Positions 1-64,000 are shown, counted from the first letter of the stretch. The stretch is DNA of 64,000 nt from an uncultured Pelagibacteraceae bacterium (GCA_902604245.1 CACKXQ010000002.1:11018-75017), one strand, 5' to 3'. A program made the numbers and translations. The notes: generated from the sequence alone by a model not told the origin.

Positions 1-1394
1 ATATTTAAAACTGTTTGTTCATCAAACGGTTTACCTATTATTTGTAAACCTAATGGATAATTATTTTTATCTGTGCCTGCTGGTATTGATATTCCAGGTA
101 AACCTGCAAGGTTTACTGGAACAGTAAATATATCATTTAAATACATTGAAACTGGATCATTAGATTTTTCTCCAATTTTAAAAGCAGAACTAGGTGTTGA
201 AGGTGTCAAAATAGCATCTACTTTATTATAAGCTTGATCAAAATCTTGTTTAATTAATTGTCTAACCTTTTGAGCTTTGAGATAGTAAGCATCATAATAT
301 CCAGAAGATAAAACATAGGTGCCTATCATTATCCTTCTCTTTACTTCTTCACCAAAACCTTCTGATCTAGTTTTTTCATACATGTCAATTAAACTTTCTC
401 CGGAAGATCTTAGACCATATTTAACACCATCATATCTTGCTAAATTAGATGATGCTTCAGCTGGCGCTACAATATAATAAGTAGGCAAAGCATAACTGGT
501 GTGAGGTAAAGAAATATCAATTATTTCAGCACCACAATCTTTTGCATATTCAATACCTTTTTTCCAAAGATTCTCAATTTCGTCTGACATCCCATCAACC
601 CTGTATTCTTTTGGGATTCCAATTTTTATACCTTTGATATTTCTAGTTAGTTCTGATGAATAATTATTTCTTTTAAAATCTATTGAAGTTGAATCCTTTT
701 TATCAAATGATGAGATCACTTCTAAAAGAATGGAGCTATCTTTGACATCTTTGCTCATCGGACCTGCTTGATCTAAAGATGATGCAAAGGCAACAATTCC
801 ATATCTTGAACAGCTTCCATAAGTAGGTTTTAGACCTACAGTTCCAGTAAAGGAGGCTGGTTGCCTAATAGATCCACCGGTATCAGTTCCTATTGTTACA
901 GGTGTTAAATTAGCTGCTAAAGCCGATGAGGAACCACCTGATGATCCACCTGGAACTAAATCTTTTGCAATTGGGTTTTGAACATTGCCAAAAAAACTTG
1001 TTTCATTAGATGATCCCATTGCAAATTCATCACAATTTAGTTTGCCTAGCAAAATACCACCTTCATTCCATATATTTTGTGTTACAGTAGATTCATAGTT
1101 TGGGACAAAATTATTTAAGATATTGCTTCCAGCTGTTGTTCTCACTTCATTTGTGCAAAATAGATCTTTTACAGCAATTGGAATACCTGGAAGTTTTAAA
1201 TCAAAATTTGGGTTACTATCAAACTTTTTTGAAATTTTAAGACAATTTTCAAAATTTTCAGTTACATATGCATTTAGTTTTTTTGACTTTTCAGATCTAT
1301 CAACAAAAGATTTTGCAGCTTCATATGAAGATATTTTTTTTTCTTTTATACTTTTAATTAATTCAAAAAGACTTAAAGATGTTATTTCGGTCAT
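1..1394 (-). CDS. gatA: Asp/Glu-tRNA amidotransferase subunit A (3' end beyond window)
   Basis: Manual translation: amidase motifs GGSSGGS and [12 protein letters not shown]; ATG at 1394 overlaps the gatC stop. Confidence 0.95.
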
Positions 1395-1681
1395 TACTCA
1401 ACTACTTTCGGAACAACAAAAAAATCATCATTTTTTTCAGGAGAATTTTTAAGAATCTTTTCTCTTATATTTTTGCTAGTTATTTTATCTTCTCTGAATC
1501 TTAAAGTTGTTTTAGCTAAAGAGGTTAAAGGTTCAACATTCTCAGTTTTTAGCTCATTTAATTTTTCAATAAATTCAAATATAGAGTTCATATCATTTGC
1601 CAATTTTTCAGCTTTTTTCTCTTCAAGTGAAATCCTTGCTAATTTTGATATATGTTTTACAGTTTTAAGATCTATCGTCAT
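1394..1681 (-). CDS. gatC: Asp/Glu-tRNA amidotransferase subunit C
   Basis: [17 protein letters not shown]...FFVVPKVVE; start trimmed from the 135-aa ORF. Confidence 0.93.
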
Positions 1682-1730
1682 ATGGTAAAAATAATGTCGC
1701 AAACTACCACTTAAGTTAAAAATATACAAT

Positions 1731-2186
1731 ATGATCACAATTAATGAATTCAAAAACAAATTATCAAGTGGTTCAAGATTATTGGGTATAGATTTAGGCA
1801 CAAAAAGGATTGGGATTGCAATAAGTGATTATAATCAAAAAATTGCTTCTCCCCTTCAAACCTTAGATAATTCTAAACAAGGTAAATTAATTGATGAACT
1901 AGAAAGTATTATTGCAGAATATGACATCAGAGGAATTATTATAGGCAATCCAATAAATATGGATGGCACTTACGGAAAATCTTCACAATCAGCAAAAGAT
2001 ATAGCAATCAATATTTCGAATAAAATTGATATTCCTGTTTCTTTGTGGGATGAAAGGTTATCTACTGTCGGTGCTTTCAATTTATCAAGTGAATTAGATA
2101 TAAATGTCAGTAAAAGAGAGAAAGATATTGATAAGTTTGCAGCAGCTTTTATTTTACAAGGTGCTTTAGATTTTATTCAAAATTAA
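1731..2186 (+). CDS. yqgF: YqgF/RuvX pre-16S rRNA nuclease
   Basis: LLGIDLGTKRIGIA, WDERLST motifs. Confidence 0.92.
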   Translation: MITINEFKNKLSSGSRLLGIDLGTKRIGIAISDYNQKIASPLQTLDNSKQGKLIDELESIIAEYDIRGIIIGNPINMDGTYGKSSQSAKDIAINISNKIDIPVSLWDERLSTVGAFNLSSELDINVSKREKDIDKFAAAFILQGALDFIQN

Positions 2187-2228
2187 TGGTTGCATAGTTA
2201 ATACTATATAGTTATAGAGTTAGTTTTA

Positions 2229-3170
2229 ATGGCAATTAAATCCAAAAAAGCTATTAAAATATCTCAAAAACATTTGTTAGGTATCCAAGATTTATCTGTT
2301 AGTGATGTTACTGCTATTCTGAATGAAGCCTCTAAATTCATAGAATTAAATAAAAGTAAAAGTAAAAAAATAGATATTTTAAAAGGGAAAACTCAAATAA
2401 ACTTATTTTTTGAACCATCAACAAGGACGCAGAGCTCATTCGAATTAGCAGGAAAAAGATTAGGTGCAGATGTAATGTCAATGAATATTACAAATTCTGC
2501 AATCAAAAAAGGTGAAACGTTAATTGATACAGCAATGACCTTAAATGCAATGCACCCGGATATTATTGTAATAAGACATCAAGACTCAGGTGCTTGTAAC
2601 CTTCTATCTCAAAAAGTTAATTGTGCAGTATTAAATGCAGGTGATGGTAGAAGAGAACATCCTACACAAGCATTATTGGATGCTTTAACAATTATAAATA
2701 GAAGAAAAAAAATAGAAGGTCTTAAAATAGCAATATGCGGAGATATATTACATTCAAGAGTAGCAAGATCAAATATTTATCTTCTAAACATGTTGGGTGC
2801 AGAAGTGAATATCGTGGCCCCTTCAAATTTAATGCCAAATGAAATTGAAAAATTTGGAGTAAATATTTTTTCTGATATGAAAAAAGGAGTTAAAAATTGC
2901 GACATAGTAATGATGTTAAGATTACAGAATGAAAGAATGACAAGCTCGTTTCTATCATCCAATAGAGAATACTATGAGTATTATGGCTTAACACCAGATA
3001 AAATTCAATATGCTAAAGAAGATGCTTTAATAATGCATCCAGGACCGATGAATAGAGGAATTGAAATTGATACAAACTTAGCTGACGATATAAACAAAAG
3101 TGTAATAAAAGAACAGGTTGAATTAGGCGTAGCAGTAAGAATGGCCTGCTTAAAGATTTTTTGTGAATAA
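2229..3170 (+). CDS. pyrB: Aspartate carbamoyltransferase catalytic subunit
   Basis: [20 protein letters not shown] motifs. Confidence 0.97.
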
Positions 3171-4460
3171 ATGAAAAAAAAATACTTTATAAATGCAAAT
3201 ATAATTGACCCTCATAATTCCTTAAATGAAGTTGGAGGAATAATAATAGGAGAAAATGGAAAAATTGAAGCTGTCGGAAAAAAAGTAAATTCCAATAACA
3301 TTCCATCTAGAGAAAAAGTAATAGATTTAAATGGAAAATACATATTTCCAGGCATTGTAGATATGCGAGTTTTTGTTGGTGAACCAGGATATGAATATAA
3401 AGAGAATTTTAGAACACTTAGTGAAGCGGCTTTATCAGGCGGTGTAACTTCAGTTGTTACTATGCCTAATACAAACCCAGTAATTGATAATGTTTCAATA
3501 GTTGATTTTCTTAAAAGAAGAGGAAGAGACAAATCAAAAATTAATATTTATCCAACAGCTGCATTAACAGTAAAAGCAGAGGGAGAAAATATGACTGAAT
3601 TTGGTTTATTACAGAGTAAAGGAATTATTGGTTTCACAGATGGAGTAAAAACAATTCAAAATCCTAGAATTATGAATAGGATTATGAATTCAGCATCAGA
3701 TTTAAAATCCTTAATAATACAACATGCTGAGGATGCAGAATTATCAAAAGATGGAATGATTAATGATGGTATCATAGCAACAAAACTTGGTCTCCAAGGT
3801 ATTCCAATAAGCGCTGAATTGTTAATTATAGAAAGAGACTTAACATTGTTAGAATATAATAGTTGTAGGTATCATATTTCTCAGATTTCATCTGCAAACT
3901 CTGTAGAAATAATCAGAGAAAGAAAAAATAAAGTAAACTTCAGCTGTGGTGTTTCGATAAACAATTTATCATTAAATGAAAATGACATTGGTGATTTCAA
4001 AACTTTTTTAAAATTATCACCTCCTTTAAGAACAGAAACTGATAGAAACGCTTTAGTTCAGGGATTAAATGATGAAACAATTGATGTTATTGTTTCTGAT
4101 CATAAACCAGAAGATGAAGAAAATAAAAGATTAACTTTTGCTCAAGCAGAAACTGGAGCATCTGGAATTGAAACTTTATTGCCCTTAAGCTTAGAATTAT
4201 ATCATAATGGATCGGTTGATTTGGAAACTATAATAAAAGCTTTAACATCAAAACCTGCAGAAATACTTAAAATAAATAAAGGTAACTTATCGACAGGAAA
4301 TGATGCTGATTTTTGTATTGTAGATATAAATAAACCCTGGGTTGTTAGAAAAGAGAAATTAATATCAAAATCAAAGAATACCCCTATTGAAGACAAAAAG
4401 CTTCAAGGCAAAGTTATAAGCACATTTGTTAATGGTGAAGAATTATTTAAATCTGAATAA
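3171..4460 (+). CDS. pyrC: Dihydroorotase-family protein (probably inactive PyrC'-type ATCase partner)
   Basis: Amidohydrolase fold, MPNTNP and SDHKP motifs; DMRVF replaces DxHxH. Confidence 0.85.
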   Translation: MKKKYFINANIIDPHNSLNEVGGIIIGENGKIEAVGKKVNSNNIPSREKVIDLNGKYIFPGIVDMRVFVGEPGYEYKENFRTLSEAALSGGVTSVVTMPNTNPVIDNVSIVDFLKRRGRDKSKINIYPTAALTVKAEGENMTEFGLLQSKGIIGFTDGVKTIQNPRIMNRIMNSASDLKSLIIQHAEDAELSKDGMINDGIIATKLGLQGIPISAELLIIERDLTLLEYNSCRYHISQISSANSVEIIRERKNKVNFSCGVSINNLSLNENDIGDFKTFLKLSPPLRTETDRNALVQGLNDETIDVIVSDHKPEDEENKRLTFAQAETGASGIETLLPLSLELYHNGSVDLETIIKALTSKPAEILKINKGNLSTGNDADFCIVDINKPWVVRKEKLISKSKNTPIEDKKLQGKVISTFVNGEELFKSE

Positions 4461-5035
4461 TGGATTATATTATAACAGCTTTGGTATCTTATCTATTTGG
4501 CTCTATACCTTTTGGATATCTATTCACAAAAATTTTACTTAAAAAGGATATTAGAAATGTAGGATCAGGAAATATTGGTGCCACAAATGTTTTAAGAACT
4601 GGCAATAAGTCATTGGGTTATTTAACACTTGTTTTAGATATAGCAAAAGCTGTTGTGCCTGTTATCTATATAAAGTTCAATTATCCTGACTTAGTTTATT
4701 TATCAGCTCTTTGTGCATTTTTAGGACATTTATTCCCTATTTGGCTAAAATTTAAAGGTGGTAAAGGTGTTGCAACTTTTGTTGGGATTTTAATTTCAAT
4801 AAATATTTATTATGCAATTGTTTTTGGAATTGTTTGGATTTTAACTTTTTTCATATCAAAATATTCATCTCTATCCTCCTTATTTGCTTCTATTTCAATA
4901 CCAATATACTTATTAATCATAAATCAGGATAATATAATTTTTTTCATCATTATGTTTGTTTTGATTTTTTATACACATAGAGGAAATATTAAAAGATTAA
5001 TAAACAAAGAAGAAACAAAGAGTAAAATTTATTAA
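4460..5035 (+). CDS. plsY: Glycerol-3-phosphate acyltransferase
   Basis: GSGNIGATN, FKGGKGVAT. Confidence 0.96.
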   Translation: MDYIITALVSYLFGSIPFGYLFTKILLKKDIRNVGSGNIGATNVLRTGNKSLGYLTLVLDIAKAVVPVIYIKFNYPDLVYLSALCAFLGHLFPIWLKFKGGKGVATFVGILISINIYYAIVFGIVWILTFFISKYSSLSSLFASISIPIYLLIINQDNIIFFIIMFVLIFYTHRGNIKRLINKEETKSKIY

Positions 5036-5072
5036 TTTGACAGTTTAATAGTTATAAGTAGTTTGACTAATT

Positions 5073-7634
5073 ATGAATCTTGTAATTGTTGAAAGTCCTG
5101 CAAAAGCTAAAACTATAAATAAATATCTAGGTTCAAATTACACTGTTTTAGCAAGCTATGGTCATATTAGAGACCTTCCTTCAAAAAATGGTTCTGTAGA
5201 TCCAGAAAATTCTTTTAAAATGATTTGGGAAGTAGATAGTTTCTCAAAAAAATATTTAAAAGAAATTACCGATACAGCCAAATATTCAGAAAAAATTATT
5301 TTAGCTACTGACCCTGATCGAGAAGGTGAAGCAATTGCTTGGCATGTCAAAGAGTTTTTAAACGAAAAAAAACTTCTTAAAGATAAAAAAGTAGAACGTG
5401 TAGTTTTTAATGAAATAACAAAAAGAGCTGTAACAAATGGAATAGATAACCCAAGAAATATCGAAAATGAACTTGTAGATGCCTACATGGCAAGAAGAGC
5501 GCTGGATTATTTAGTAGGATTTAATATATCGCCAATTTTATGGACAAAATTACCGGGATCTAAATCAGCAGGAAGAGTTCAATCTGTTGCTCTTAGATTA
5601 CTAACTGAGAGGGAACACGAAATAGAAGTTTTTAAACCAGAGGAATTTTGGACACTTAACTTAAATTTCTTAACGAAGGAAAATTTAGATATAAATACAT
5701 CTATTACTCAATTAGATGGTATAAAAATTGGGAAATTCTCATTTAAAAATAAAGAAGATATTAATAATGCTTTAGATTTAATTAAAAATAAAAAATATAA
5801 TATTACAGATATAATATCTAAAATTTATACACGAAACCCTTCTGGTCCTTTTACTACTTCTACTTTACAACAGACATCGTCAAGCAAACTGGGTTTTGGG
5901 GCCTCTAGAACAATGCAAATTGCCCAAAGACTTTATCAAGGTATAGATATTGATGGTGAAACCGTTGGATTAATTACTTATATGCGTACAGATGGAACTA
6001 ATATATCAAAAGATGCTGTAGCTTCTTTTAGGAATTTCATTACTCAAAATTATGGTGAAACGTATTTGCCGTCCACACCTTTAAATTATTCAGGAAAAAA
6101 GGCAAAAAATGCACAAGAAGCTCATGAAGCTATCAGACCAACGGAAATTAGCAGAGTGCCTGAAGATATGAAAAAATATTTAAGCACAGATCAATACAAA
6201 CTTTATAATTTGATATGGTCAAGGTCATTATCTTCACAAATGGAGTCAGCAAAATTTGATAGAAAAACTATAACAATTACATCTGAAGATAATAAAAATA
6301 TATGTAAAGCTAATGGATCAACTTTAAAATTTGATGGTTTTTTAAAGGTTTCAAGAATAGATGAAAATAAAGATGATGAAAACACGCTGCCAGATGTTGT
6401 AAAAGGTGAAGTAGAGTTTAAAGACTTTACGGATGAGCAACATTTTACTCAACCACCACCAAGATATTCAGAAGCAAGTCTTGTTAAAAAGTTAGAAGAA
6501 TTAGGAATTGGAAGACCTTCAACATACGCAAGTATAATTTCAGTAATTTCAAATAGAGGTTATGCAGACATAGAAAACAAAAGATTTTTTCCAACTGATA
6601 GGGGGAAATTGCTCTCTGCTTTTCTTGAAAAATTATTCTCAAAATATGTGGATTATGATTTCACTGCAAAATTGGAAGATCAATTAGACGATATAACAGC
6701 TGGTAAAGAAAATTGGATTAATGTTTTGGAGGAATTTTGGAGAGATTTTAATTTAAATGTAGCAGACGTTAAAGAAAAACGTACTAGAGAAGTCTTAGAT
6801 ATGCTTAACGAAAGTTTAGGCTCATTAATCTTTGAAGTTGATAAAGATGGAAAAATCAACAGAAAATGTAAACTATGTGATAGTGGTCAATTAAGTTTAA
6901 AAAACAGTTTTCGAGGTGGTGCTTTTATCGGATGTTCAAATTATCCAGATTGTAAATTTACAAGACCTCTTTCAAAGTCTAAAGCAGCCCAACAATTGAC
7001 TTTAGCAGAACCAAAATTAATTGGTCAAAATGATAGTGGTAAAGATATATATTTAAAAAATGGAAGATTTGGTCCCTATCTTCAATATGAAAAAGAATTA
7101 AATGATGTTGAAGAAACTAAACAGAAAAAGAAAAAATTAAAAAAAGAAGATAATAATATGAAAAACGTATCTATACCTAAAGGAATTGATATCAAAAGTA
7201 TAGATTTAGATAGAGCCAAGTATTTATGCTCACTTCCAATTAGTTTAGGTAAAAACCCTGAAAACGATAAAGATATTACTTTAAATGTTGGTCGTTTTGG
7301 ACCATATTTAAAGTGTGAAAATAAATCGGCGCGTTTAGAGAATGTTGAAGAAATATTTAGCGTAGGTCTTAATAGAGCCGTAACTCTAATAGCTGAGGCA
7401 AAACCTGGAAGAATTTCTTCATCTTTGATTAAAGATCTCGGTGAGCACCCAGAAGATAAAAAACCAGTAAGGATTATGAAAGGTCAATATGGGCCTTATA
7501 TAAAATACAGATCATTAAACGCTACTATTCCTGAAGAAAAAGACCCAATTGAATTAACAATGGAAGAAGCTCTTATTTTAATTGAGAAAAGAAAAGAGTA
7601 CGATAAGAATAAAAAGAAAAAGAAAAGTAAATAA
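5073..7634 (+). CDS. topA: DNA topoisomerase I
   Basis: IVESPAKAK, DPDREGE, SAGRVQS, ITYMRTD. Confidence 0.98.
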   Translation: MNLVIVESPAKAKTINKYLGSNYTVLASYGHIRDLPSKNGSVDPENSFKMIWEVDSFSKKYLKEITDTAKYSEKIILATDPDREGEAIAWHVKEFLNEKKLLKDKKVERVVFNEITKRAVTNGIDNPRNIENELVDAYMARRALDYLVGFNISPILWTKLPGSKSAGRVQSVALRLLTEREHEIEVFKPEEFWTLNLNFLTKENLDINTSITQLDGIKIGKFSFKNKEDINNALDLIKNKKYNITDIISKIYTRNPSGPFTTSTLQQTSSSKLGFGASRTMQIAQRLYQGIDIDGETVGLITYMRTDGTNISKDAVASFRNFITQNYGETYLPSTPLNYSGKKAKNAQEAHEAIRPTEISRVPEDMKKYLSTDQYKLYNLIWSRSLSSQMESAKFDRKTITITSEDNKNICKANGSTLKFDGFLKVSRIDENKDDENTLPDVVKGEVEFKDFTDEQHFTQPPPRYSEASLVKKLEELGIGRPSTYASIISVISNRGYADIENKRFFPTDRGKLLSAFLEKLFSKYVDYDFTAKLEDQLDDITAGKENWINVLEEFWRDFNLNVADVKEKRTREVLDMLNESLGSLIFEVDKDGKINRKCKLCDSGQLSLKNSFRGGAFIGCSNYPDCKFTRPLSKSKAAQQLTLAEPKLIGQNDSGKDIYLKNGRFGPYLQYEKELNDVEETKQKKKKLKKEDNNMKNVSIPKGIDIKSIDLDRAKYLCSLPISLGKNPENDKDITLNVGRFGPYLKCENKSARLENVEEIFSVGLNRAVTLIAEAKPGRISSSLIKDLGEHPEDKKPVRIMKGQYGPYIKYRSLNATIPEEKDPIELTMEEALILIEKRKEYDKNKKKKKSK

Positions 7635-8095
7635 TGTCTATTGATGCAAAAATAAAAGATATGGGTTTAGTTTTACCAAAAGCAACTGATCCTGTTGGTT
7701 CATATGTTGCCACAAAAATTTCTGGTAATTTACTTTATATATCAGGACAAATATCAATAGATGCAGATGGACAATTAATTAAAGGAAAAGTCGGAAAAGA
7801 CTATAATACAGAACAAGCTTACAAAGCAGCACAAAGATGCGCATTAAATATAATTGCACAGGCTAAAAAAGCATGCTCAGATGATTTATCAAAAATTAAA
7901 TCATGTATTAAATTAACTGGTTATGTTAATTCTACAGATGACTTTATTGAGCAACCAAAAGTAGTTAATGGTGCATCAGATTTGATTAAAGATGTCTTCG
8001 GGGATAATGGTGCACACACACGTGCAGCTGTAAGTGCAAATAGTTTGCCTTTAGGTGTGGCAGTTGAAGTTGACGCAATATTTGAGATTAAATAG
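7634..8095 (+). CDS. RidA/YjgF family protein
   Basis: LYISGQI, HTRAAVS..LPLGVAVEVD. Confidence 0.88.
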   Translation: MSIDAKIKDMGLVLPKATDPVGSYVATKISGNLLYISGQISIDADGQLIKGKVGKDYNTEQAYKAAQRCALNIIAQAKKACSDDLSKIKSCIKLTGYVNSTDDFIEQPKVVNGASDLIKDVFGDNGAHTRAAVSANSLPLGVAVEVDAIFEIK

Positions 8096-9391
8096 TTATC
8101 TGCCTATACTATAATAATCTATATTTTTATTTTTCATTTTTGAGGGTGAATATAGATTCCTTAAATCATAAATCTTAAATTTCTTCCTATTATTCAACCT
8201 ATTAAAGTTTAGCTGCTTAAACTCGTTCCACTCTGTATGAATAATTAAAAGGTCACTATTTTTACATGCATCTTTGATATTATTAAAATAAGATACTTTT
8301 ATTTTATCAAAATCATTTTTAATTCCTGTAGGTTCATAGTAAGACACTTTTGCACCTTTTCTAGTCAAATATGGGATTAATTTTAGAGAGGCCGAGTCTC
8401 TCATATCATCAGTACCAGGCTTAAAAGTAACACCTAAAAATGTGATTTTCTTATTTTTAATCTTATTATTTAATATTTTCTTAATTTTATTTAATAATAA
8501 TTTATACCTATTGTCGTTAGAGTATATTGTGGATTTAACTATAGATAAATTAGTTTTAAATTTTTTTGAGGTAGAAATTAATGCAAGCGTATCTTTTGGA
8601 AAACAAGAACCACCGTAACCAGGTCCAGCTCTTAAAAATCTTCCTCCAATCCTCTCATCAGCTCCAATTCCTGCCGAAACATCAGTTACATCGACGTTAA
8701 GTTTTTCACATAAATTTGAAATTTCATTAATAAATGTAATTTTTGTTGCTAGGAATGCATTAGATGCATATTTTATAACTTCGGCAGCACGTCTTGATGT
8801 ATTGAAATATCTACTCTTTTTTTTAACAAAAGGAGAATATAAATTTTTTAAAATATTATTGGCCTTTTTACTCTTTGTTCCAACTACTACTCGATCAGGA
8901 AACATAAAATCTCTGATAGCCTCACCTTCTCTCAGAAATTCTGGATTGGAAACAACATCAAATAATTTTTTATTACTTTTAGTTGATAATAGTTTTTGAA
9001 TTTTGTCGCCAGTGGTAACTGGAACAGTTGATTTTGTAACGATAATTTTATATTTGTTTAAATTCTTTTTTATATCCTTTACAACTTGAAATACATATTT
9101 TAAATCTGCTTCTTTAGATTTTGTTTTAGTCGGAGTGCCAACACATATAAATATAAGATCTGATTTTTTAATTGACTCTGATATATTTGAGGAAAATTGT
9201 AACCTATTTTGCTTTAAGTTTCTTATAACTAATTCTTCTAAACCTGGTTCATAAATTGGAATTAAGCCTTTTTTTAGATTGCATATTTTATTTATGTTAT
9301 TGTCGACACAAATAACATTGTTTCCAAGTTCAGCAAAACAAGTTCCACTGACTAACCCAACATAGCCTGACCCAATCATACATAATTTCAT
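8096..9391 (-). CDS. ugd: UDP-glucose 6-dehydrogenase
   Basis: IGSGYVG, NPEFLREG, GYGGSCFPKD; start MKLCMIG overlaps the galU stop. Confidence 0.93.
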   Translation of the reverse strand: MKLCMIGSGYVGLVSGTCFAELGNNVICVDNNINKICNLKKGLIPIYEPGLEELVIRNLKQNRLQFSSNISESIKKSDLIFICVGTPTKTKSKEADLKYVFQVVKDIKKNLNKYKIIVTKSTVPVTTGDKIQKLLSTKSNKKLFDVVSNPEFLREGEAIRDFMFPDRVVVGTKSKKANNILKNLYSPFVKKKSRYFNTSRRAAEVIKYASNAFLATKITFINEISNLCEKLNVDVTDVSAGIGADERIGGRFLRAGPGYGGSCFPKDTLALISTSKKFKTNLSIVKSTIYSNDNRYKLLLNKIKKILNNKIKNKKITFLGVTFKPGTDDMRDSASLKLIPYLTRKGAKVSYYEPTGIKNDFDKIKVSYFNNIKDACKNSDLLIIHTEWNEFKQLNFNRLNNRKKFKIYDLRNLYSPSKMKNKNIDYYSIGR

Positions 9392-10203
9392 AATTTTGCA
9401 ATCTCCAATGTTGAATTTATGTAACCACTCATAGAACCACAATCTAAATATTTTCCTGAAAACTTATGGCCAATAAACAAAGATTTATTATCAATCATTG
9501 TTTTAATTGAGTCTGTAATATGTATCTCTCCCCCTTTTCCTTTTTTTTGTTTTTTAAGTATTTTAAATATATTCTTGCTTAATATATATCTTCCAATTAC
9601 TGCATTATTTGATGGAGCTTCTTTTGTATTTGGTTTTTCAATAACATTTGAAATAATAAAATTCTGATTATCAAGTTTTTTTGATAAAGAATATATTCCC
9701 CAACGATTTACATTATTTTTTTTAACTGACATGCTCGCCATTACTGAAGATTTATATTTTTTATGTAATTTAATCATATCCTTTGAGCAGTTTCTTTTAA
9801 TTATTAAATCATCTGGAAGTAGCATTAAAAAATATTTATTTTTAATGAATTTTTTAGTTTTTAAAACAGCATCACCAGTACCTAGTGGTTTATTTTGATA
9901 AACAAATTTAATTTTTTTTTTATACTTTAAAATTTTTTTGTATTCTTTAATTATGCGTGGATCTTTTTTCTTTTTAATTAATGATTTGTAAAATTCATCA
10001 TTATAAAAATAATTCTTTATCATTTCTTTTTTTTTAGAAATAATGAAGATTATTTCTGTAATACCAGCCTCAATGCATTCATCAAGAATATACTCAATTC
10101 CAGGCTTTCCATTTATAGGCAATAGCTCTTTAGCAAAAACACTGGTTAATGGCAAAAGTCTTGTACCTAAACCAGCAAGTGGAATAATGGCTTGTTTAAT
10201 CAT
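9388..10203 (-). CDS. galU: UTP-glucose-1-phosphate uridylyltransferase
   Basis: AIIPLAGLGTRLLP..KELLP. Confidence 0.9.
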   Translation of the reverse strand: MIKQAIIPLAGLGTRLLPLTSVFAKELLPINGKPGIEYILDECIEAGITEIIFIISKKKEMIKNYFYNDEFYKSLIKKKKDPRIIKEYKKILKYKKKIKFVYQNKPLGTGDAVLKTKKFIKNKYFLMLLPDDLIIKRNCSKDMIKLHKKYKSSVMASMSVKKNNVNRWGIYSLSKKLDNQNFIISNVIEKPNTKEAPSNNAVIGRYILSKNIFKILKKQKKGKGGEIHITDSIKTMIDNKSLFIGHKFSGKYLDCGSMSGYINSTLEIAKL

Positions 10204-10237
10204 AAAGATAATTTATTTATAAACATATATTTAAAAT

Positions 10238-11047
10238 ATGAAAATAATTACAAGTATTTTTGATTTAAATAAAGAGATTAAAGACTATAAGAATATTGGT
10301 TTTGTACCTACAATGGGTGGAATACATGCTGGTCATATATCTCTAATAAAAGCCTCACAAAATAAAAAAAGTAAGACAATTGTAAGTATTTTTGTAAATC
10401 CTACTCAATTTAATAAAAGGGATGATTTTAAACAATATCCGAGAAATATTCAGAAAGATATTGGTATACTTGAAAAATTAAATGTAGAGTATTTATTCAC
10501 ACCTAATGCCAAAGATATATACAAATCTAGGTCTAAAAAATTTAATTTAAAAAAAAAATACAAAATTTTGTGTGCAAAATATAGAATTGGTCATTTTGAA
10601 GGTGTTCTAAATGTTATGAACAGACTTATGACCATTATAAAATCAAAAGATTTATATATGGGTGAAAAAGACTATCAGCAGTTATATCTAATTAAAAAAT
10701 TCCTATCGAAAAAGTTTAAGGTTCGTATTAATTCATGTCCTACTATCAGAATAAATAATATTGCTTTATCTACACGAAACAAATTATTAAAAAAGAGATC
10801 TATTAAAAAAGCTTCAGAAATTGCATTATTTTTAAAAAAAGTTAAGTATAAGTCAAAATTAGAAGGTGCTAAATTGGTCTCTGATTTACATAATTATAAA
10901 ATAAAATTAGAAAAAAAATATCATATAAAAGTAGATTACTTAGAATTTAGAGATGAAAAAAGTTTAAAGCTTAACAATTTCAAGAATAAATATAGGCTTT
11001 TTGTGGCTTATGAAATAGACAATGTTAGATTAATTGATAATTATTAG
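10238..11047 (+). CDS. panC: Pantoate-beta-alanine ligase
   Basis: FVPTMGGIHAGH, FVNPTQF, GEKDYQQ, RLIDN. Confidence 0.95.
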   Translation: MKIITSIFDLNKEIKDYKNIGFVPTMGGIHAGHISLIKASQNKKSKTIVSIFVNPTQFNKRDDFKQYPRNIQKDIGILEKLNVEYLFTPNAKDIYKSRSKKFNLKKKYKILCAKYRIGHFEGVLNVMNRLMTIIKSKDLYMGEKDYQQLYLIKKFLSKKFKVRINSCPTIRINNIALSTRNKLLKKRSIKKASEIALFLKKVKYKSKLEGAKLVSDLHNYKIKLEKKYHIKVDYLEFRDEKSLKLNNFKNKYRLFVAYEIDNVRLIDNY

Positions 11048-12421
11048 TTATAAAAAATAAGCACCTACCCCTAAGAAGGAAACAAAGCCTATAACATCAG
11101 TTATTGTAGTAACAAAAACACTTGATGAAATAGCCGGATCTATATTCATTTTTTTTAGAGTCACGGGTATTAAAATTCCAAAAAGTCCTGCAACTATCAT
11201 TGTTAAAACCATTGATATTGATATTATTAATGCAAGTTGAATATCATTAAACCAGAAATAAACAATTACAGAACTTATAATTGCAAAGATAATTCCATTT
11301 AAAACACCTATGTTAAATTCTTTAATTATATTATTAGTAAAATTATTTTTTGTTAAATCTTGTGTAGCTAAAGATCTTACAGTTACGGCTAGTGTTTGCA
11401 TACCAGCATTACCACCCATCGATGCAACAATAGGCATTAAAAAAGCTAAAACAACCATTTGCTCAATAGTAGCTCCAAATAAACTAATACAATAAGTAGC
11501 TAAGAATGCTGTAAATAAATTTAATAAAAGCCAATTAAATCTTCGCTTGGTTTTTGTAATTACACCATCTGTTATTTCCTCATCTCCTACTCCGGCAAGT
11601 CTTAATGCGTCTTCCTCAGCTTCTTCTTTAAGTACAGTTAAAACATCATCATAAGCTATCATACCCACCAATTTATCATTTTTATCAGTAACTGCAGCTG
11701 AGCTTAAATTATAATTTTCAAATAGATTACCAACTTCTTCTTTATCCATATCTACAGGTATTAGAAGCTGAGATTCAGACATTATTGACATCATTTTTGC
11801 TTCTCTTGGAGTTCGTAGTACTTTTGAGGAAGGTACAGTTCCAATTGGTTTAAAGTTTTCATCAACTATAAAAATTTCAAGAAACTCCTCTGGTAAATCT
11901 TTATTTTCTCTTAAATAGTCTATTGTCTGACCAACTGACCAGTTACTAGGGATGGCGGTAAATTCTCTTTGCATTATTCGTGCAGCTGAGTCCTCTGGGT
12001 AGCTTAAACTTTCTAATAAAGCAAACCGGTCTTTTGGTGGAAGAGAGCCTAAAATAGTATTTTTATCTTTTTCATCAACATTTTCTAAAATTTTAATTGC
12101 ATCATCAGACTCTAAGTTTTTTAATATATTAACTATGGACTCTGATGATAAATATGCAATTAATTCAGACTGTATTGACTCATTGAGTTCAACAAACACT
12201 TCAGGATCAACTTTAAAATTATTTAATTTAATTAAACTCTCTCTATCATTTCCACTTAAATGTTCAATAATATCAGCTGCATCTGCAGGGTGCATATCAT
12301 TAAATGAATTAGTTATAAATTCTGCATCATTTAAAGAAATCTTATCTGTCACTACTTTGATAAATTCTTTGTTGAATTCAAAATTAACTTTTTTGTCTTT
12401 AATTTTTTTTACTAAAGTCAT
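11048..12421 (-). CDS. mgtE: Magnesium transporter MgtE
   Basis: CBS pair plus membrane domain, MGGNAGMQT, DPA..TTITD. Confidence 0.95.
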   Translation of the reverse strand: MTLVKKIKDKKVNFEFNKEFIKVVTDKISLNDAEFITNSFNDMHPADAADIIEHLSGNDRESLIKLNNFKVDPEVFVELNESIQSELIAYLSSESIVNILKNLESDDAIKILENVDEKDKNTILGSLPPKDRFALLESLSYPEDSAARIMQREFTAIPSNWSVGQTIDYLRENKDLPEEFLEIFIVDENFKPIGTVPSSKVLRTPREAKMMSIMSESQLLIPVDMDKEEVGNLFENYNLSSAAVTDKNDKLVGMIAYDDVLTVLKEEAEEDALRLAGVGDEEITDGVITKTKRRFNWLLLNLFTAFLATYCISLFGATIEQMVVLAFLMPIVASMGGNAGMQTLAVTVRSLATQDLTKNNFTNNIIKEFNIGVLNGIIFAIISSVIVYFWFNDIQLALIISISMVLTMIVAGLFGILIPVTLKKMNIDPAISSSVFVTTITDVIGFVSFLGVGAYFL

Positions 12422-12482
12422 AATTTTTATCTATAATTTAGTTGGCACTATTAATACAAAACATTAATATTACAATTTTATA

Positions 12483-13115
12483 ATGATGATAGAGATCAAA
12501 AAGTCAATAAAACCAATAAAATATGAAAAAGCTATTTCATTTTTAGAAAAAAGATTGGATGAAATTCATAAAAAAAAGGGAAATGAGTTGATATGGATTT
12601 TAGAACATCAAGAGGTTTATACAGCAGGAACTAGTTACAAATATGATGAGATATTAGATAAATCAATAAAATTAATCAAAACAAATAGAGGTGGAAAAAT
12701 AACATATCATGGTCCTGGTCAATTAGTTTTTTATTTTGTAATTGATTTAAATAAAAGAGAAAAAAATATTAGAAAACTTATTATCTCATTGGAAAATACT
12801 ATAATAGACACTTTAAAAGAATTTAAAATTAATACTTTTGCAGATAGGAAAAATATTGGTATCTGGCATAAAAGAAAATTTAAAAATAAAACTAAAGTTG
12901 AAAAAGTTGCAGCAATAGGTATTAAAGTAAAAAGATGGATTGCCTACCATGGTTTTGCAATAAATATTTCAAATAACTTAGATGCTTATACCAAAATAAT
13001 ACCTTGTGGAATTAAAGATAAGGAAATTACAAGTCTTATTAATATCAAAAAACAAAAATATAATTTTATATCAAATATATTAATAAAAAATTTTTTGAAA
13101 GAAATTAAAAATTAA
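12483..13115 (+). CDS. lipB: Lipoyl(octanoyl) transferase
   Basis: [18 protein letters not shown]. Confidence 0.95.
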
Positions 13116-14010
13116 GTCTCTTTACTTTAAGCATATTTCTAAAATACTCGGGTGGTGTAGCTCTAAATGTATATTTTTTTTCATTCATTTTAAATTTAAT
13201 TTCATAAGAATGAAGCATAAGGTTTTTATTATTTTTTTGTATTTTAAAAGAATTGTATTTTTTATCACCTATAATTGAGTGACCTAAATCAAATAATTGC
13301 TTTCGTAACTGATGTTTTCTTCCTGTAATTGGCTTCAGCTGGATGAAAGTAGAATTATTATTTTTATCTAAGATTTCATATCTTGTCTCAGCGTTCTCTA
13401 CTATCTTTTTTTTTTCATCATATCTAATAAGATTATTTTTTATTAAACCTTTATCTTTAATTGTAATTTCTCCATGACATATTGCAATATAAGTTTTATA
13501 AACTTTTCTTAATCTAAACAAAGTTGTTAGTAGTTGTGCAGTTGGTCTATTTTTTGCTATTAGAAACACTCCAGAGGTTTCTTTATCTAGTCTATGCACT
13601 GAATATGGCTTTTCATCTTTAAAAATTTCACTGTTAGAAAAAATATCTATTAGATTTTTTTTTGACTTAGTGCCACCTTGAACAGATATACCTGCTTGCT
13701 TATTAATGACAATAAAGTTGTCGTTATTTTCAATAATAAAGTCCTCATTTTCCTTAATTATTGAATCTGAAGGTTTAAATCTGATTTTATTAGTAATAAT
13801 TTTTTTTGTAATTTTAAAGTTATGTAGTTCAATCAAATCATTTATTTGAAGCTTGATTGAACTTTTGACTTTTTTTTTATTAAGTTTAATTTTTCCACCT
13901 CTAAGACTTTTCTCTATTAAACTTTGAGGTATTGATTCAAAATGTTTACGTATGAATCTATCAATACGCATGCCAGCGTACGTAGCATCTACGTTGATAG
14001 ATTTTTTCAT
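13105..14010 (-). CDS. RluA/RluC-family pseudouridine synthase
   Basis: S4 domain, [17 protein letters not shown]. Confidence 0.92.
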
Positions 14011-14022
14011 AATGAATGTTTT

Positions 14023-14469
14023 TTAGGCTGTAACTTCTTTGGGTGCTTCTACTTTTTTATCTGTTGCTTTAGCTTTTTCAGTTTTCTTTTTATCTATTTT
14101 TTTTGCTTCTATGTCACGATCAACAAATTCTATTACTGCCATAGGTGCATTATCTCCATATCTAAAACCTGCTTTAATAATTCTTGTATATCCACCTTTT
14201 CTATTTTCATATCTTTTGGACAATGTTTTTCTAATTTTACTCGCTGAGGCTTCATCTTGAAGTTTAGAAATCAAAGTTCTGGTATTTTGAAGAGTATCTT
14301 TCTTGCCTAATGTAATTAATTTATCTGCCTGTGGTTTTAAAACCTTTGCTTTTGGAAGAGTGGTAGTAATTTGTTCGTACTTCACAAGAGAGTTAAGCAT
14401 ATTCTTTATTAATGCTTTTCTATGTTCAGAAGTCCTATTGAGCTTTTTGTAACCCATCTTGTGTCTCAT
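14023..14469 (-). CDS. rplQ: 50S ribosomal protein L17
   Basis: [19 protein letters not shown]. Confidence 0.97.
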   Translation of the reverse strand: MRHKMGYKKLNRTSEHRKALIKNMLNSLVKYEQITTTLPKAKVLKPQADKLITLGKKDTLQNTRTLISKLQDEASASKIRKTLSKRYENRKGGYTRIIKAGFRYGDNAPMAVIEFVDRDIEAKKIDKKKTEKAKATDKKVEAPKEVTA

Positions 14470-15497
14470 TAGATAGCTTCCTCTAGTTTTTTAGATAATT
14501 CAGCAATATTGTCTGGTGGCCAATTTGGTATTTCCATTCCTAGATACAGTGACATTCCAGTCAATACCTCTTTAATTTCATTTAATGATTTTCTTCCAAA
14601 ATTAGGCGTTCTTAGCATTTCACCCTCCGATTTTTGAACTAAATCACCAATATAAATTATATTATCATTTTTTAAACAATTCATTGATCTAACTGACAAT
14701 TCTAGTTCATCAACTTTTCTTAATAAATTTTTATTAAATTCAGGTTCTGTTGGTTGCTCTCTTACTATTACTTCTTGTGGTTCATCAAAGTTAACAAACA
14801 TTCCTAGTTGATCTTGAAATATTCTTGCTGAATAAGCAACTGCATCTTCCGCTGAAATTGATCCATTTGTTTCAACTTCCATTGTAAGTTTATCATAGTC
14901 TAAAGCTTTACCCTCTCTAGCAGTACTTATCGAATATGAAACTTTTTTAACAGGACTAAATAGTGAATCTATTGATATTAGACCCAATGGAGGTTCTTCT
15001 GGTTTATTCATATCAGCAGAAACGTAGCCTTTACCATTACTCACAGTCATTTCCATATGGAAATTGGTGTTTTCATCTAAGTTACATATTACCAAGTCAG
15101 GGTTAAGAATTTCAATATCTGCTGTAGTTGTAATATTTGAAGCCTTAATCTCACCTGGTCCTTTAGCATCTAAGATTAATTTGCTCACAGTCTCTGAATT
15201 ACTTTTTAATGCTAGAGATTTAACATTTAAAACTATATCCGTAACATCTTCTCTCACACCCTTAATTGATGTAAATTCGTGCAAAACACCATCAATTTGT
15301 ATAGCAGTTACCGCAGTGCCTCTTATTGATGATAAAAGAATTCTTCTTAATGAGTTTCCTAGTGTTAAGCCATAGCCTTTTTCTAATGGTTCAGCTATTA
15401 TTTTAGCATAAGATTTATCTTCGCTTAAATTAATATCAAGTTTTGGTGGTTTTATAAGAGATTTCCAATTTTTTATATTCACTTCAGTTGTATCCAT
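14469..15497 (-). CDS. rpoA: RNA polymerase alpha subunit
   Basis: [17 protein letters not shown]; start trimmed to MDTTEV. Confidence 0.97.
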
Positions 15498-15498
15498 T

Positions 15499-15942
15499 TT
15501 ATACTCTCCTTTTTTTTGGTGGTCTTGCACCGTTATGCGGCATTGGTGTTGTGTCTTTAATAGAAATAATTTTAAATCCTCTTGCTTGCAAGGCTCTCAA
15601 AGCAGTTTCTCTTCCAGAACCGGGACCTTTTACTTCAACAGATAAAATTTTCATTCCAACTTCAAGAGCTTTAGATGCAGCGGAGTCTGCTGCTACTTGT
15701 GCTGCATAAGGAGTTGATTTTCTAGAACCTTTGAAACCTTTTTGACCGGCGGATGCCCAGGATATTACATTACCATTAGTATCTGCAATAGTTACAATTG
15801 TATTGTTAAATGTTGATTGAACATAAGCAATTCCATTTAAAATACTCTTCTTATTTTTTTTCTTTTTTGAATAAGAGCTTTTTTTTTGCTTGGTTTGTGC
15901 CTCAGTTGATTGATCTCTATTTTCTATTTTAGTTTTTACCAT
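15499..15942 (-). CDS. rpsK: 30S ribosomal protein S11
   Basis: [25 protein letters not shown]. Confidence 0.97.
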
Positions 15943-15943
15943 T

Positions 15944-16327
15944 TTATTTTTTTAATGGAGTTAATTTTTTACCTGCTATAGCAATTGCTTTTCCTTTACG
16001 TGTACGTGCATTGCATCTAGTCCTTTGTCCTCTAACTGGTAATTTTTTTCTGTGTCTCGATCCACGATAAGAAGCAAGATCGATTAATCTTTTAATATTT
16101 AAAGATGTGTCTCTTCTTAAGTCACCCTCAACTGTGAATTTTTGATCTATAAATTCTCTAATTTTTAAAATTTCATCATCAGTTAAATCATTTACTCTTT
16201 TAGTAACAGGTATTTCCAGAGATTTGCAAATATCGTAAGAGTTTTTTTCTCCGATTCCATATATATAAGTTAGACCAACTCTAACTAGTTTGTTTTGTGG
16301 TATGTTTACACCTGCTATACGAGCCAT
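15944..16327 (-). CDS. rpsM: 30S ribosomal protein S13
   Basis: [18 protein letters not shown]. Confidence 0.97.
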
Positions 16328-16383
16328 ATTATTGAGATAAAAATTTAGCCTTTTATATAAGAAGTTCTTTCAAAGTCAATGTC

Positions 16384-16947
16384 TTAAACTGATAGAATTT
16401 GTTCAATTTTATTAAATATTTCAGCTATTTCCTCACTTCCATCAATTTCATAAAAATTTGTATTATCTGAGTAAAAATCTAAGACTGGTTTGGTTGTTTC
16501 CATATAAGTGTCATACCTCCTTAGAATAGTTGTTAAGTTATCGTCAGCTCTATTTTCTAGCAAGCTTCTTTTTTCAATCCTATTTATTATTGTTTCCTTT
16601 TTTACATTTAGAAAAAAAATAAAATCAATTTTTTGGTTCGATTTTTTTAATAAAGCATCTAAATTTTTAGCCTGACTTAATGATCTTGGATATCCATCAA
16701 AAATTAATTTATTTTTCTTTTCAGTGTCAAAAACAATTTTTTCTATCAGGTCATTAACAATTTCGTCAGTCGCAAAGTCACCCTTTGAAATTATTTTTTC
16801 AATGTCTTTACCAATTACTGTTTTGTCTTTAACTTCTCTCCTTAAAAGGTCACCTGTTGAAACCTGATAAAGATTAAATTTTTTTACTATATTTATTGCC
16901 TGAGTACCTTTGCCTGCACCTGGTGGTCCAAATATAATGACGTTCAC
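16384..16947 (-). CDS. adk: Adenylate kinase (short LID)
   Basis: GPPGAGKGTQA, FDGYPR. Confidence 0.95.
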   Translation of the reverse strand: MNVIIFGPPGAGKGTQAINIVKKFNLYQVSTGDLLRREVKDKTVIGKDIEKIISKGDFATDEIVNDLIEKIVFDTEKKNKLIFDGYPRSLSQAKNLDALLKKSNQKIDFIFFLNVKKETIINRIEKRSLLENRADDNLTTILRRYDTYMETTKPVLDFYSDNTNFYEIDGSEEIAEIFNKIEQILSV

Positions 16948-16952
16948 TTGAA

Positions 16953-18233
16953 CTATCTTCCAAATTTTGTTTTCTTAATAAGTTGTTCATATTGTGAACT
17001 CATTAATCTTGTTTGGACCTGTGTAACAGTATCAATAGCAACTACTACAACAATTAAAACAGACGCTCCTCCTAAATAAAAAGGTATTGGATAATTAGCA
17101 ATTAGAAATTCTGGCATTAAGCAAACTAGAGTTAAATATAAAGCTCCGATTGTTGTAAGTTTGGTTAAAATTGTGTCTATATATAAGGCTGTACTTTCTC
17201 CTGGTCTTATCCCAGGAATAAATCCTCCATACTTTCTCAAATTTTCTGCAGTTTCATTTGGATTAAATGTTATTGAAGTATAGAAAAAAGTAAAAAAAAT
17301 AATACCAGAGGCATACAATATCATGTACATGGGTTGGCCTTGTGAGAAGTATGAAGAAATATTTAAAAAAGTTTCGTTTTGTGAAACATTAAAATTTGAA
17401 AATGTCACTGGTAAAAGTAATAATGCTGAAGCAAATATTGCTGGAATTACTCCTGCAGAATTTATTTTGAGTGGTAAGTGAGACGACTCACCACCATACA
17501 TTTTATTACCCATCTGTCTTTTAGGGTAATTTATTAATATTTTTCTGAGTGCTCTCTCCATAAATACAATAAATAGAATTGTTAAAATAAGTAAAACAAA
17601 TATAAATACAATCATTACAGTAGAAATGGCTCCAGTCCTACCTAGTTCAAATGTTGTAACTAAAGCTCTAGGAATTTCTGCTACAATACCTGAAAAAATA
17701 ATTAGAGAGATTCCATTACCAATACCTCTTTGAGTAATTTGTTCACCTAACCACATCAAAAAAATTGTTCCAGCAACAATAGTAGTAACGGTGGAAATTT
17801 TAAAAAATACTCCTGGATTTATTACTAGTTCCGCAGACGACTCGAGGCCAACAGCCAATCCATAACCTTGTACTGTTGCTAATAAAACAGTTCCATACCT
17901 TGTAATTTGAGTAATTTTTTGTCTACCAATTTCCCCTTGTGCTTTAAGATTTTTAAAATAATCTGTAACTCCTGTTAATAATTGAATAATAATTGATGAG
18001 GAAATATAAGGCATTATTCCAAGTGCAAAAATTGCCATTCTACTCACGGCACCACCAGCAAAAACATTAAACATTCCAAGTAATCCTTTTTGATTGCTAT
18101 CCATCATTATTTGAAGCTGTTCAGGATCAATTCCTGGTAGAGGAACAAATGTTCCTAATCTATAAATTGCAAGAATAAAAATTGTAAATAAAATTCTATT
18201 TCTTAAATCATTAGTTTGTGATGATTCACTCAT
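16953..18233 (-). CDS. secY: Preprotein translocase SecY
   Basis: ALGIMPYISSSII, GIGNGISLII, IPGIRPG. Confidence 0.97.
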   Translation of the reverse strand: MSESSQTNDLRNRILFTIFILAIYRLGTFVPLPGIDPEQLQIMMDSNQKGLLGMFNVFAGGAVSRMAIFALGIMPYISSSIIIQLLTGVTDYFKNLKAQGEIGRQKITQITRYGTVLLATVQGYGLAVGLESSAELVINPGVFFKISTVTTIVAGTIFLMWLGEQITQRGIGNGISLIIFSGIVAEIPRALVTTFELGRTGAISTVMIVFIFVLLILTILFIVFMERALRKILINYPKRQMGNKMYGGESSHLPLKINSAGVIPAIFASALLLLPVTFSNFNVSQNETFLNISSYFSQGQPMYMILYASGIIFFTFFYTSITFNPNETAENLRKYGGFIPGIRPGESTALYIDTILTKLTTIGALYLTLVCLMPEFLIANYPIPFYLGGASVLIVVVVAIDTVTQVQTRLMSSQYEQLIKKTKFGR

Positions 18234-18692
18234 TTATTTAAGATTTTTAATTTTTATTATGCCACCAAGTTTTTCAATCTTATCTTTAGCAGAAACTGAT
18301 GAGAAATCAGCCTCTATATTTAATTTTGAATTTAAGTTTCCATTAGATAGAATTTTATATTTCGAATAAGATTTATTTATAATTTTACTCTTCTTTAAAC
18401 TTTCTAGATTTATTTGATCTAACGGATTAATTTTTTTTTTTTCAATAAAACTTTGTAATTGATCTAAATTGATTTTAGCTATTTTAATTTTTTTAATTGG
18501 ATTAAAGCCTCTTTTAGGCAATCTTCTATAAAGTGGCATTTGTCCTCCCTCAAAGCTTTTTATAGCAACACCTGATCTAGATTTTTGACCTTTAACTCCT
18601 CTACCAGATGTTTTTCCTTTACCTGAACCTATGCCTCTTCCAAGTCTTTTCTTTGACCTTTTAATTTTCAAAGTTCTGTTTAATATATTCAT
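18234..18692 (-). CDS. rplO: 50S ribosomal protein L15
   Basis: GRGIGSGKGKTSGRG, FEGGQMP. Confidence 0.97.
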   Translation of the reverse strand: MNILNRTLKIKRSKKRLGRGIGSGKGKTSGRGVKGQKSRSGVAIKSFEGGQMPLYRRLPKRGFNPIKKIKIAKINLDQLQSFIEKKKINPLDQINLESLKKSKIINKSYSKYKILSNGNLNSKLNIEADFSSVSAKDKIEKLGGIIKIKNLK

Positions 18693-19192
18693 TATCCTCT
18701 TTTCTCAATAATCTCTGAAATTTTTTTATTTCTAATCAAAGATATATTTTTTGGTGAGTTTTGTTTTGAAAGTGCTTTCATACAAGCTCTGATCACATTG
18801 TGCGGATTAGCTGTTCCAAGAGATTTTGCTACTATATCTTTTATTCCAAGAACTTCACAAACAGCTCTTACTGCGCCACCTGCAATAATTCCAGTTCCTT
18901 TTGGAGCTGCTCGAAGTTTAATTTTACCAGCGCCATCTTTACCAAAAATATCATGATGTATTGTTCTGCCTTCTCTCAAGGGAACTTGAACAAGATTTCT
19001 TCTTGCAAGTTCATTTGCTTTTTTTATTGCATCAGGAACTTGTTTTGCTTTAGCGTGAGCTACACCTATTTTACCATTTTGATTTCCAACAACTACTAAT
19101 GCGGAAAATCCAAACCTTCTTCCACCTTTAACAACTTTGGTAATTCTATTAATGTGTACTAATTTCTCAATAAAATCTGTATTTTTTTCCAT
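18692..19192 (-). CDS. rpsE: 30S ribosomal protein S5
   Basis: [12 protein letters not shown]. Confidence 0.97.
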
Positions 19193-19195
19193 TTT

Positions 19196-19549
19196 TTAAA
19201 ATTCCATTCCATTTTTTCTCAGTTCATCAGCTAATAATTTTACTCGTCCATGATATTTATAAATTCCTCTATCAAAATAAACTCTGTTTATTTTCATATC
19301 TTTAGCTTTTCTTGCAAGGTTTTCTGCAACTATTATTGAAAGTTCTTTTTTTGTTTTTTTTTGTGATTTTATTTCTTTTGTATTTGAAGAAACATAAACT
19401 AAAGTTATATTTTTTGTGTCGTCTATAATTTGAGCACTAATATTTTTTGCAGACCTATTTACACTTAGCCTATATCTTTCTACGGACGAAACTCTTTTTA
19501 CTTTATTTCTAACTCTAAATTTTTTTCTTTCTATCTTTGTAATATTCAT
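19196..19549 (-). CDS. rplR: 50S ribosomal protein L18
   Basis: [12 protein letters not shown]. Confidence 0.96.
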
Positions 19550-20088
19550 TATTTTTTCTTACCTTCTTTTCTTAGTATATATTGTCCTTGTTCTTTAATG
19601 CCCTTGCCCTTGTAAGGTTCAGGAGGTCTTAGGCTTTTTATTTCAGCTGCTACCATTCCGACTTGTTGTTTATCAGTGCCAGAAATTTTTAAGATAGTTT
19701 GTTTTTCTACATGAATTTTTACTTCATCAGGAATTTTAAAATTTATATCATGACTAAAGCCTAATTGTAGATTTAAAATATTTCCTTTTAATGCTGCTCT
19801 ATATCCCACTCCAGATAGCTCAAGAATTTTTTCATAACCTTTACTAGCTCCAATAATTGCATTATTTAACAAACTTCTGTTCATGCCCCACAATCTTTTT
19901 GTACTTTGTTTGTTTTGTTTAGGTTTAATAAATACTTCTTTACCTTCTTCAATTTTTAATTCAAAAATATCTAAATCGATATTTAAAGATTTTTTTCCAA
20001 GCGGGCCTTCTATATTAATCATATTTCCAGACAAAATTACTTTAACTTTTTCTGGAATTGAAATTGCTATTTTACCAATTTTAGACAT
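19549..20088 (-). CDS. rplF: 50S ribosomal protein L6
   Basis: [11 protein letters not shown]. Confidence 0.97.
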
Positions 20089-20483
20089 TAAAATACCTTA
20101 CAAATAATTTCACCACCAACTTTTTGTTTTCTCGCATCGATATCAGTCATCACACCTTTGGGTGTTGATATAATTGCTATTCCTAGTCCATTATTTACTT
20201 TAGGCAAGCTCTCTGCGCTTGAAAAAATTCTTCTTCCAGGTTTAGATATTCTTTCAATTGAACTTATTACTGGATTACCTGAATTATATTTTAAACTTAT
20301 ACTTAAATTAGCTTTATTCTGTTCTGATTTAACTTCATAATCAATTATATATCCTTCTGACTTTAAAATTTCAGCTATTTTTGTTTTAAATTTGGATGAC
20401 GGCAATTCAATTCTTTTATGATTTCTCATTTGTGAATTCTTTAATCTTGCTAACATATCTCCTATTGGATCACTTAAACTCAT
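20088..20483 (-). CDS. rpsH: 30S ribosomal protein S8
   Basis: DPIGDMLAR, ISKPGRR. Confidence 0.97.
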   Translation of the reverse strand: MSLSDPIGDMLARLKNSQMRNHKRIELPSSKFKTKIAEILKSEGYIIDYEVKSEQNKANLSISLKYNSGNPVISSIERISKPGRRIFSSAESLPKVNNGLGIAIISTPKGVMTDIDARKQKVGGEIICKVF

Positions 20484-20493
20484 AATATCCTTT

Positions 20494-20799
20494 CTACCAA
20501 CTTGATTTTACCATACCAGGAATCTTACCTTCTAAACCTAATTGTCTTAAAGCTATTCTTGATATTTTTAATTTTCGATAAACTCCGTGTGGTCTACCTG
20601 TTATTTGACATCTATTTCTTACTCTAATTTTTGCAGAATTTCTTGGAAGATTAGAAAGTTTTTGTTGTGCTTTAAACCTTTCTTCTAATGATAATTTTTT
20701 ATTCATAATTATTTTTTTTAAATTTTTTCTTTTTTTATAATATTTTTCTGAAAGTTTTATTCTTTTATTATTTTTATTTATTGAACTTAGTTTTGCCAT
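20494..20799 (-). CDS. rpsN: 30S ribosomal protein S14 (long form)
   Basis: [19 protein letters not shown]. Confidence 0.97.
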
Positions 20800-21353
20800 T
20801 AATTGCTCCTTCCATCTTTAAATGGGAAATTTAATTTTTTTAGTAGTTCAAAGCTATGTTTCTTATCTAATGATTTAATAACAATAGTTATATCTAAACC
20901 TCTTATTTTATCTACTTTATCAAAATTGACTTCTGGAAATACTATCTGTTCTTTTATACCAAATGTATAATTTCCAAATTTGTCAAATCCATTAGTACTA
21001 AGCCCTCTAAAATCTTTAATTCTTGGCAATGCTATATTAACTAATCTATCAATGAATTCGTACATTTTATTTTTTCTCAATGTAACTTTTAGTCCAGAAT
21101 TAGTATTTTTTCTTGTTTTGAAGTTTGCAATTGATTTTCTAAATTTTGTAATCACTGGCTTTTGACCTGTTATACTTGCAAGATCATCTTGGCAAGAATT
21201 TATAATTTTTGAATCATTTCCGTCAAGTCCTAATCCCATGTTAAGAACAATTTTTTGTATTTTTGGACCCATATACAAACTTTTGTATCCAAACATTTCC
21301 TTTAAACTTGGATTTATTTCTTTTAAAATTATATCTTTAAGTCTTGGTTCCAT
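20799..21353 (-). CDS. rplE: 50S ribosomal protein L5
   Basis: [15 protein letters not shown]. Confidence 0.97.
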
Positions 21354-21592
21354 TATTTTTTAGTTTGAATTTTTTTATTAATTTCCAAATTCTTTAAATT
21401 GGATAGATGAATAAAATTTTCTTTAGATATTATGCCACCTTTTTTTTCTTTGGTAGTTTTCACGTGTTTTTTTATAATATTTATTCCTTTAACTTTTGCT
21501 CTATTATTTTTTCGATCAAATTCTATAACTTCACCTTCTTTACTTTTATCCTTGCCTGTTAATATTTTGACTTTCATACCTTTTTTAATCAT
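21353..21592 (-). CDS. rplX: 50S ribosomal protein L24
   Basis: KOW motif, IHLSN, operon position. Confidence 0.93.
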
Positions 21593-21960
21593 TACAATAC
21601 CTCTGGTGCTAAGGAAATTATTTTCATTTGACCTCTGTTTCTAAGCTCTCGTGTTACTGGTCCAAAAATCCTTGTACCAATTGGTTCGCCTTTGTCATCT
21701 GTGAGAACAGCTGCATTGTTATCGAATCTTACTTTTGAACCATCATTTCTGTGAATACCCTTTTTAACTCTTACAACTACAGCTTTATGTACAGCTCCCT
21801 TTTTAACTTTACCTTTTGGTATTGCTTCTTTTACAGCTACAACAATAATATCGCCAATACTTGCATATCTTCTTTTGGAACCTCCTAAAACTTTAATACA
21901 CTCTATTTTTTTTGCACCAGTGTTGTCAGCAACCATCAATTCTGTTTGTACCTGTATCAT
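21592..21960 (-). CDS. rplN: 50S ribosomal protein L14
   Basis: [16 protein letters not shown]. Confidence 0.98.
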
Positions 21961-22193
21961 TGGTTTTCTCCAATTACCTCAAATTTTTTATTTTTTGAAA
22001 ATGGTCTACTCTCTCTTATTGAGACCTTATCACCGATTTTAAATTTATTTTCTTCATCATGTGCGTTATATTTTTTTCTAGCTTTCATGACTTTTTTTAA
22101 AACAGGATGCTGATATTTTCTTTCTACTAATACTGTAATAGTTTTATTTGGTTTATCACTGACCACAATTCCATTTAAAATCTTCTTAGGCAT
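21957..22193 (-). CDS. rpsQ: 30S ribosomal protein S17
   Basis: [15 protein letters not shown]. Confidence 0.96.
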
Positions 22194-22374
22194 TTTTTAC
22201 CTCTAACATTGATTTAATTCTTGCTATGTTTTTTTTAGTTTCTGTAATCTTGGCTGGACTTTTAACTTGGCCATTTACCTTTTGAAACCTAAAATTAAAT
22301 AAGTCTTTTTTTAATTTTACAATATTTTCTAATTTTTGTTGCTTTGTTAATTTTTTAATTTCTTTTTTTTTCAT
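22186..22374 (-). CDS. rpmC: 50S ribosomal protein L29
   Basis: [11 protein letters not shown]...IARIK; operon position. Confidence 0.93.
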
Positions 22375-22375
22375 T

Positions 22376-22783
22376 TTATACTCTTTTAATAAACTTACAC
22401 TTTATTGGTAATTTTGCTGAAGCTTTATACAATGCTTCTTTAGCGATTATTTCAGAGACACCATCTACCTCAAATAAAATTCTACCTGGTTTAACTCTAC
22501 AAGCCCAAAATTCTGGTGATCCTTTACCTTTTCCCATTCTAACTTCTGTCGGTTTTTTTGATACAGGAATATTTGGAAACATTCTTGTCCAGACTCTTCC
22601 TTGTCTCTTCATATGTCTTGTTAAAGCAACTCTAGCTGCCTCAATTTGCCTTGAGATTATTCTCTCAGGTTGTATGGCTTTGAGTCCAAACGAACCATAA
22701 TTCATAACATTACACCTAGAAGCGTTACCATGAATTCTTCCCTTATGAGCTTTTCTGTATTTAGTTCTAGTTGGCTGTAACAT
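22376..22783 (-). CDS. rplP: 50S ribosomal protein L16
   Basis: EVRMGKGKG. Confidence 0.98.
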
Positions 22784-22785
22784 TT

Positions 22786-23445
22786 CTATGCCTTGTTCCT
22801 TTCTTGGCTGAACTCTTTTGTAAATATTTCTCCTTTATAAATCCAAATTTTAATTCCAATAATACCATAGGTTGTTAAAGCTTCTGCTTCAGAATAATCT
22901 ATGTCAGCTCTCAAAGTATGCGAAGGTATACTGCCTTCTCTTAACCATTCCGTTCTTGCTATCTCATTTCCACCTAATCTACCACTAATTGATACTTTAA
23001 TACCTTTTGCGCCCAATCTTAATGCAGATTGTATAGCTCTTTTCATTGCTCTTCTGTAAGAAACTCTTTTAACTAATTGTTGAGCAATATTTTCTGCTAC
23101 TAAATAACTATTTGTTTCAGGTTTCTTCACCTCTTTAATATTTAATACAACTTCGTTAGAGGATAACTTTGATAAATTTCCTTTAATTTTTTCAATATCA
23201 GTACCTTTTTTCCCGATAACAAAACCAGGTCTAGAAGTATAAATTGTTACAAAGCATTTTTTGGTAGTTCTCTCTATCATAACCTTAGAAACTCCAGAAT
23301 TAACTACATTTTTCTTTATATATTCTCTTATCCTAAAATCCTCTATAAGATTGTTGCCAAAGTCTTTTTTTTTAGCATACCAAACAGAGTCCCATCCTCT
23401 ATTTATGCCTAATCTTAATCCAACCGGATTAACCTTTTGTCCCAT
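22786..23445 (-). CDS. rpsC: 30S ribosomal protein S3
   Basis: [13 protein letters not shown]. Confidence 0.98.
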
Positions 23446-23824
23446 GACTCTCCATTTTTTTTTCTTTTTCTGTTAAAATTATTGTAACATTTGAATATGG
23501 TTTCATTATTTCTGCAGCTCTACCTTTTGCTCTTGCCCTAAACCTTTTCATAACTACTTGTTTACCACTGTATGCCTCTTTTATGATTAGTTTATCTATA
23601 TCATACTGATAATTATTTTCTGCATTAGCGACTGCTGAAGAAATTGTTTTTTTTATATCTTTTGAAATTCTTTTATCTGAAAAAGATAAATCTCTTATTG
23701 CGGCATCCACTTTTTTTCCTACTATAGACTTTAATAATGGATTTAATTTTCTAGTACTAGATCTCACATTTTTGTTTACTGATTTCACAGTTTTAATATC
23801 AATTTTTTTTTTTAGTTTACTCAT
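23429..23824 (-). CDS. rplV: 50S ribosomal protein L22
   Basis: [17 protein letters not shown]. Confidence 0.96.
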
Positions 23825-24120
23825 TATTTTTTAGCTCCACCTTCCACTTTTGCTTTTTTATCTGCTGGTGTGTGACCAAAAAATTGCCTTGTTGGTGCGA
23901 ATTCTCCAAATTTATGACCAACCATATCTTCTGATATTGTAATTGGTATGAATTTTTTTCCATTATATATTAAAAAGCTCATACCAACAAAATCCGGAAT
24001 TATTGTTGATTTTCTTGACCATGTTTTAATAGGTTTTTTTATTGGATCATTTTTTAATTTTTCAACCTTTTTTATCAAGCTTTCTTCTACAAATGGTCCT
24101 TTCCAAACTGATCTAGCCAT
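23824..24120 (-). CDS. rpsS: 30S ribosomal protein S19
   Basis: [20 protein letters not shown]. Confidence 0.98.
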
Positions 24121-24123
24121 AAA

Positions 24124-24957
24124 TTATGCTCTTTTCTTCTTTCTTCTTCTTATTATAAATTTATCTGTTCTCTTATTATCTCTTGTTTTTAATCCTTTTG
24201 CTGATTGTCCTGTTGGAGATACTGGATGTCTACCTCCAGCTGATTTACCTTCTCCACCTCCATGAGGGTGGTCAACTGGGTTTTTTACTACACCTCTTGT
24301 GTGAGGTCTTATACCTAACCATCTTGATCTACCTGCTTTACCAATTTTAATATTTTTTTGATCTGGATTTGATAACACGCCAATTGTTGCCATTGAGTTT
24401 GAGTTAATTTTTCTAACTTCGCCTGAAGTCATTTTTATAATTGAATAATTTCCATCTATCCCAGAGATTGAGACTGATGTACCTGCAGATCTTGCAATCT
24501 TTCCACCTCCTCCAGGATTAATTTCAACATTGTGTATGTCAATACCTACAGGAATATCTTTTAATGGAAGACAGTTCCCTATCTTTATTTCTGAACTCGA
24601 TCCGTTTTGAATTTTATCTCCTATTTTAATATCTTTTGGTGCTAAATAATAAAACTTTTGATTATCTTCAAACTTTACTAACATAATGTGGCATGATCTA
24701 TTTGGATCATACTCTATTCTCTCAACTTCGGCTTTTATATCTAATTTTTTTCTATAAAAATCAACTTGTCTATATTTATGTTTATGGCCGCCACCATGAT
24801 TCCTTGAAGTAATTCTTCCATAATTGTTTCTACCTTTTGAAGAGTTATTCTGTGATGTTAATGGTTTATATGGTTTACCTTTCCATAGACCATCTCTACT
24901 AACAAGAATAGTGCCTCTAGTACTTTTTGTATAAGGTTTAAATGTCTTTAATGCCAT
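24124..24957 (-). CDS. rplB: 50S ribosomal protein L2
   Basis: NPVDHPHGGGEG. Confidence 0.98.
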   Translation of the reverse strand: MALKTFKPYTKSTRGTILVSRDGLWKGKPYKPLTSQNNSSKGRNNYGRITSRNHGGGHKHKYRQVDFYRKKLDIKAEVERIEYDPNRSCHIMLVKFEDNQKFYYLAPKDIKIGDKIQNGSSSEIKIGNCLPLKDIPVGIDIHNVEINPGGGGKIARSAGTSVSISGIDGNYSIIKMTSGEVRKINSNSMATIGVLSNPDQKNIKIGKAGRSRWLGIRPHTRGVVKNPVDHPHGGGEGKSAGGRHPVSPTGQSAKGLKTRDNKRTDKFIIRRRKKKRA

Positions 24958-24960
24958 ATT

Positions 24961-25254
24961 TTATATTCCTGTTGTTAGGTCAATATTTTGATCTTTTTTT
25001 AGAGTTATTATTGCTTTTTTAAATCCTTTAACTCTAACCTTTTTTCCCCTTGTAATTTTTATTCTAGTTTTTTTGTTGATAATATTTACTTTTATTACAT
25101 CGACTTTGAAGATTTTTTTAATATTTTTTTTTAAATTTTTTTTATTTGCACCTGGGTGTACTTTAAATATAATTTTGTTCTGTGCTGAAAGATTTGTCGA
25201 TTTTTCAGTTACCAATGGTGATATAATTTTGTCGTATAAGTTTAATTTGTCCAT
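24961..25254 (-). CDS. rplW: 50S ribosomal protein L23
   Basis: PLVTEKS, KKAIITL. Confidence 0.95.
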   Translation of the reverse strand: MDKLNLYDKIISPLVTEKSTNLSAQNKIIFKVHPGANKKNLKKNIKKIFKVDVIKVNIINKKTRIKITRGKKVRVKGFKKAIITLKKDQNIDLTTGI

Positions 25255-25255
25255 A

Positions 25256-25876
25256 CTAATATCTTTTTTCCAATTCCTTAATTGATGTTTCTGTAAAAAT
25301 TACCTTTTTAAATTTTGCTAAGTCATAGGCACTAAAATGATTCACATCTGTAATTTTTACATTTGGTATATTTCTAATAGATTTTAAAATGTTATCTCTA
25401 GATTTTTTATCTGCAATAATTATAGAATTCTTTGCTTCAAATTTAGTTAATAAGTTATTCATTTCTTTTGTTTTTTGAATTTCATTTTGGAAATCGTCTA
25501 GGATGATAAGGTCATTTAACTTATTTTTCTCTGTTATCAGGGATACTATACTTAATTTTTTCTCACTTTTATTAAGTTTTCTTTTTTTGTAATTTGTCTG
25601 TCCCTTTGGCCCATGTGCAATACCACCTCCAACAAATATTGGGGCCTTTTTACTTGCATGTCTTGCATTACCAGTTCCTTTTTGTGCATAAATTTTAGAT
25701 GTAGATCCTGTGATTTCATTTTTTTGTTTAGTTTTTGCTTTTCTTCCCTTGTAATTAGCATTTGTTTTATAAATAACATTGCTCACTAATTTATTATTAA
25801 TTTTTGCATCAACTATTTTATCTGAAACGTCAATAGTTTCGCTTTTTCCATTAATTGCTAACTTGTTTATTTTCAT
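25256..25876 (-). CDS. rplD: 50S ribosomal protein L4
   Basis: QKGTGNARH. Confidence 0.96.
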   Translation of the reverse strand: MKINKLAINGKSETIDVSDKIVDAKINNKLVSNVIYKTNANYKGRKAKTKQKNEITGSTSKIYAQKGTGNARHASKKAPIFVGGGIAHGPKGQTNYKKRKLNKSEKKLSIVSLITEKNKLNDLIILDDFQNEIQKTKEMNNLLTKFEAKNSIIIADKKSRDNILKSIRNIPNVKITDVNHFSAYDLAKFKKVIFTETSIKELEKRY

Positions 25877-25879
25877 AAA

Positions 25880-26587
25880 TTACTTTTTATTGTCTTTGCT
25901 TTTTTTTGACTTTTCTAAAATTTCAATTTTCTCAGTTATTGTTAATTTTTTGATATTTTTAATAGCTTTTTTAATCAATACTTCAGAATTTTTGCTACCG
26001 GGTATTGATCCTTTTAAATAAATTAATTCATTTTCAACGTCAGTCTTTATTATTTCAAGATTTTGTATTGTTCTTATTTTATCACCCATATGGCCTGCCA
26101 TTTTTTTTCCTTTGAATACTTTCCCTGGGTCTTGATTTTGACCAGTTGATCCATGTGCTCTATGAGATATTGAAACTCCATGTGAAGCCCTTAATCCTCC
26201 AAAGTTGTGTCTTTTCATTGCTCCCGCAAAACCTTTACCTATTGTTTTTGATTTTACATCTAAAAATTTTGAATCTTTAAAAATTTCAATTCCAAACTCA
26301 TTTCCTTCTTTATATTGAGCTAAATCTTTTACTCTAAATTCCTTCAATATTTTTTTTGCCTCTGTATTCTTTTTTGAAAAATAACCCTTCATTGCCTTAG
26401 ATAATTTTGAATTCTTAATCTTTCCAAATCCTAATTGAATTGCATTATAACCTCTCTTTTCACTGTCTATTAATTGAATAACTCTACCTTTTTCAACTTT
26501 AAGAACTGTTACTGGAATTGATTGACCTGATTTAAAAAATTCTCTAGTCATTCCAATTTTTTTTCCAATTAATCCAATCTCATTCAT
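25880..26587 (-). CDS. rplC: 50S ribosomal protein L3
   Basis: [17 protein letters not shown]. Confidence 0.97.
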
Positions 26588-26895
26588 TATATTTTAATCT
26601 CCACATCAACTCCTGATGCTAGGTCTAATTTCATTAATGCTTCAACTGTAGCTGGGGTTGGTTCTATAATATCTATTAACCTTTTATGTGTTCTGGTTTC
26701 AAACTGTTCTCGACTTTTTTTATCAATATGTGGAGACCTTAGCACAGTATATCTCTCTTTTTTTGTGGGTAATGGTATCGGTCCTTTAATATTTGCACCT
26801 GTTCGTTTAACTGTATTTACTATTTCTTCTGTTGACTGGTCTAATACCTTATTATCGTACGCTCTCAACTTAATTCTAATATTTTGCTTTTCCAT
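26587..26895 (-). CDS. rpsJ: 30S ribosomal protein S10
   Basis: [14 protein letters not shown]. Confidence 0.98.
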
Positions 26896-26897
26896 AT

Positions 26898-28973
26898 TTA
26901 TCCTGTTTTTTTAGTAACCTCATCCTGAACATTTTGAGGCACCTTGTCATAGTGATCAAAGAACATTGAATATTGAGCTCTTCCTTGTGACATTGATCTT
27001 AAATTATTAATATATCCAAACATATTTGCTAAAGGAACCATTGCAGTTATAACTGTTGCATTTCCTCTTTGCTCTTGTGTACTAATTTGACCTCTACGGC
27101 TATTTAAATCACCTATTACATCACCCATATAATCTTCAGGCGTTACAACTTCTACCCTCATTATAGGTTCTAATAATTTAAGCGTTGCTTTTGTGCAAGC
27201 TTCTTTAAAACATTGTCTTGAAGCTAATTCAAATGCCAGAACACTTGAGTCGACATCATGATGTAAGCCATCAACAATAGTAACTTTATAATCTATCAAA
27301 GGAAATCCGGCTAATATGCCACCATCAGCAACTGTTTCGACACCTTTTTCAACTCCTGGAATAAATTCTTTTGGTATAGCGCCACCTTTAATCTTACTTT
27401 CAATTTCTCTACCTTTTCCAGGTTCAAGTGGCTCTACTGTAAGTTTAACTCTAGCAAATTGGCCAGCACCACCACTTTGTTTTTTATGAGTGTAATCATT
27501 TTCAGCTGGAGATAGAATTGTTTCTCTATAAGCTACTTGAGGGGCTCCAACATTAGCTTCAACCTTGAATTCTCTTTTCATCCTATCAACAATTATATCT
27601 AGGTGGAGTTCGCCCATACCCTTTATTATTGTTTGGCCAGATTCTTCATCTGATGTAACTCTAAATGATGGGTCCTCTTTAGCTAATCTACCTAAAGCTT
27701 CTCCCATTTTTTCTTGGTCGGCTTTAGTTTTGGGTTCTACTGCAATTTCAATTACTGGATCAGGAAATTCCATTGGCTCCAGTAGTACTGGAGTATCTTT
27801 ATTAGCAAGAGTATGACCCGTGATTGTGTTTTTTAATCCTGCAAGTGCAACAATATCACCAGCATTAGCTTCTTTAATATCTTCTCTTGAATTAGCATGC
27901 ATCAATAACATTCGGCCAACTCTTTCTTCTTTATCCTTCGAGGTATTATATATTCCTGTTCCTGATTTTACTGTCCCAGAATAAATTCTAATAAATGTTA
28001 AACTCCCAACAAAAGGGTCATTTGCAACTTTAAATGCTAAAGCGGAAAAAGGTGCATTATCATCAAATTTCATTTCAATTTCATCATCGGATCCAGGCTT
28101 GGTTCCTTTTATAAACCCTATATCATTAGGGCTTGGTAAATAATTTACAACAGCATCTAATAATGGTTGTACACCTTTATTTTTAAATGCTGATCCAGTC
28201 AGTACAGGAACAAAATCAAAACCTAAGCAACCTTTTCTTATACACTTTATAAGATCTTCTTCTGATATATCTTTACCTCCAAGATAATTTTCCATTAACT
28301 GTTCATCTTGCTCAACAGCTGTTTCAACTAATTCTTGACGATATTTGTTAGAAATATCTTTCAAATCTTCAGGTATATCTACTAATTCCCAAGCAGCGCC
28401 AAGATCTTCATTTTTCCAAATTACAGCTTTCATCTTAATAAGGTCTACCACACCTTTTAGAGAAGCTTCTACACCAATGGGTACTTGCATTACTAATGGT
28501 TTTGCTCCTAGTCTCTCTTTTATCATGTCTACACATCTAAAAAAATCTGCACCAGTTCTATCTAATTTATTTACAAAACATATTCGAGGTACTTTATATT
28601 TGTCAGCTTGTCTCCATACAGTTTCAGATTGGGGCTCTACACCAGCTACGCCATCAAATACAGCAACTGCACCGTCTAGGACCTTTAAAGATCTCTCAAC
28701 TTCAATTGTAAAATCAACATGACCTGGGGTGTCTATAATATTAATTCTGTGATCATTCCAAAAACAAGTTGTTGCAGCAGATGTAATGGTAATTCCTCTT
28801 TCTTGTTCTTGTTCCATCCAATCCATTGTTGCAGCACCGTCATGGACTTCACCTATTTTGTGACTTTTTCCAGTATAGTAAAGAATTCTTTCAGTAGTTG
28901 TGGTCTTACCTGCATCTATATGAGCCATAATACCAATATTTCTGTATTTATCTAAATTATGTGTTCTTGACAT
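26898..28973 (-). CDS. fusA: Elongation factor G
   Basis: [14 protein letters not shown]. Confidence 0.98.
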
Positions 28974-28979
28974 ATAAAA

Positions 28980-29450
28980 TTACCATCTAAAGTGAGCAAA
29001 GGCTTTGTTTGACTCTGCCATCTTATGAGTATCCTCTTTTTTTTTAATTGCTGAACCTCTATTTTGGTAAGCATCATAAATTTCATTGAATATTTTATCA
29101 GACATCTTTTTATCTTTACGTTTTCTTGATGCATCAACTAACCATCTCAGGGCAAGTGCTTGAGATCGCTTTGATTTTACTTCAACTGGTACTTGATAAG
29201 TTGCTCCACCAACTCTTCTTGATCTGACCTCTACAGTCGGTCTTATATTGTTAATTGCATCATTAAAAACATTTAAAGGTTCATCTTTTGATTTACTCTT
29301 AATTTTTTCAATAGCATCATAAATAATTTTTTCTGCAACTGTCTTTTTACCATCATACATTATTGAGTTTATTAACTTTGGAATTATAGTAGATTTGTAC
29401 TTTGGATCAATAACTGCTATTTTTTTGGGTGCTTTTCTTTTTCTGGACAT
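28980..29450 (-). CDS. rpsG: 30S ribosomal protein S7
   Basis: RRVGGATYQVP, AFAHFRW. Confidence 0.98.
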   Translation of the reverse strand: MSRKRKAPKKIAVIDPKYKSTIIPKLINSIMYDGKKTVAEKIIYDAIEKIKSKSKDEPLNVFNDAINNIRPTVEVRSRRVGGATYQVPVEVKSKRSQALALRWLVDASRKRKDKKMSDKIFNEIYDAYQNRGSAIKKKEDTHKMAESNKAFAHFRW

Positions 29451-29453
29451 TTG

Positions 29454-29825
29454 TTATTTCCCTTTCTTTGTTCCATACAAAGAACGTCTTTGTTTTCTGT
29501 TTGCAACACCTTGAGTATCTAAATTCCCTCTAAGAATATGATAACGAACACCAGGTAAATCTTTTACCCTACCACCTCTGATTAAGACAACGGAGTGTTC
29601 TTGCAAATTATGGCCTTCACCTGGTATGTAGGCAGTTACTTCAAACCCATTAGATAATCTTACTCGCGCGACTTTTCTTAATGCTGAATTTGGTTTCTTA
29701 GGTGTAGTAGTATAAACTTTTACACAAACTCCTCTTTTTAAAGGTTGTTTTTGTAAAGCAGGAACTTTGTTTCTTGTTATTTGTTTTACTCTACTTTTTC
29801 TAACTAACTGGTTAATAGTTGGCAT
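29454..29825 (-). CDS. rpsL: 30S ribosomal protein S12
   Basis: [10 protein letters not shown]. Confidence 0.98.
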
Positions 29826-29867
29826 AATTAAATTTTATATTATTGTTTTAATTTTTGATGAAAATAA

Positions 29868-29930
29868 CTGACATGTTATTCGTGGCAGCGTTTAGTGATC
29901 TAGTCACTACATTCCAACCAAAAACATGGC
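29868..29930 (-). ncRNA. Putative structured rpsL leader RNA
   Basis: GC-richer 5' UTR with hairpin TAGTGA-n5-TCACTA (29893-29909) and outer pair CATGTT/AACATG; TTGACA at 29954-29959 upstream. Confidence 0.55.
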
Positions 29931-29987
29931 CAAAATACATTAGAAATTATAATTGTCAAACTAAATAAAGTGAAAAAAGCTACAATT

Positions 29988-32900
29988 TTATTGGTTTATT
30001 TGAGCTTCTGAGACTTCTTTGCCTTCTTGCTCAGATAAAAATTTCTGATCGTCCTCTATAGCTTTTTTATTCCAATTATTTTTTATTGATCCAGTGCCGG
30101 CTGGTACAAGTCTACCAACAATAACATTTTCTTTTAATCCAGATAACTTATCAACTTTTCCCTTTATTGCAGCATCAGTCAGTACCCTTGTTGTTTCTTG
30201 GAAAGAGGCTGCTGATATAAACGACTCTGTTTGTAAAGAAGCTTTAGTTATTCCCATTAGAACTCTCTCACCAACAGCAGGTTTTTTACCTTCTGCTATT
30301 AATGCATCGTTTAGTGTTTCAAATTTTATTCTATCTATTATTTCTCCAGGCAATAATTTACTATCTCCCGTCTCTTTAACTTCTATTTTTTTCAACATTT
30401 GTCTTAAAATAGTTTCAATATGTTTGTCATTAATTATTACTCCTTGAAGTCTATAGACATCTTGCACTTGGTTAACAAAATATTCAGTTAACTCCTCTAT
30501 TCCTAATATTCTTAAAATATCATGAGGCAATGGTTGACCATCTAATAAGTATTCACCTTTTTTAATTTTTTCACCTTGATTAAAATTAATATGTTTGCCT
30601 TTTGGAATTAAGTAGCTTGAAGTATCACCATTTTCTGCTTCTATGGTTACTCTTTGTTTACCTCTTACTTCTTTTCCAAATATAACACTACCATCATTTT
30701 CTGCAATAATCGCACTATCTTTGGCTTTTCTTGCTTCAAATAATTCTGCAACTCTAGGTAATCCACCAGTTATATCTTTTGTTTTTGTTGTTTCTTTTGG
30801 TAATCTTGCGATTACATCACCAGCTGAAACTTTTGCTCCATCTTTAACTGATAAAATTGAATCTGGAACTAAATAATATCTTGCCTCATTGTCATCAGCT
30901 TTTTTAATAACATTACCTTTTGCATCTCTTAAAGTAATTCTTGGTTTTAAGTCAGTATTTTTTGATTGCGTTTTCCAATCAACTACTGCTTTTGTAGATA
31001 TACCAGTTGCATCATCAACGGTTTCAGCAATTGAAACACCATCAATTAAATCAACATAATTTGCAATACCATCTTTTTCCGCAATAACTGGAGTTGTGTA
31101 TGGATCCCATTCACAAATTTTTGTACCTTTTTTAACTTTTTGCTCATTTTCAAAAAAAAGTTTAGATCCATAAGGAACTTTATAAGAAGCCACTTGCAAT
31201 CCATTGTCGTCCTCAATTGATATTTCTGTATTTCTACCCATAACGATTTGATTATTTTTTGAATCTTTAATTAGATTTGTATTAATAATTTTAAGCTTAC
31301 CCTCTGAGTTAGATACTATTTGTGACTCTTGTTTAACTGAAGCTGTACCACCAACGTGAAAAGTTCTCATAGTTAGCTGTGTCCCAGGTTCACCTATAGA
31401 CTGAGCAGAAATCATTCCAATGGCCTCACCTACATGAACCATCTTTCCTCTAGATAAGTCTCTTCCGTACGATGTAGCACATACACCTTCTTTTGCACCA
31501 CATGTCATTACTGAATATACATTAATGCTTTTAACTCCAGCTGCATCAATTTTTTCACATCCAGCTTCATCAATCATTTCATCCTTTTTAATTAAAATAT
31601 CACCTGTTAAGGGATTTTTTATTTCTTTTGCAGCAACTCTTCCTAGAGCTCTTTCGGAAAGACTTACCATTATATTTCCACCCTCAAGAACTTCTGTAAG
31701 TTTTATAGAGCCACAGTTCATGTCACATTTAGGTTTTGTTATTGTTAAATCCTGAGCAACATCACACAATCTTCTAGTTAAGTAACCAGAGCTAGCAGTT
31801 TTAAGTGCTGTATCTGCCAGACCTTTTCTAGCACCGTGTGTTGAGTTAAAATATTCTAAAGCTGTAAGACCCTCTTTAAAGTTAGATGTGATTGGTGTCT
31901 CAATAATTTCACCTGAAGGTTTTGCAATTAAACCTCTCATTCCAGCTAATTGTTTCATCTGTGCTGCTGAACCTCTGGCACCACTATCGGCCATCATAAA
32001 TACTGAATTAATTTTTATCCCTTCATCTGTAACTTCAGTTGCTGAAATTCTTTTCATCATTTCAGATGCAACTCTATCTGTACATTTAGACCAAGCATCA
32101 ATAACTTTATTGTATTTTTCTCCTCTTGTTATAAGACCTTCTGCATATTGTCCTTCGTAGTCTGCAATAAGTTTTTTAGTCTCATCAATTAATTGTTCTT
32201 TATTCTCTGGTATTAAGAGGTCGTCTTTTCCAAAAGAAATTCCAGCCTTAAAGGCATGTTTAAATCCAATATCTTTAAGTTTATCACAAAATATTACTGT
32301 ACTTTTCTGACCAGAGAATCTAAATACATGATCAATAACTTCTGAAACTATTTTTTTTGGTAGCAATCTATCAATTAATGAAAATTTATTATTTACATTT
32401 TTAGGAATTATTTGAGATAATAAAAATCTCCCAGCTGTGCTAATATGTTTCTCAAATTTTATATTTCCTTTCTCATCAACAGTTTCAAATCTTGATACTA
32501 TTCTTGAGTGCACTTTAATCTGTCCTGTTTCTAGTGCATGTTCAATTTCAGATGTATTTACAAAATATCCATCAATTTTTTCAGTCTGTACTGGTGGTTG
32601 AGATAGATAATATATACCTAGTATCATATCCTGGCTCGGCACAATGATAGGCTTACCATTAGAAGGACTTAATATATTATTAGTCGACATCATTAAAACT
32701 CTAGCTTCTAATTGTGCCTCTAAACTTAATGGCACATGAACAGCCATTTGATCTCCATCAAAATCAGCATTAAATGCTGCACAAGTTAATGGATGAAGTT
32801 CAATTGCATTACCTTCAATCAATTTTGGCTCAAAAGCTTGAACACCTAATCTATGTAACGTTGGAGCTCTATTTAATATTACTGGATGTTCTCTTACTAT

Positions 32901-34154
32901 AAGTTCTAAAGCGTCCCAAACTTCTGTTCTTTCTTTTTCAACAAGTTTTTTTGCTTGCTTTATAGTTGAGGCCAAACCGAGTTTATTTAATCGTGCATAT
33001 AAAAAAGGTTTAAATAATTCTAAAGCCATTTTTTTTGGTAAACCGCACTCATGTAATTTTAAATCAGGTCCTACAACAATTACTGATCTACCTGAGTAAT
33101 CAACTCTTTTACCAAGTAAATTTTGTCTAAATCGCCCTTGTTTACCCTTTAACATCTCCGCAAGTGATTTAAGAGGTCTCTTATTAGTTCCAGTAATTAC
33201 TCTTCCACGTCTACCATTATCAAATAAAGCATCCACCGACTCTTGTAACATTCTCTTTTCATTTCTAACAATAATATCTGGAGCTTTTAAATCTATAAGT
33301 CTTTTCAATCTATTATTTCTATTAATCACTCTTCTATAAAGATCATTAAGATCTGAAGTTGCAAATCTACCTCCATCCAAAGGAACAAGTGGTCTTAATT
33401 CTGGCGGTATAACAGGTACAGTGGTTAATATCATCCACTCAGGCTTGTTGCCTGTTTCTATAAATGATTCAATTAATTTCAATCTTTTAATTGATCTTTC
33501 TTCATTAACTTTTGATTTTGTCTCTTTAATGCTTTTGATTAAAAGATCTCTTTCTTCCTCAAGGTTAATTGATTTTAATATTTCTAATATAGCTTCTGCT
33601 CCTATACCTGCGGTAAAGGCTTCTTCACCATAGTCATCTTGATATTTAATTAGTTCTTCCTCACCTAATAGCTGGTTCTTCTTTAACCCTGTTAAGCCAG
33701 GTTCAATTACGATAAAATTTTCAAAATACAGAACTCTCTCTACTTCTTTTAATTTCATATCAACAACAAGAGAAATTCTGCTAGGTAATGATTTTAAAAA
33801 CCAGATGTGCGCTACTGGTGTAGCTAAATTAATATGACCCATTCTTTCTCTACGAACATTTGATTTTGTGACCTCAACTCCACACTTTTCACAAATTATA
33901 CCTCTAAACTTCATTCTTTTGTATTTCCCACATAGACATTCGTAATCTTTTATTGGACCAAATATTCTTGCACAAAACAGACCATCTTTTTCTGGTCTAA
34001 ATGTTCTATAGTTAATTGTTTCAGGTTTTTTTATTTCACCATATGTCCAAGACTTAATTTTTTCAGGACTAGCTAAAGTGATTTTAATACTGTTAAAATT
34101 TTGAGCCTCTGATATTTCAGAGGATTTAAACAGATCTGATAATTCTTTACTCAT
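29988..34154 (-). CDS. rpoC: RNA polymerase beta' subunit
   Basis: [12 protein letters not shown]. Confidence 0.99.
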
Positions 34155-34156
34155 TT

Positions 34157-37100
34157 TTAATTTAATTCCACATTTAATGCTAATGATTTAATTTCTTTAA
34201 CTAAAACGTTAAATGACTCTGGTATTCCAGACTCAAAATTTTCTTCACCCTTTACAATAGTTTCGTATACTTTCACTCTGCCAGCAACATCGTCAGACTT
34301 CACAGTTAGAATTTCTTGAAGTGTGTAAGAGGCACCATATGCTTCTAAAGCCCAAACTTCCATTTCTCCGAATCTTTGGCCACCTAGTTGTGCTTTTCCA
34401 CCAAGTGGTTGTTGTGTAACTAGACTGTATGGTCCTGTAGATCTTGCATGTATTTTATCTTCAACTAAGTGGTGTAGTTTAAGCATATAAATAATTCCCA
34501 CGGTAACTGGTCTGTCAAATTTTTCCCCTGTTCTGCCATCCCATAGTGTTGTTTGTCCTGAATTTGGTAGTTTGGCTAGATCTAACATTTTTGTTACATC
34601 ATTTTCTTTCGCTCCATCAAATACAGGAGTTGAAATTGGAACTCCATTTTGAATATTTTGGCACAAATCCTTAAATTCTGTTGTTGTTAAATTATCGATA
34701 TTTTCTGAATATACTTCATCGCCGTATACCGTTTTTAAAAATTTTGATATTTTGTTATCCTTTTCAATTCTTTTTTGATTCTGATTAATTAGATCAGTCA
34801 GTTGCTCGCCAAGCTCCTTGCAAGACCAACCCAGATGTGTTTCTAATATTTGACCCACATTCATTCTACTTGGTACACCTAATGGATTTAGAACAATATC
34901 TACAGGTTTACCATTTTCTCTGTATGGCATATCCTCTACAGGCACTATTTTGCTAACTACTCCTTTGTTCCCGTGTCTTCCCGACATTTTATCTCCAGGT
35001 CTTAATCTTCTTTTAATCGCAACAAAAACTTTTACCATTTTCATAACACTAGGTAATAAATCGTCGCCTTGTCTTATTTTTAAAACTTTATCTTCAAATC
35101 TTTCTTGAATATCTTTTCTTGCGTTTTCATATTGACTTTTAAGTTGACTGAATGTTTCTGTTTTTTTGATATCATTTAACAAAATTTTAAAAAGATCAGA
35201 TACCGGTAAATCAAAAATAATTTCTTCGTTTAGAATGGTACCAATTTCATAATTTTTAAATTTTTTACTTAACTTTGTATTTGCAAGAATTGTAGAAGCT
35301 CTTTGTTTTATACTTCTTTCAAGTATTTCTTCCTCAACATTTTTATCTTGTTGAACACTTTCAATTTCTGCTCTTTCTATCGTTATTGACCTCTCGTCTT
35401 TTTCAATCCCATGCCTATTAAAAACTCTAACATCAACAACAATTCCCCCACTTCCACTTGGCATTTTTAGTGAGGTATCAGTTACATCAATGGCTTTTTC
35501 ACCAAAGATTGATCTCAGAAGTTTTTCCTCAGGTCCTGATGCTGAATCTCCTTTAGGTGTAACTTTTCCAACAAGTATGTCCCCAGGTTTAACTTCTGCA
35601 CCTATGTAAACTATTCCTGACTCATCAAGATTTTTTAATGCTTCCTCGTTAATGTTTGGAATATCCCTTGTAATATCTTCTTCACCTAATTTAGTATCTC
35701 TAGCCATAACTTCATATTCCTCAATATGTATAGATGTAAAGACATCATCTGTTACACATCTTTCGGAAATTAATATTGAATCCTCAAAATTATATCCTTG
35801 CCAAGGCATAAAGGCTACAGTTACATTCTTTCCTAATGCAAGTTCTCCTATTTTTGTTGATGGACCGTCAGCAATTATATCTCCTGACTTAACTTTGTCC
35901 CCTACTCTTACTAGTGGTTTTTGATTAATACAAGTATTCTGATTAGATCTCTTAAATTTTTGTAGATTATAAATATCAACACCAGACTCAGAATAATCTT
36001 TTTCATTTGCAGCTTTTATTACAATTCTTTTACCGTCGATTTTATCTACTATACCTTCTCTTTTTGCTACAATCGTAACACCAGAGTCAAGCGCTACATC
36101 ACTTTCTATTCCAGTTCCAACCAAAGGTGCTTCTGGTTTAAGCAAAGGAACAGCTTGCCTCATCATATTTGAGCCCATTAAAGCTCTATTTGCATCATCA
36201 TTCTCTAAGAAAGGTATAAGTGAAGCTGCTACTGAGACCAATTGTTTTGGAGAAACATCAATATAATCAATATTTTCTGGCTTAGATAAAATAAAATCTA
36301 AATTTGCTCTACTTGAAACCAAATCTTCAACAAATTTACCATTTTTATCTAGAACAGAGTTTGCTTGAGCAATTGTAAAATTTGTTTCTTCCATTGCCGA
36401 AAGATATTCTATCTTGTCTTGAACAATTCCATTTTCTACTTTTTTATATGGACTCTCTATAAAACCATATTTATTAATTTTTGAATATGTAGAAAGACTG
36501 TTGATCAAACCTATGTTTGGACCTTCTGGAGTTTCAATGGGGCATATACGGCCATAATGAGTAGGATGTACGTCTCTGACTTCAAATCCAGCTCTTTCTC
36601 TTGTAAGTCCACCTGGGCCTAATGCAGAAACTCTTCTTTTATGAGTTATCTCTGATAAAGGATTTGTTTGATCCATAAATTGAGAAAGTTGTGAAGTAGC
36701 AAAAAAATCTTTAAGTGAAATTGTCAATGGTTTAGCATTAATTAAATCTTGTGGCATAGCTGACTCAACATCCAGTGTTGTCATTTTTTCTTTAATGGCT
36801 CTTTCCATTCTGTAGACACCAATTCTTGCTTGGTTTTCAACTAATTCACCCACAGATCTTACTCTTCTATTTCCTAGATGATCTATGTCATCAACTTCAT
36901 CCTTTCCATCTCTAAGATCTAACATTTTTTTAATTATTGCTAAGATATCGTCATTCCTTAAAATTGTAATTTTATCAGAGCAATTTAGATTAAGTCTTGA
37001 ATTCATTTTTACTCTACCAACATCTGATAGATCATATCTATCAGAACTAAAAAATAGGTTATTAAATATTTGGGTAGCAATCTCTATTGTAGGTGGCTCT

Positions 37101-38239
37101 CCAGGTCTAAGAATTTTATAAATCTCTGTAATTGCATCATTTTTATTTTCATTTTTATCATTTAAGATAGTTTGAAGAAGATAAGGTCCTTTTGATATTG
37201 AATTAGTTTTAGATGTATTTACTAAATTTATATTAGCTTCTAAAATTTTTTGAAGAATAGTTTCATTAATTTCTGTTCCAATCTTAAAAGTATCTTCGCC
37301 AATTGTTATATCTTCATGTAAATATTTTCCATATAACGACTCATTTGAAATTAAAATTTCTTTTAATCCTTCATTTTGAAGCTTTTTTGCTGTCAAAAAA
37401 TTAATCTGTTCACCAACTTTTAATATAACTTTATTGTTCTGCGCATCTATTATTTCCTCTGAAAAATTTTTGGATTTATAATTTTCTGGATCAAATTTAG
37501 TTCTCCATTTTTTTAAATTTTTATCATAGTTAAAAGACTCTTTTTCATAGAATTCATTAACTATATCTGATTTTGAGTATCCAAGTGCTTGTAACAATGT
37601 AGATATAAAAATTTTCTTCTTTCTGTCTATTCGAAAATATAAAAAATCTTTTACATCAAATTCAAAATCTAACCAAGAACCTCTATTAGGTATTACCCTA
37701 CAATTAAACAAAAGTTTACCGCTAGCATGAGACTTGCCCTTATCATGGTCAAAAAATACCCCTGGGCTTCTATGCATTTGATTAACTACAACTCTTTGAA
37801 CTCCATTTGTTATAAAGGTTCCACTATTTGTCATCATTGGAACCTCGCCCATATAAACCTCTTGCTCCTTTGCAGACAATATATCTTTTGTATTATTTTC
37901 TTGATCTATTTCATAAACAACTAATCTTAATGTACACTTTAATGCAGCTGAATAAGTTAATCCCCTAGTTATACATTCATCAACATCAAATTTTGGTTTT
38001 TCTAGTCTATAAGAAATATACTCTAATGTTGCTTTGTCATTTAGATCTTCTATGGGAAAAATACTTTTGAATACTCTATGGAAACCTTTAACTAAATGTT
38101 GCTCAACATCGCCTTTGAATTCAGTTAATTCCTTGTAAGAATTTTTTTGTACTTCTATAAGATTTGGTATTGATAAACTCTCTTTAAGCTTTCCAAAACT
38201 CTTTCTGATATTTTTTTTCTTAGTAAAAGATAATTGCAT
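34157..38239 (-). CDS. rpoB: RNA polymerase beta subunit
   Basis: [21 protein letters not shown]. Confidence 0.99.
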
Positions 38240-38293
38240 ATAAACTATATTACTGAATAAGAATTCCAGTAATTAAATTCTTTCTAATTTTAT

Positions 38294-38665
38294 TTACTTA
38301 AGTTCGACTTTTGCGCCTGCTGCTTCTAATTTAGCCTTTATTTCTTCAGCCTCTTTTTTGTTAACACCTGACTTAACTTCTTTTGGTGCACCTTCAACTA
38401 AATCCTTAGCTTCTTTTAATCCTAACTCAGTTACAGCTCTAACTTCTTTTATTACATTTATTTTTTTATCACCAGCAGCAGTTAGCATTATTGTGAATTC
38501 ATCTTTTTCTTCTGATGGTGCTTCACCACCAGTTGCAGCTGGCGCGGCAGCTACTGCAGCAGCAGCCGTTACTCCCCATTTTTCTTCTAATTGTTTTGAA
38601 AGCTCAGCCGCTTCTACAACAGTCAAGCTTGATAAATCTTCTATAATTTTATTTAAATCAGCCAT
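38294..38665 (-). CDS. rplL: 50S ribosomal protein L7/L12
   Basis: [11 protein letters not shown]. Confidence 0.98.
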
Positions 38666-38688
38666 AATAATTTTTTATTTGTTCCTAG

Positions 38689-39198
38689 TTATTTTTTTGA
38701 TTTTTCGAGCGCTAAAATAGCGATTTTTGACGCCGGTGCAAGTAAAATACTTGCTATTTTTTGTGCTGGAGACCTTAAAATACCTACTATTTTAGCTCTA
38801 GCTTCATCTAGAGATGGCAATGTAGCAACATTTTTAACTCCTGCAACATCTAAAATATCATTGCCCATGATTCCACCTAGTATTTTTAATTTCTCATTTT
38901 CTTTAGAAAATTTAGTTAAAATTTTTGCAGATTCTATTGCATCCTCTGACAATGCTACAGCTGTTGGACCAGTAAATAAGTTAGACAAATCTTTACATTT
39001 AGTTTTTTCAAGGGCTAATTTGGTAATTTTATTGTTGGTAATTTTAAACTTTATACCATGCTCACGCATTTTTTTTCTCAAATCATCCAATTGTGCAACT
39101 GTCAATCCTTGATAATGGGTAACTATTACTGCCTCAGTTTTGTCAAACTGAGTGGTCATATCTTGGATATATTGTTTTTTTTGGTCCTTGTTCATCAT
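38689..39198 (-). CDS. rplJ: 50S ribosomal protein L10
   Basis: YQGLTV..L..LR, LPSLDE. Confidence 0.95.
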   Translation of the reverse strand: MMNKDQKKQYIQDMTTQFDKTEAVIVTHYQGLTVAQLDDLRKKMREHGIKFKITNNKITKLALEKTKCKDLSNLFTGPTAVALSEDAIESAKILTKFSKENEKLKILGGIMGNDILDVAGVKNVATLPSLDEARAKIVGILRSPAQKIASILLAPASKIAILALEKSKK

Positions 39199-39200
39199 AA

Positions 39201-39890
39201 TTAAAAACTCTTTTCTAATTTTACTCTATAAGATACACCCATAGTAGATGTTATGAACACTTGTTTTACTAAATCACCTTTTATAGTTAAATTAGATTTT
39301 TCTTTTTCTAAGGCATCAATAATTGCATTATAATTTTTAACAAGTTTGTCATCATCAAATGATTTCTTGCCTATGCTTAGCCCAATATTTCCATCTTTGT
39401 CGTTTCTTAATTCAACTTGTCCCGCTTTAGCTTCATTCACAGCTTTACTAATATCATTTGTTACCGTTCCCAACTTTGGGTTGGGCATTAACCCTTTGGG
39501 ACCTAATACTTTGCCCAGTTTCGAAAGTTTGATCATCATAGATGGGGTGCATATAAGTTTTTCAAAATTTAAATCTCCATTTTTAATTTTTTCTACTAAT
39601 TCATCGCCGCCTACTACATCAGCTTTTGCATTTTTAGCTTCTTGAATTTTGGCGTCTTCACAAACAACTGCAACCTTGATTGATTTTCCAGTTCCACCAG
39701 GTAAATTTACAACTGTTCTAAGATTAATTTCATTTTTTTTTTGTTTATTATTTATTCTAAAACTTAAATCAACTGACTCATCAAATTTTGATGTACAGTT
39801 TGCCTTTATGGTATTTAATACATTACCAATCGTCTCTGGATTTAAATCTTTAGTATTTTCAGGTAATTTTTTAAATCTTTTAGAAGACAT
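39201..39890 (-). CDS. rplA: 50S ribosomal protein L1
   Basis: LGPKGLMPNPKLGTVT. Confidence 0.97.
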   Translation of the reverse strand: MSSKRFKKLPENTKDLNPETIGNVLNTIKANCTSKFDESVDLSFRINNKQKKNEINLRTVVNLPGGTGKSIKVAVVCEDAKIQEAKNAKADVVGGDELVEKIKNGDLNFEKLICTPSMMIKLSKLGKVLGPKGLMPNPKLGTVTNDISKAVNEAKAGQVELRNDKDGNIGLSIGKKSFDDDKLVKNYNAIIDALEKEKSNLTIKGDLVKQVFITSTMGVSYRVKLEKSF

Positions 39891-40318
39891 TATTCTTTTA
39901 CCTCAATACCCATTGATCTTGCAGATCCAGCAATAATCTTTGCAGCTTCATCTATATCGTGCGCATTTAAGTCTTCCATCTTTTTTTCTGCTATATCTTT
40001 AAGTTGTTGTTTAGAAATAGATCCTATTATATTTCTTCCTGGTTCTTTTGAGCCACTTTTTAATTTCATAGCCTCTTTTATAAAATGAGACGCTGGAGGT
40101 GACTTTATTACAAAATCAAATTTTTTATCTTTATAAACAGTAATTATTACTGGTACTGGTTTTCCAGCGAATGATTTTGTTTTATCATTAAAGGCTTTAC
40201 AAAATTCCATTATGTTAATACCTCTTTGTCCTAATGCAGGACCTACGGGAGGAGCTGGATTTGCCTGTCCTCCTTTAATTTGTAGTTTAACATACCCACT
40301 TATTTCTTTTTTTGCCAT
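39890..40318 (-). CDS. rplK: 50S ribosomal protein L11
   Basis: [12 protein letters not shown]. Confidence 0.98.
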
Positions 40319-40848
40319 TAGCTTGCCTTTTCAACTTGGTTATATTCTAAATCTACCGGTGTTGGACGACCAAATATAGATACGGATACTTTTAATCTTA
40401 ACTTATCTTCATCAATATCTTCAACTAATCCTGTGAATGAAGCAAATGGACCATCAATAACCTGAACCTTTTCTCCTATATTGTATTCAACTCCAGATTT
40501 TGGCTGAGCAACTCCATCTTTAATTTCGCCTAATATTTTTTCAATCTCTTTATCTGAAACTGGTATTGGAGTACCTTTTGAACCTAGAAAACCACTAACT
40601 TTTTTTAAGTTTTTAATCATGTGATAAATATTATTATCCATCTCACTCTTTATTAAAATATAACCTGGGAAAAATTTTTTCTTTCTTTGCACTCTCTTTC
40701 CTCTTTTAACTTCAGTAATGTCATGCGTAGGAACAATTATTTCCTCAAATTTTTCAGATATTTTCGCTTTTTCAGCCTCTTCTTTTATCAGTTGAGCTAC
40801 TTTATTTTCAAAACTTGAGTGTGATTGAACTATGTACCAGTTTTTCAT
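40318..40848 (-). CDS. nusG: Transcription factor NusG
   Basis: [17 protein letters not shown]. Confidence 0.97.
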
Positions 40849-41039
40849 TATATGCTCACTCTAAGAATAATATCTAAAAAAAACTTTAAAATCTGGTCAA
40901 GAAGCAAAAAAAACAGCGAGGCCAAAACAGCCATTGCAAAAACCATTAATGCACCTTGGACAGTCTCTTTTGCTGTTGGCCAAGTTACTTTAAAAGCTTC
41001 TTGTTTTACTTCTTGTATAAATTTTAAAGGATTTTTCAT
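40848..41039 (-). CDS. secE: Preprotein translocase SecE
   Basis: KVTWPT plus TM helix; position upstream of nusG. Confidence 0.94.
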   Translation of the reverse strand: MKNPLKFIQEVKQEAFKVTWPTAKETVQGALMVFAMAVLASLFFLLLDQILKFFLDIILRVSI

Positions 41040-41058
41040 AAATTAAATAATAATTTTT

Positions 41059-41134
41059 TGGCAGGAGCGAAGGGAATCGAACCCCCAACCTCCGGTTTTG
41101 GAGACCGGCGCTCTACCAATTGAGCTACACTCCT
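41059..41134 (-). tRNA. tRNA-Trp(CCA)
   Basis: Cloverleaf AGGAGTGTAGCTCAATTGGTAGAGCGCCGGTCTCCAAAACCGG...TTCGATTCC...GCCA. Confidence 0.96.
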
Positions 41135-41141
41135 ATTGAGT

Positions 41142-42332
41142 TTACTCTATAATTTTAGTAACTACTCCTGCTCCTACTGTTCTACCACCCTCTCTAATAG
41201 CAAAATTAAGTTTTTCATCCATTGCTATTGGTGTAATTAGTTTTACTGTAAATTTTGCATCATCACCGGGCATAACCATTTCAGTGCCTGATGGCAACTC
41301 AACTTCTCCAGTAACGTCTGTTGTTCTAAAGTAAAATTGGGGTCTGTATTTAGTGAAGAATGGAGTATGTCTACCACCCTCTTCTTTTTTTAATACATAT
41401 GCTTGAGCCTCAAATTTAGTATGCGGTTTTATAGATCCTGGTTTGCATAAAACCTGTCCTCTTTCAACATCAGTTCTCTCAACACCTCTTAACAGTGCAC
41501 CAATGTTATCACCCGCCTCACCTGAGTCTAGAAGCTTTCTGAACATTTCTACTCCAGTACAAACTGATTTTTTAGTTTCTCGAATACCTACTATTTCTAT
41601 TTCTTCGCCAGTTTTAATCATACCAGACTCTACTCTACCTGTTACAACAGTTCCTCTACCAGAAATTGAAAATACATCTTCTACTGGCATTAGAAAATCT
41701 TTGTCTTTAGGTCTATCTGGTTGTGGAATAAATTCATCAACAGCTTTCATTAATTCCATGATTGAATTCTTTCCAATTTCATCATCTTTTCCCTCAACCG
41801 CAGCTAAAGCTGAACCTTTAACTATTGGTGTTTTATCTCCTGGGAATTTATAAGAAGTTAACAAATCTTTAATTTCCTCTTCAACCAAATCTATCATTTC
41901 TTTGTCATCGACTTGATCTACTTTATTTAAATATACTACTATTGCAGGAACTCCAACTTGACGAGCAAGAAGAATATGCTCTCTAGTTTGTGGCATTGGA
42001 CCGTCTGCAGCATTAACTACTAAAATTGCACCATCCATTTGTGCTGCACCTGTAATCATATTTTTAACATAGTCTGCGTGACCTGGGCAATCCACGTGTG
42101 CGTAATGTCTATTTGCAGTTTCGTACTCTACATGTGCTGTAGAAATTGTTATACCTCTCTCCTTCTCCTCTGGAGCTTTATCAATTTGGTCATAAGCAGT
42201 AAATTGTGCACCACCTGACTCTGCTAAAACTTTTGTTATCGCGGCTGTTAATGTTGTTTTACCGTGATCTACATGACCTATGGTTCCAATATTACAGTGC
42301 GGTTTATTTCTTACAAACTTTTCTTTTGACAT
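41142..42332 (-). CDS. tuf: Elongation factor Tu
   Basis: [17 protein letters not shown]. Confidence 0.99.
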
Positions 42333-42374
42333 TACTTTTTTACCTCTTTTTCCTTTTTTTTCTTTTTTAATATT

Positions 42375-42448
42375 TGGAGCGGGTAAAGGGAATCGAACCC
42401 TTACATCCAGCTTGGAAGGCTAGCGTTCTACCATTGAACTACACCCGC
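42375..42448 (-). tRNA. tRNA-Gly(TCC)
   Basis: GCGGGTGTAGTTCAATGGTAGAACGCTAGCCTTCCAAGCTGG...TCCA. Confidence 0.96.
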
Positions 42449-42489
42449 AACACCCAAGTATACTCCTAAATTATTTAAATTTTTATTGA

Positions 42490-42575
<86 letters not shown>

Positions 42576-42706
42576 CTAATAGTAGGGGAAGCGTCCCCTT
42601 GTTCAATAAAGCTTTAAACAACATGCGTTTTATATATTTTTATTGTATAAATGCAATACGTGAATTTCATAAAAATTAGTATAAAAAGCCAATAAATCCA
42701 TAAAAT

Positions 42707-43444
42707 ATGACTCAAAAATCATCCTTTTTTATTGCTGGACGTCACGCAGTTATTGGAGCTTTAAAGAACCCAGAAAGAAGAGTAGTCAAAATATTTTTAA
42801 CAGAGGAAAGTAAAAAAACTATTCATAAGCAAAACCCAGATAAAAACTTATTAAAAGATCTTAAAGTTTTTTTTAAAACTAGAAAAGAGTTAGATAAATA
42901 CTGTAGAAGTGAAGATATTTTACATCAAGGTTTTGTAGCGGAAATTGAACATTTAGAAAATCCTGAATTAAAAGAATTTATTAAAGGCAAAAATAATTTA
43001 ACGTTTGTCTGTTTAGATGAAGTTACTGATCCAAGAAATATAGGATCCTTAATCAGAAGCGCTGCTTCATTCAATATAGATGGATTAATTGTTAAAGAAA
43101 GACATTTCCCAAGTGAAAGTAAATTATTATATAAATCTGCAAGTGGTAGTGTTGAACACTTAAATATATTTCAAGTATCAAATATAAATACCACTTTAAA
43201 ATATTTAAGAGATAAAAATTTTTGGGTTTATGGTTTCGCAGCTGATAGTAATAAGAACTTTACAGAGGTAAAATGGAATGGAAATAATGTTTTGCTATTC
43301 GGATCAGAAGGACACGGTCTTAATCAACACACTAAAAAATATACCGATTTTACATTAAAAATTAATATTAACAAAAATATTGAGAGTTTAAATATATCTA
43401 ATAGTGCAGCAATAGTCTTTCATCATATAAATCAACAAAAATAA
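42707..43444 (+). CDS. rlmB: 23S rRNA 2'-O-methyltransferase (TrmH/SpoU family)
   Basis: DPRNIGSLIRSA, GSEGHG, ESLNIS. Confidence 0.88.
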   Translation: MTQKSSFFIAGRHAVIGALKNPERRVVKIFLTEESKKTIHKQNPDKNLLKDLKVFFKTRKELDKYCRSEDILHQGFVAEIEHLENPELKEFIKGKNNLTFVCLDEVTDPRNIGSLIRSAASFNIDGLIVKERHFPSESKLLYKSASGSVEHLNIFQVSNINTTLKYLRDKNFWVYGFAADSNKNFTEVKWNGNNVLLFGSEGHGLNQHTKKYTDFTLKININKNIESLNISNSAAIVFHHINQQK

Positions 43445-43485
43445 TTTCTTGATAATATATAAAATGCTATTAAAAAACGCTTCAT

Positions 43486-43561
43486 GCCCTTGTAGCTCAG
43501 CTGGTAGAGCAATTGATTTGTAATCAATAGGTCCGCGGTTCGAGTCCGTGCGGGGGCACCA
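43486..43561 (+). tRNA. tRNA-Thr(TGT)
   Basis: GCCCTTGTAGCTCAGCTGGTAGAGCAATTGATTTGTAATCAAT...GTTCGAGTCC...ACCA. Confidence 0.96.
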
Positions 43562-43622
43562 TCAATCAATAAAATCAACACTAATTATTTTTACTGTTTT
43601 AGTTTTTAATTAAATTTATATT

Positions 43623-43655
43623 GATTGTGCCAGGATTGGACCAACATTGTGTCGT
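43623..43655 (+). repeat. Three imperfect 11-bp tandem repeats downstream of tRNA-Thr (possible integrase arm-site remnant)
   Basis: GATTGTGCCAG/GATTGGACCAA/CATTGTGTCGT. Confidence 0.4.
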
Positions 43656-43700
43656 AGTCAAGTGATCCTCAAATTAATAACACCAAAACTTTAATATAAT

Positions 43701-44303
43701 TTAAAAACCAGTAGTATCAGTTTTCTCTAATTTTTGTAAATGTAATTGCTCACTTTCCTTTGTTGCTAAAATGAAAAAATCACTGGAATAAATTATCCCA
43801 TTTTTTTTGTAAAATTTCCATTCAGGTTCGGGATCAACTGCTTTACAATTCAGCTCAATACTAACACTATCTTGTATAATAATTAAACTTAAATTATCAT
43901 TGCTTTTTGAAACGAATGCTTCAGGATATTCAGTTTCATATTTAGCCTTCAGTGCATTAAGCAAATTATTTTGCTCATCTTTGCAAGTTAACAAATGTGT
44001 TTTGGCATTACCCTGGAAATCATCATAGGTAAAGCTACCTTTAATTTTAATTTCAAAAATTTTGTTTGATATAGGAGTTGTTCTTACCTCATATTTTTCA
44101 TAATCCTTATGAGGTTCATTAGGTATCACTTTATGTGTATTAAAATTGTAAACTGCTCCATCAGCACATGGATCACAATCACTGGCATTATAATTAGTAA
44201 TATCATCTCCTAATTTGATGCCAAAAAAAATATTAGGCAGTTCTGCTAGACAAATATTTCCCCAAATCAAACCGAGAACCACGATCCCTAAAATTTTTTT
44301 CAT
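43701..44303 (-). CDS. Hypothetical secreted protein
   Basis: 200-aa ORF with signal peptide MKKILGIVVLGLIW..CLA. Confidence 0.75.
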   Translation of the reverse strand: MKKILGIVVLGLIWGNICLAELPNIFFGIKLGDDITNYNASDCDPCADGAVYNFNTHKVIPNEPHKDYEKYEVRTTPISNKIFEIKIKGSFTYDDFQGNAKTHLLTCKDEQNNLLNALKAKYETEYPEAFVSKSNDNLSLIIIQDSVSIELNCKAVDPEPEWKFYKKNGIIYSSDFFILATKESEQLHLQKLEKTDTTGF

Positions 44304-44656
44304 ATTTTGGTAAATAATCTCTTTATTAAAAATACAACACTTGCAATGATAAGAATACCATCAAACCGAACTAAGTCAGTAATTGCATAGGTAGTATTTA
44401 TCATAAAATGAAACAATACCGTTAATACAATTGTTCCAACAAAAAATACTAGCAGAAAGATTTTAAGGTTTTTATCTGAAGCAATAACACCAATTAATAA
44501 ACCAGAAATAATTATAACTGGATCTGTCATTATTGCCATTAATCCTCCAAATAAAGTTCCGACAAAACCTGAATTAGTTGCGATGCCAAGTACTAAAATT
44601 AAAATATTTGCAAATAAAATAGCTGAGGGGATTATCCATAGTCTTTTCATCATCAA
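44300..44656 (-). CDS. Hypothetical membrane protein (~4 TM)
   Basis: Hydrophobic 118-aa ORF, ATGA overlap with next gene. Confidence 0.7.
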   Translation of the reverse strand: MMMKRLWIIPSAILFANILILVLGIATNSGFVGTLFGGLMAIMTDPVIIISGLLIGVIASDKNLKIFLLVFFVGTIVLTVLFHFMINTTYAITDLVRFDGILIIASVVFLIKRLFTKI

Positions 44657-44669
44657 AATTATACTATTG

Positions 44670-44822
44670 TTACCATCTTAAACATTCTTCGTATTTAACT
44701 TTAGCTTCGGTGCCAGTTAGATTCAATTTTTTTACTACGTCTCTGCACATATTTTCAGTCCATAAGTGAGCTAAATATCCAAGTATACCCAGAATAAAGA
44801 TTATCACTAAAATTTTTTTCAT
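44670..44822 (-). CDS. Small membrane-anchored hypothetical protein (50 aa), not in ORF track
   Basis: MKKILVIIFILGILGYLAHLWTENMCRDVVKKLNLTGTEAKVKYEECLRW; ATGA overlap with upstream gene; fills the gap. Confidence 0.65.
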   Translation of the reverse strand: MKKILVIIFILGILGYLAHLWTENMCRDVVKKLNLTGTEAKVKYEECLRW

Positions 44823-45964
44823 AAGGATTTTGAAGTAATTTTTTTTTTTGGGTCAAAAAAAGGTTTTTCAATAACTTCACATTTAAAATTCTTATTCTCA
44901 ATTAAAACTTCGATTTCTAGACCAATTTTGGAATATTCAATGTCAACAATAGCTAAAGCAATATTCTTTTTTAAACGTGGTGAATAAACGGCTGAAGTAA
45001 CTTTACCTATAACATTATTATCAGCCATAAGATTCCAAAATGTAGTGTTGGGTCCGCTTAACTTTTCACATTTAATCTCTAAACCAACTTGTAATCTTTT
45101 AATCCCTTCTGCTTTAATTTTTTTAAGTGCATCTTTGCCTATAAAATTAATATCTCCATCTAAATTAACCAGACGATCTAAACCAAGTTCAAATGGGTTT
45201 GTGTGAATATCAGCATCAGCGTGGTAAGAAAGCATGCCACCTTCTATCCTTCTAATAGAAGAAGTGTGGCCTGGTTTAAGTCCAAATTCCTTTCCTACTA
45301 ACATAATTTTTTCATATAGTTCATTTCCTTTTGAACCATCTCTTAAAAATAATTCATAACCAAATTCACTTGACCAGCCGGTTCTTGATACAATTAATGG
45401 TATTCCATCTAAATCTAATTCTCTAAACCAATAATATTTTAAATCTTTTATATTTTCTCCAAATAATTTAATCATGATTTCAGCAGACTTTGGTCCTTGT
45501 AATTGTAATGGCGAAACATCTGGTTCAGTTATTTTCACATCTAATCCTGAGTTAATAGCTACACCCTGGGCCCATAATAAAATATCACTGTCACCCAAAG
45601 ATAACCAAAAATGATTTTCTCCCAAGCGTAAAAGAACTGGGTCATTTAGCACTCCGCCTTCTGCGTTTGTAATTAAAACATATTTGCATTGACCAACAGA
45701 TAATTTTGATAAATCTCTTGGGGTTAATAATTGAATAAATTTAAAAGCATCTGGTCCAGTAATTTGAACTTGTCTTTCAACAGCGACGTCACATAAAATT
45801 GCTTTTTCAATTAGGTTCCAAAAGTTTTGTTCAGGATCGCCAAAATCACGAGGTATATACATATGGTTATAAACAGAAAAACCTGTTGCGCCCCACCTGA
45901 CTGTTGCATCAAAATATGGAGATTTTCTTATTTGAGTTCCAAATCCAAAGCTTTTGTTACTCAT
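44819..45964 (-). CDS. GcvT-family aminomethyltransferase, DmdA-like paralogue
   Basis: YNHM..P, DVAVERQV, SRTGWS.E.GYE, RIEGGMLSY, TSAVYSP. Confidence 0.88.
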   Translation of the reverse strand: MSNKSFGFGTQIRKSPYFDATVRWGATGFSVYNHMYIPRDFGDPEQNFWNLIEKAILCDVAVERQVQITGPDAFKFIQLLTPRDLSKLSVGQCKYVLITNAEGGVLNDPVLLRLGENHFWLSLGDSDILLWAQGVAINSGLDVKITEPDVSPLQLQGPKSAEIMIKLFGENIKDLKYYWFRELDLDGIPLIVSRTGWSSEFGYELFLRDGSKGNELYEKIMLVGKEFGLKPGHTSSIRRIEGGMLSYHADADIHTNPFELGLDRLVNLDGDINFIGKDALKKIKAEGIKRLQVGLEIKCEKLSGPNTTFWNLMADNNVIGKVTSAVYSPRLKKNIALAIVDIEYSKIGLEIEVLIENKNFKCEVIEKPFFDPKKKITSKSL

Positions 45965-46734
45965 TAATTTGTTTCTTTTCTGATTTGCTCTATTTTAATT
46001 TTTTTTTGAAGACTTCTGTTTGAATCATATAAAAGATTAAATTTAACTTTTTTATTAATCTTAATAGATATTGTCTTTGCATTTCTAACTTCGTAATTGT
46101 CAGCAACTGAACTTATTGGTCTTTTATGAATATTTAGATTTTTAATTGTAATTTTAGATTTATCGCTCACAATTCTTCCCTTCCATCTTCTAGGTCTGAA
46201 AGCACTAATAGGCCTAATAGAAAGTTTTTTAGAGTCTAAGTTTAAAATTGGTCCATAAACTGACATATTATATGCAGTGCTTCCTGCAGGTGTTGATATC
46301 AATACACCATCAGAAACTAGTTTTTTAATAATTTTTTGCGAACCGTTAGAAATTTCAAGTGATGCAGTTTGTCTACTTTGTCTTAAAATTGAGACTTCAT
46401 TAATAGCAATAGACTTTTTAGTTTTATTAAACTTATTCTTTACACTCATTTCCAAAGGCGAAATCGAAACTTGTTTTGCTTTAGATAAATTTCTAATAGT
46501 ATTTTTTGACGAAAACTTATTCATTAAAAAACCATAACTACCAGCATTAATTCCGTAAAAAGGTTTTTTGTATTTATTATACTTTTTCAATGACGAAAGC
46601 ATAAAACCATCACCTCCAACAACAATTATAAGATTACATTTACCTAATGATATATTTTTGATTTTATGATCTAGAAAATTTTTAATTTTTCTTGATGTTT
46701 TTGTATGATCAAAAAGTATGTGTGGCTTTAACAT
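45964..46734 (-). CDS. nadK: NAD kinase
   Basis: VGGDGFML, INEV, DGVLISTPAGSTAY. Confidence 0.95.
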   Translation of the reverse strand: MLKPHILFDHTKTSRKIKNFLDHKIKNISLGKCNLIIVVGGDGFMLSSLKKYNKYKKPFYGINAGSYGFLMNKFSSKNTIRNLSKAKQVSISPLEMSVKNKFNKTKKSIAINEVSILRQSRQTASLEISNGSQKIIKKLVSDGVLISTPAGSTAYNMSVYGPILNLDSKKLSIRPISAFRPRRWKGRIVSDKSKITIKNLNIHKRPISSVADNYEVRNAKTISIKINKKVKFNLLYDSNRSLQKKIKIEQIRKETN

Positions 46735-46738
46735 TTAG

Positions 46739-46824
46739 TGGTGCCCTCGGCCAGACTCGAACTGGCACTCCATAAATGGCAAGGATTTTAAGTCCTTTGT
46801 GTCTACCAATTTCACCACGAGGGC
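46739..46824 (-). tRNA. tRNA-Leu(TAA), intact; integration target
   Basis: GCCCTCGTGGTGAAATTGGTAGACACAAAGGACTTAAAATCCTT...GTTCGAGTCTGGCCGAGGGCACCA. Confidence 0.96.
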
Positions 46825-46842
46825 ATTAATGAATTTCATGAG

Positions 46843-46871
46843 TATTTATGCTAATATTTATAATTGAACAA
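46843..46871 (-). promoter_or_regulatory. Candidate promoter for tRNA-Leu-nadK operon, supplied by cassette 1
   Basis: TTGTTC-17 nt-TAAATA; block conserved behind the tRNA half copies. Confidence 0.5.
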
Positions 46872-46931
46872 GTTTAATAAGTAAATTTTTTTTATTTTAT
46901 CTCCCTGGTTTCTAGTTTGTTTCTAGTTATC

Positions 46932-47537
46932 CTATAAAATCCCATTAGACTTTAAAATTTCTAATCCTTTATCATCCATTGAAAAATCAAAGGTAATATT
47001 GGGGTCAATATTTTCTTTTATATATTTAATATCTTGTAAATCATCTTTATTGCTTGGGTCAAAAGATGAAGTATTCCATTCCGGGTTATTAAGTCCTTGC
47101 TGAATCCAATCGTCATCCTCATCCATAAAGATATCACTTGGAGATATCATGTTAATTGCTATAGAGATTTTTTTCAAACCACTTAATTTATTTATAAAAT
47201 TTACTATTATTTCTGGATCATAAAGCAAAATATCATCTACTAAATATAATTCTCCTTTAGAATATTTTATTGGTTCACAGTAAAATTTATTATTCTTATT
47301 TATTTTATATTTCTGATTTTTTTTTAAACCCTCAATCTGATTTCTATAAGGAATTGAGTAGTTAATTTTCCATAAAAGCTGAGAAATAGAATTAGACTCT
47401 TCTATAAATTTCTGAATATCGTTATTCCAACAATAATCTTGATCATCCCAATAGGAAACATTATCTCTAACCCATAAATCTCCTCCATCATATTCGAATA
47501 CGTTATTGTTATTATTTATTAGTTTTGGAAAGACCAT
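46932..47537 (-). CDS. Hypothetical acidic protein (cassette 1 cargo)
   Basis: 201-aa ORF; stop lies inside the conserved end motif. Confidence 0.7.
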   Translation of the reverse strand: MVFPKLINNNNNVFEYDGGDLWVRDNVSYWDDQDYCWNNDIQKFIEESNSISQLLWKINYSIPYRNQIEGLKKNQKYKINKNNKFYCEPIKYSKGELYLVDDILLYDPEIIVNFINKLSGLKKISIAINMISPSDIFMDEDDDWIQQGLNNPEWNTSSFDPSNKDDLQDIKYIKENIDPNITFDFSMDDKGLEILKSNGIL

Positions 47538-47548
47538 TAATTAAAAAA

Positions 47549-48052
47549 TTAAAAAAGTTTTCTAAAAAAACTTTTAACATTTTTCTCTACTGGAGACTCA
47601 TTAAAATTTATTGTCATGTCTTTCCACAATTTAACAAGAGCTGACATACATGCTCCACCTTGATTTGTTTTAAATGATTTTTTTCCTTTGTTAATTATAT
47701 CTTGAGACATTTCACCAACTGAATCCTCATATTTTAAACCCTCTTCTGTTGCCTCATAGCTTTGTTTTGCCATCCTATCTTTTTTACTGTTCTCAATATC
47801 ATTATAGCCTTCATCATCCCAAGCTCTACGGTAACAGTAAATCACACTCTTTTTTAAATCTTTTTTACTGATCCCAATTTTTTCTGATGCTCCTTCAAAT
47901 ATACCCCTATAAAAATATATTTTAATATCATAAAGTCTTTTTGCGCTATCTCTATCCATTTGAGATGTAACTTGAGAGTAAGTCATATCACATAACTTAT
48001 GCTCACCTTTTGCTTGTTCCCAGACTAATTCAAAATTATTTTTTTTAGGCAT
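47549..48052 (-). CDS. Hypothetical protein (cassette 1 cargo)
   Basis: Likely start MPKKNNFEL at 48052. Confidence 0.7.
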   Translation of the reverse strand: MPKKNNFELVWEQAKGEHKLCDMTYSQVTSQMDRDSAKRLYDIKIYFYRGIFEGASEKIGISKKDLKKSVIYCYRRAWDDEGYNDIENSKKDRMAKQSYEATEEGLKYEDSVGEMSQDIINKGKKSFKTNQGGACMSALVKLWKDMTINFNESPVEKNVKSFFRKLF

Positions 48053-48056
48053 AATA

Positions 48057-48209
48057 TTATTTAAATTTTCCCCATGTATAATAACCACCAGCTGCACAAA
48101 TTAATATAAATACTAGAGGTCCAATCCCAAATTCACCACTAGTATCATTAAATTTCCAAATTATTATTCCTAATATTGTTCCTGCAATTATAGGGATTAA
48201 ATTTTTCAT
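48057..48209 (-). CDS. Small two-TM protein (50 aa), not in ORF track
   Basis: MKNLIPIIAGTILGIIIWKFNDTSGEFGIGPLVFILICAAGGYYTWGKFK. Confidence 0.6.
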   Translation of the reverse strand: MKNLIPIIAGTILGIIIWKFNDTSGEFGIGPLVFILICAAGGYYTWGKFK

Positions 48210-48216
48210 AAAATAA

Positions 48217-48393
48217 TCAATTTTTTAAAAAATTTGGTATCAAATAGTCTTTTTCAATTTCTTTACGCTCTTCATCTGAATATTTTTTTTTATAACAATC
48301 ATTGCACATATAAACTATCTCTAGAGTGCTTCCAATTTCAGTTAAAAAAGGTTTACTTTCTCCACATTCAGAACATTTTGACAATAATTTCAC
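48217..48393 (-). CDS. Small zinc-ribbon-like protein (58 aa, GTG start), not in ORF track
   Basis: MKLLSKCSECGESKPFLTEIGSTLEIVYMCNDCYKKKY...; two CxxC motifs. Confidence 0.6.
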   Translation of the reverse strand: MKLLSKCSECGESKPFLTEIGSTLEIVYMCNDCYKKKYSDEERKEIEKDYLIPNFLKN

Positions 48394-48569
48394 TCTTATA
48401 AATATTACAACTTTATCTATCTAGTTTCTAGTTTGTTTCTAGTTTGACGAAATTTATTATTCATATTTTCCAATAAAAGTAATTAAAGGTTTTTTAAAAC
48501 TATAGGATTTAATAGGATTTAAGACTGTATAAGACTGTGTGAGACTATAAAATATCTCTACCCTATGTT

Positions 48570-48608
48570 TTTTAAGTCCTTTGTGTCTACCAATTTCACC
48601 ACGAGGGC
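48570..48608 (-). repeat. tRNA-Leu 5'-half copy 2 (att junction)
   Basis: 39 bp identical to 46786-46824, beginning exactly at the anticodon loop. Confidence 0.95.
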
Positions 48609-48734
48609 ATGAGTTATTTTCATGAGTATTTATGCTAATATTTATAGTTGAACAAGATTAATAAGTAAATTTTTTTTAATTTATCTCCCTATGTCCAAGT
48701 TATGTCCAAGTTATCCTACAAAATCCTATAATTT

Positions 48735-50093
48735 TTATCTGCCTTTTTTAAATGGATCTAATATTAGTTTTTTGTGATTATATTTATATTTTTTATTATT
48801 ATAATGGAGTGAATTAACAACCAGTATTCTTGAATTTTCTACATCAATTAAAATCATATTCCCACCATAACCACTCATCCCAAAGATAATCTTATCTTTT
48901 AATCCTGGATAATCCATATGGAATTGACCTCCATAAGATTTAGTACGACCAACTATAGGCTCGTCGTTTTCTATGCTTCCTTTTGGTATTCTTCTTTTAT
49001 AAATTTCTTTTAAATATTTTCCAACACAAGTATCATTCTGATAATCATCCATTATAGCTTTTGCAATTCTAAGATAATCAAATCTTGTTGCCATTATGTT
49101 AGGATGTCCATTTCCAAAATGTTCGTTTAAACTAGTATAGCCATAACGAATACTATTTTTGATCTTTATTTTGTCATTAAAAACTTTGCTATAAAATTTG
49201 TCATAATCTTCACCGACTTTAAATTTCATATAATTTAAAATTAACTGAGTAACAAATCCATTGTAGTTGTATCTTTCCTTAGTTTTTTTTGTATTTTTGT
49301 TGTTAAAGTGTAAGCGCATGGTTGTTGCAATATCTCTATCTTCATATGCATCTAATTTAGTGGTACCATCTTTAAATTCATCAACATATTTTTGATCACC
49401 AGTATTCATATTTAAAAAATTAATTAATTTTTGATCATGATAAAGAGAATCTTTTATTATAGGCCAGTCATTTACTCTAGCATCAACTCCATCAATATAA
49501 CCCTCACATATTGCGTGACCTACTAAATAAGAAGTTACTGACTTACCCATTGACATTGAATAAAATTTTGTTTCATTATTCAAAAACTCTCCCAGTCTTT
49601 CTTTAGGAGAAAGTTCGTCAATTAATACTTCACCATCTTGATAATATAAATAACTAAGGATACCTTTGGTTTTCATTTGCTTTTTTAAAAATTTATCTTC
49701 AATTAAGTTGAATTTAAAATCGTAGGAATTATTTGTTGGTTTAAATTCTTTTAAATGTGAACTTCTATCTCTATATGAATATGCCCATAAATAATAAATC
49801 AGCGAGTCCCTATTTGGGTTTGAATGATAGGCAATATTATAACCTGATAATGCTTTATTTTTTATTTTGATATTTAGATTGTTAGATCCTTGAAATTTAT
49901 CACATTTATTATAATACCAAAGATTACTATATTTTGGCTCTTCTTCGCATACTGGGTTTTTTTTAATATTTAAATATTGATGATATCCATTTTCCAAAAG
50001 CCAAATATTAAACTTATTTAGTTTAGAACTCTCAGCAAATAGATTGCTTGAAGCAAATAAGCTAAAAGATAAAATTATTAATATTTTTTTCAT
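48735..50093 (-). CDS. Secreted serine hydrolase, beta-lactamase/class C-like family
   Basis: Signal peptide; SxxK (SMGKS), YxN (YNYNG), C-terminal MSGYGG. Confidence 0.85.
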   Translation of the reverse strand: MKKILIILSFSLFASSNLFAESSKLNKFNIWLLENGYHQYLNIKKNPVCEEEPKYSNLWYYNKCDKFQGSNNLNIKIKNKALSGYNIAYHSNPNRDSLIYYLWAYSYRDRSSHLKEFKPTNNSYDFKFNLIEDKFLKKQMKTKGILSYLYYQDGEVLIDELSPKERLGEFLNNETKFYSMSMGKSVTSYLVGHAICEGYIDGVDARVNDWPIIKDSLYHDQKLINFLNMNTGDQKYVDEFKDGTTKLDAYEDRDIATTMRLHFNNKNTKKTKERYNYNGFVTQLILNYMKFKVGEDYDKFYSKVFNDKIKIKNSIRYGYTSLNEHFGNGHPNIMATRFDYLRIAKAIMDDYQNDTCVGKYLKEIYKRRIPKGSIENDEPIVGRTKSYGGQFHMDYPGLKDKIIFGMSGYGGNMILIDVENSRILVVNSLHYNNKKYKYNHKKLILDPFKKGR

Positions 50094-50268
50094 TAAATTA
50101 CCTTACATTTTTATCTCTCTGTGTCCAAGTCATGTCCAAGTTTGTAACAATTAATTAAACCTTATTTTCTAATCTTAATTGAAAGCTAATTTAAAGTTAT
50201 GTGATTTTATAGGATGTTTGAGACTTCCAGAGACTGCTAAAGACTCATCAAAGAGTTAATCCCTCGGC

Positions 50269-50307
50269 TTTTAAGTCCTTTGTGTCTACCAATTTCACCA
50301 CGAGGGC
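50269..50307 (-). repeat. tRNA-Leu 5'-half copy 3 (att junction)
   Basis: 39 bp identical to 46786-46824. Confidence 0.95.
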
Positions 50308-50441
50308 ATTAATGAATTTCATGAGTGTTTATGCTAATATTTATAATTGAACAAGATGAATAAGTAAAATTTTTTTATTTTATCTCCCTATGCTCTGGTC
50401 TTGCTCTTGTTATCCTATAAAATCCCTCAAAATGAAACTAT

Positions 50442-50882
50442 CTAAATATTAATCTTATACTCAATTAATACTAGCGTTCTCCATCCATTCTTTTCTTTAA
50501 GAACTTTTTTATGAACTATTTTATATCCAGCAATACTTACATCTTCTAATTTAGAGTCAGCTGTTAAATCATAAGTTTTGGTTATGCCTTTGCTATTTTC
50601 CTTATGAGTTATGATCTCGTTAGATACAATCGAGTGTTGAGTAATATCTGCAATTTTTATTTTTGCTGATAAAATTGCTTTATTTTCAGAAATATTAAGA
50701 TCCTTAGACCAGCCATTTCCACATACTTTAATTACTTTGTTTGTGCTTTTATTTTTATCACAATAAACATTTACAAATTTTTGCAAATCATCAGGTGATG
50801 TAATTGTTTTCTTATTTTTTACATAAGAATTAGTACAATTGGTTAATAATAATCCAATTATAATTATTGATAATATTTTCAT
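50442..50882 (-). CDS. Putative lipoprotein (LPP20-like)
   Basis: Lipobox-like LLTNC; G.G.S.D...S.NKA...AK pattern. Confidence 0.65.
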   Translation of the reverse strand: MKILSIIIIGLLLTNCTNSYVKNKKTITSPDDLQKFVNVYCDKNKSTNKVIKVCGNGWSKDLNISENKAILSAKIKIADITQHSIVSNEIITHKENSKGITKTYDLTADSKLEDVSIAGYKIVHKKVLKEKNGWRTLVLIEYKINI

Positions 50883-50890
50883 TTTTTCTC

Positions 50891-51109
50891 CTATAAGTTT
50901 TCAAGTAATGTAAAAAATACCATGGTGAAAGCTCGATGGTATTTTTCATCAGTGATAAATTGGACAAATATGTTGTCCTTTTCTTCACAAGTATATGTTT
51001 CTTTCTTATTCACTAATTTATTATTTTCGACGTCCGCATATGCATAATACTTGCACTTAGCATTTGCAGGACTGATTAACAAAAAAAGAACTAATATGAC
51101 TCTAATCAT
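50891..51109 (-). CDS. Small secreted hypothetical protein
   Basis: Signal peptide ending ANA. Confidence 0.6.
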   Translation of the reverse strand: MIRVILVLFLLISPANAKCKYYAYADVENNKLVNKKETYTCEEKDNIFVQFITDEKYHRAFTMVFFTLLENL

Positions 51110-51341
51110 AAAGCTCCTTTTCTTTTTGACTTATTTCAAATCTAACTTGATTTAAAATAGCATCCATTAGAACAAAAAATGCCTTATGTACTTCTTGTTC
51201 AAATACTTTTTTTTGGCATACTGAGTTACACTCTGTCAGAACATGTATTAACGTTTGTTGATAATACTCATTAGATTTTGCAAATGAATGAGTTGTGAAA
51301 GTTATCAAAAACAAAAAAAATAGAGTTTTTATAAGCTTCAT
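51102..51341 (-). CDS. Small secreted hypothetical protein
   Basis: Signal peptide ending SFA; AGGA upstream of ATG. Confidence 0.65.
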   Translation of the reverse strand: MKLIKTLFFLFLITFTTHSFAKSNEYYQQTLIHVLTECNSVCQKKVFEQEVHKAFFVLMDAILNQVRFEISQKEKELYD

Positions 51342-51343
51342 TT

Positions 51344-51619
51344 TTATCCTTTCTTTTTATTAAGACCAACTAAGGTCATTATTTCTTTGTCATTTATTAG
51401 TTTGCTATCCAGGATTAGATATACGTGAATATTTTTTTTAAGAGCTACTTTAGCTACTTCTTTATTTTTTAAATATTTTTTATCCGCATGTCCTATCGCA
51501 AATGGTTCATTTTCAATAGCAGCTAAAACGATTTCTTTATTTTTTTTAAAATTGTTTGATAATGATTTGATCGCCCAACCATTTTTTTTAACTAATTTTA
51601 AAGCTTCTGATTTAGTAAT
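51344..51619 (-). CDS. DUF4116-like repeat protein with ATT in place of a canonical start (or start-mutated pseudogene)
   Basis: Open frame (I/M)TKSEALKLVKKNGWAIKSLSNNFKKNKEIVLAAI...; GGAGG 9 nt upstream; aligns residue for residue with the N-terminus of 51844..52632. Confidence 0.6.
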   Translation of the reverse strand: MTKSEALKLVKKNGWAIKSLSNNFKKNKEIVLAAIENEPFAIGHADKKYLKNKEVAKVALKKNIHVYLILDSKLINDKEIMTLVGLNKKKG

Positions 51620-51843
51620 AGTCTTTTTCCTCCATAAATGACTTCACCAATTCTTTAATAATTTTAGAATTGTGTTCGTCTAGTTCTTTGTCTGATAGTT
51701 TTCTTAACTCATTCTCTGAGAGATTTTGTGGAGCTTGTTTCTTTTCTTTATCAGTAATAATGACTTGTTTTATACACCTTTTAAGAAAAATTTTTCAGTG
51801 AAATAAGATTGATTATTTTTCACTTAATTAATACAATAATTTT

Positions 51844-52632
51844 ATGAATAGAGAAGAGTTATTGAAAAATGTCAAAGAGGATCCTTATGCACTTGAAGGT
51901 GCAGAAGATAAATTCAAAAAAGATAAAGAAATAGTTTTAGCAGCTGTAAAAGGTAATGGAAATATTCTTGAATATGCACACGATTCACTAAAGAAAGATA
52001 AAGATGTTGTGCAAGCAGCAGTAACAAATGAAGGTGCTTCACTAAACTTTGCAGATAAATCTTTAAAGAAAGACAAAAAGATTGTTATGGCTGCTGTTAA
52101 TCAAATGGGATCTAATCTCGAATTTGCAGATCCATCTTTAAGAAAAGATAAATCAATTGTTCTTGCTGCAATAAAAAGCTATCCTTCATCTATTGAATTT
52201 GCAGATAAAACTTTTCAAAAGGATAAAAAAATTGTTCTTATGGCTGTATCATCTAGTCCAGATGCACTAGAATTTGCTGACAACTCTTTAAAAAAAGACA
52301 AAGAAATAGTTTCTGCGTCAGTAAAATTCAATGGCTTTTCATTAACGCACGCGGATGCAGCACTAAAAAAAGATAAAGATATTGTGTTAATGGCTGTAAA
52401 ATCAAACGGGAACGCTTTAGATTTTGCTGATAATGCCTTTAAAAAAAATAAAGAAATTGTAATTGCTGCTGTATCAAAGAATGGAGGTGCCTTAGAGTAT
52501 GCGGACGAAATTTTTAAAAAAGATAAAGAAATCGCACTTATTGCTGTGCAACAAGACCCTGATGCTTTAGAGTTCGTAGATAAATCAATTCAAAAAGATA
52601 AAGATATTGTTAAAGCTTCTAAGAAAAAATAG
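51844..52632 (+). CDS. DUF4116-like tandem-repeat protein
   Basis: ~10 repeats of 25 aa, LEFADxxLKKDKEIVxAAV. Confidence 0.85.
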   Translation: MNREELLKNVKEDPYALEGAEDKFKKDKEIVLAAVKGNGNILEYAHDSLKKDKDVVQAAVTNEGASLNFADKSLKKDKKIVMAAVNQMGSNLEFADPSLRKDKSIVLAAIKSYPSSIEFADKTFQKDKKIVLMAVSSSPDALEFADNSLKKDKEIVSASVKFNGFSLTHADAALKKDKDIVLMAVKSNGNALDFADNAFKKNKEIVIAAVSKNGGALEYADEIFKKDKEIALIAVQQDPDALEFVDKSIQKDKDIVKASKKK

Positions 52633-52656
52633 TTCATAAAAATTTATTGCAAGCAG

Positions 52657-53061
52657 ATGAAAGATCCAGAAACTGAATTAGTGAATTTCCTAAATAAGAT
52701 TATAGATGAGAATATAGAAAATTTTAAAGAACAAGGCGATTTTATAGTTCGTCCAGGAATTGCCTATGACAGATTTGATTTAACTGCTGTTGATGGATCA
52801 TATGATATGAGTCTTGCTGGATTAGTACATCATTTTTTATATGAAAGAGGTCATTATGAAAAAATACTACCTAAAAATGAATTTGAGGAATGTGAAAATG
52901 TTGTTAAAAATTATCCTGAGAGTATTTATGGTCCAGAGGATGATGAAGATATACAACTAACTATTGACGAATTGCATCATGTTGCAAGACAAACTGTAGG
53001 AAATAAACTAAAAAACTTAAAGTTTAAAATCTCAGATGAATTTGAAGAATTACTAGATTAA
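52657..53061 (+). CDS. Hypothetical acidic protein
   Basis: 134-aa D/E-rich ORF; TAATG overlap with next gene. Confidence 0.7.
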   Translation: MKDPETELVNFLNKIIDENIENFKEQGDFIVRPGIAYDRFDLTAVDGSYDMSLAGLVHHFLYERGHYEKILPKNEFEECENVVKNYPESIYGPEDDEDIQLTIDELHHVARQTVGNKLKNLKFKISDEFEELLD

Positions 53062-53606
53062 TGAATAGTTTTTTTATAAATCCTAAAGATGCGCAATTTT
53101 CAATAAAAAAATCTAAGGAAAGATTAAAAGAGTATCTTTTCATTTTTAACCTATTAATTGATAAAGAAAAAAAAACCAAACTTTCAAAAGAAGAAAGTGC
53201 AAAACTAATTAGTGTTGTTGAGTCAGCTGCAATTGAGTGCACTATGCAATTTTTTTGGAAATGTGGATATTGGATTTTAAGAGAGCAACAAACTAAAGGT
53301 CCAATGGATTTATATGTTTACAAAATAGTTAATGGTGAAAAAATTGAATACGCTGTTGATGTTAAAGGTATACGTCCTAATGCTAAAAAGAAACCAGCTC
53401 ATAAACCAACCTTGCCCACAGGTTACGAGAAAAAATCACATCATATTAGAGATCAAATTTTAAAGAGAATTGTTGCAATTGTTTATTTGAAAGATGAAAA
53501 AACAAGAAAACAAATTAGCTTTACTGAGGGTTGGCATACTTCTTTTAAAGGTGGCCAAGCAGGACTTACTGGAAAAAGAATTAAAATAAATAAAAATCGA
53601 TTTTAA
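53061..53606 (+). CDS. Putative PD-(D/E)xK restriction-like nuclease
   Basis: E...GPMDL-x15-VDVKG spacing; basic C-terminal half. Confidence 0.5.
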   Translation: MNSFFINPKDAQFSIKKSKERLKEYLFIFNLLIDKEKKTKLSKEESAKLISVVESAAIECTMQFFWKCGYWILREQQTKGPMDLYVYKIVNGEKIEYAVDVKGIRPNAKKKPAHKPTLPTGYEKKSHHIRDQILKRIVAIVYLKDEKTRKQISFTEGWHTSFKGGQAGLTGKRIKINKNRF

Positions 53607-53630
53607 TTTAAATTTTACTTCTAGATTTGA

Positions 53631-54086
53631 TTATTTTATCGACAATTTAAGTTTTGCTATTTTTTCCTCAACTTCATTTATTGCTTTATAAATTTGATCT
53701 TTTTCAGTTTTACTAATTTCTTTTCCCATTGGGCTATCAGGGCTCATTGCATCATGAGTTGTATCCATAAGATTGCCTACCCTACCACCTATTTTAATTA
53801 ATGTGCTCGCAACATTTTCATATACATTTACTTTGTTAAATTCATCCTCAAGTGTAAGAGAGAAATTATCAATAAACGGTGTACCTAGGGATTTTCTTTG
53901 CATTAAAATATCAAGTTTTATTGCATCAATATAATGTAAATTATGATCTTTATCATCTGGGTCACTACATTTTCTAAAGTGAGAAATTGACTTATTGGTA
54001 ATATTTTTTACTTCATCTTCTTCAAGTTTGCTAATTACTTGCGAAAGAACATGCTCAACAGTTAAAGGTTCACGTAGTTTTGTCAT
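53631..54086 (-). CDS. Putative phage-type regulatory protein (CII-like HTH)
   Basis: V..IT.KS.S.FRKCSDPD pattern followed by helical C-terminus. Confidence 0.5.
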   Translation of the reverse strand: MTKLREPLTVEHVLSQVISKLEEDEVKNITNKSISHFRKCSDPDDKDHNLHYIDAIKLDILMQRKSLGTPFIDNFSLTLEDEFNKVNVYENVASTLIKIGGRVGNLMDTTHDAMSPDSPMGKEISKTEKDQIYKAINEVEEKIAKLKLSIK

Positions 54087-54089
54087 TTT

Positions 54090-54890
54090 CTATATTAATT
54101 CTTTTCCCGCTTCTAAGTACATACATTTTTCACAACTCTTATTAATTTCAGGAACTTTATCTAGTTCTAAAGTTTTTTTCATATCACTGATATTATCTTC
54201 TACCCAAGAGGTATCTGTAACGTACGGAACTAAAGTTATTGTAAAATTTAATTTTCCCTCAAAATTGTCAAAACTTTTTTCACCATTACATACATAAAAA
54301 TATGAAGTATCTGAAACTTTAAAACCCATTTTTCTAAGAATATGAACATATATATCCATCTGTATTTTATAACCTTGGTGAAAAATACTTTCTAAATAAG
54401 CTTTAGTTTCAACTTTGGTATTACTTGATTGAGCCTTATAATCTACTACAACTAATTCCTCTTTATCTAAATCATACCAAATATCATCTACTCCACCATG
54501 AATTTCTAAATTGGTATCTTTATCTAAATATGAAATTCCACCAGATAAAGAGTTTCTCCAATTATCTAGTTCTTCATGCTGAAAAGGAATAAAATTAAGA
54601 TTATGTTTCTTAAATATTGGGTGTGGTTTTTTTTGGCTTCTCAGTAAATCAAATTCTTTTTTAAGTAGATCATCAACTGCAACATTTAATGACCAGCCAG
54701 GCATTCCTGGTTCTTTCAATCCCTTAACCCTATCAAGATAAAAACATCTTTTGCAATCTAAAAAACTACTAAATTTTGATCGGCTAATTTTAAAAGGCTC
54801 ATTGGTTCCTCTTTTATAAACACTTCCTTTTCGATTTCTTAAAGGATTTACTTCAACTAAATTACCTTTGCTATCTCTTTTTAAGCCCAT
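54090..54890 (-). CDS. PD-(D/E)xK nuclease, RecB/AddB/Cas4-like superfamily
   Basis: ISRSK..FLDCKRCFY, GGVDD, VVVDYKA, QMDIY, C-terminal CEKC. Confidence 0.85.
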   Translation of the reverse strand: MGLKRDSKGNLVEVNPLRNRKGSVYKRGTNEPFKISRSKFSSFLDCKRCFYLDRVKGLKEPGMPGWSLNVAVDDLLKKEFDLLRSQKKPHPIFKKHNLNFIPFQHEELDNWRNSLSGGISYLDKDTNLEIHGGVDDIWYDLDKEELVVVDYKAQSSNTKVETKAYLESIFHQGYKIQMDIYVHILRKMGFKVSDTSYFYVCNGEKSFDNFEGKLNFTITLVPYVTDTSWVEDNISDMKKTLELDKVPEINKSCEKCMYLEAGKELI

Positions 54891-55058
54891 AAGTTTATCT
54901 TACTATCTCTCCGTGCTCTTGTCTTGCTCTGGTTTGAGAAGTTAATTAAGTATTATTTTCCAATGTTATTATAAAGCTAAATTAAAGTTATGAGATTTTA
55001 TAGGATATTTAGACTACCCTGGACTACTACGGACTGACTTTAACTTATATCCCTCGGC

Positions 55059-55097
55059 TTTTAAGTCCTTTGTGTCTACCAATTTCACCACGTGGGT
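55059..55097 (-). repeat. tRNA-Leu 5'-half copy 4 (terminal, degenerate)
   Basis: 37/39 identical; 5' acceptor strand ACCCACG instead of GCCCTCG. Confidence 0.93.
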
Positions 55098-55136
55098 ATG
55101 AGTTATTTTCATGAGTATTTATGCTAATATTTATGT

Positions 55137-56852
55137 ATGAATAAATTAAAGTTAATATTAGAAAGTATTAACTCTAGAGATTTAGCAAAAGCACTTAAAC
55201 TTTGTAATGAATATGGAAATGAAGAAAGAGATAATAAACATTTAATTAACAATTTTAAAGGTGTTATTTATTTCCTTGAAGGGAAACTAGATCTTGCAGA
55301 GAATAATTTCTTAAATTCACATTTGTTAAATAGTAATTTTGAAGATCCAATAAAAAATTTATATTTAATTTATTTAAAAAAAAATTATCCAATAAAACTT
55401 TTAGAATTTGCAAAAAAACTTTATGAAATAGATAATGAAAATGATCTATATATTTATCAATTAGCTTATGCTCATGAAATAAATAATAATAATAAGTTAG
55501 CTTTAGAGTTTTATATAAAATGTATTCATCTTAATGGTTCTAATAAAATAAAAGCTCTTAATAATGCAGGTAGTATATATCTTAAAAATAATAAACCTAA
55601 AACCTCAATAAGATTTTTTTTAGATGCTTACAATATTAATAAAAATGACAAGATTTTAATTAATAATTTATTCCTTAATTACATTAACTTAAAAGATATC
55701 AAAAATTCTGATGAATTTTTTAAACTAGCCGAAACCAAAGATGAGAAATATATAGAATTTTTATATAATAAAGCAGAATATAAAATTCTTAAAGAAGAGT
55801 ATGACGAAGCAATAGAAATTCTAACCACCAATAAAAAAATACTTAAATTTAAATTAGCTCTTATTGGTCTTTATTTTAATATGGGCAATGAAAAAGATGC
55901 AAAAAATCTTCTTGATAGCTCCAGAGACGAATTTAAGAATAATATAAATTTTTATAATTATATTGGGATCAGATCTCTGTATGAGGGTAACTTTGAAGAT
56001 GGATGGAAATACTATGAATATAGGGGTTCAAAATTAACGAATATTCTAAGTTCAACTAAAGAATGGAATGGTGAAAATTTAGAGAGAAAAAGCATAGTTG
56101 TTTTTAGTGAACAAGGTTTAGGTGATTCAATACAATTTTCTAAATATATAATTTCACTATGTAAAATATCAAAGAATGTAAGTTTTGTTGTAAATAAAAG
56201 TATCTATAATTTATTTAATAATAGTATTGAAAATTTAAATATTAAAACGATAGAAACTTTGGAAGATAAGAATTTTGATTATAAAATTACATTAGGTTCA
56301 TTAATTAAATTTTTTTATAAAGAAAAATATGATTTCAAAGATATCTTGATTAAAAAAGATGAAGTACAGATAGAAAATTGGAGTAAAAAGATTGATAACT
56401 CTAAACCTAAAGTTGGATTAGTTTGGTCGGGTTCTTTTCATGGTCCAAATCAGCCTTTTAGATCAGTACCTTTAAAAAGTTTAGACAAGATTTTATCTTT
56501 AGATATAAACTTTTATGGATTGCAAAATGAAATATGGGAAAGAGATAAACATTATTTTGAAAATTCTAGTATATTAGATTTTGGAAAATATAATCTAGTA
56601 GAAATCTCATCTATTATAGAAAATTTGGATTTAGTTATATCAGCAGACACGTCTATACTTCATCTTTCTTGTTCTCTTAATAAGGATACATGGGGTATTT
56701 TTAATATATATCCAGATTGGAGGTGGGGTGAGTTTGATAAAATAAACCCTTATCCTTCCTTACAAATGATTAAACAAAAGAAGTTCAACCAATGGGATGA
56801 TGTTGCTGATGAAATATTAAAAAAATTACAACTCAAATTTAATTTAGCTTAG
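55137..56852 (+). CDS. TPR-repeat protein with C-terminal GT9-like glycosyltransferase domain
   Basis: TPR helices; GWKYYEYR, EQGLGDSIQF, VGLVWSG, LDLVISADTS..HL, DWRW. Confidence 0.85.
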   Translation: MNKLKLILESINSRDLAKALKLCNEYGNEERDNKHLINNFKGVIYFLEGKLDLAENNFLNSHLLNSNFEDPIKNLYLIYLKKNYPIKLLEFAKKLYEIDNENDLYIYQLAYAHEINNNNKLALEFYIKCIHLNGSNKIKALNNAGSIYLKNNKPKTSIRFFLDAYNINKNDKILINNLFLNYINLKDIKNSDEFFKLAETKDEKYIEFLYNKAEYKILKEEYDEAIEILTTNKKILKFKLALIGLYFNMGNEKDAKNLLDSSRDEFKNNINFYNYIGIRSLYEGNFEDGWKYYEYRGSKLTNILSSTKEWNGENLERKSIVVFSEQGLGDSIQFSKYIISLCKISKNVSFVVNKSIYNLFNNSIENLNIKTIETLEDKNFDYKITLGSLIKFFYKEKYDFKDILIKKDEVQIENWSKKIDNSKPKVGLVWSGSFHGPNQPFRSVPLKSLDKILSLDINFYGLQNEIWERDKHYFENSSILDFGKYNLVEISSIIENLDLVISADTSILHLSCSLNKDTWGIFNIYPDWRWGEFDKINPYPSLQMIKQKKFNQWDDVADEILKKLQLKFNLA

Positions 56853-57865
56853 TTATTTTCTGAATTATATTGAGGATGTTTAGATTTTGGACGATTTTTA
56901 TGTTTAACAACTATTGATCCATCAACAACTTTAATATCATAACCCCAATTATCCCAACCTCTTAATGATAATGGTTCACCAAGTTTGTCCTCGAGTGTTC
57001 GTGGGTAAACATAACAGCCTTCACTATCTCCATATTGAACTCTCGCTTCTTCCATTTTTTTTTTTACTTCCATGTGTAAGTCTAGTGGAACATTTAAATG
57101 TTGCCCAAGCAAGTAACTTAAATTCATATCTTTACATGCTAAATCCATTGTAAATCCAGCTTCATATTTTTGATTAAAAATGTGAGGCACAACTGTTTCC
57201 CACGCAAAGGAGTTTCCGGCTGAAACTCTAATAGCATCAAAAAAACTCTCTAAGTCTAATCCTGCTCTTTTAGCAATCATCATACACTCAGATGCTGCAA
57301 CCATATTAGTAAATGCGAGCATATTTGATACAACTTTTGCAATAGCTCCTGCCCCTATATCTCCACATAAAACAACTACTTCACCTATCGCGTCCTGTAA
57401 AACTTCTTTCCAATTATTAAAAATTTCTTTATTTCCACCAGCTAAACAAACCATATTATTATTTTGTAAAGCATGAACACCTCCAGTTAGAGTAGCTTCC
57501 AACATTGAAACACTATAGGTTTTTGCTTTTTCTGCCAACTTTTGAGTCTGTTTAAAATCAGTTGTAGATGTGTCTATCCATATCATCTCAGATGTAGCAT
57601 TTTGTAATAATCCATCTTCACCATCAACAGCTTGCAAAACATGCTCTGGTTTTGGTAAACATGTTAGAACTGCACTACATTTGCCAGCAAGATCTTTGAT
57701 AGAATTAGCTTTACTAATATCTTTTGGAACATCATTGAGTTTATTTTTATCAATATCAAAGGCTACAAGGTTATACTTCTTTGATTTGTATAAATTATTT
57801 AAAATTGGTGTACCAGCATTTCCTAAGCCAATCACCCCTATTGTTATGATATCGCTCATGATCAC
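56849..57865 (-). CDS. NAD(P)-dependent oxidoreductase, 3-hydroxyisobutyrate dehydrogenase family
   Basis: GVIGLGNAG, IDTST, G.G..AKVVSN, GFTMDLACKD. Confidence 0.88.
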   Translation of the reverse strand: MIMSDIITIGVIGLGNAGTPILNNLYKSKKYNLVAFDIDKNKLNDVPKDISKANSIKDLAGKCSAVLTCLPKPEHVLQAVDGEDGLLQNATSEMIWIDTSTTDFKQTQKLAEKAKTYSVSMLEATLTGGVHALQNNNMVCLAGGNKEIFNNWKEVLQDAIGEVVVLCGDIGAGAIAKVVSNMLAFTNMVAASECMMIAKRAGLDLESFFDAIRVSAGNSFAWETVVPHIFNQKYEAGFTMDLACKDMNLSYLLGQHLNVPLDLHMEVKKKMEEARVQYGDSEGCYVYPRTLEDKLGEPLSLRGWDNWGYDIKVVDGSIVVKHKNRPKSKHPQYNSENN

Positions 57866-57877
57866 TCCTTTCGTAAT

Positions 57878-58660
57878 TTAAATAAATGTTGAAGTTACAT
57901 CTCCAAAAGCTGATGAGGTAACTTCAATCAACTTTTTTTCATTAATTGGAACAGGAAATCCATATGCCCCAGTTAAAATTAAATCGTTTTTTTTCAAAAT
58001 ATTATTTGTTTTTGATTTATCTTTCACTAACCACTCTATTTCTCTAAGCATATCAAAAGGCCATTTTTTATCTATCCACTTATCAACTACTTCATTGTCA
58101 TAAACAAGTTTAAGATCTGTAATTTCATCGTTGTTTGGAACCTTATTTTCATCACCTAAAATAATTCCAGCATGAATTGCATTATTGGCTAAAAGCTCAG
58201 CACCATGAGGTTCATTACCATAAAAAACTAAATTATGTATTTCTATTAAGGGATAAATTGATTTAACAGACTTCAATATATAATCAAATGAAACTAAATC
58301 AGGATTAATATCTCTATTAAGTATTACTCCAAATTCTGCTTCCATAGCTGGATTAGAATAATCTTTTTTATTAAGTTCTACTCCAGTTTGATGCAGTTCA
58401 CTATTCCAAAGAAATCCACTTGCTGGATGAGTAAAGCCCATTTTTTTTTGAGTATCATTTGAAACACAACCAATTTTATAACCAATAATTTCCTCACCTC
58501 TTTTAAGTCTTAAATCGGCGACTTTAGATTGGATTAGTAAAGCATTTTTATTACTTATTAATACTTTGTCTTTAAATAACTGACTGGGGTTTTTTGCGTC
58601 GTAATCTTCAAGAATTTTATTTGAATATAAATCTAATTCTTTTGAAGATAAGTTGCTCAT
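57878..58660 (-). CDS. 2-keto-4-pentenoate hydratase-like (FAA hydrolase family)
   Basis: GYKIG, EAEFG, LILTG. Confidence 0.8.
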   Translation of the reverse strand: MSNLSSKELDLYSNKILEDYDAKNPSQLFKDKVLISNKNALLIQSKVADLRLKRGEEIIGYKIGCVSNDTQKKMGFTHPASGFLWNSELHQTGVELNKKDYSNPAMEAEFGVILNRDINPDLVSFDYILKSVKSIYPLIEIHNLVFYGNEPHGAELLANNAIHAGIILGDENKVPNNDEITDLKLVYDNEVVDKWIDKKWPFDMLREIEWLVKDKSKTNNILKKNDLILTGAYGFPVPINEKKLIEVTSSAFGDVTSTFI

Positions 58661-59049
58661 TAAATAAGTAAAACAACTAAAAATATCATCTGAATAAAAT
58701 TAATCACAACAGATATAAAGTGTGAATATTTAAATTTTTTATCCTGCTTTTCATCTCTATATTTATTAATCAAAGGCATTAATAAGTAATTTGAGGTAGC
58801 AAATAAAAGTGTTATTACTAAAATTAAGTAAAAATCTAAACTTAGTTTACTTAAGAATAAAAATGTAATTAGAACAATTAAACTAATTCCCAAATTTACA
58901 TTATAATAAAAAGGAAATATTTTTCTTATAAACTTTCGAGCATTAGCTTCATCTAAAGTAGTAAATACTACTGGAGCAATAACAAATGAAAAAAATAACA
59001 TTATTCCCAAAATCATTGCTATCAAATAAATACTAATTTGTTCGATCAT
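58660..59049 (-). CDS. DUF4149-like membrane protein
   Basis: FFSFVIAPVVF..L....A.KF.R.IFP.YY; F...H..SV..N. Confidence 0.75.
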   Translation of the reverse strand: MIEQISIYLIAMILGIMLFFSFVIAPVVFTTLDEANARKFIRKIFPFYYNVNLGISLIVLITFLFLSKLSLDFYLILVITLLFATSNYLLMPLINKYRDEKQDKKFKYSHFISVVINFIQMIFLVVLLI

Positions 59050-59052
59050 AAT

Positions 59053-59238
59053 TTAGTTTTCTATTGAATTTTCTTCTTTCATTAATATTGGTCTTCCGTC
59101 ATGTGCTGTATTAAGAGGTATTATTTTGCCTTTATATTTTGCACACAAAGTTGGGGCACTTCTAACTTCTTCACCTAATCTTACTTCAAGATCAACAATA
59201 ACTAATTTTGCATCTTCTAATTCTTTTAATATTCTCAT
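59053..59238 (-). CDS. Hypothetical protein
   Basis: 61-aa ORF in operon context, AGGA RBS. Confidence 0.65.
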   Translation of the reverse strand: MRILKELEDAKLVIVDLEVRLGEEVRSAPTLCAKYKGKIIPLNTAHDGRPILMKEENSIEN

Positions 59239-59265
59239 CTAAGTCCTTTTGTTAATTTGTTTAAT

Positions 59266-59709
59266 TTAATGACAGGCCTGATTATGTTTTTTAAGTCTCC
59301 AATAATTATATGGCCATGGTGTTATAAATCCAACCGCTAACATTATAGGTACAACCCACCAGGTAAGCATTGCACCGCCTGTTAATACATAATCTGTAAT
59401 ATTCATAGCAACTTCCATACTTATCATAGAAATAAAGCTCATTCCTAATGCAGTTTTTAATGCTTTTTGAAAAGTAAAGTTTTGTTTAATTAAAATAAAT
59501 GTCTCTAAAATTACACTTGTAATTAAACCATTAATTATTGCTAAAATCATAATACTTAGAACTGGGAAAGGAATTTTAGTTAATTGAAAAAATAATATCG
59601 TTCCAAAATCACCAATAGCACAACCTAGCAAACACCAAGCAGTATTCTTAGCACTTCTTCTCCAGGTATGTTTACATTTCCAATTAAAACTTATTGCTTC
59701 AGCACTCAT
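59266..59709 (-). CDS. DUF4396-like membrane protein
   Basis: T.WCLLGCAIGD, SMISMEVAMN, PWPYNYW. Confidence 0.8.
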   Translation of the reverse strand: MSAEAISFNWKCKHTWRRSAKNTAWCLLGCAIGDFGTILFFQLTKIPFPVLSIMILAIINGLITSVILETFILIKQNFTFQKALKTALGMSFISMISMEVAMNITDYVLTGGAMLTWWVVPIMLAVGFITPWPYNYWRLKKHNQACH

Positions 59710-59898
59710 TTATTTAATATTTAAAGGATGTATTTATCGCCAAGATACATTGCAAAAGCAATTGCAGCACCTAATAAAATATATTTCATATATTAACCTT
59801 ATATCTAAATTAATCTGTGTTTAAAATGTGATATTTTTTCATAATCACAACGAAATTAGAACCTAATTAAAACAAATCATTATTTTAAAAATAGAATC

Positions 59899-60471
59899 AT
59901 GAGATTATCATTATTCTTTTTTCTTCATTTAGTTGTTTTCGTTATCCTCTTAATTGTCCATCCACATGCTCGTGCAGATGATGGCTGGACAATTATAGAA
60001 AAAGATAAGAATTTTATTTACTTGTCAAAATATGGAGAATTTATTCATGGTGACAGGATTATATTATCATTACCTTATGAAGACTGTGATAAGGTGTATC
60101 ATCTATTTACTTTTTTGACTACAAAGGCAAATAAAAATATTTATCAATTTAAAAATCAAAAAATTCCAATAACAATTAATAATTATGATTTTTTTGCTGA
60201 ATTAACTTATATTGAAAAAATTCTTAATGATAGGGCTCATTGGGTTGTCTTTAAACTTGGAGGATATGAAACTAAGGAATATGCAAAGTTGCTAGCTGGA
60301 TTTATTAAAGATAATGAACAATACGAAATCTCATTATCAGATGGTTTGAATTTTGAGGTAGAAAAATACTTCGACATCACAAGAAATAATTGGAAACTAG
60401 ATAATATTCTAGAAAAGTTTGACGAGGTTTACAAACTTTGTAAAGCAAAAACATTTTTTAAGGAAAGTTAA
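59899..60471 (+). CDS. Hypothetical secreted protein
   Basis: Signal peptide ending ARA. Confidence 0.7.
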   Translation: MRLSLFFFLHLVVFVILLIVHPHARADDGWTIIEKDKNFIYLSKYGEFIHGDRIILSLPYEDCDKVYHLFTFLTTKANKNIYQFKNQKIPITINNYDFFAELTYIEKILNDRAHWVVFKLGGYETKEYAKLLAGFIKDNEQYEISLSDGLNFEVEKYFDITRNNWKLDNILEKFDEVYKLCKAKTFFKES

Positions 60472-60533
60472 ATGTTTGTTGGTATGGAAGCATTAATTTT
60501 AATTAGTTTGTTTGGAATAATTTTTTAACAAGT

Positions 60534-60767
60534 TTATCTTAAGGGATCACAAGCCCAATCTTCCATCATAGCTTCCATTACACCTATTGCAAAGTTCCCA
60601 GAATTTGATTTTGCTCTTGCTTGACTATTTTTATTTTTTTCAATTTGAGCTTTACACTCCATATCTACACGTTCTTTAGTTCTGTATTTATAAGGAATTG
60701 TATTTGCCTCTTTTGTAGAGCATCCATATGTAAAAATTAACAAAAAGATAAAAGATAAAAATTTCAT
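60534..60767 (-). CDS. Small putative lipoprotein
   Basis: Lipobox-like FTYGC. Confidence 0.65.
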   Translation of the reverse strand: MKFLSFIFLLIFTYGCSTKEANTIPYKYRTKERVDMECKAQIEKNKNSQARAKSNSGNFAIGVMEAMMEDWACDPLR

Positions 60768-60770
60768 ATT

Positions 60771-61046
60771 TCAATATTGTGAAGTGCTACAATAAGCTCC
60801 GTAAATATTAGCACCTCTAATTGCTGCCATACAAGAACTGTAACTTGAGTAAGGTCCATAAGATTGTCCTTGATATTTTACATAATAATAAGTTTTATAT
60901 GGATTCTGGTATTTAGTGTTGTGACAATGATAGTTAGCTGTTGCATAATTCATATGACAGCCTCCTGCATTAGTATTTCCTGAATGAGAATTCGCATTTA
61001 CATTAAAGCTTATAAGTGTAACGAATGTTAAAATAATAAATTTCAT
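60771..61046 (-). CDS. YHYH-domain-like secreted protein
   Basis: Signal peptide then SHSG.T...GCH........YHCH. Confidence 0.75.
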   Translation of the reverse strand: MKFIILTFVTLISFNVNANSHSGNTNAGGCHMNYATANYHCHNTKYQNPYKTYYYVKYQGQSYGPYSSYSSCMAAIRGANIYGAYCSTSQY

Positions 61047-61943
61047 TTACATTTTTTGCAATTGATAAATTGAAACATAATGCTTCTTCTTTGGCAATGG
61101 AATAATTACGGGTACATCTGTGCATCTTGGGACTATTGATTTTTTTCCATAAATAATATTTGCATCATAATTTTCAAAGTTTGTCTCTGGATGAGGATTG
61201 CCATCATTAATAATAGGCCATGCATCGCAAGCTCTATAACCAAATAATATTAAAGGTCTAGAACCATTAGTATGATTTAATCCAGAGCCATGTATTGTTC
61301 GACAATGAAAGAATGCAACCGAGCCTGCTTTTCCAGTTAAAGAAACAGATTTTTTTAAATTAATTTTGTTTTTTTTAGTATTAATTTTACCTACAAAGTA
61401 ATTATCATTACTATGATGACTAAATAGTTCTTTTTTATGAGAACCTTTAATAACTTTTAAAGGACCATTTTTTTCATCACAATCTTCTAGGTAAATACCT
61501 ACTGTAATTAAATCATCATTTGTATGAGGATAAAAAGCAAAATCTTGATGCCATTCAACTAGACTTCCTTTTTTCTTGTTAGGTAACTTAAAATTTAATT
61601 TTCCAAGATGAAATCTTACTGTTCCACCAATAAGCTTTTTAACAATATCAATAATTTTTTTATTTCTTGATAAATCATAAAATAATTTATTATTATTTTG
61701 AGGGTTATTTAATCTAAGTATTTCTTTATTTTTTGAAGAGTTACTATTGAATACGAAATGATAATTATTGTAACTTTGAGTTCCACCTTGGTCTTTAACT
61801 TTTTTTTTACTGTTTTTTTCCTTTGTTAAAATCTTATTAATAAGGGAATTTAATTTATTGATATCTTTCTTTGAAATAAGCTCATCTTTTAATAAGTAGC
61901 CATTTTTTTTGTAGAAGTTACTTTCAGATCTAGTGATACTCAT
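61047..61943 (-). CDS. Phytanoyl-CoA dioxygenase family (Fe/2OG) protein
   Basis: WHQD, NGPL.VIKGSH, HCRTIHGS..N....SR. Confidence 0.9.
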   Translation of the reverse strand: MSITRSESNFYKKNGYLLKDELISKKDINKLNSLINKILTKEKNSKKKVKDQGGTQSYNNYHFVFNSNSSKNKEILRLNNPQNNNKLFYDLSRNKKIIDIVKKLIGGTVRFHLGKLNFKLPNKKKGSLVEWHQDFAFYPHTNDDLITVGIYLEDCDEKNGPLKVIKGSHKKELFSHHSNDNYFVGKINTKKNKINLKKSVSLTGKAGSVAFFHCRTIHGSGLNHTNGSRPLILFGYRACDAWPIINDGNPHPETNFENYDANIIYGKKSIVPRCTDVPVIIPLPKKKHYVSIYQLQKM

Positions 61944-61952
61944 TAGTAAATC

Positions 61953-62264
61953 TTATAATAAAAATATAATAATCCAATACGAAAATAATCCAGATATTAT
62001 TGTAGCTATTACATTTCTTGAAAAATAACCAACCAATATAGCGACTATTGCCCCAAAGATTTTAGGATCATTCATTTCTATAAAAGTTCCATAATCATTT
62101 ATAAATATTCCTGGAAATATTATTGCTGGAAATACTGCAGATGGAACATATGCTAAAACTGCTTTTACTCTTTCTCCTAGTAGATCCCTATCTACTAAAG
62201 CAACCATAGTCATTCTCATAAAGTAAGTAATTATGCCTGCAATTATAATTGTAAACCAAGTCAT
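61953..62264 (-). CDS. azlD: AzlD-family membrane protein
   Basis: GIITY..R, L.YVP.AV..A; adjacent to azlC. Confidence 0.8.
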   Translation of the reverse strand: MTWFTIIIAGIITYFMRMTMVALVDRDLLGERVKAVLAYVPSAVFPAIIFPGIFINDYGTFIEMNDPKIFGAIVAILVGYFSRNVIATIISGLFSYWIIIFLL

Positions 62265-62947
62265 TTTTTTAATCTCAAAACTAATGCAGCAACAAATAAT
62301 GCAATTATAGGTGAAATGATTATGTAAGATTTAAAAGGTGCATCAAAAAATAATAAAGAACTTAAACCACATGTAATCATAACTATTACATGATCTAATT
62401 TTTTAATATCTTGAACAACAATTGCGATAAAAGTTAAAGGAACTGCAAATTTCAATCCTAATTCCTCAGGTACAAAAGAGCCAAGAATTATTCCAGCAAG
62501 TGTAGATATCTGCCAACAAACCCATAGAGTTCCACCACTTCCTAATAAATGATAATGAAGATGTGTTTCATTTCTATTTTTTTGAAAAAACTTATTAGAC
62601 TCTGCAAATCCTTGGTCTACAACCAAGTAAGATATCAAAAGCTTTTTGATAAATGATAATTTTTCTAAATATTCAGATAAAACTGCCCCATATAATAAGT
62701 GTCTAGAATTAATTACCCCTACTGAAGTTACAGCAATTAATGCAGAAGCTCCTCCAGAAAGAAGTTGCAAAAATACAATTTGAGAAGCTCCCCCAAATAT
62801 AATGATAGACATTGCATAAACTAATACTGGACTAAAACCTAACTCAATACCAATTGCTCCACATACAATTCCAAACGGAATTACTGAAAACATATGCGGT
62901 GCTACAGCCAATATTCCTTTAGAAAATATTTGTTTTTTAGAGAGCAT
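62261..62947 (-). CDS. azlC: AzlC-family branched-chain amino acid exporter
   Basis: MS.IIFGGASQ, INSRHLLY, W...TLAG. Confidence 0.88.
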   Translation of the reverse strand: MLSKKQIFSKGILAVAPHMFSVIPFGIVCGAIGIELGFSPVLVYAMSIIIFGGASQIVFLQLLSGGASALIAVTSVGVINSRHLLYGAVLSEYLEKLSFIKKLLISYLVVDQGFAESNKFFQKNRNETHLHYHLLGSGGTLWVCWQISTLAGIILGSFVPEELGLKFAVPLTFIAIVVQDIKKLDHVIVMITCGLSSLLFFDAPFKSYIIISPIIALFVAALVLRLKK

Positions 62948-63355
62948 TTACTTTACTGGTTGTAAGGCTATTTTTAGGTATTTGGTGTCTAACTTGCAAT
63001 CTTTGTATCCTCGTTTAACAACATTTAAATATCTTTCAGTTGGATATCTAAATTCTGTTTTGTTTACCATAATGTAAGTCATCACTATTTTATTGTAATA
63101 GGTGAAATAAAGTTTTTTATAAAGAATTGGATAATCTTCATAGACATCTAGTTTTTTTTCATCACTTTTTGATATTTCAAATAAAGCACCAGGAACTAAT
63201 GAATTTTTGCTTTTCTCAATATCTGCTGCTCTATATTTACTTCTAAAGTTTAATCTGTAGCCTTTGAGTTCATATTTTTTTATAAAAATAGAGTCTTTAC
63301 ATCTCCGCTTCATTTGAAAAAGATTAAGATTACTTCCGTAAGCAAAATATAACAT
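62948..63355 (-). CDS. Gamma-glutamylcyclotransferase family
   Basis: YFAYGSNL, LDVYE.YP..Y. Confidence 0.88.
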   Translation of the reverse strand: MLYFAYGSNLNLFQMKRRCKDSIFIKKYELKGYRLNFRSKYRAADIEKSKNSLVPGALFEISKSDEKKLDVYEDYPILYKKLYFTYYNKIVMTYIMVNKTEFRYPTERYLNVVKRGYKDCKLDTKYLKIALQPVK

Positions 63356-64000
63356 TACTCTAGTTCAACTATTTTAATATTTTTTGCTTTTACAAATTCA
63401 AGGATTAGTGAGTTACATAGGTTTATTTTATCTTGATCTTTTGATCTTAATACAATTGATACACCTAATTTACCTTGTCTAAAAAAAGGATAACTACCAA
63501 TCTCTACATCTTTATTATTATCTTGAACATTAGTTAGTGAACTTGCTATCTCACTTTCATAAGTCATCAAATTTATAGTCTTACTAAGAATTGGATCACC
63601 ACCCACCAATACATTACCAAGTCCACCAATCATTGCTTTTAAAATTGAAGGAACACCTGGAAGGGAAAAAACATTTTCTACATAAAATCCAGGAGCGCCA
63701 CTTGTTGGATTTAAAATAAGATTAGCTGTAACCGGCATTTTTGCCATTTTTTGTCTACCATCATTAAAATTACCTGGTTCGTAATATTTTTCTAGAATTG
63801 CAAATGCCTCTTTATGAAATCCATATTCAATATTGAAAGCTTTTGATATTGATTCTGCAGTTATATCATCATGAGTTGGTCCAATGCCACCTGTAGTAAA
63901 CACATAGTTGTATTTAACTCTTAACTCATGAACAGTGTCTATTATGATCTTTTCCACATCAGGAATTACTCTTACTTCTCCAACAGAAATTCCTAGAGAA
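63355..64000 (-). CDS. CinA-like molybdopterin-binding protein (5' end beyond window)
   Basis: FTTGGIGPTHDDIT, LPGVP, IGSYP. Confidence 0.88.
   Translation of the reverse strand, partial: SLGISVGEVRVIPDVEKIIIDTVHELRVKYNYVFTTGGIGPTHDDITAESISKAFNIEYGFHKEAFAILEKYYEPGNFNDGRQKMAKMPVTANLILNPTSGAPGFYVENVFSLPGVPSILKAMIGGLGNVLVGGDPILSKTINLMTYESEIASSLTNVQDNNKDVEIGSYPFFRQGKLGVSIVLRSKDQDKINLCNSLILEFVKAKNIKIVELE

Follow-up and report, generated by a model that had tools for sequence, protein, structure and literature searches.

Tandem integrase-less cassettes at a tRNA-Leu gene suggest how mobile-element-poor SAR11 bacteria swap single genes

Within the 64,000-nucleotide window that we analysed (the whole stretch of DNA, from an uncultured Pelagibacteraceae bacterium), the region next to the tRNA-Leu(UAA) gene is probably a tandem stack of three non-autonomous integrative mini-elements that use the cognate integrases of autonomous relatives. 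Each of the three units has a complete attP-like site, consisting of two arms, three phased GACT boxes and a tandem private word of 7–8 nt present in both arms. Rare elements of 7.7–9 kb, which encode a 545-aa tyrosine integrase and an AEP primase-helicase, have the same arm architecture and the same words. The cassettes thereby suggest how SAR11, a group considered poor in mobile elements, swaps single genes.

Results

A 41-nt stretch of the tRNA gene, which runs from the anticodon loop (plus strand: TTTTAAG) up to the 5′ end of the tRNA, recurs exactly at 46786, 48570 and 50269 and, with 2 substitutions, at 55059, and the spacing of these half-tRNAs sets unit lengths of 1784, 1699 and 4790 bp (Table 1). 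The left arms (about 158 bp) are 87–91% identical across the first three copies and the right arms (about 160 bp) have a mean column identity of 81%, while the cargo between these homologous arms is unrelated from unit to unit. Junctions between units consist of a P arm, the tRNA half and a P′ arm, some 320 bp in total with direct tandem words, and in every arm class the identity to the tRNA begins exactly at the anticodon loop. A backwards-pattern control for the half-tRNA gave 0 matches in 401 genomes, which excludes chance as the source of the repeats. At the far end, a TPR/glycosyltransferase-like gene starts at 55137, adjoining the displaced tRNA half and its promoter block. An earlier note on this DNA had reported the recurrences at 48570, 50269 and 55059 starting from the anticodon loop, the resulting spacings, homologous arms around unrelated cargo and a second unit made of one gene plus arms; the repeats, the arm alignments and the single 452-aa ORF of unit 2 agree with it on all of these points.

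Table 1. Coordinates of the tRNA-Leu gene, the three cassettes and their parts (positions in the window)
Feature	Position	Strand	Content
Intact tRNA-Leu(UAA)	46739..46824	-	Called by ARAGORN as tRNA-Leu(taa); 5′ half (46786-46824) supplied by cassette 1
Cassette 1 P′ (left) arm	46786..46943		Successively: core with the tRNA 5′ half, a tRNA promoter block of native-like type, head TTATCTCCCT (46897), two copies of private word A (GTTTCTAG), IR_L (46929-46942)
Cassette 1 cargo	46932..48393	-	Four ORFs of 201, 182, 50 and 58 aa; no family match for any
Cassette 1 P (right) arm	48412..48569		In order: head TTATCTATCT, two copies of word A, AT-rich stretch, IR_R (48505-48518), three GACT boxes (48523-48546)
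Cassette 2 P′ arm	48570..48727		Exact tRNA 5′-half copy, promoter block, private word B (TGTCCAAG, two copies within 48680-48712), IR_L (48713-48726)
Cassette 2 cargo	48735..50093	-	Single 452-aa secreted protein
Cassette 2 P arm	50110..50268		Head TTATCTCTCT, two copies of word B, IR_R (50202-50215), GACT boxes (50222-50245)
Cassette 3 P′ arm	50269..50426		Exact tRNA 5′-half copy, promoter block, private word C (TGCTCTGG / TGCTCTTG), IR_L (50412-50425)
Cassette 3 cargo	50442..54890		Eight ORFs, including small secreted proteins; DUF4116 repeat protein (51844-52632, plus strand); 151-aa protein with a faint CII-like match; Cas4-like PD-(D/E)XK nuclease (54090-54890, minus strand)
Cassette 3 P arm	54901..55058		Two copies of word C, IR_R (54993-55006), GACT boxes (55012-55035)
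Displaced original tRNA 5′ half and native promoter block	55059..55135		2 substitutions in the acceptor-stem part

Most of the cargo proteins have no match in Pfam, PHROGs, PADLOC or NCBIfam. The protein of cassette 2 weakly resembles serine hydrolases of the class C beta-lactamase type (S-x-x-K motif) and belongs to a family that is very large in Pelagibacter; copies of its gene at 82–88% identity are found at other loci and in another cassette system. A scan for promoters and terminators returned fewer matches than in shuffles and is uninformative on DNA this AT-rich, and a possible RNA structure of the half-tRNA with the start of the P arm (the GCCGAGGG idea) was dropped, the fold being no better than that of shuffles (z 0.2–0.8). 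The units might also be read as transposons, with the 33-bp direct repeats as a target duplication and IR_L and IR_R as terminal inverted repeats. We rejected this because, apart from the words, a unit's two direct repeats are not alike, and because IR_R belongs to the empty scaffold and IR_L comes with the cargo.

Searches with profiles PF00589, PF00239 and the element family's own integrase found no recombinase in the units, in the window or in the rest of the assembly, which is 76% complete and in which XerC/D likewise went unseen. The absence of a tyrosine or serine recombinase from the units and the window, which the earlier note had claimed, is thus confirmed, and its description of integrase-less cassettes with complete attP-type arms is supported; the search of the remaining genome for which it had asked gave no match.

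The half-tRNA pattern is held by 291 of 401 genomes of the genus, and by a hand count of the table about 115 of these 291 have extra half-tRNAs (two to five copies), spaced from 267 bp to 11 kb apart. Across 49 units, drawn from 41 arrays, constant arms enclose unrelated cargo; the number, size, order and cargo of the units vary, and even species-level relatives differ in array number and order. The P arm of class-b cassettes was found in 28 of the 150 genomes that are at least 85% complete, and the 545-aa integrase in 7 of 201. In 31 of 31 units the first ORF, that beside the P arm, is encoded on the same strand as the tRNA, and this strand carries 94% of the coded residues. Many arrays end in truncated cassettes with no right arm and one relative (L105) has a degraded copy of cassette 2; decay is therefore common. 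Another relative (G109) has a 267-bp "empty" unit, made by deletion between two 33-bp direct repeats. We also compared positions 45500–56500 with Logan contigs from four metagenome runs of four studies. These short contigs break at repeats, so that circle, empty-site and same-word P-core-P′ junctions are unreadable in them, and read depth was left out of account, the figures being sums over many organisms. One contig, resembling the 267-bp unit, has a left and a right arm linked by a single foreign word.

Elements with the same arm architecture and an integrase of their own are found in genomes and in metagenomes. Four in IMG/VR (L049, 7799 bp with a terminal repeat, L064, L068 and L070) encode the integrase and the primase-helicase and have the core, the GACT boxes, the TTATCTC head and private tandem words in both arms, as in the cassettes; in the integrase-bearing L049, L082, L083 and L166 the core, boxes, head and words are common with cassettes. 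The integrase of L049 matches phrog_1 at 4e-20 and that of L083 matches PF00589 with 40.4 bits (cut-off 27.1), and the replication module of the autonomous relatives is an AEP primase with DUF5906. AG-903-K07 has a 7776-bp element at tRNA-Leu with the word GTTTCTAG, which is the word of unit 1, and AG-414-K15 an 8806-bp element with TGTGCTGG, a cassette word in three other genomes; both elements sit between tRNA halves. In metagenomes the integrase occurs at 80 loci, mostly on contigs of 7.2–9.7 kb, and many of the word types at these loci are identical to those of cassettes. Words B and C, which belong to units 2 and 3, were found on autonomous-type P′ arms (L161, L180), captured as arms alone with no integrase gene. 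Scanning IMG/VR for words A, B and C returned nothing but unrelated tandem repeats of other organisms, which had neither core nor integrase.

Some metagenome contigs join differing P-arm and P′-arm words, and could be hybrid elements or neighbours in tandem. Of 23 IMG/VR contigs that contain the core, only one has a cassette-type arm, a left one (L057, ambiguous); its left flank is unexplained and it may be chimeric, and we set it aside as evidence. None of about 48 integrase-bearing arms has IR_L, IR_R or the native-like promoter, which favours a cassette lineage over repeated accidental deletions.

At least 20 types of private word were seen. The two arms of a unit carry matching words in 25 of 30 cases, compared to 9.9% in mismatched pairs, and two sampled units (L100, L102) have words that differ between their arms. 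The words also co-vary with the integrase: proteins 94% identical share a word, and those 90%, 70%, 54% and 49% identical have others. Variation in the integrase is greatest over its N-terminal 150 residues. Each private word would be the arm-type binding site of one integrase lineage.

Discussion

The three units would each be the cargo-only counterpart of the integrase and AEP primase-helicase elements of 7.7–9 kb, which integrate into the tRNA-Leu(UAA) anticodon loop and replace the 5′ half of the tRNA. A cassette retains a complete attP: the core, the P′ arm with a promoter for the rebuilt tRNA, the P arm with its GACT boxes, and the tandem words. A cognate integrase, from an autonomous element in the same cell or arriving with one, would then excise and insert the cassettes, acting perhaps on single cassettes or on composites with its own element. 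Newcomers would enter at the intact tRNA and push older units outward, and cargo would be transcribed in the direction of the tRNA, starting in the P arm or at the next unit's displaced copy of the promoter. The earlier note had set variable cassette number, order and cargo with constant arms as a test, and the relatives show just this; its proposal that the newest unit lies next to the intact tRNA fits with the farthest copy (55059) being the decayed one, and elements of the kind it would need to supply the integrase, with the same architecture and private words, do exist.

Alternatively, the units could be inert fossils, integrase-bearing elements that lost their interior by deletion and became CIME-like remnants, immobile and inherited vertically until they decay. 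The frequent truncation of distal cassettes, the degraded cassette 2 copy of L105, the deletion that produced the 267-bp unit of G109 and an assembly with no integrase (at 76% completeness) all agree with this, as does the lack of junction reads, though from Logan contigs, which break at repeats. We nevertheless consider it unlikely, given that cassettes bearing over 20 distinct words have identical boundaries to the base, and have in common IR_L, IR_R and a native-like promoter found in no integrase-bearing element, that both arms and the words stay intact while the cargo is unrelated, that cassettes are several times commoner than the integrase, and that arrays differ in number and order between species-level relatives. 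Less plausible still is homologous recombination, following DNA uptake or transduction, as the main route of cassette spread, with the tRNA half, the promoter and the P-arm blocks as anchors for the replacement of cargo and the att features as relics. Conserved blocks of about 100–130 bp do flank every cargo and could equally act as such anchors; the words lie inside these blocks beside the cargo and would therefore travel with it and stay matched; and the cargo gene of unit 2, at 82–88% identity elsewhere, shows free exchange of the gene. However, the two units with mismatched words fit rare rather than frequent shuffling, and recombination of this kind leaves unexplained why complete arm-type sites, GACT boxes and an exact core have been kept and why the words match living integrase lineages.

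A temperate pelagiphage of the HTVC105P/HTVC109P type might also be the helper, since its integrase has this tRNA-Leu 5′ half as attachment site. In HTVC105P the attP lies beside the integrase gene and matches the tRNA half over 45 nt, and phage integration at tRNA-Leu(TAA) has been demonstrated experimentally (preprint 10.1101/410191). The phage arms, however, share nothing with the cassette arms, having GCGGATAG-type repeats, no GACT boxes and no TTATCTC head, and the phage integrases, at about 290 aa, are unlike the 545-aa family. We rejected this helper because the arms are unrelated, and regard it as highly improbable.

Recent genome surveys have turned up hardly any canonical mobility genes in Pelagibacter, the most abundant bacterium of the sea, which leaves the movement of its large flexible gene pool to be explained. 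Mini-elements mobilised by the integrases of their relatives offer a candidate vehicle that can be read from sequence: small attP-complete cassettes, present in about one in five or more of the searched genomes at species level, with the integrase apparently matched to them several times rarer. The private words provide a testable specificity code, word against integrase N-domain, and the arrays a readable record of gene gain at one locus. Tentatively, and with some doubt, one can imagine an integron-like cassette economy across SAR11, in which thousands of cargo-only mini-elements, each with a word as "barcode" for one satellite-borne integrase lineage, undergo active excision and exchange and pile up at tRNA-Leu, and in like manner at other tRNAs, their expression driven by duplicated tRNA promoters. 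If true, this would be a main route for single flexible genes in a bacterium deemed nearly free of mobile elements, and the cassettes would be parasites of satellites that are themselves parasites of phages.

The earlier note had called the array integron-like, which stands as an analogy. Integrons are likewise arrays of small co-oriented cassettes, mostly of one or a few genes with unrelated functions, with site-specific recombination sites between them. The likeness stops at the machinery: integrons have IntI beside attI and a common promoter, whereas here the array starts at a tRNA gene with no attI and no resident integrase (no PF00589 match), and the integrase would come from other mobile elements; integron cassettes end in attC sites, which are imperfect palindromes, whereas here the words are direct tandem repeats and each cassette brings a whole lambda-type attP and a promoter. 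In a lambda-type attP the core lies between P and P′ arms with repeated short sites, matched to an integrase with an extra N-terminal domain. The cassettes have such a core and arms with repeated short words, and the words in both arms co-vary with the integrase, and from this co-variation their binding is predicted; unlike in lambda, the words differ between lineages of one element family that share the core.

Closer in principle are CIMEs (cis-mobilizable elements), which are bounded by attL and attR, lack integrase and transfer genes and occur in tandem with ICEs or IMEs at att sites in Streptococcus and others (PMC5704250); their mobilisation by a neighbour's integrase is described there as proposed or shown (citing Pavlovic 2004 and Bellanger 2011). 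The SAR11 cassettes likewise have attL and attR as their ends and lack genes for integration or transfer, stand in tandem at a tRNA-type site, and have att sites homologous to those of autonomous elements using the same target. They differ in that their helpers would be non-conjugative integrase and primase elements of about 8 kb from a streamlined marine bacterium, that they form a lineage of their own with features that the autonomous elements lack, that they carry a barcode-like private arm word, and that they replace the tRNA 5′ half and promoter.

Prochlorococcus tycheposons combine a tyrosine recombinase, primase/helicase modules and cargo at tRNA genes, and their islands hold partial tRNA repeats, including partial tRNAs between neighbouring elements, and degenerate remnants (preprint 10.1101/2020.12.28.424599). 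VEIMEs, which are phage satellites, and recombinase-associated Pelagibacter elements found in marine particles are small and encode an integrase and a primase; some lie integrated near tRNAs in Pelagibacter genomes, and some come from virus-fraction data (PMC9618062, PMC11876622). The autonomous relatives resemble tycheposons and VEIMEs in architecture, with recombinase, primase/helicase and partial tRNA repeats, and four members of the 545-aa integrase family are in IMG/VR, where presence is no proof of packaging. The cassettes of the window differ from both in having no recombinase of their own: the VEIME reports concern integrase-bearing elements, and the tycheposon paper, which does not mention SAR11 or Pelagibacter, describes integrase-carrying elements and their remnants but no intact integrase-less family with matched words. 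We found no paper describing integrase-less tRNA-Leu cassettes in SAR11. The setting, partial tRNA repeats at tRNA genes of an oligotrophic marine bacterium, is the same as for tycheposons, and because the principle of a borrowed integrase is known from CIMEs and tycheposon islands are a close ecological parallel, we regard the cassettes as an extension of known systems rather than a new category.

Structure of the tRNA-Leu array

On the plus strand, a segment that opens with the anticodon loop (TTTTAAG) and closes with the 5′ end of the tRNA is repeated exactly at 48570 and 50269, and once more at 55059 with two substitutions in the acceptor-stem part, and the spacing of these copies sets unit sizes of 1784, 1699 and 4790 bp. 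The repetition extends past the tRNA end, with ~120 bp upstream of the tRNA being 87–91% identical among the first three copies, and the right ends of all three units can be aligned across ~160 bp. ARAGORN and the repeat alignments bear out the coordinates and arm sizes that the earlier note had assigned to these units. The 55059 copy is followed only by the native promoter block, which in the stretch 55059–55140 reaches into the start codon of a TPR/glycosyltransferase-like gene beginning at 55137. This copy, the sole mutated one of the four, is the displaced original 5′ half of the tRNA, and because of its two substitutions a precise loss of all three cassettes would leave an altered tRNA.

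Features of the array, and the order of elements within a unit
Feature	Position	Strand	Remarks
tRNA-Leu(taa)	46739-46824	minus	ARAGORN
DUF4116 repeat protein, 262 aa	51844-52632	plus	ten repeats, 75-nt period, E 1e-132
GCCGAGGG, past the loop in class-b right arms	50246-50307, 55036-55097	minus	on tRNA strand
Element 1		plus	core: loop and tRNA 5′ half
Element 2			promoter-like block: equal to native region upstream of this tRNA in relatives
Element 3			T-run, then head TTATCTCYCT
Element 4			7-8-nt word, twice, period 11 nt
Element 5			IR_L: 14-nt inverted-repeat half, ATCCTATAAAATCC
Element 6			cargo, then head and identical word again, twice
Element 7			~70 AT-rich bases, then IR_R (second repeat half)
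Element 8			three GACT boxes, period 10 nt, then ~20 bases to next core
Private word of unit 1 (A)			GTTTCTAG
Private word of unit 2 (B)			TGTCCAAG
Private word of unit 3 (C)			TGCTCTGG / TGCTCTTG

The right arms of relatives fall into three classes (a, b and c) that differ in the bases just before the loop, and in all of them the loop's first base is exactly where identity to the tRNA sets in, as expected if strand exchange falls in the 7-nt loop. We also considered base pairing between the sequence past the loop in class-b arms and the 5′ end of the tRNA. The resulting fold is predicted to be no stabler than shuffles (z 0.2–0.8), and the feature is missing from class a and class c arms.

Arrays in relatives and paired words

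Among 401 species-representative genomes of the genus, the half-tRNA pattern is present in 291, and a backwards-pattern control gave no match in the same set. Two to five copies occur in about 115 genomes (a hand count from the table), spaced from 267 bp to 11 kb apart. In 49 units from 41 arrays that we examined, recurring arms enclose unrelated cargo; among 150 other genomes with a completeness of 85% or more, 28 have a right arm of the class to which units 2 and 3 belong (E <= 1e-13). Cassette number, order and cargo vary among relatives with constant arms, which is the outcome named beforehand as support for reading the units as mobile gene cassettes. The genome lies in a Pelagibacter genus, and relatives of the cargo carry the name Candidatus Pelagibacter.

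The left and right words, each an exact tandem 7-mer, are identical in 25 of 30 units, and agreement in mismatched left/right pairs is 9.9% (870 pairs), with at least 20 word types among the units. The direct repeats of a single unit differ outside the words, which argues that the words are conserved sites and not fresh duplications.

Decay and loss can also be seen, as the arrays of many relatives terminate in a left arm lacking a right arm. For instance, at one locus (L105) the unit 2 gene (88% identity) has word B to its left but lacks a right arm. A 267-bp “empty” unit occurs in one Pelagibacter genome (G109:C2, ~20488–20788; locus L085), where the cargo and IR_L are gone and the direct repeats have collapsed, leaving a single head-plus-word copy to join the left and right arms. 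Four metagenome runs contain near-identical pieces of the unit 1 cargo, in short contigs that end at the repeats and contain no decisive junction.

Integrase-bearing relatives

As the earlier note had claimed for the units, none of the 13 cargo ORFs of the array matches a recombinase, and the search of the remaining genome that it proposed gave no match to PF00589, PF00239 or the family's own integrase profile in the whole assembly (1.07 Mb, 40 contigs, 76% complete). XerC/D likewise went unseen in this assembly, and the negative result thus applies to the assembly and not to the cell.

IMG/VR, searched for exact matches to the core, yielded 23 contigs (L049–L071) with at least six kinds of element; in two of these contigs a complete tRNA-Leu adjoins the core. 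These kinds of element or phage are unrelated to one another and each has its own arm repeats; their shared attachment core, the tRNA-Leu(UAA) 5′ half, is a hotspot. One core-bearing kind consists of the temperate podophages HTVC105P and HTVC109P, for which integration at tRNA-Leu(TAA) has been published (10.1101/410191), and whose arms are unrelated to those of the cassettes. Another kind, represented by L049, L064, L068 and L070, is built like the cassettes: it has GACT boxes and a TTATCTC head, and both arms contain private tandem words. At 7799 bp with a terminal repeat, L049 corresponds to a circle of ~7.7 kb. Its products are a 545-aa tyrosine integrase, an AEP primase with a fused DUF5906 helicase-like part and a RusA-like protein, alongside small ORFs.

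Of 201 genomes of the genus, 7 have this integrase, and only two of the 7 have close full-length copies. The AG-903-K07 integrase (locus L083, 10538–12175, minus strand) belongs to a 7776-bp element between tRNA and tRNA half, whose word (GTTTCTAG) is that of unit 1; the small ORFs beside this integrase are candidate excision factors. The AG-414-K15 integrase belongs to an 8806-bp element with the word TGTGCTGG, which cassettes in three other genomes also have. A metagenome scan found 80 further integrase loci, mostly on contigs of 7.2–9.7 kb, in which the words of the P (right) arm fall within codons 9–20 of the integrase gene. Many word types at these loci are identical to cassette words, namely GTGCAAG, GTACGAG, GTAATAG, GTACAAG, GTGCTGG, GTACTGG, GTACCAG, ATCCGAG and that of unit 1, and words B and C are present on autonomous-type P′ (left) arms in L161 and L180. 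Integrases that are 94% identical have a common word, more distant ones have other words, and the most variable part is the N-terminal 150 residues. This fits the private words being candidate arm-type sites, putatively read by the N-domain of the integrase. Eight metagenome contigs (L139, L141, L142, L148, L150, L158, L161 and L180) have an integrase P arm and an autonomous-type P′ arm with different words around one core, and may be tandem autonomous elements or hybrids from cross-recombination.

Cassettes as a lineage

Up to the head motif, the cassette P arm shares homology with the start region of the integrase gene, and cargo stands where the integrase would, in the same direction. Cassettes with many different words have IR_L, IR_R and the native-like promoter in common, and their cargo boundaries lie at identical bases. 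In ~48 integrase-bearing elements, the element's own P arm is always without IR_R and its own P′ arm without IR_L and the native-like promoter; where arms in this data set do show these features, they are those of a neighbouring cassette (L147) or the native site (L117, L118). The cassettes are a lineage of their own rather than random wrecks. The ORF adjoining the P arm is on the tRNA strand in all 31 cassette units considered, as are 20,796 of their 22,069 coded residues, so that the tRNA promoter copy of the next unit lies upstream of the cargo and may drive it. In the array, only three genes are on the plus strand, the DUF4116 gene among them.

The array structure is real and widespread, and is well explained by a family of mini-elements that are non-autonomous and linked to a rare family of integrases. 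Active mobilisation of the cassettes is likely.

Cargo genes

None of the four ORFs of unit 1 has a family match. The secreted protein of unit 2 (452 aa) contains an S-x-x-K motif and bears a weak likeness to class C beta-lactamase-type hydrolases (Pfam E 0.28, PDB E 0.67); it belongs to a family of more than 3000 relatives, and its relatives are labelled ‘CubicO group peptidase’ by JGI. Paralogues are found in tRNA-Leu cassettes with other words (L095, 64% identity; L036, 47%). In three loci (L204, L206 and L207) the family (84–85% identity) is part of ordinary operons in which start and stop codons overlap; these are operons for an ABC transporter, molybdopterin synthesis and polysaccharide lyases. 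Its presence in both settings indicates that one gene family moves between operons and cassettes.

In polar Pelagibacter, the unit 2 gene family (82% identity; compare 48735–50093 of the window) is bracketed by a different 26-nt direct repeat, AATCAGGTGTCTAGGTGATGGAATGA, found three times in Pelagibacter sp. Uisw_136 (CP159812.1; L106) and three times beside tRNA-Val(gac) in L109. The neighbours of these genes vary from contig to contig (L106–L111), and the bracketed loci resemble a second cassette system that uses a different attachment site.

The cargo of unit 3 comprises small secreted proteins, the DUF4116 repeat protein, a Cas4-like PD-(D/E)XK nuclease and a 151-aa protein. The latter recurs on an IMG/VR contig bearing an integrase element of the 545-aa integrase family (L070), and beside a DUF4116 gene in an 11-kb unit of another Pelagibacter genome (G417; L099).

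Comparison with known systems

In the searchable literature on pelagiphages, tycheposons, VEIMEs, CIMEs and Pelagibacter pangenomes, we found no description of cassettes at tRNA-Leu that lack an integrase and have matched private words in their arms. Recent preprints on the Pelagibacter pangenome report almost no mobility genes, and CIMEs are covered in PMC5704250. VEIME satellites and recombinase-associated elements have been described in Pelagibacter (PMC9618062, PMC11876622), and the tycheposons of Prochlorococcus have partial-tRNA repeats together with remnants (10.1101/2020.12.28.424599).

Follow-up and report, generated by a model that had tools for sequence, protein, structure and literature searches.

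What are the paired 11-bp sequences that flank three tandem DNA units beside a tRNA gene in an uncultured Pelagibacteraceae (SAR11) bacterium, and why do the two ends of each unit carry the same pair? We addressed this in a 64-kb stretch of its genome (64,000 nucleotides, hereafter the window) and in related genomes. The units are probably three tandem integrase-less cassettes at tRNA-Leu(TAA), with the boxes being former attP arm sites for integrases borne by helper elements.

A tandem cassette array at tRNA-Leu(TAA)

ARAGORN and alignment placed an intact tRNA-Leu(TAA) on the minus strand at 46739-46824. The att core is the 5' half of this gene, running from its anticodon loop through the 5' end (46786-46824); the repeats begin to be identical to the tRNA exactly at that loop. 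We defined the core start as the first T of this loop (TTTTAAG), which lies at 46786, 48570, 50269, and 55059. Four tRNA 5'-half core copies thus bound the three units in the window, a common core duplicated at the element ends. Copy 1 (46786-46858, repeat family D2) comprises the tRNA 5' half and a shared tRNA-upstream block and is attL of unit 1. Repeat analysis and alignment identified copies 2 (48570-48642) and 3 (50269-50341) at the unit 1/unit 2 and unit 2/unit 3 junctions, and copy 4 (55059-55136), the attR, is mutated at its tRNA 5' end and forms the join between the array and a resident TPR/GT9 gene (55137-56852).

The cargo of unit 1 consists of four minus-strand open reading frames (ORFs) without a Pfam match (46943-48413), that of unit 2 is a single minus-strand 452-amino-acid ORF, also without a Pfam match (48727-50111), and that of unit 3 is about 10 ORFs, among them a DUF4116 repeat protein and a PD-(D/E)XK nuclease (50426-54903). 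An ORF and Pfam search of the window found no integrase among these cargo ORFs, and neither a PF00589 domain nor another tyrosine recombinase was found in the window's own genome (76% complete). No integrase was found at tRNA-Leu(TAA) among 140 genus genomes searched. The cassettes are therefore bounded by attL and attR and lack a recombinase of their own, as integrase-less elements do. Comparison of public contigs with this stretch gave ambiguous joints only.

Each unit carries a lead-in and a tandem box pair, read on the plus strand, near both ends. The lead-in TATCTCCCT is common to all three left (P') ends. In unit 1 it precedes GGTTTCTAGTT TGTTTCTAGTT (lead-in and pair, 46898-46928), and the right (P) lead-in TATCTATCT precedes AGTTTCTAGTT TGTTTCTAGTT (48414-48444); these pairs, of the TTTCTAG type, occupy 46907-46928 and 48423-48444. 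Unit 2 has the GTCCAAG type, with ATGTCCAAGTT ATGTCCAAGTT on the left (48682-48712; pair at 48691-48712) and TATCTCTCT followed by GTGTCCAAGTC ATGTCCAAGTT on the right (50112-50142; pair at 50121-50142). Unit 3 has ATGCTCTGGTC TTGCTCTTGTT on the left (50381-50411; pair at 50390-50411) and TATCTCTCC followed by GTGCTCTTGTC TTGCTCTGGTT on the right (54904-54934; pair at 54913-54934), of the GCTCTGG/GCTCTTG types in an order swapped between the ends. All six tandem pairs that the earlier note had listed are present, and its distances hold: the distance from the core to the start of the left pair is +121 in every unit, and the right pairs start at -147, -148, and -146 relative to the next core in units 1 to 3. 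Each 21-nt box pattern, with up to two mismatches allowed, occurs exactly twice in the window, at the two ends of its cassette, and not once in 100 dinucleotide-preserving shuffles. The boxes are thus repeats unlike the core, found on both arms at fixed distances (+121; -146 to -148), as expected of arm sites. The swapped order in unit 3 is as the earlier note described, but carries little weight as a stand-alone argument.

That note had also considered the rest of the arm to be shared. This is true of the left (P') arms (88-95% identity) and less so of the right (P) arms (67-76%); the P arm of unit 1 belongs to scaffold subfamily AATTTATTATTC and those of units 2 and 3 to subfamily CAATTAATTAA. 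A conserved inner motif, ATCCTATAAAATCC, directly follows the left boxes on the plus strand (46929-46942, and again at 48713 and 50412), and the P arms contain its inverse (48506, 50203, and 54994). Adjoining the core in the P arm are three plus-strand RGACT boxes with a 10-bp period (48522-48547), which recur at 50221-50246 and 55011-55036 and in all of the integrase-bearing relatives described below.

Matching of cassette ends in related islands

According to the earlier note, frequent mismatches between left and right boxes in other genomes would count against its reading; such mismatches did not turn up. We surveyed 81 related Pelagibacteraceae islands containing 65 core-to-core intervals, of which 39 had clear tandem boxes at both ends. 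These 39 cassettes carried 18 box types, and the ends matched in 37; when the left/right pairing was shuffled, the mean was 7.7 matches and the maximum was 17. Box offsets were +120 to +122 and -143 to -148. At junctions, where the facing boxes come from two different cassettes, the boxes differed in 11 of 11 pairs. The cassettes measured 0.9 to 11 kb, with a median of 2 kb.

One pair of cassettes from two genomes has cargo that is 99.8% identical, yet all four boxes have switched in concert (CTACTAG versus TTTCTAG), and the breakpoints coincide with the boxes' inner edges. That the four boxes changed together on nearly identical cargo argues that the ends are selected to match. How such a switch comes about is left without explanation by the arm-site reading.

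These data bear on whether the boxes are arm-type sites on dead relics, that is, descendants of autonomous elements that lost their integrase, which nothing addresses now and whose ends match merely through common origin from one element. The lack of an integrase in the window's genome and at this tRNA in the 140 genomes would suit such relics, as would a report (PMC11796062) according to which SAR11 islands contain no canonical mobile elements and the two hybrid cassettes with unmatched ends among our 39. However, all 14 specificity positions were identical between the ends in 32 of the 39 cassettes, while the P arms have drifted to 67-83% identity, and the spacing has been kept within 1 to 2 bp. 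The 99.8%-identical cargo, moreover, occurs with two different, internally matched box types at different array positions in its two genomes. Finally, one conserved lineage of arm scaffolds in the cassettes carries many different box types. We therefore consider it unlikely that the cassettes are relics of this kind. A point against the arm-site reading with helper elements is that the cassette arm scaffolds differ from those of integrase-bearing elements: the cassettes are a separate lineage and not fresh deletion products.

Integrase-bearing relatives and their N-terminal domains

The earlier note had proposed looking for elements with this arm scaffold that still encode an integrase, and we found elements of the same attP design that do. 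The missing family consists of tyrosine integrases of about 545 amino acids, carried on 8- to 9-kb elements together with a DUF5906 primase and a RusA-like resolvase. One of these, L096, is a circular 8.9-kb IMG/VR viral contig encoding a primase and a 549-amino-acid integrase; its attP has the same core, the three RGACT boxes, the TATCT lead-in, and a box pair at +121, and its P-arm boxes overlap integrase codons 5 to 25. The PF00589 catalytic domain is present in the integrase of relatives with the same attP design. All other integrase-bearing loci with a readable attP target the tRNA-Leu(TAA) core, and the boxes match in every case where both arms are present. Two of the elements were found inserted at tRNA-Leu(TAA), in the single-cell Pelagibacteraceae genomes AG-909-L14 and AG-903-K07. 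L096, L117, L118, and L121-L128 have their core, lead-in, spacing, and box types in common with the cassettes. In all, 12 box types have a linked integrase, among them that of unit 1 (TTTCTAG, on L118 and L122) and GCTCTTG of unit 3 (on L124), while a search for an integrase with the unit 2 type, GTCCAAG, found none. The proposal of three arm specificities on one core target thus gains support. At a different gene, tRNA-Leu(GAG), integrase-bearing SAR11 elements also have tandem arm repeats on both arms.

The earlier note had pointed to the small N-terminal arm-binding domain of lambda-type integrases. An AlphaFold2 model of residues 29-128 (pLDDT 75) matched the arm-type binding domains 3jtz, 3rmp_C, and 3ju0 with Z scores of 9.1 to 9.7 over 75 to 88 residues at 2.1 to 2.6 Å; the next match scored 4.5. 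PF13356 (Arm-DNA-bind_3) was the commonest Pfam match, sub-threshold in 8 of 57 N-domains (best E-value, 0.0026) and absent from L096. From the model, the N terminus is predicted to fold like the arm-type DNA-binding domain of P4-like integrases, so the arm-binding fold agrees with the note but the affinity is to P4-like integrases and not to lambda Int itself.

The note further proposed testing whether N-domain variants co-vary with box type. We found that the N-domain diverges and recombines independently of the remaining protein and follows the box. L104 and L096 have the same box, with N-domains that are 99% identical and catalytic domains that are 84% identical. Conversely, the catalytic domains of L121 and L096 are 100% identical and their N-domains 53%; the L121 N-domain is 85% identical to that of L117, and the box follows the N-domain. 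In three pairs with middle and catalytic domains 88-99% identical, the N-domains are 73-79% identical and the boxes differ by 1 nt. While these modular swaps track the box, two results do not fit: L106 and L128 both have the GTACTAG box, yet their N-domains are 53% identical, and a global Mantel test of N-domain against box distance was weak (rho, -0.27; P, ~0.02), with the catalytic domain doing equally well. Since the stretch coding for the N-domain abuts attP and shares sequence with the P-arm boxes, some of this co-variation could reflect linkage and not co-adaptation.

The boxes might instead be iterons or operators at which some other protein of the element binds, e.g., the DUF5906 primase/replication initiator or a regulator; their role would then lie in replicating or expressing the excised circle and not in recombination. 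Direct repeats of 11 bp in tandem are what iterons usually look like, the integrase-bearing elements do encode a primase, and the right boxes lie 20 to 30 bp upstream of the first cassette gene on the minus strand and overlap the integrase start in the autonomous elements. We nevertheless find this quite improbable. No replication gene was found among the cargo ORFs of the cassettes, exact copies of the box words in L096 are confined to its two attP arms, and boxes at fixed distances on both sides of the core have the geometry of arm sites. Furthermore, among protein modules it is the integrase N-domain, with its predicted arm-binding fold, that changes along with box type. A regulatory side effect of the boxes, e.g., integrase autoregulation, is compatible with arm sites.

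Least probable of all is that a second recombination, at the level of the cassette, used the box pairs themselves as crossover sites or duplicated them as target sites within a scaffold already in place, so that duplication of one site would make the ends match: although lead-in and boxes form a direct repeat of ~31 bp bounding each cargo and the box switch breaks right at the boxes' inner edges, each cassette has its own tRNA-half core copy, as core-level integration predicts, the two box copies often differ in linker bases (and in order in unit 3), no empty scaffold was found in the 81 island regions, and recombination between boxes would remove the first integrase codons of integrase-bearing elements, whose P-arm boxes lie within that gene.

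Known systems and a proposed mechanism

The arm-site reading places the array near the heterobivalent integrases, i.e., the P4-like enzymes (HPI and HAI7 islands; PDB 3jtz, 3ju0, and 3rmp) and lambda Int. Shared features are a core within a tRNA gene, short repeated sites on both arms at fixed distances, and an N-terminal arm-binding domain, here a predicted fold. In contrast to those systems, the integrase here is ~100 amino acids longer, many arm specificities (12 integrase-linked and at least 18 on cassettes) go with a core that does not vary and a scaffold that is mostly shared, the tRNA 5' half is restored by the element, and most copies lack an integrase.

CIMEs (cis-mobilizable elements), known from site-specific accretion of ICESt1/ICESt3 in Streptococcus thermophilus, are integrase-less, attL/attR-bounded units arranged in tandem at an integration hot spot, presumably mobilized by the integrase that a related autonomous element encodes. 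The SAR11 cassettes likewise are tandem integrase-less attL/attR units with autonomous relatives that use the same att sites. They are much smaller than CIMEs (0.9 to 11 kb; median, 2 kb), and their candidate helpers are satellite-like and not conjugative. Since arm specificities have diversified here, a cassette would respond to a helper of its own type only.

The tycheposons of Prochlorococcus, another streamlined marine host, also target tRNA genes, and their tandem integrations displace older elements into an island, leaving partial tRNAs and degenerate remnants; like the integrase-bearing elements here, they carry integrase and replication modules (bioRxiv 10.1101/2020.12.28.424599). By description, host and integrase family set them apart, and the integrase-less units here keep complete, matched arms; the terms "arm sites" and "attP" have 0 occurrences each in that text. 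By description, too, the 8- to 9-kb integrase and primase elements, which occur in viral-contig collections, fit the VEIMEs, marine phage satellites found in Pelagibacter (PMC9618062), a paper in which "attP" and "arm" have 0 occurrences and integrase-less cassettes are not described. Integration at tRNA-Leu(TAA) has been demonstrated experimentally for pelagiphage HTVC105P (MH598804; bioRxiv 10.1101/410191), which shares the identical 41-nt core (the tRNA 5' half) and the 5'-half replacement. However, its integrase is unrelated and small (297 amino acids from annotated coordinates), and its arm repeats are of the GAAGTAGCGGA type, without the TATCT lead-in and box pairs. Integron arrays also consist of small integrase-less cassettes at one chromosomal site, but here each cassette has two arms and a tRNA-half core copy. 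We rejected an integron cassette as an identity for the units: their ends are direct repeats plus a tRNA-half core, without attC hairpins (inverted repeats), attI, or a resident integrase, in a genome with no detected tyrosine recombinase.

The boxes are most likely arm-type integrase sites. On this basis, the three cassettes would have inserted in tandem at the tRNA-Leu(TAA) anticodon loop, each supplying a new tRNA 5' half. Every cassette would once have had an attP of its own, and its box pairs would be the arm-type sites of that attP: one at +121 in the P' arm, the other in the P arm ~147 bp short of the next core. They would be recognized by the N-terminal arm-binding domain of ~545-amino-acid integrases supplied from 8- to 9-kb satellite-like elements with the same core, lead-in, and spacing. 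The integrase family may have diversified in arm specificity (at least 18 box types on cassettes and 12 integrase-linked) while the core stayed constant. If a single integrase type has to occupy both arms of an element in the intasome, matching ends are obligatory for each cassette, and neighboring ends of different types should fail to pair. Excision or insertion of a cassette would then require the presence in the same cell of an element that encodes the cognate integrase. What we observed is the anatomy of the array, the matched ends in other genomes, integrase-bearing relatives of this design with these box types, the predicted arm-binding fold, and the modular link of N-domain to box; from these we infer box binding, discrimination between box types, and mobilization in trans. 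Mobilization, if it happens, needs a transient helper.

As the boxes look like docking sites for a matching integrase borne by another element, each cassette could move separately. We tentatively raise the possibility of a SAR11 cassette economy without a resident integrase, in which a family of satellite-like elements shares one tRNA-Leu core while their integrases have split into at least 18 mutually orthogonal arm specificities. If so, each cassette would be excised, moved, or captured solely by its cognate helper, and concerted rewriting of the address at both ends, of the CTACTAG to TTTCTAG kind, would re-assign cargo between helpers.

Box pairs and layout of the tandem cassettes

Units 1 to 3 are integrase-less cassettes in tandem beside tRNA-Leu(TAA) (46739-46824, minus strand), and each is bounded by copies of a core, the 5' half of this tRNA gene from the anticodon loop. 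To the right of the tRNA gene we found three extra copies of this half, with starts at 48570, 50269, and 55059; each spans the stretch between the anticodon loop and the 5' end and also includes ~50 nt from upstream of the tRNA. The core copies set unit sizes of 1.8, 1.7, and 4.8 kb. The repeats match the tRNA from precisely base 1 of the anticodon loop onward. Together with the core copies, this is as expected if integrations occurred in tandem at a specific site and each replaced the 5' half of the tRNA. No integrase is encoded among the ORFs of the three units. The window is AT-rich (GC, ~29%), and its host genome (1.07 Mb, 76% complete) clusters with Pelagibacteraceae.

The earlier note had claimed that each cassette carries its own type of 11-bp tandem box pair at both ends, at near-fixed distances from the core. 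We confirmed all six pairs, each after a TATCT-type lead-in, at 46907 and 48423 (unit 1, TTTCTAG), 48691 and 50121 (unit 2, GTCCAAG), and 50390 and 54913 (unit 3, GCTCTGG/GCTCTTG). Left pairs lie at +121 from the core start in 3/3 units, and those on the right lie at -147, -148, and -146 in units 1, 2, and 3, respectively. Each 21-nt box pattern has exactly two occurrences in the 64 kb, and 100 shuffles gave none. The further claim that the rest of the arm is shared held for the left (P') arms, which are 88 to 95% identical, but less so for the right (P) arms, which are only 67 to 76% identical; the P-arm scaffold of unit 1 is unlike that of units 2 and 3. The unit arms have in common an inner motif, ATCCTAYAAAATCC, with an inverse copy in the P arm, and three RGACT boxes with a 10-bp period adjoin the core.

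Other features of the locus were also observed. A promoter-like block upstream of the tRNA (TTGTTC, 17 nt, TAAATA; minus strand) is copied at each junction (46826-46896, 48609-48680, and 50308-50380). The duplicated blocks face into the left-hand cassette, where genes are mostly on the minus strand, and with this orientation duplicated tRNA promoters may drive transcription of the cassettes. At the last core copy (55059-55097) the 5' end departs from the tRNA, with ACGTGGGTA in place of ACGAGGGCA, so a site emptied completely would rebuild a changed acceptor stem. Unit 3 carries, among other cargo, a protein composed of ten DUF4116 repeats (75-nt period in the DNA) and a PD-(D/E)XK nuclease (51844-52632 and 54090-54890).

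Matching of cassette ends across genomes

The junction sequence has matches in 341 of 401 family genomes, many of them to the tRNA itself only. We fetched 81 island regions, a non-random sample picked from genomes with matches, and 47 of them contain 2 to 4 cores. Clear tandem boxes stand at both ends of 39 of the 65 core-to-core intervals in these islands. The left-right matching described in the window extends to these genomes: the ends match in 37/39 cassettes, with all 14 specificity positions identical in 32, whereas shuffled left/right pairings matched in 7.7 cases on average and in 17 at most. Where boxes of two different cassettes confront each other at a junction, they differ in 11/11 pairs. 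Although no neighbors share a type (0/11), the chance expectation is ~1, and the idea that arrays avoid same-type neighbors was rejected as not significant. Cassettes carry 18 box types, all of the form nnNNNNNNGTY x2; CTAG-type boxes go with one P-arm scaffold and CTGG, CAAG, and CTTG types with the other. The only two cassettes with unmatched ends, at loci L039 (rc 1560-3317; TTTCTAG left, GCTCTTG right) and L172 (rc 1627-3806; GTACCAG left, GCTCCAG-like right), may be fusions after loss of an internal junction.

We then compared cassettes with homologous cargo, among which the box type differs in 2/6 pairs. In genomes G301 and G221, the cargo is 99.8% identical over 2,334 bp, the lead-ins are identical, and the P' arms have one mismatch. 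However, 4/4 boxes differ (CTACTAG versus TTTCTAG), with 13 substitutions in the 44 bp of boxes versus about four in 2.5 kb. These two cassettes occupy different array positions. Unit 2 of the window and a cassette of genome G023 also differ in box type, each being internally matched, with cargo 77% and flanks 74% identical. Box changes are thus discrete and coordinated between the two ends of a cassette, which argues that matching is selected.

Two other kinds of unit were seen between cores at tRNA-Leu(TAA). A second arm design, in which tandem CTACACTAGAA / CTACACTAGAT boxes flank a 1.45-kb unit whose sole ORF (397 aa) has no Pfam match, is present in L022 (G233; rc 45-1500), L049, L042, and the first unit of L056. 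A box-less unit of 2,177 bp lies between two cores in L063 (rc 3985-6162) and also in L064, L065, and L066; it is 96 to 97% identical in three of the four genomes and 88% identical to L064, and the one comparable flank pair is 77% identical.

Integrase-bearing elements with the same core and attP design

Elements that have this arm scaffold and still encode an integrase do exist. We scanned IMG/VR with a pattern of lead-in plus CTAG-type boxes and obtained L096, a 9,013-bp contig whose terminal overlap of 100 bp indicates a circular element of ~8.9 kb. It encodes a 549-aa tyrosine integrase, an 835-aa DUF5906 primase, a RusA-like resolvase, and several small ORFs; no capsid genes were found in it. 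Its attP has the same core as the window cassettes, RGACT x3, the TATCTCTCT lead-in, and a box pair at +121. On the other arm, further boxes lie 120 to 170 bp beyond the core and overlap integrase codons 5 to 25. A 202-aa ORF (L096:7654-8262) weakly matches the Tn916 integrase DNA-binding domain (E-value, 0.0026) and may act as an excisionase-like protein or as a second protein that binds the arms.

Clustered at 90% identity, the relatives of this integrase fall into no fewer than 140 clusters, and most are found on contigs of ≤10 kb. The attP is readable in 17 loci besides L096 (from IMG/VR, metagenomes, and single-cell genomes), all of them conforming to this core and design, and every integrase-bearing locus that has both arms has matching boxes. 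Two Pelagibacteraceae single-cell genomes, AG-909-L14 and AG-903-K07, each have an integrase-bearing element integrated at tRNA-Leu(TAA), and in AG-903-K07 the neighboring tRNA genes are the same as in the window. The boxes are therefore best read as putative arm-type sites of this ~545-aa integrase family.

Twelve box types are tied to an integrase. The unit 1 type TTTCTAG is found on integrase-bearing L118 and L122, and the unit 3 type GCTCTTG on L124; GTACCAG, GTACTAG, GTACTGG, and GCTCTAG are likewise both integrase linked and present on cassettes. For the unit 2 type GTCCAAG, IMG/VR box scans gave no integrase. That the cassettes are relics no longer moved by anything seems unlikely to us.

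We modeled integrase residues 1 to 165, the putative arm-binding module (N-domain), with AlphaFold2 (57-sequence alignment; mean pLDDT, 75). The best three PDB matches of the model are arm-type binding domains of P4-like integrases, each with a Foldseek probability of 1.0 (E-values, 0.01 to 0.04) and with VIA-align Z scores of 9.7, 9.2, and 9.1 over 75 to 88 residues at 2.1 to 2.6 Å; the next match scored 4.5. PF13356 (Arm-DNA-bind_3) was the commonest Pfam match among the N-domains, below threshold. It is very unlikely that the boxes are instead iterons or operators of another protein, or that they are themselves the crossover sites.

The earlier note proposed a check of whether N-domains covary with box type, and such covariation was seen in individual mosaic contrasts but not as a general code. 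Within the family, the N-terminal 150 to 160 residues act as a separate module. L104 has the box of L096 and a 99% identical N-domain, with a catalytic domain 84% identical. L121 and L096 have 100% identical catalytic domains; the N-domain and P arm of L121 are instead akin to those of L117/L126 (85% at the protein level), and its box, GTACCAG, is like their GTACTGG and unlike the TTACTAG of L096. L118 and L096 are 71% identical in the N-domain and 49% in the middle domain, with boxes one base apart. Boxes are also one base apart in L105/L096, L113/L099, and L123/L124, which are 73 to 79% identical within the N-domain and 88 to 99% outside it. As evidence on whether the P' boxes of L121 form an island within the scaffold of another lineage, this scaffold is uninformative, being 95 to 96% identical to both candidate parents. 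In a global Mantel test, N-domain distance correlated weakly with box distance (rho, -0.27; P ~0.02), no better than catalytic-domain distance did; hence we relied on the individual contrasts. In addition, the N-domain coding region adjoins attP, so linkage contributes to the association. Together with L106 and L128, which share a GTACTAG box despite N-domains only 53% identical, these results count against a simple one-to-one code.

Candidate helpers and gene turnover in SAR11 islands

If the boxes are arm-type sites, the integrase family would have kept one core and diversified arm recognition, and the window units would be integrase-less derivatives that retain both arms. An excisive or integrative complex would require both arms to be bound by a single integrase type, and matched ends would thus define an independently addressable unit; the ends of neighboring units with different types should not pair. 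The inference of the earlier note that each cassette could be addressed by its own helper integrase is kept, with the refinement that the arm-domain fold is predicted to be P4-like.

The helpers would likely be satellite-like elements of 8 to 9 kb rather than known pelagiphages. In a BLAST search of the junction DNA against 50,697 phage records, only the 41- to 47-nt core matched, in HTVC105P and uvMED S35-C6, and both were rejected as helpers because their arms are different. Next to its integrase gene, pelagiphage HTVC105P carries an identical 41-nt core, and experiments have demonstrated that this phage integrates at tRNA-Leu(TAA) (bioRxiv 10.1101/410191). IMG/VR scans with GTGCTGG and GTCCAAG box pairs and a generic lead-in/box pattern returned unrelated sequence only: the coding region of one unrelated phage family (GTGCTGG), contigs of 49 to 57% GC (GTCCAAG), and two additional chance matches (generic pattern). 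The unrelated viral contigs L129 to L132 (IMG/VR; 49 to 57% GC) carry tandem TGTCCAAGTY with an 11-bp period in up to five copies, and these repeats may serve other elements that use the word of unit 2, as arm sites or as iterons. The cassette-type P' scaffold was found in IMG/VR on a single 5-kb contig, without an integrase.

No PF00589 domain was detected in the window's own genome (76% complete). It is present in 133/140 genus genomes; among the matches listed, most are a ~325-aa tyrosine recombinase (e.g., G167:C1:601838-602380), which lies ~100 kb away from the tRNA-Leu island in the complete genomes compared. None of 20 extra fetched integrases was at tRNA-Leu(TAA); they lie beside Arg-TCT, Met-CAT, Leu-GAG, Asn, Leu-TAG, Leu-CAA, or Thr tRNAs or beside no tRNA. 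Integrase-bearing elements of ~5.4 kb at tRNA-Leu(GAG) (L079:9250-14780 and L083:9090-14655, in G191 and G381) have tandem ~11-bp CGAGCACACT / TGAGCACACT repeats on both arms, with two copies beside the integrase and three to four at the opposite end. Public seawater metagenome runs contain 28 to 42% of the window's words; as evidence on excision or circles, the joints in short Logan contigs aligned to the window were ambiguous, since boxes and arms occur in several copies.

Arm-type sites, P4-like arm-binding domains, and tandem integrase-less elements between att sites are already known. SAR11 is the ocean's most abundant bacterial lineage. Published work has turned up hardly any canonical mobile elements in SAR11 islands, so that their gene gain and loss calls for an explanation, and it has described partial tRNA repeats there (PMC11796062); Pelagibacter phage satellites have also been described (PMC9618062). 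We found no description of this integrase family and its attP design, of a single core with so many arm-site types, of integrase-less cassettes with matched arms, or of concerted box switching.

The locus offers a concrete, testable route for gene turnover in SAR11 islands, in which minimal cassettes retain whole attachment arms, the integrases reside on separate satellite-like elements, and the arm module is diversified on one target. If the specificities are orthogonal, this would explain cassette-by-cassette editing of tandem arrays. The family would then be a natural set of integrase/att pairs differing only in a small N-domain and a 7- to 8-bp word, useful in genetic tools and in studying the evolution of arm recognition.
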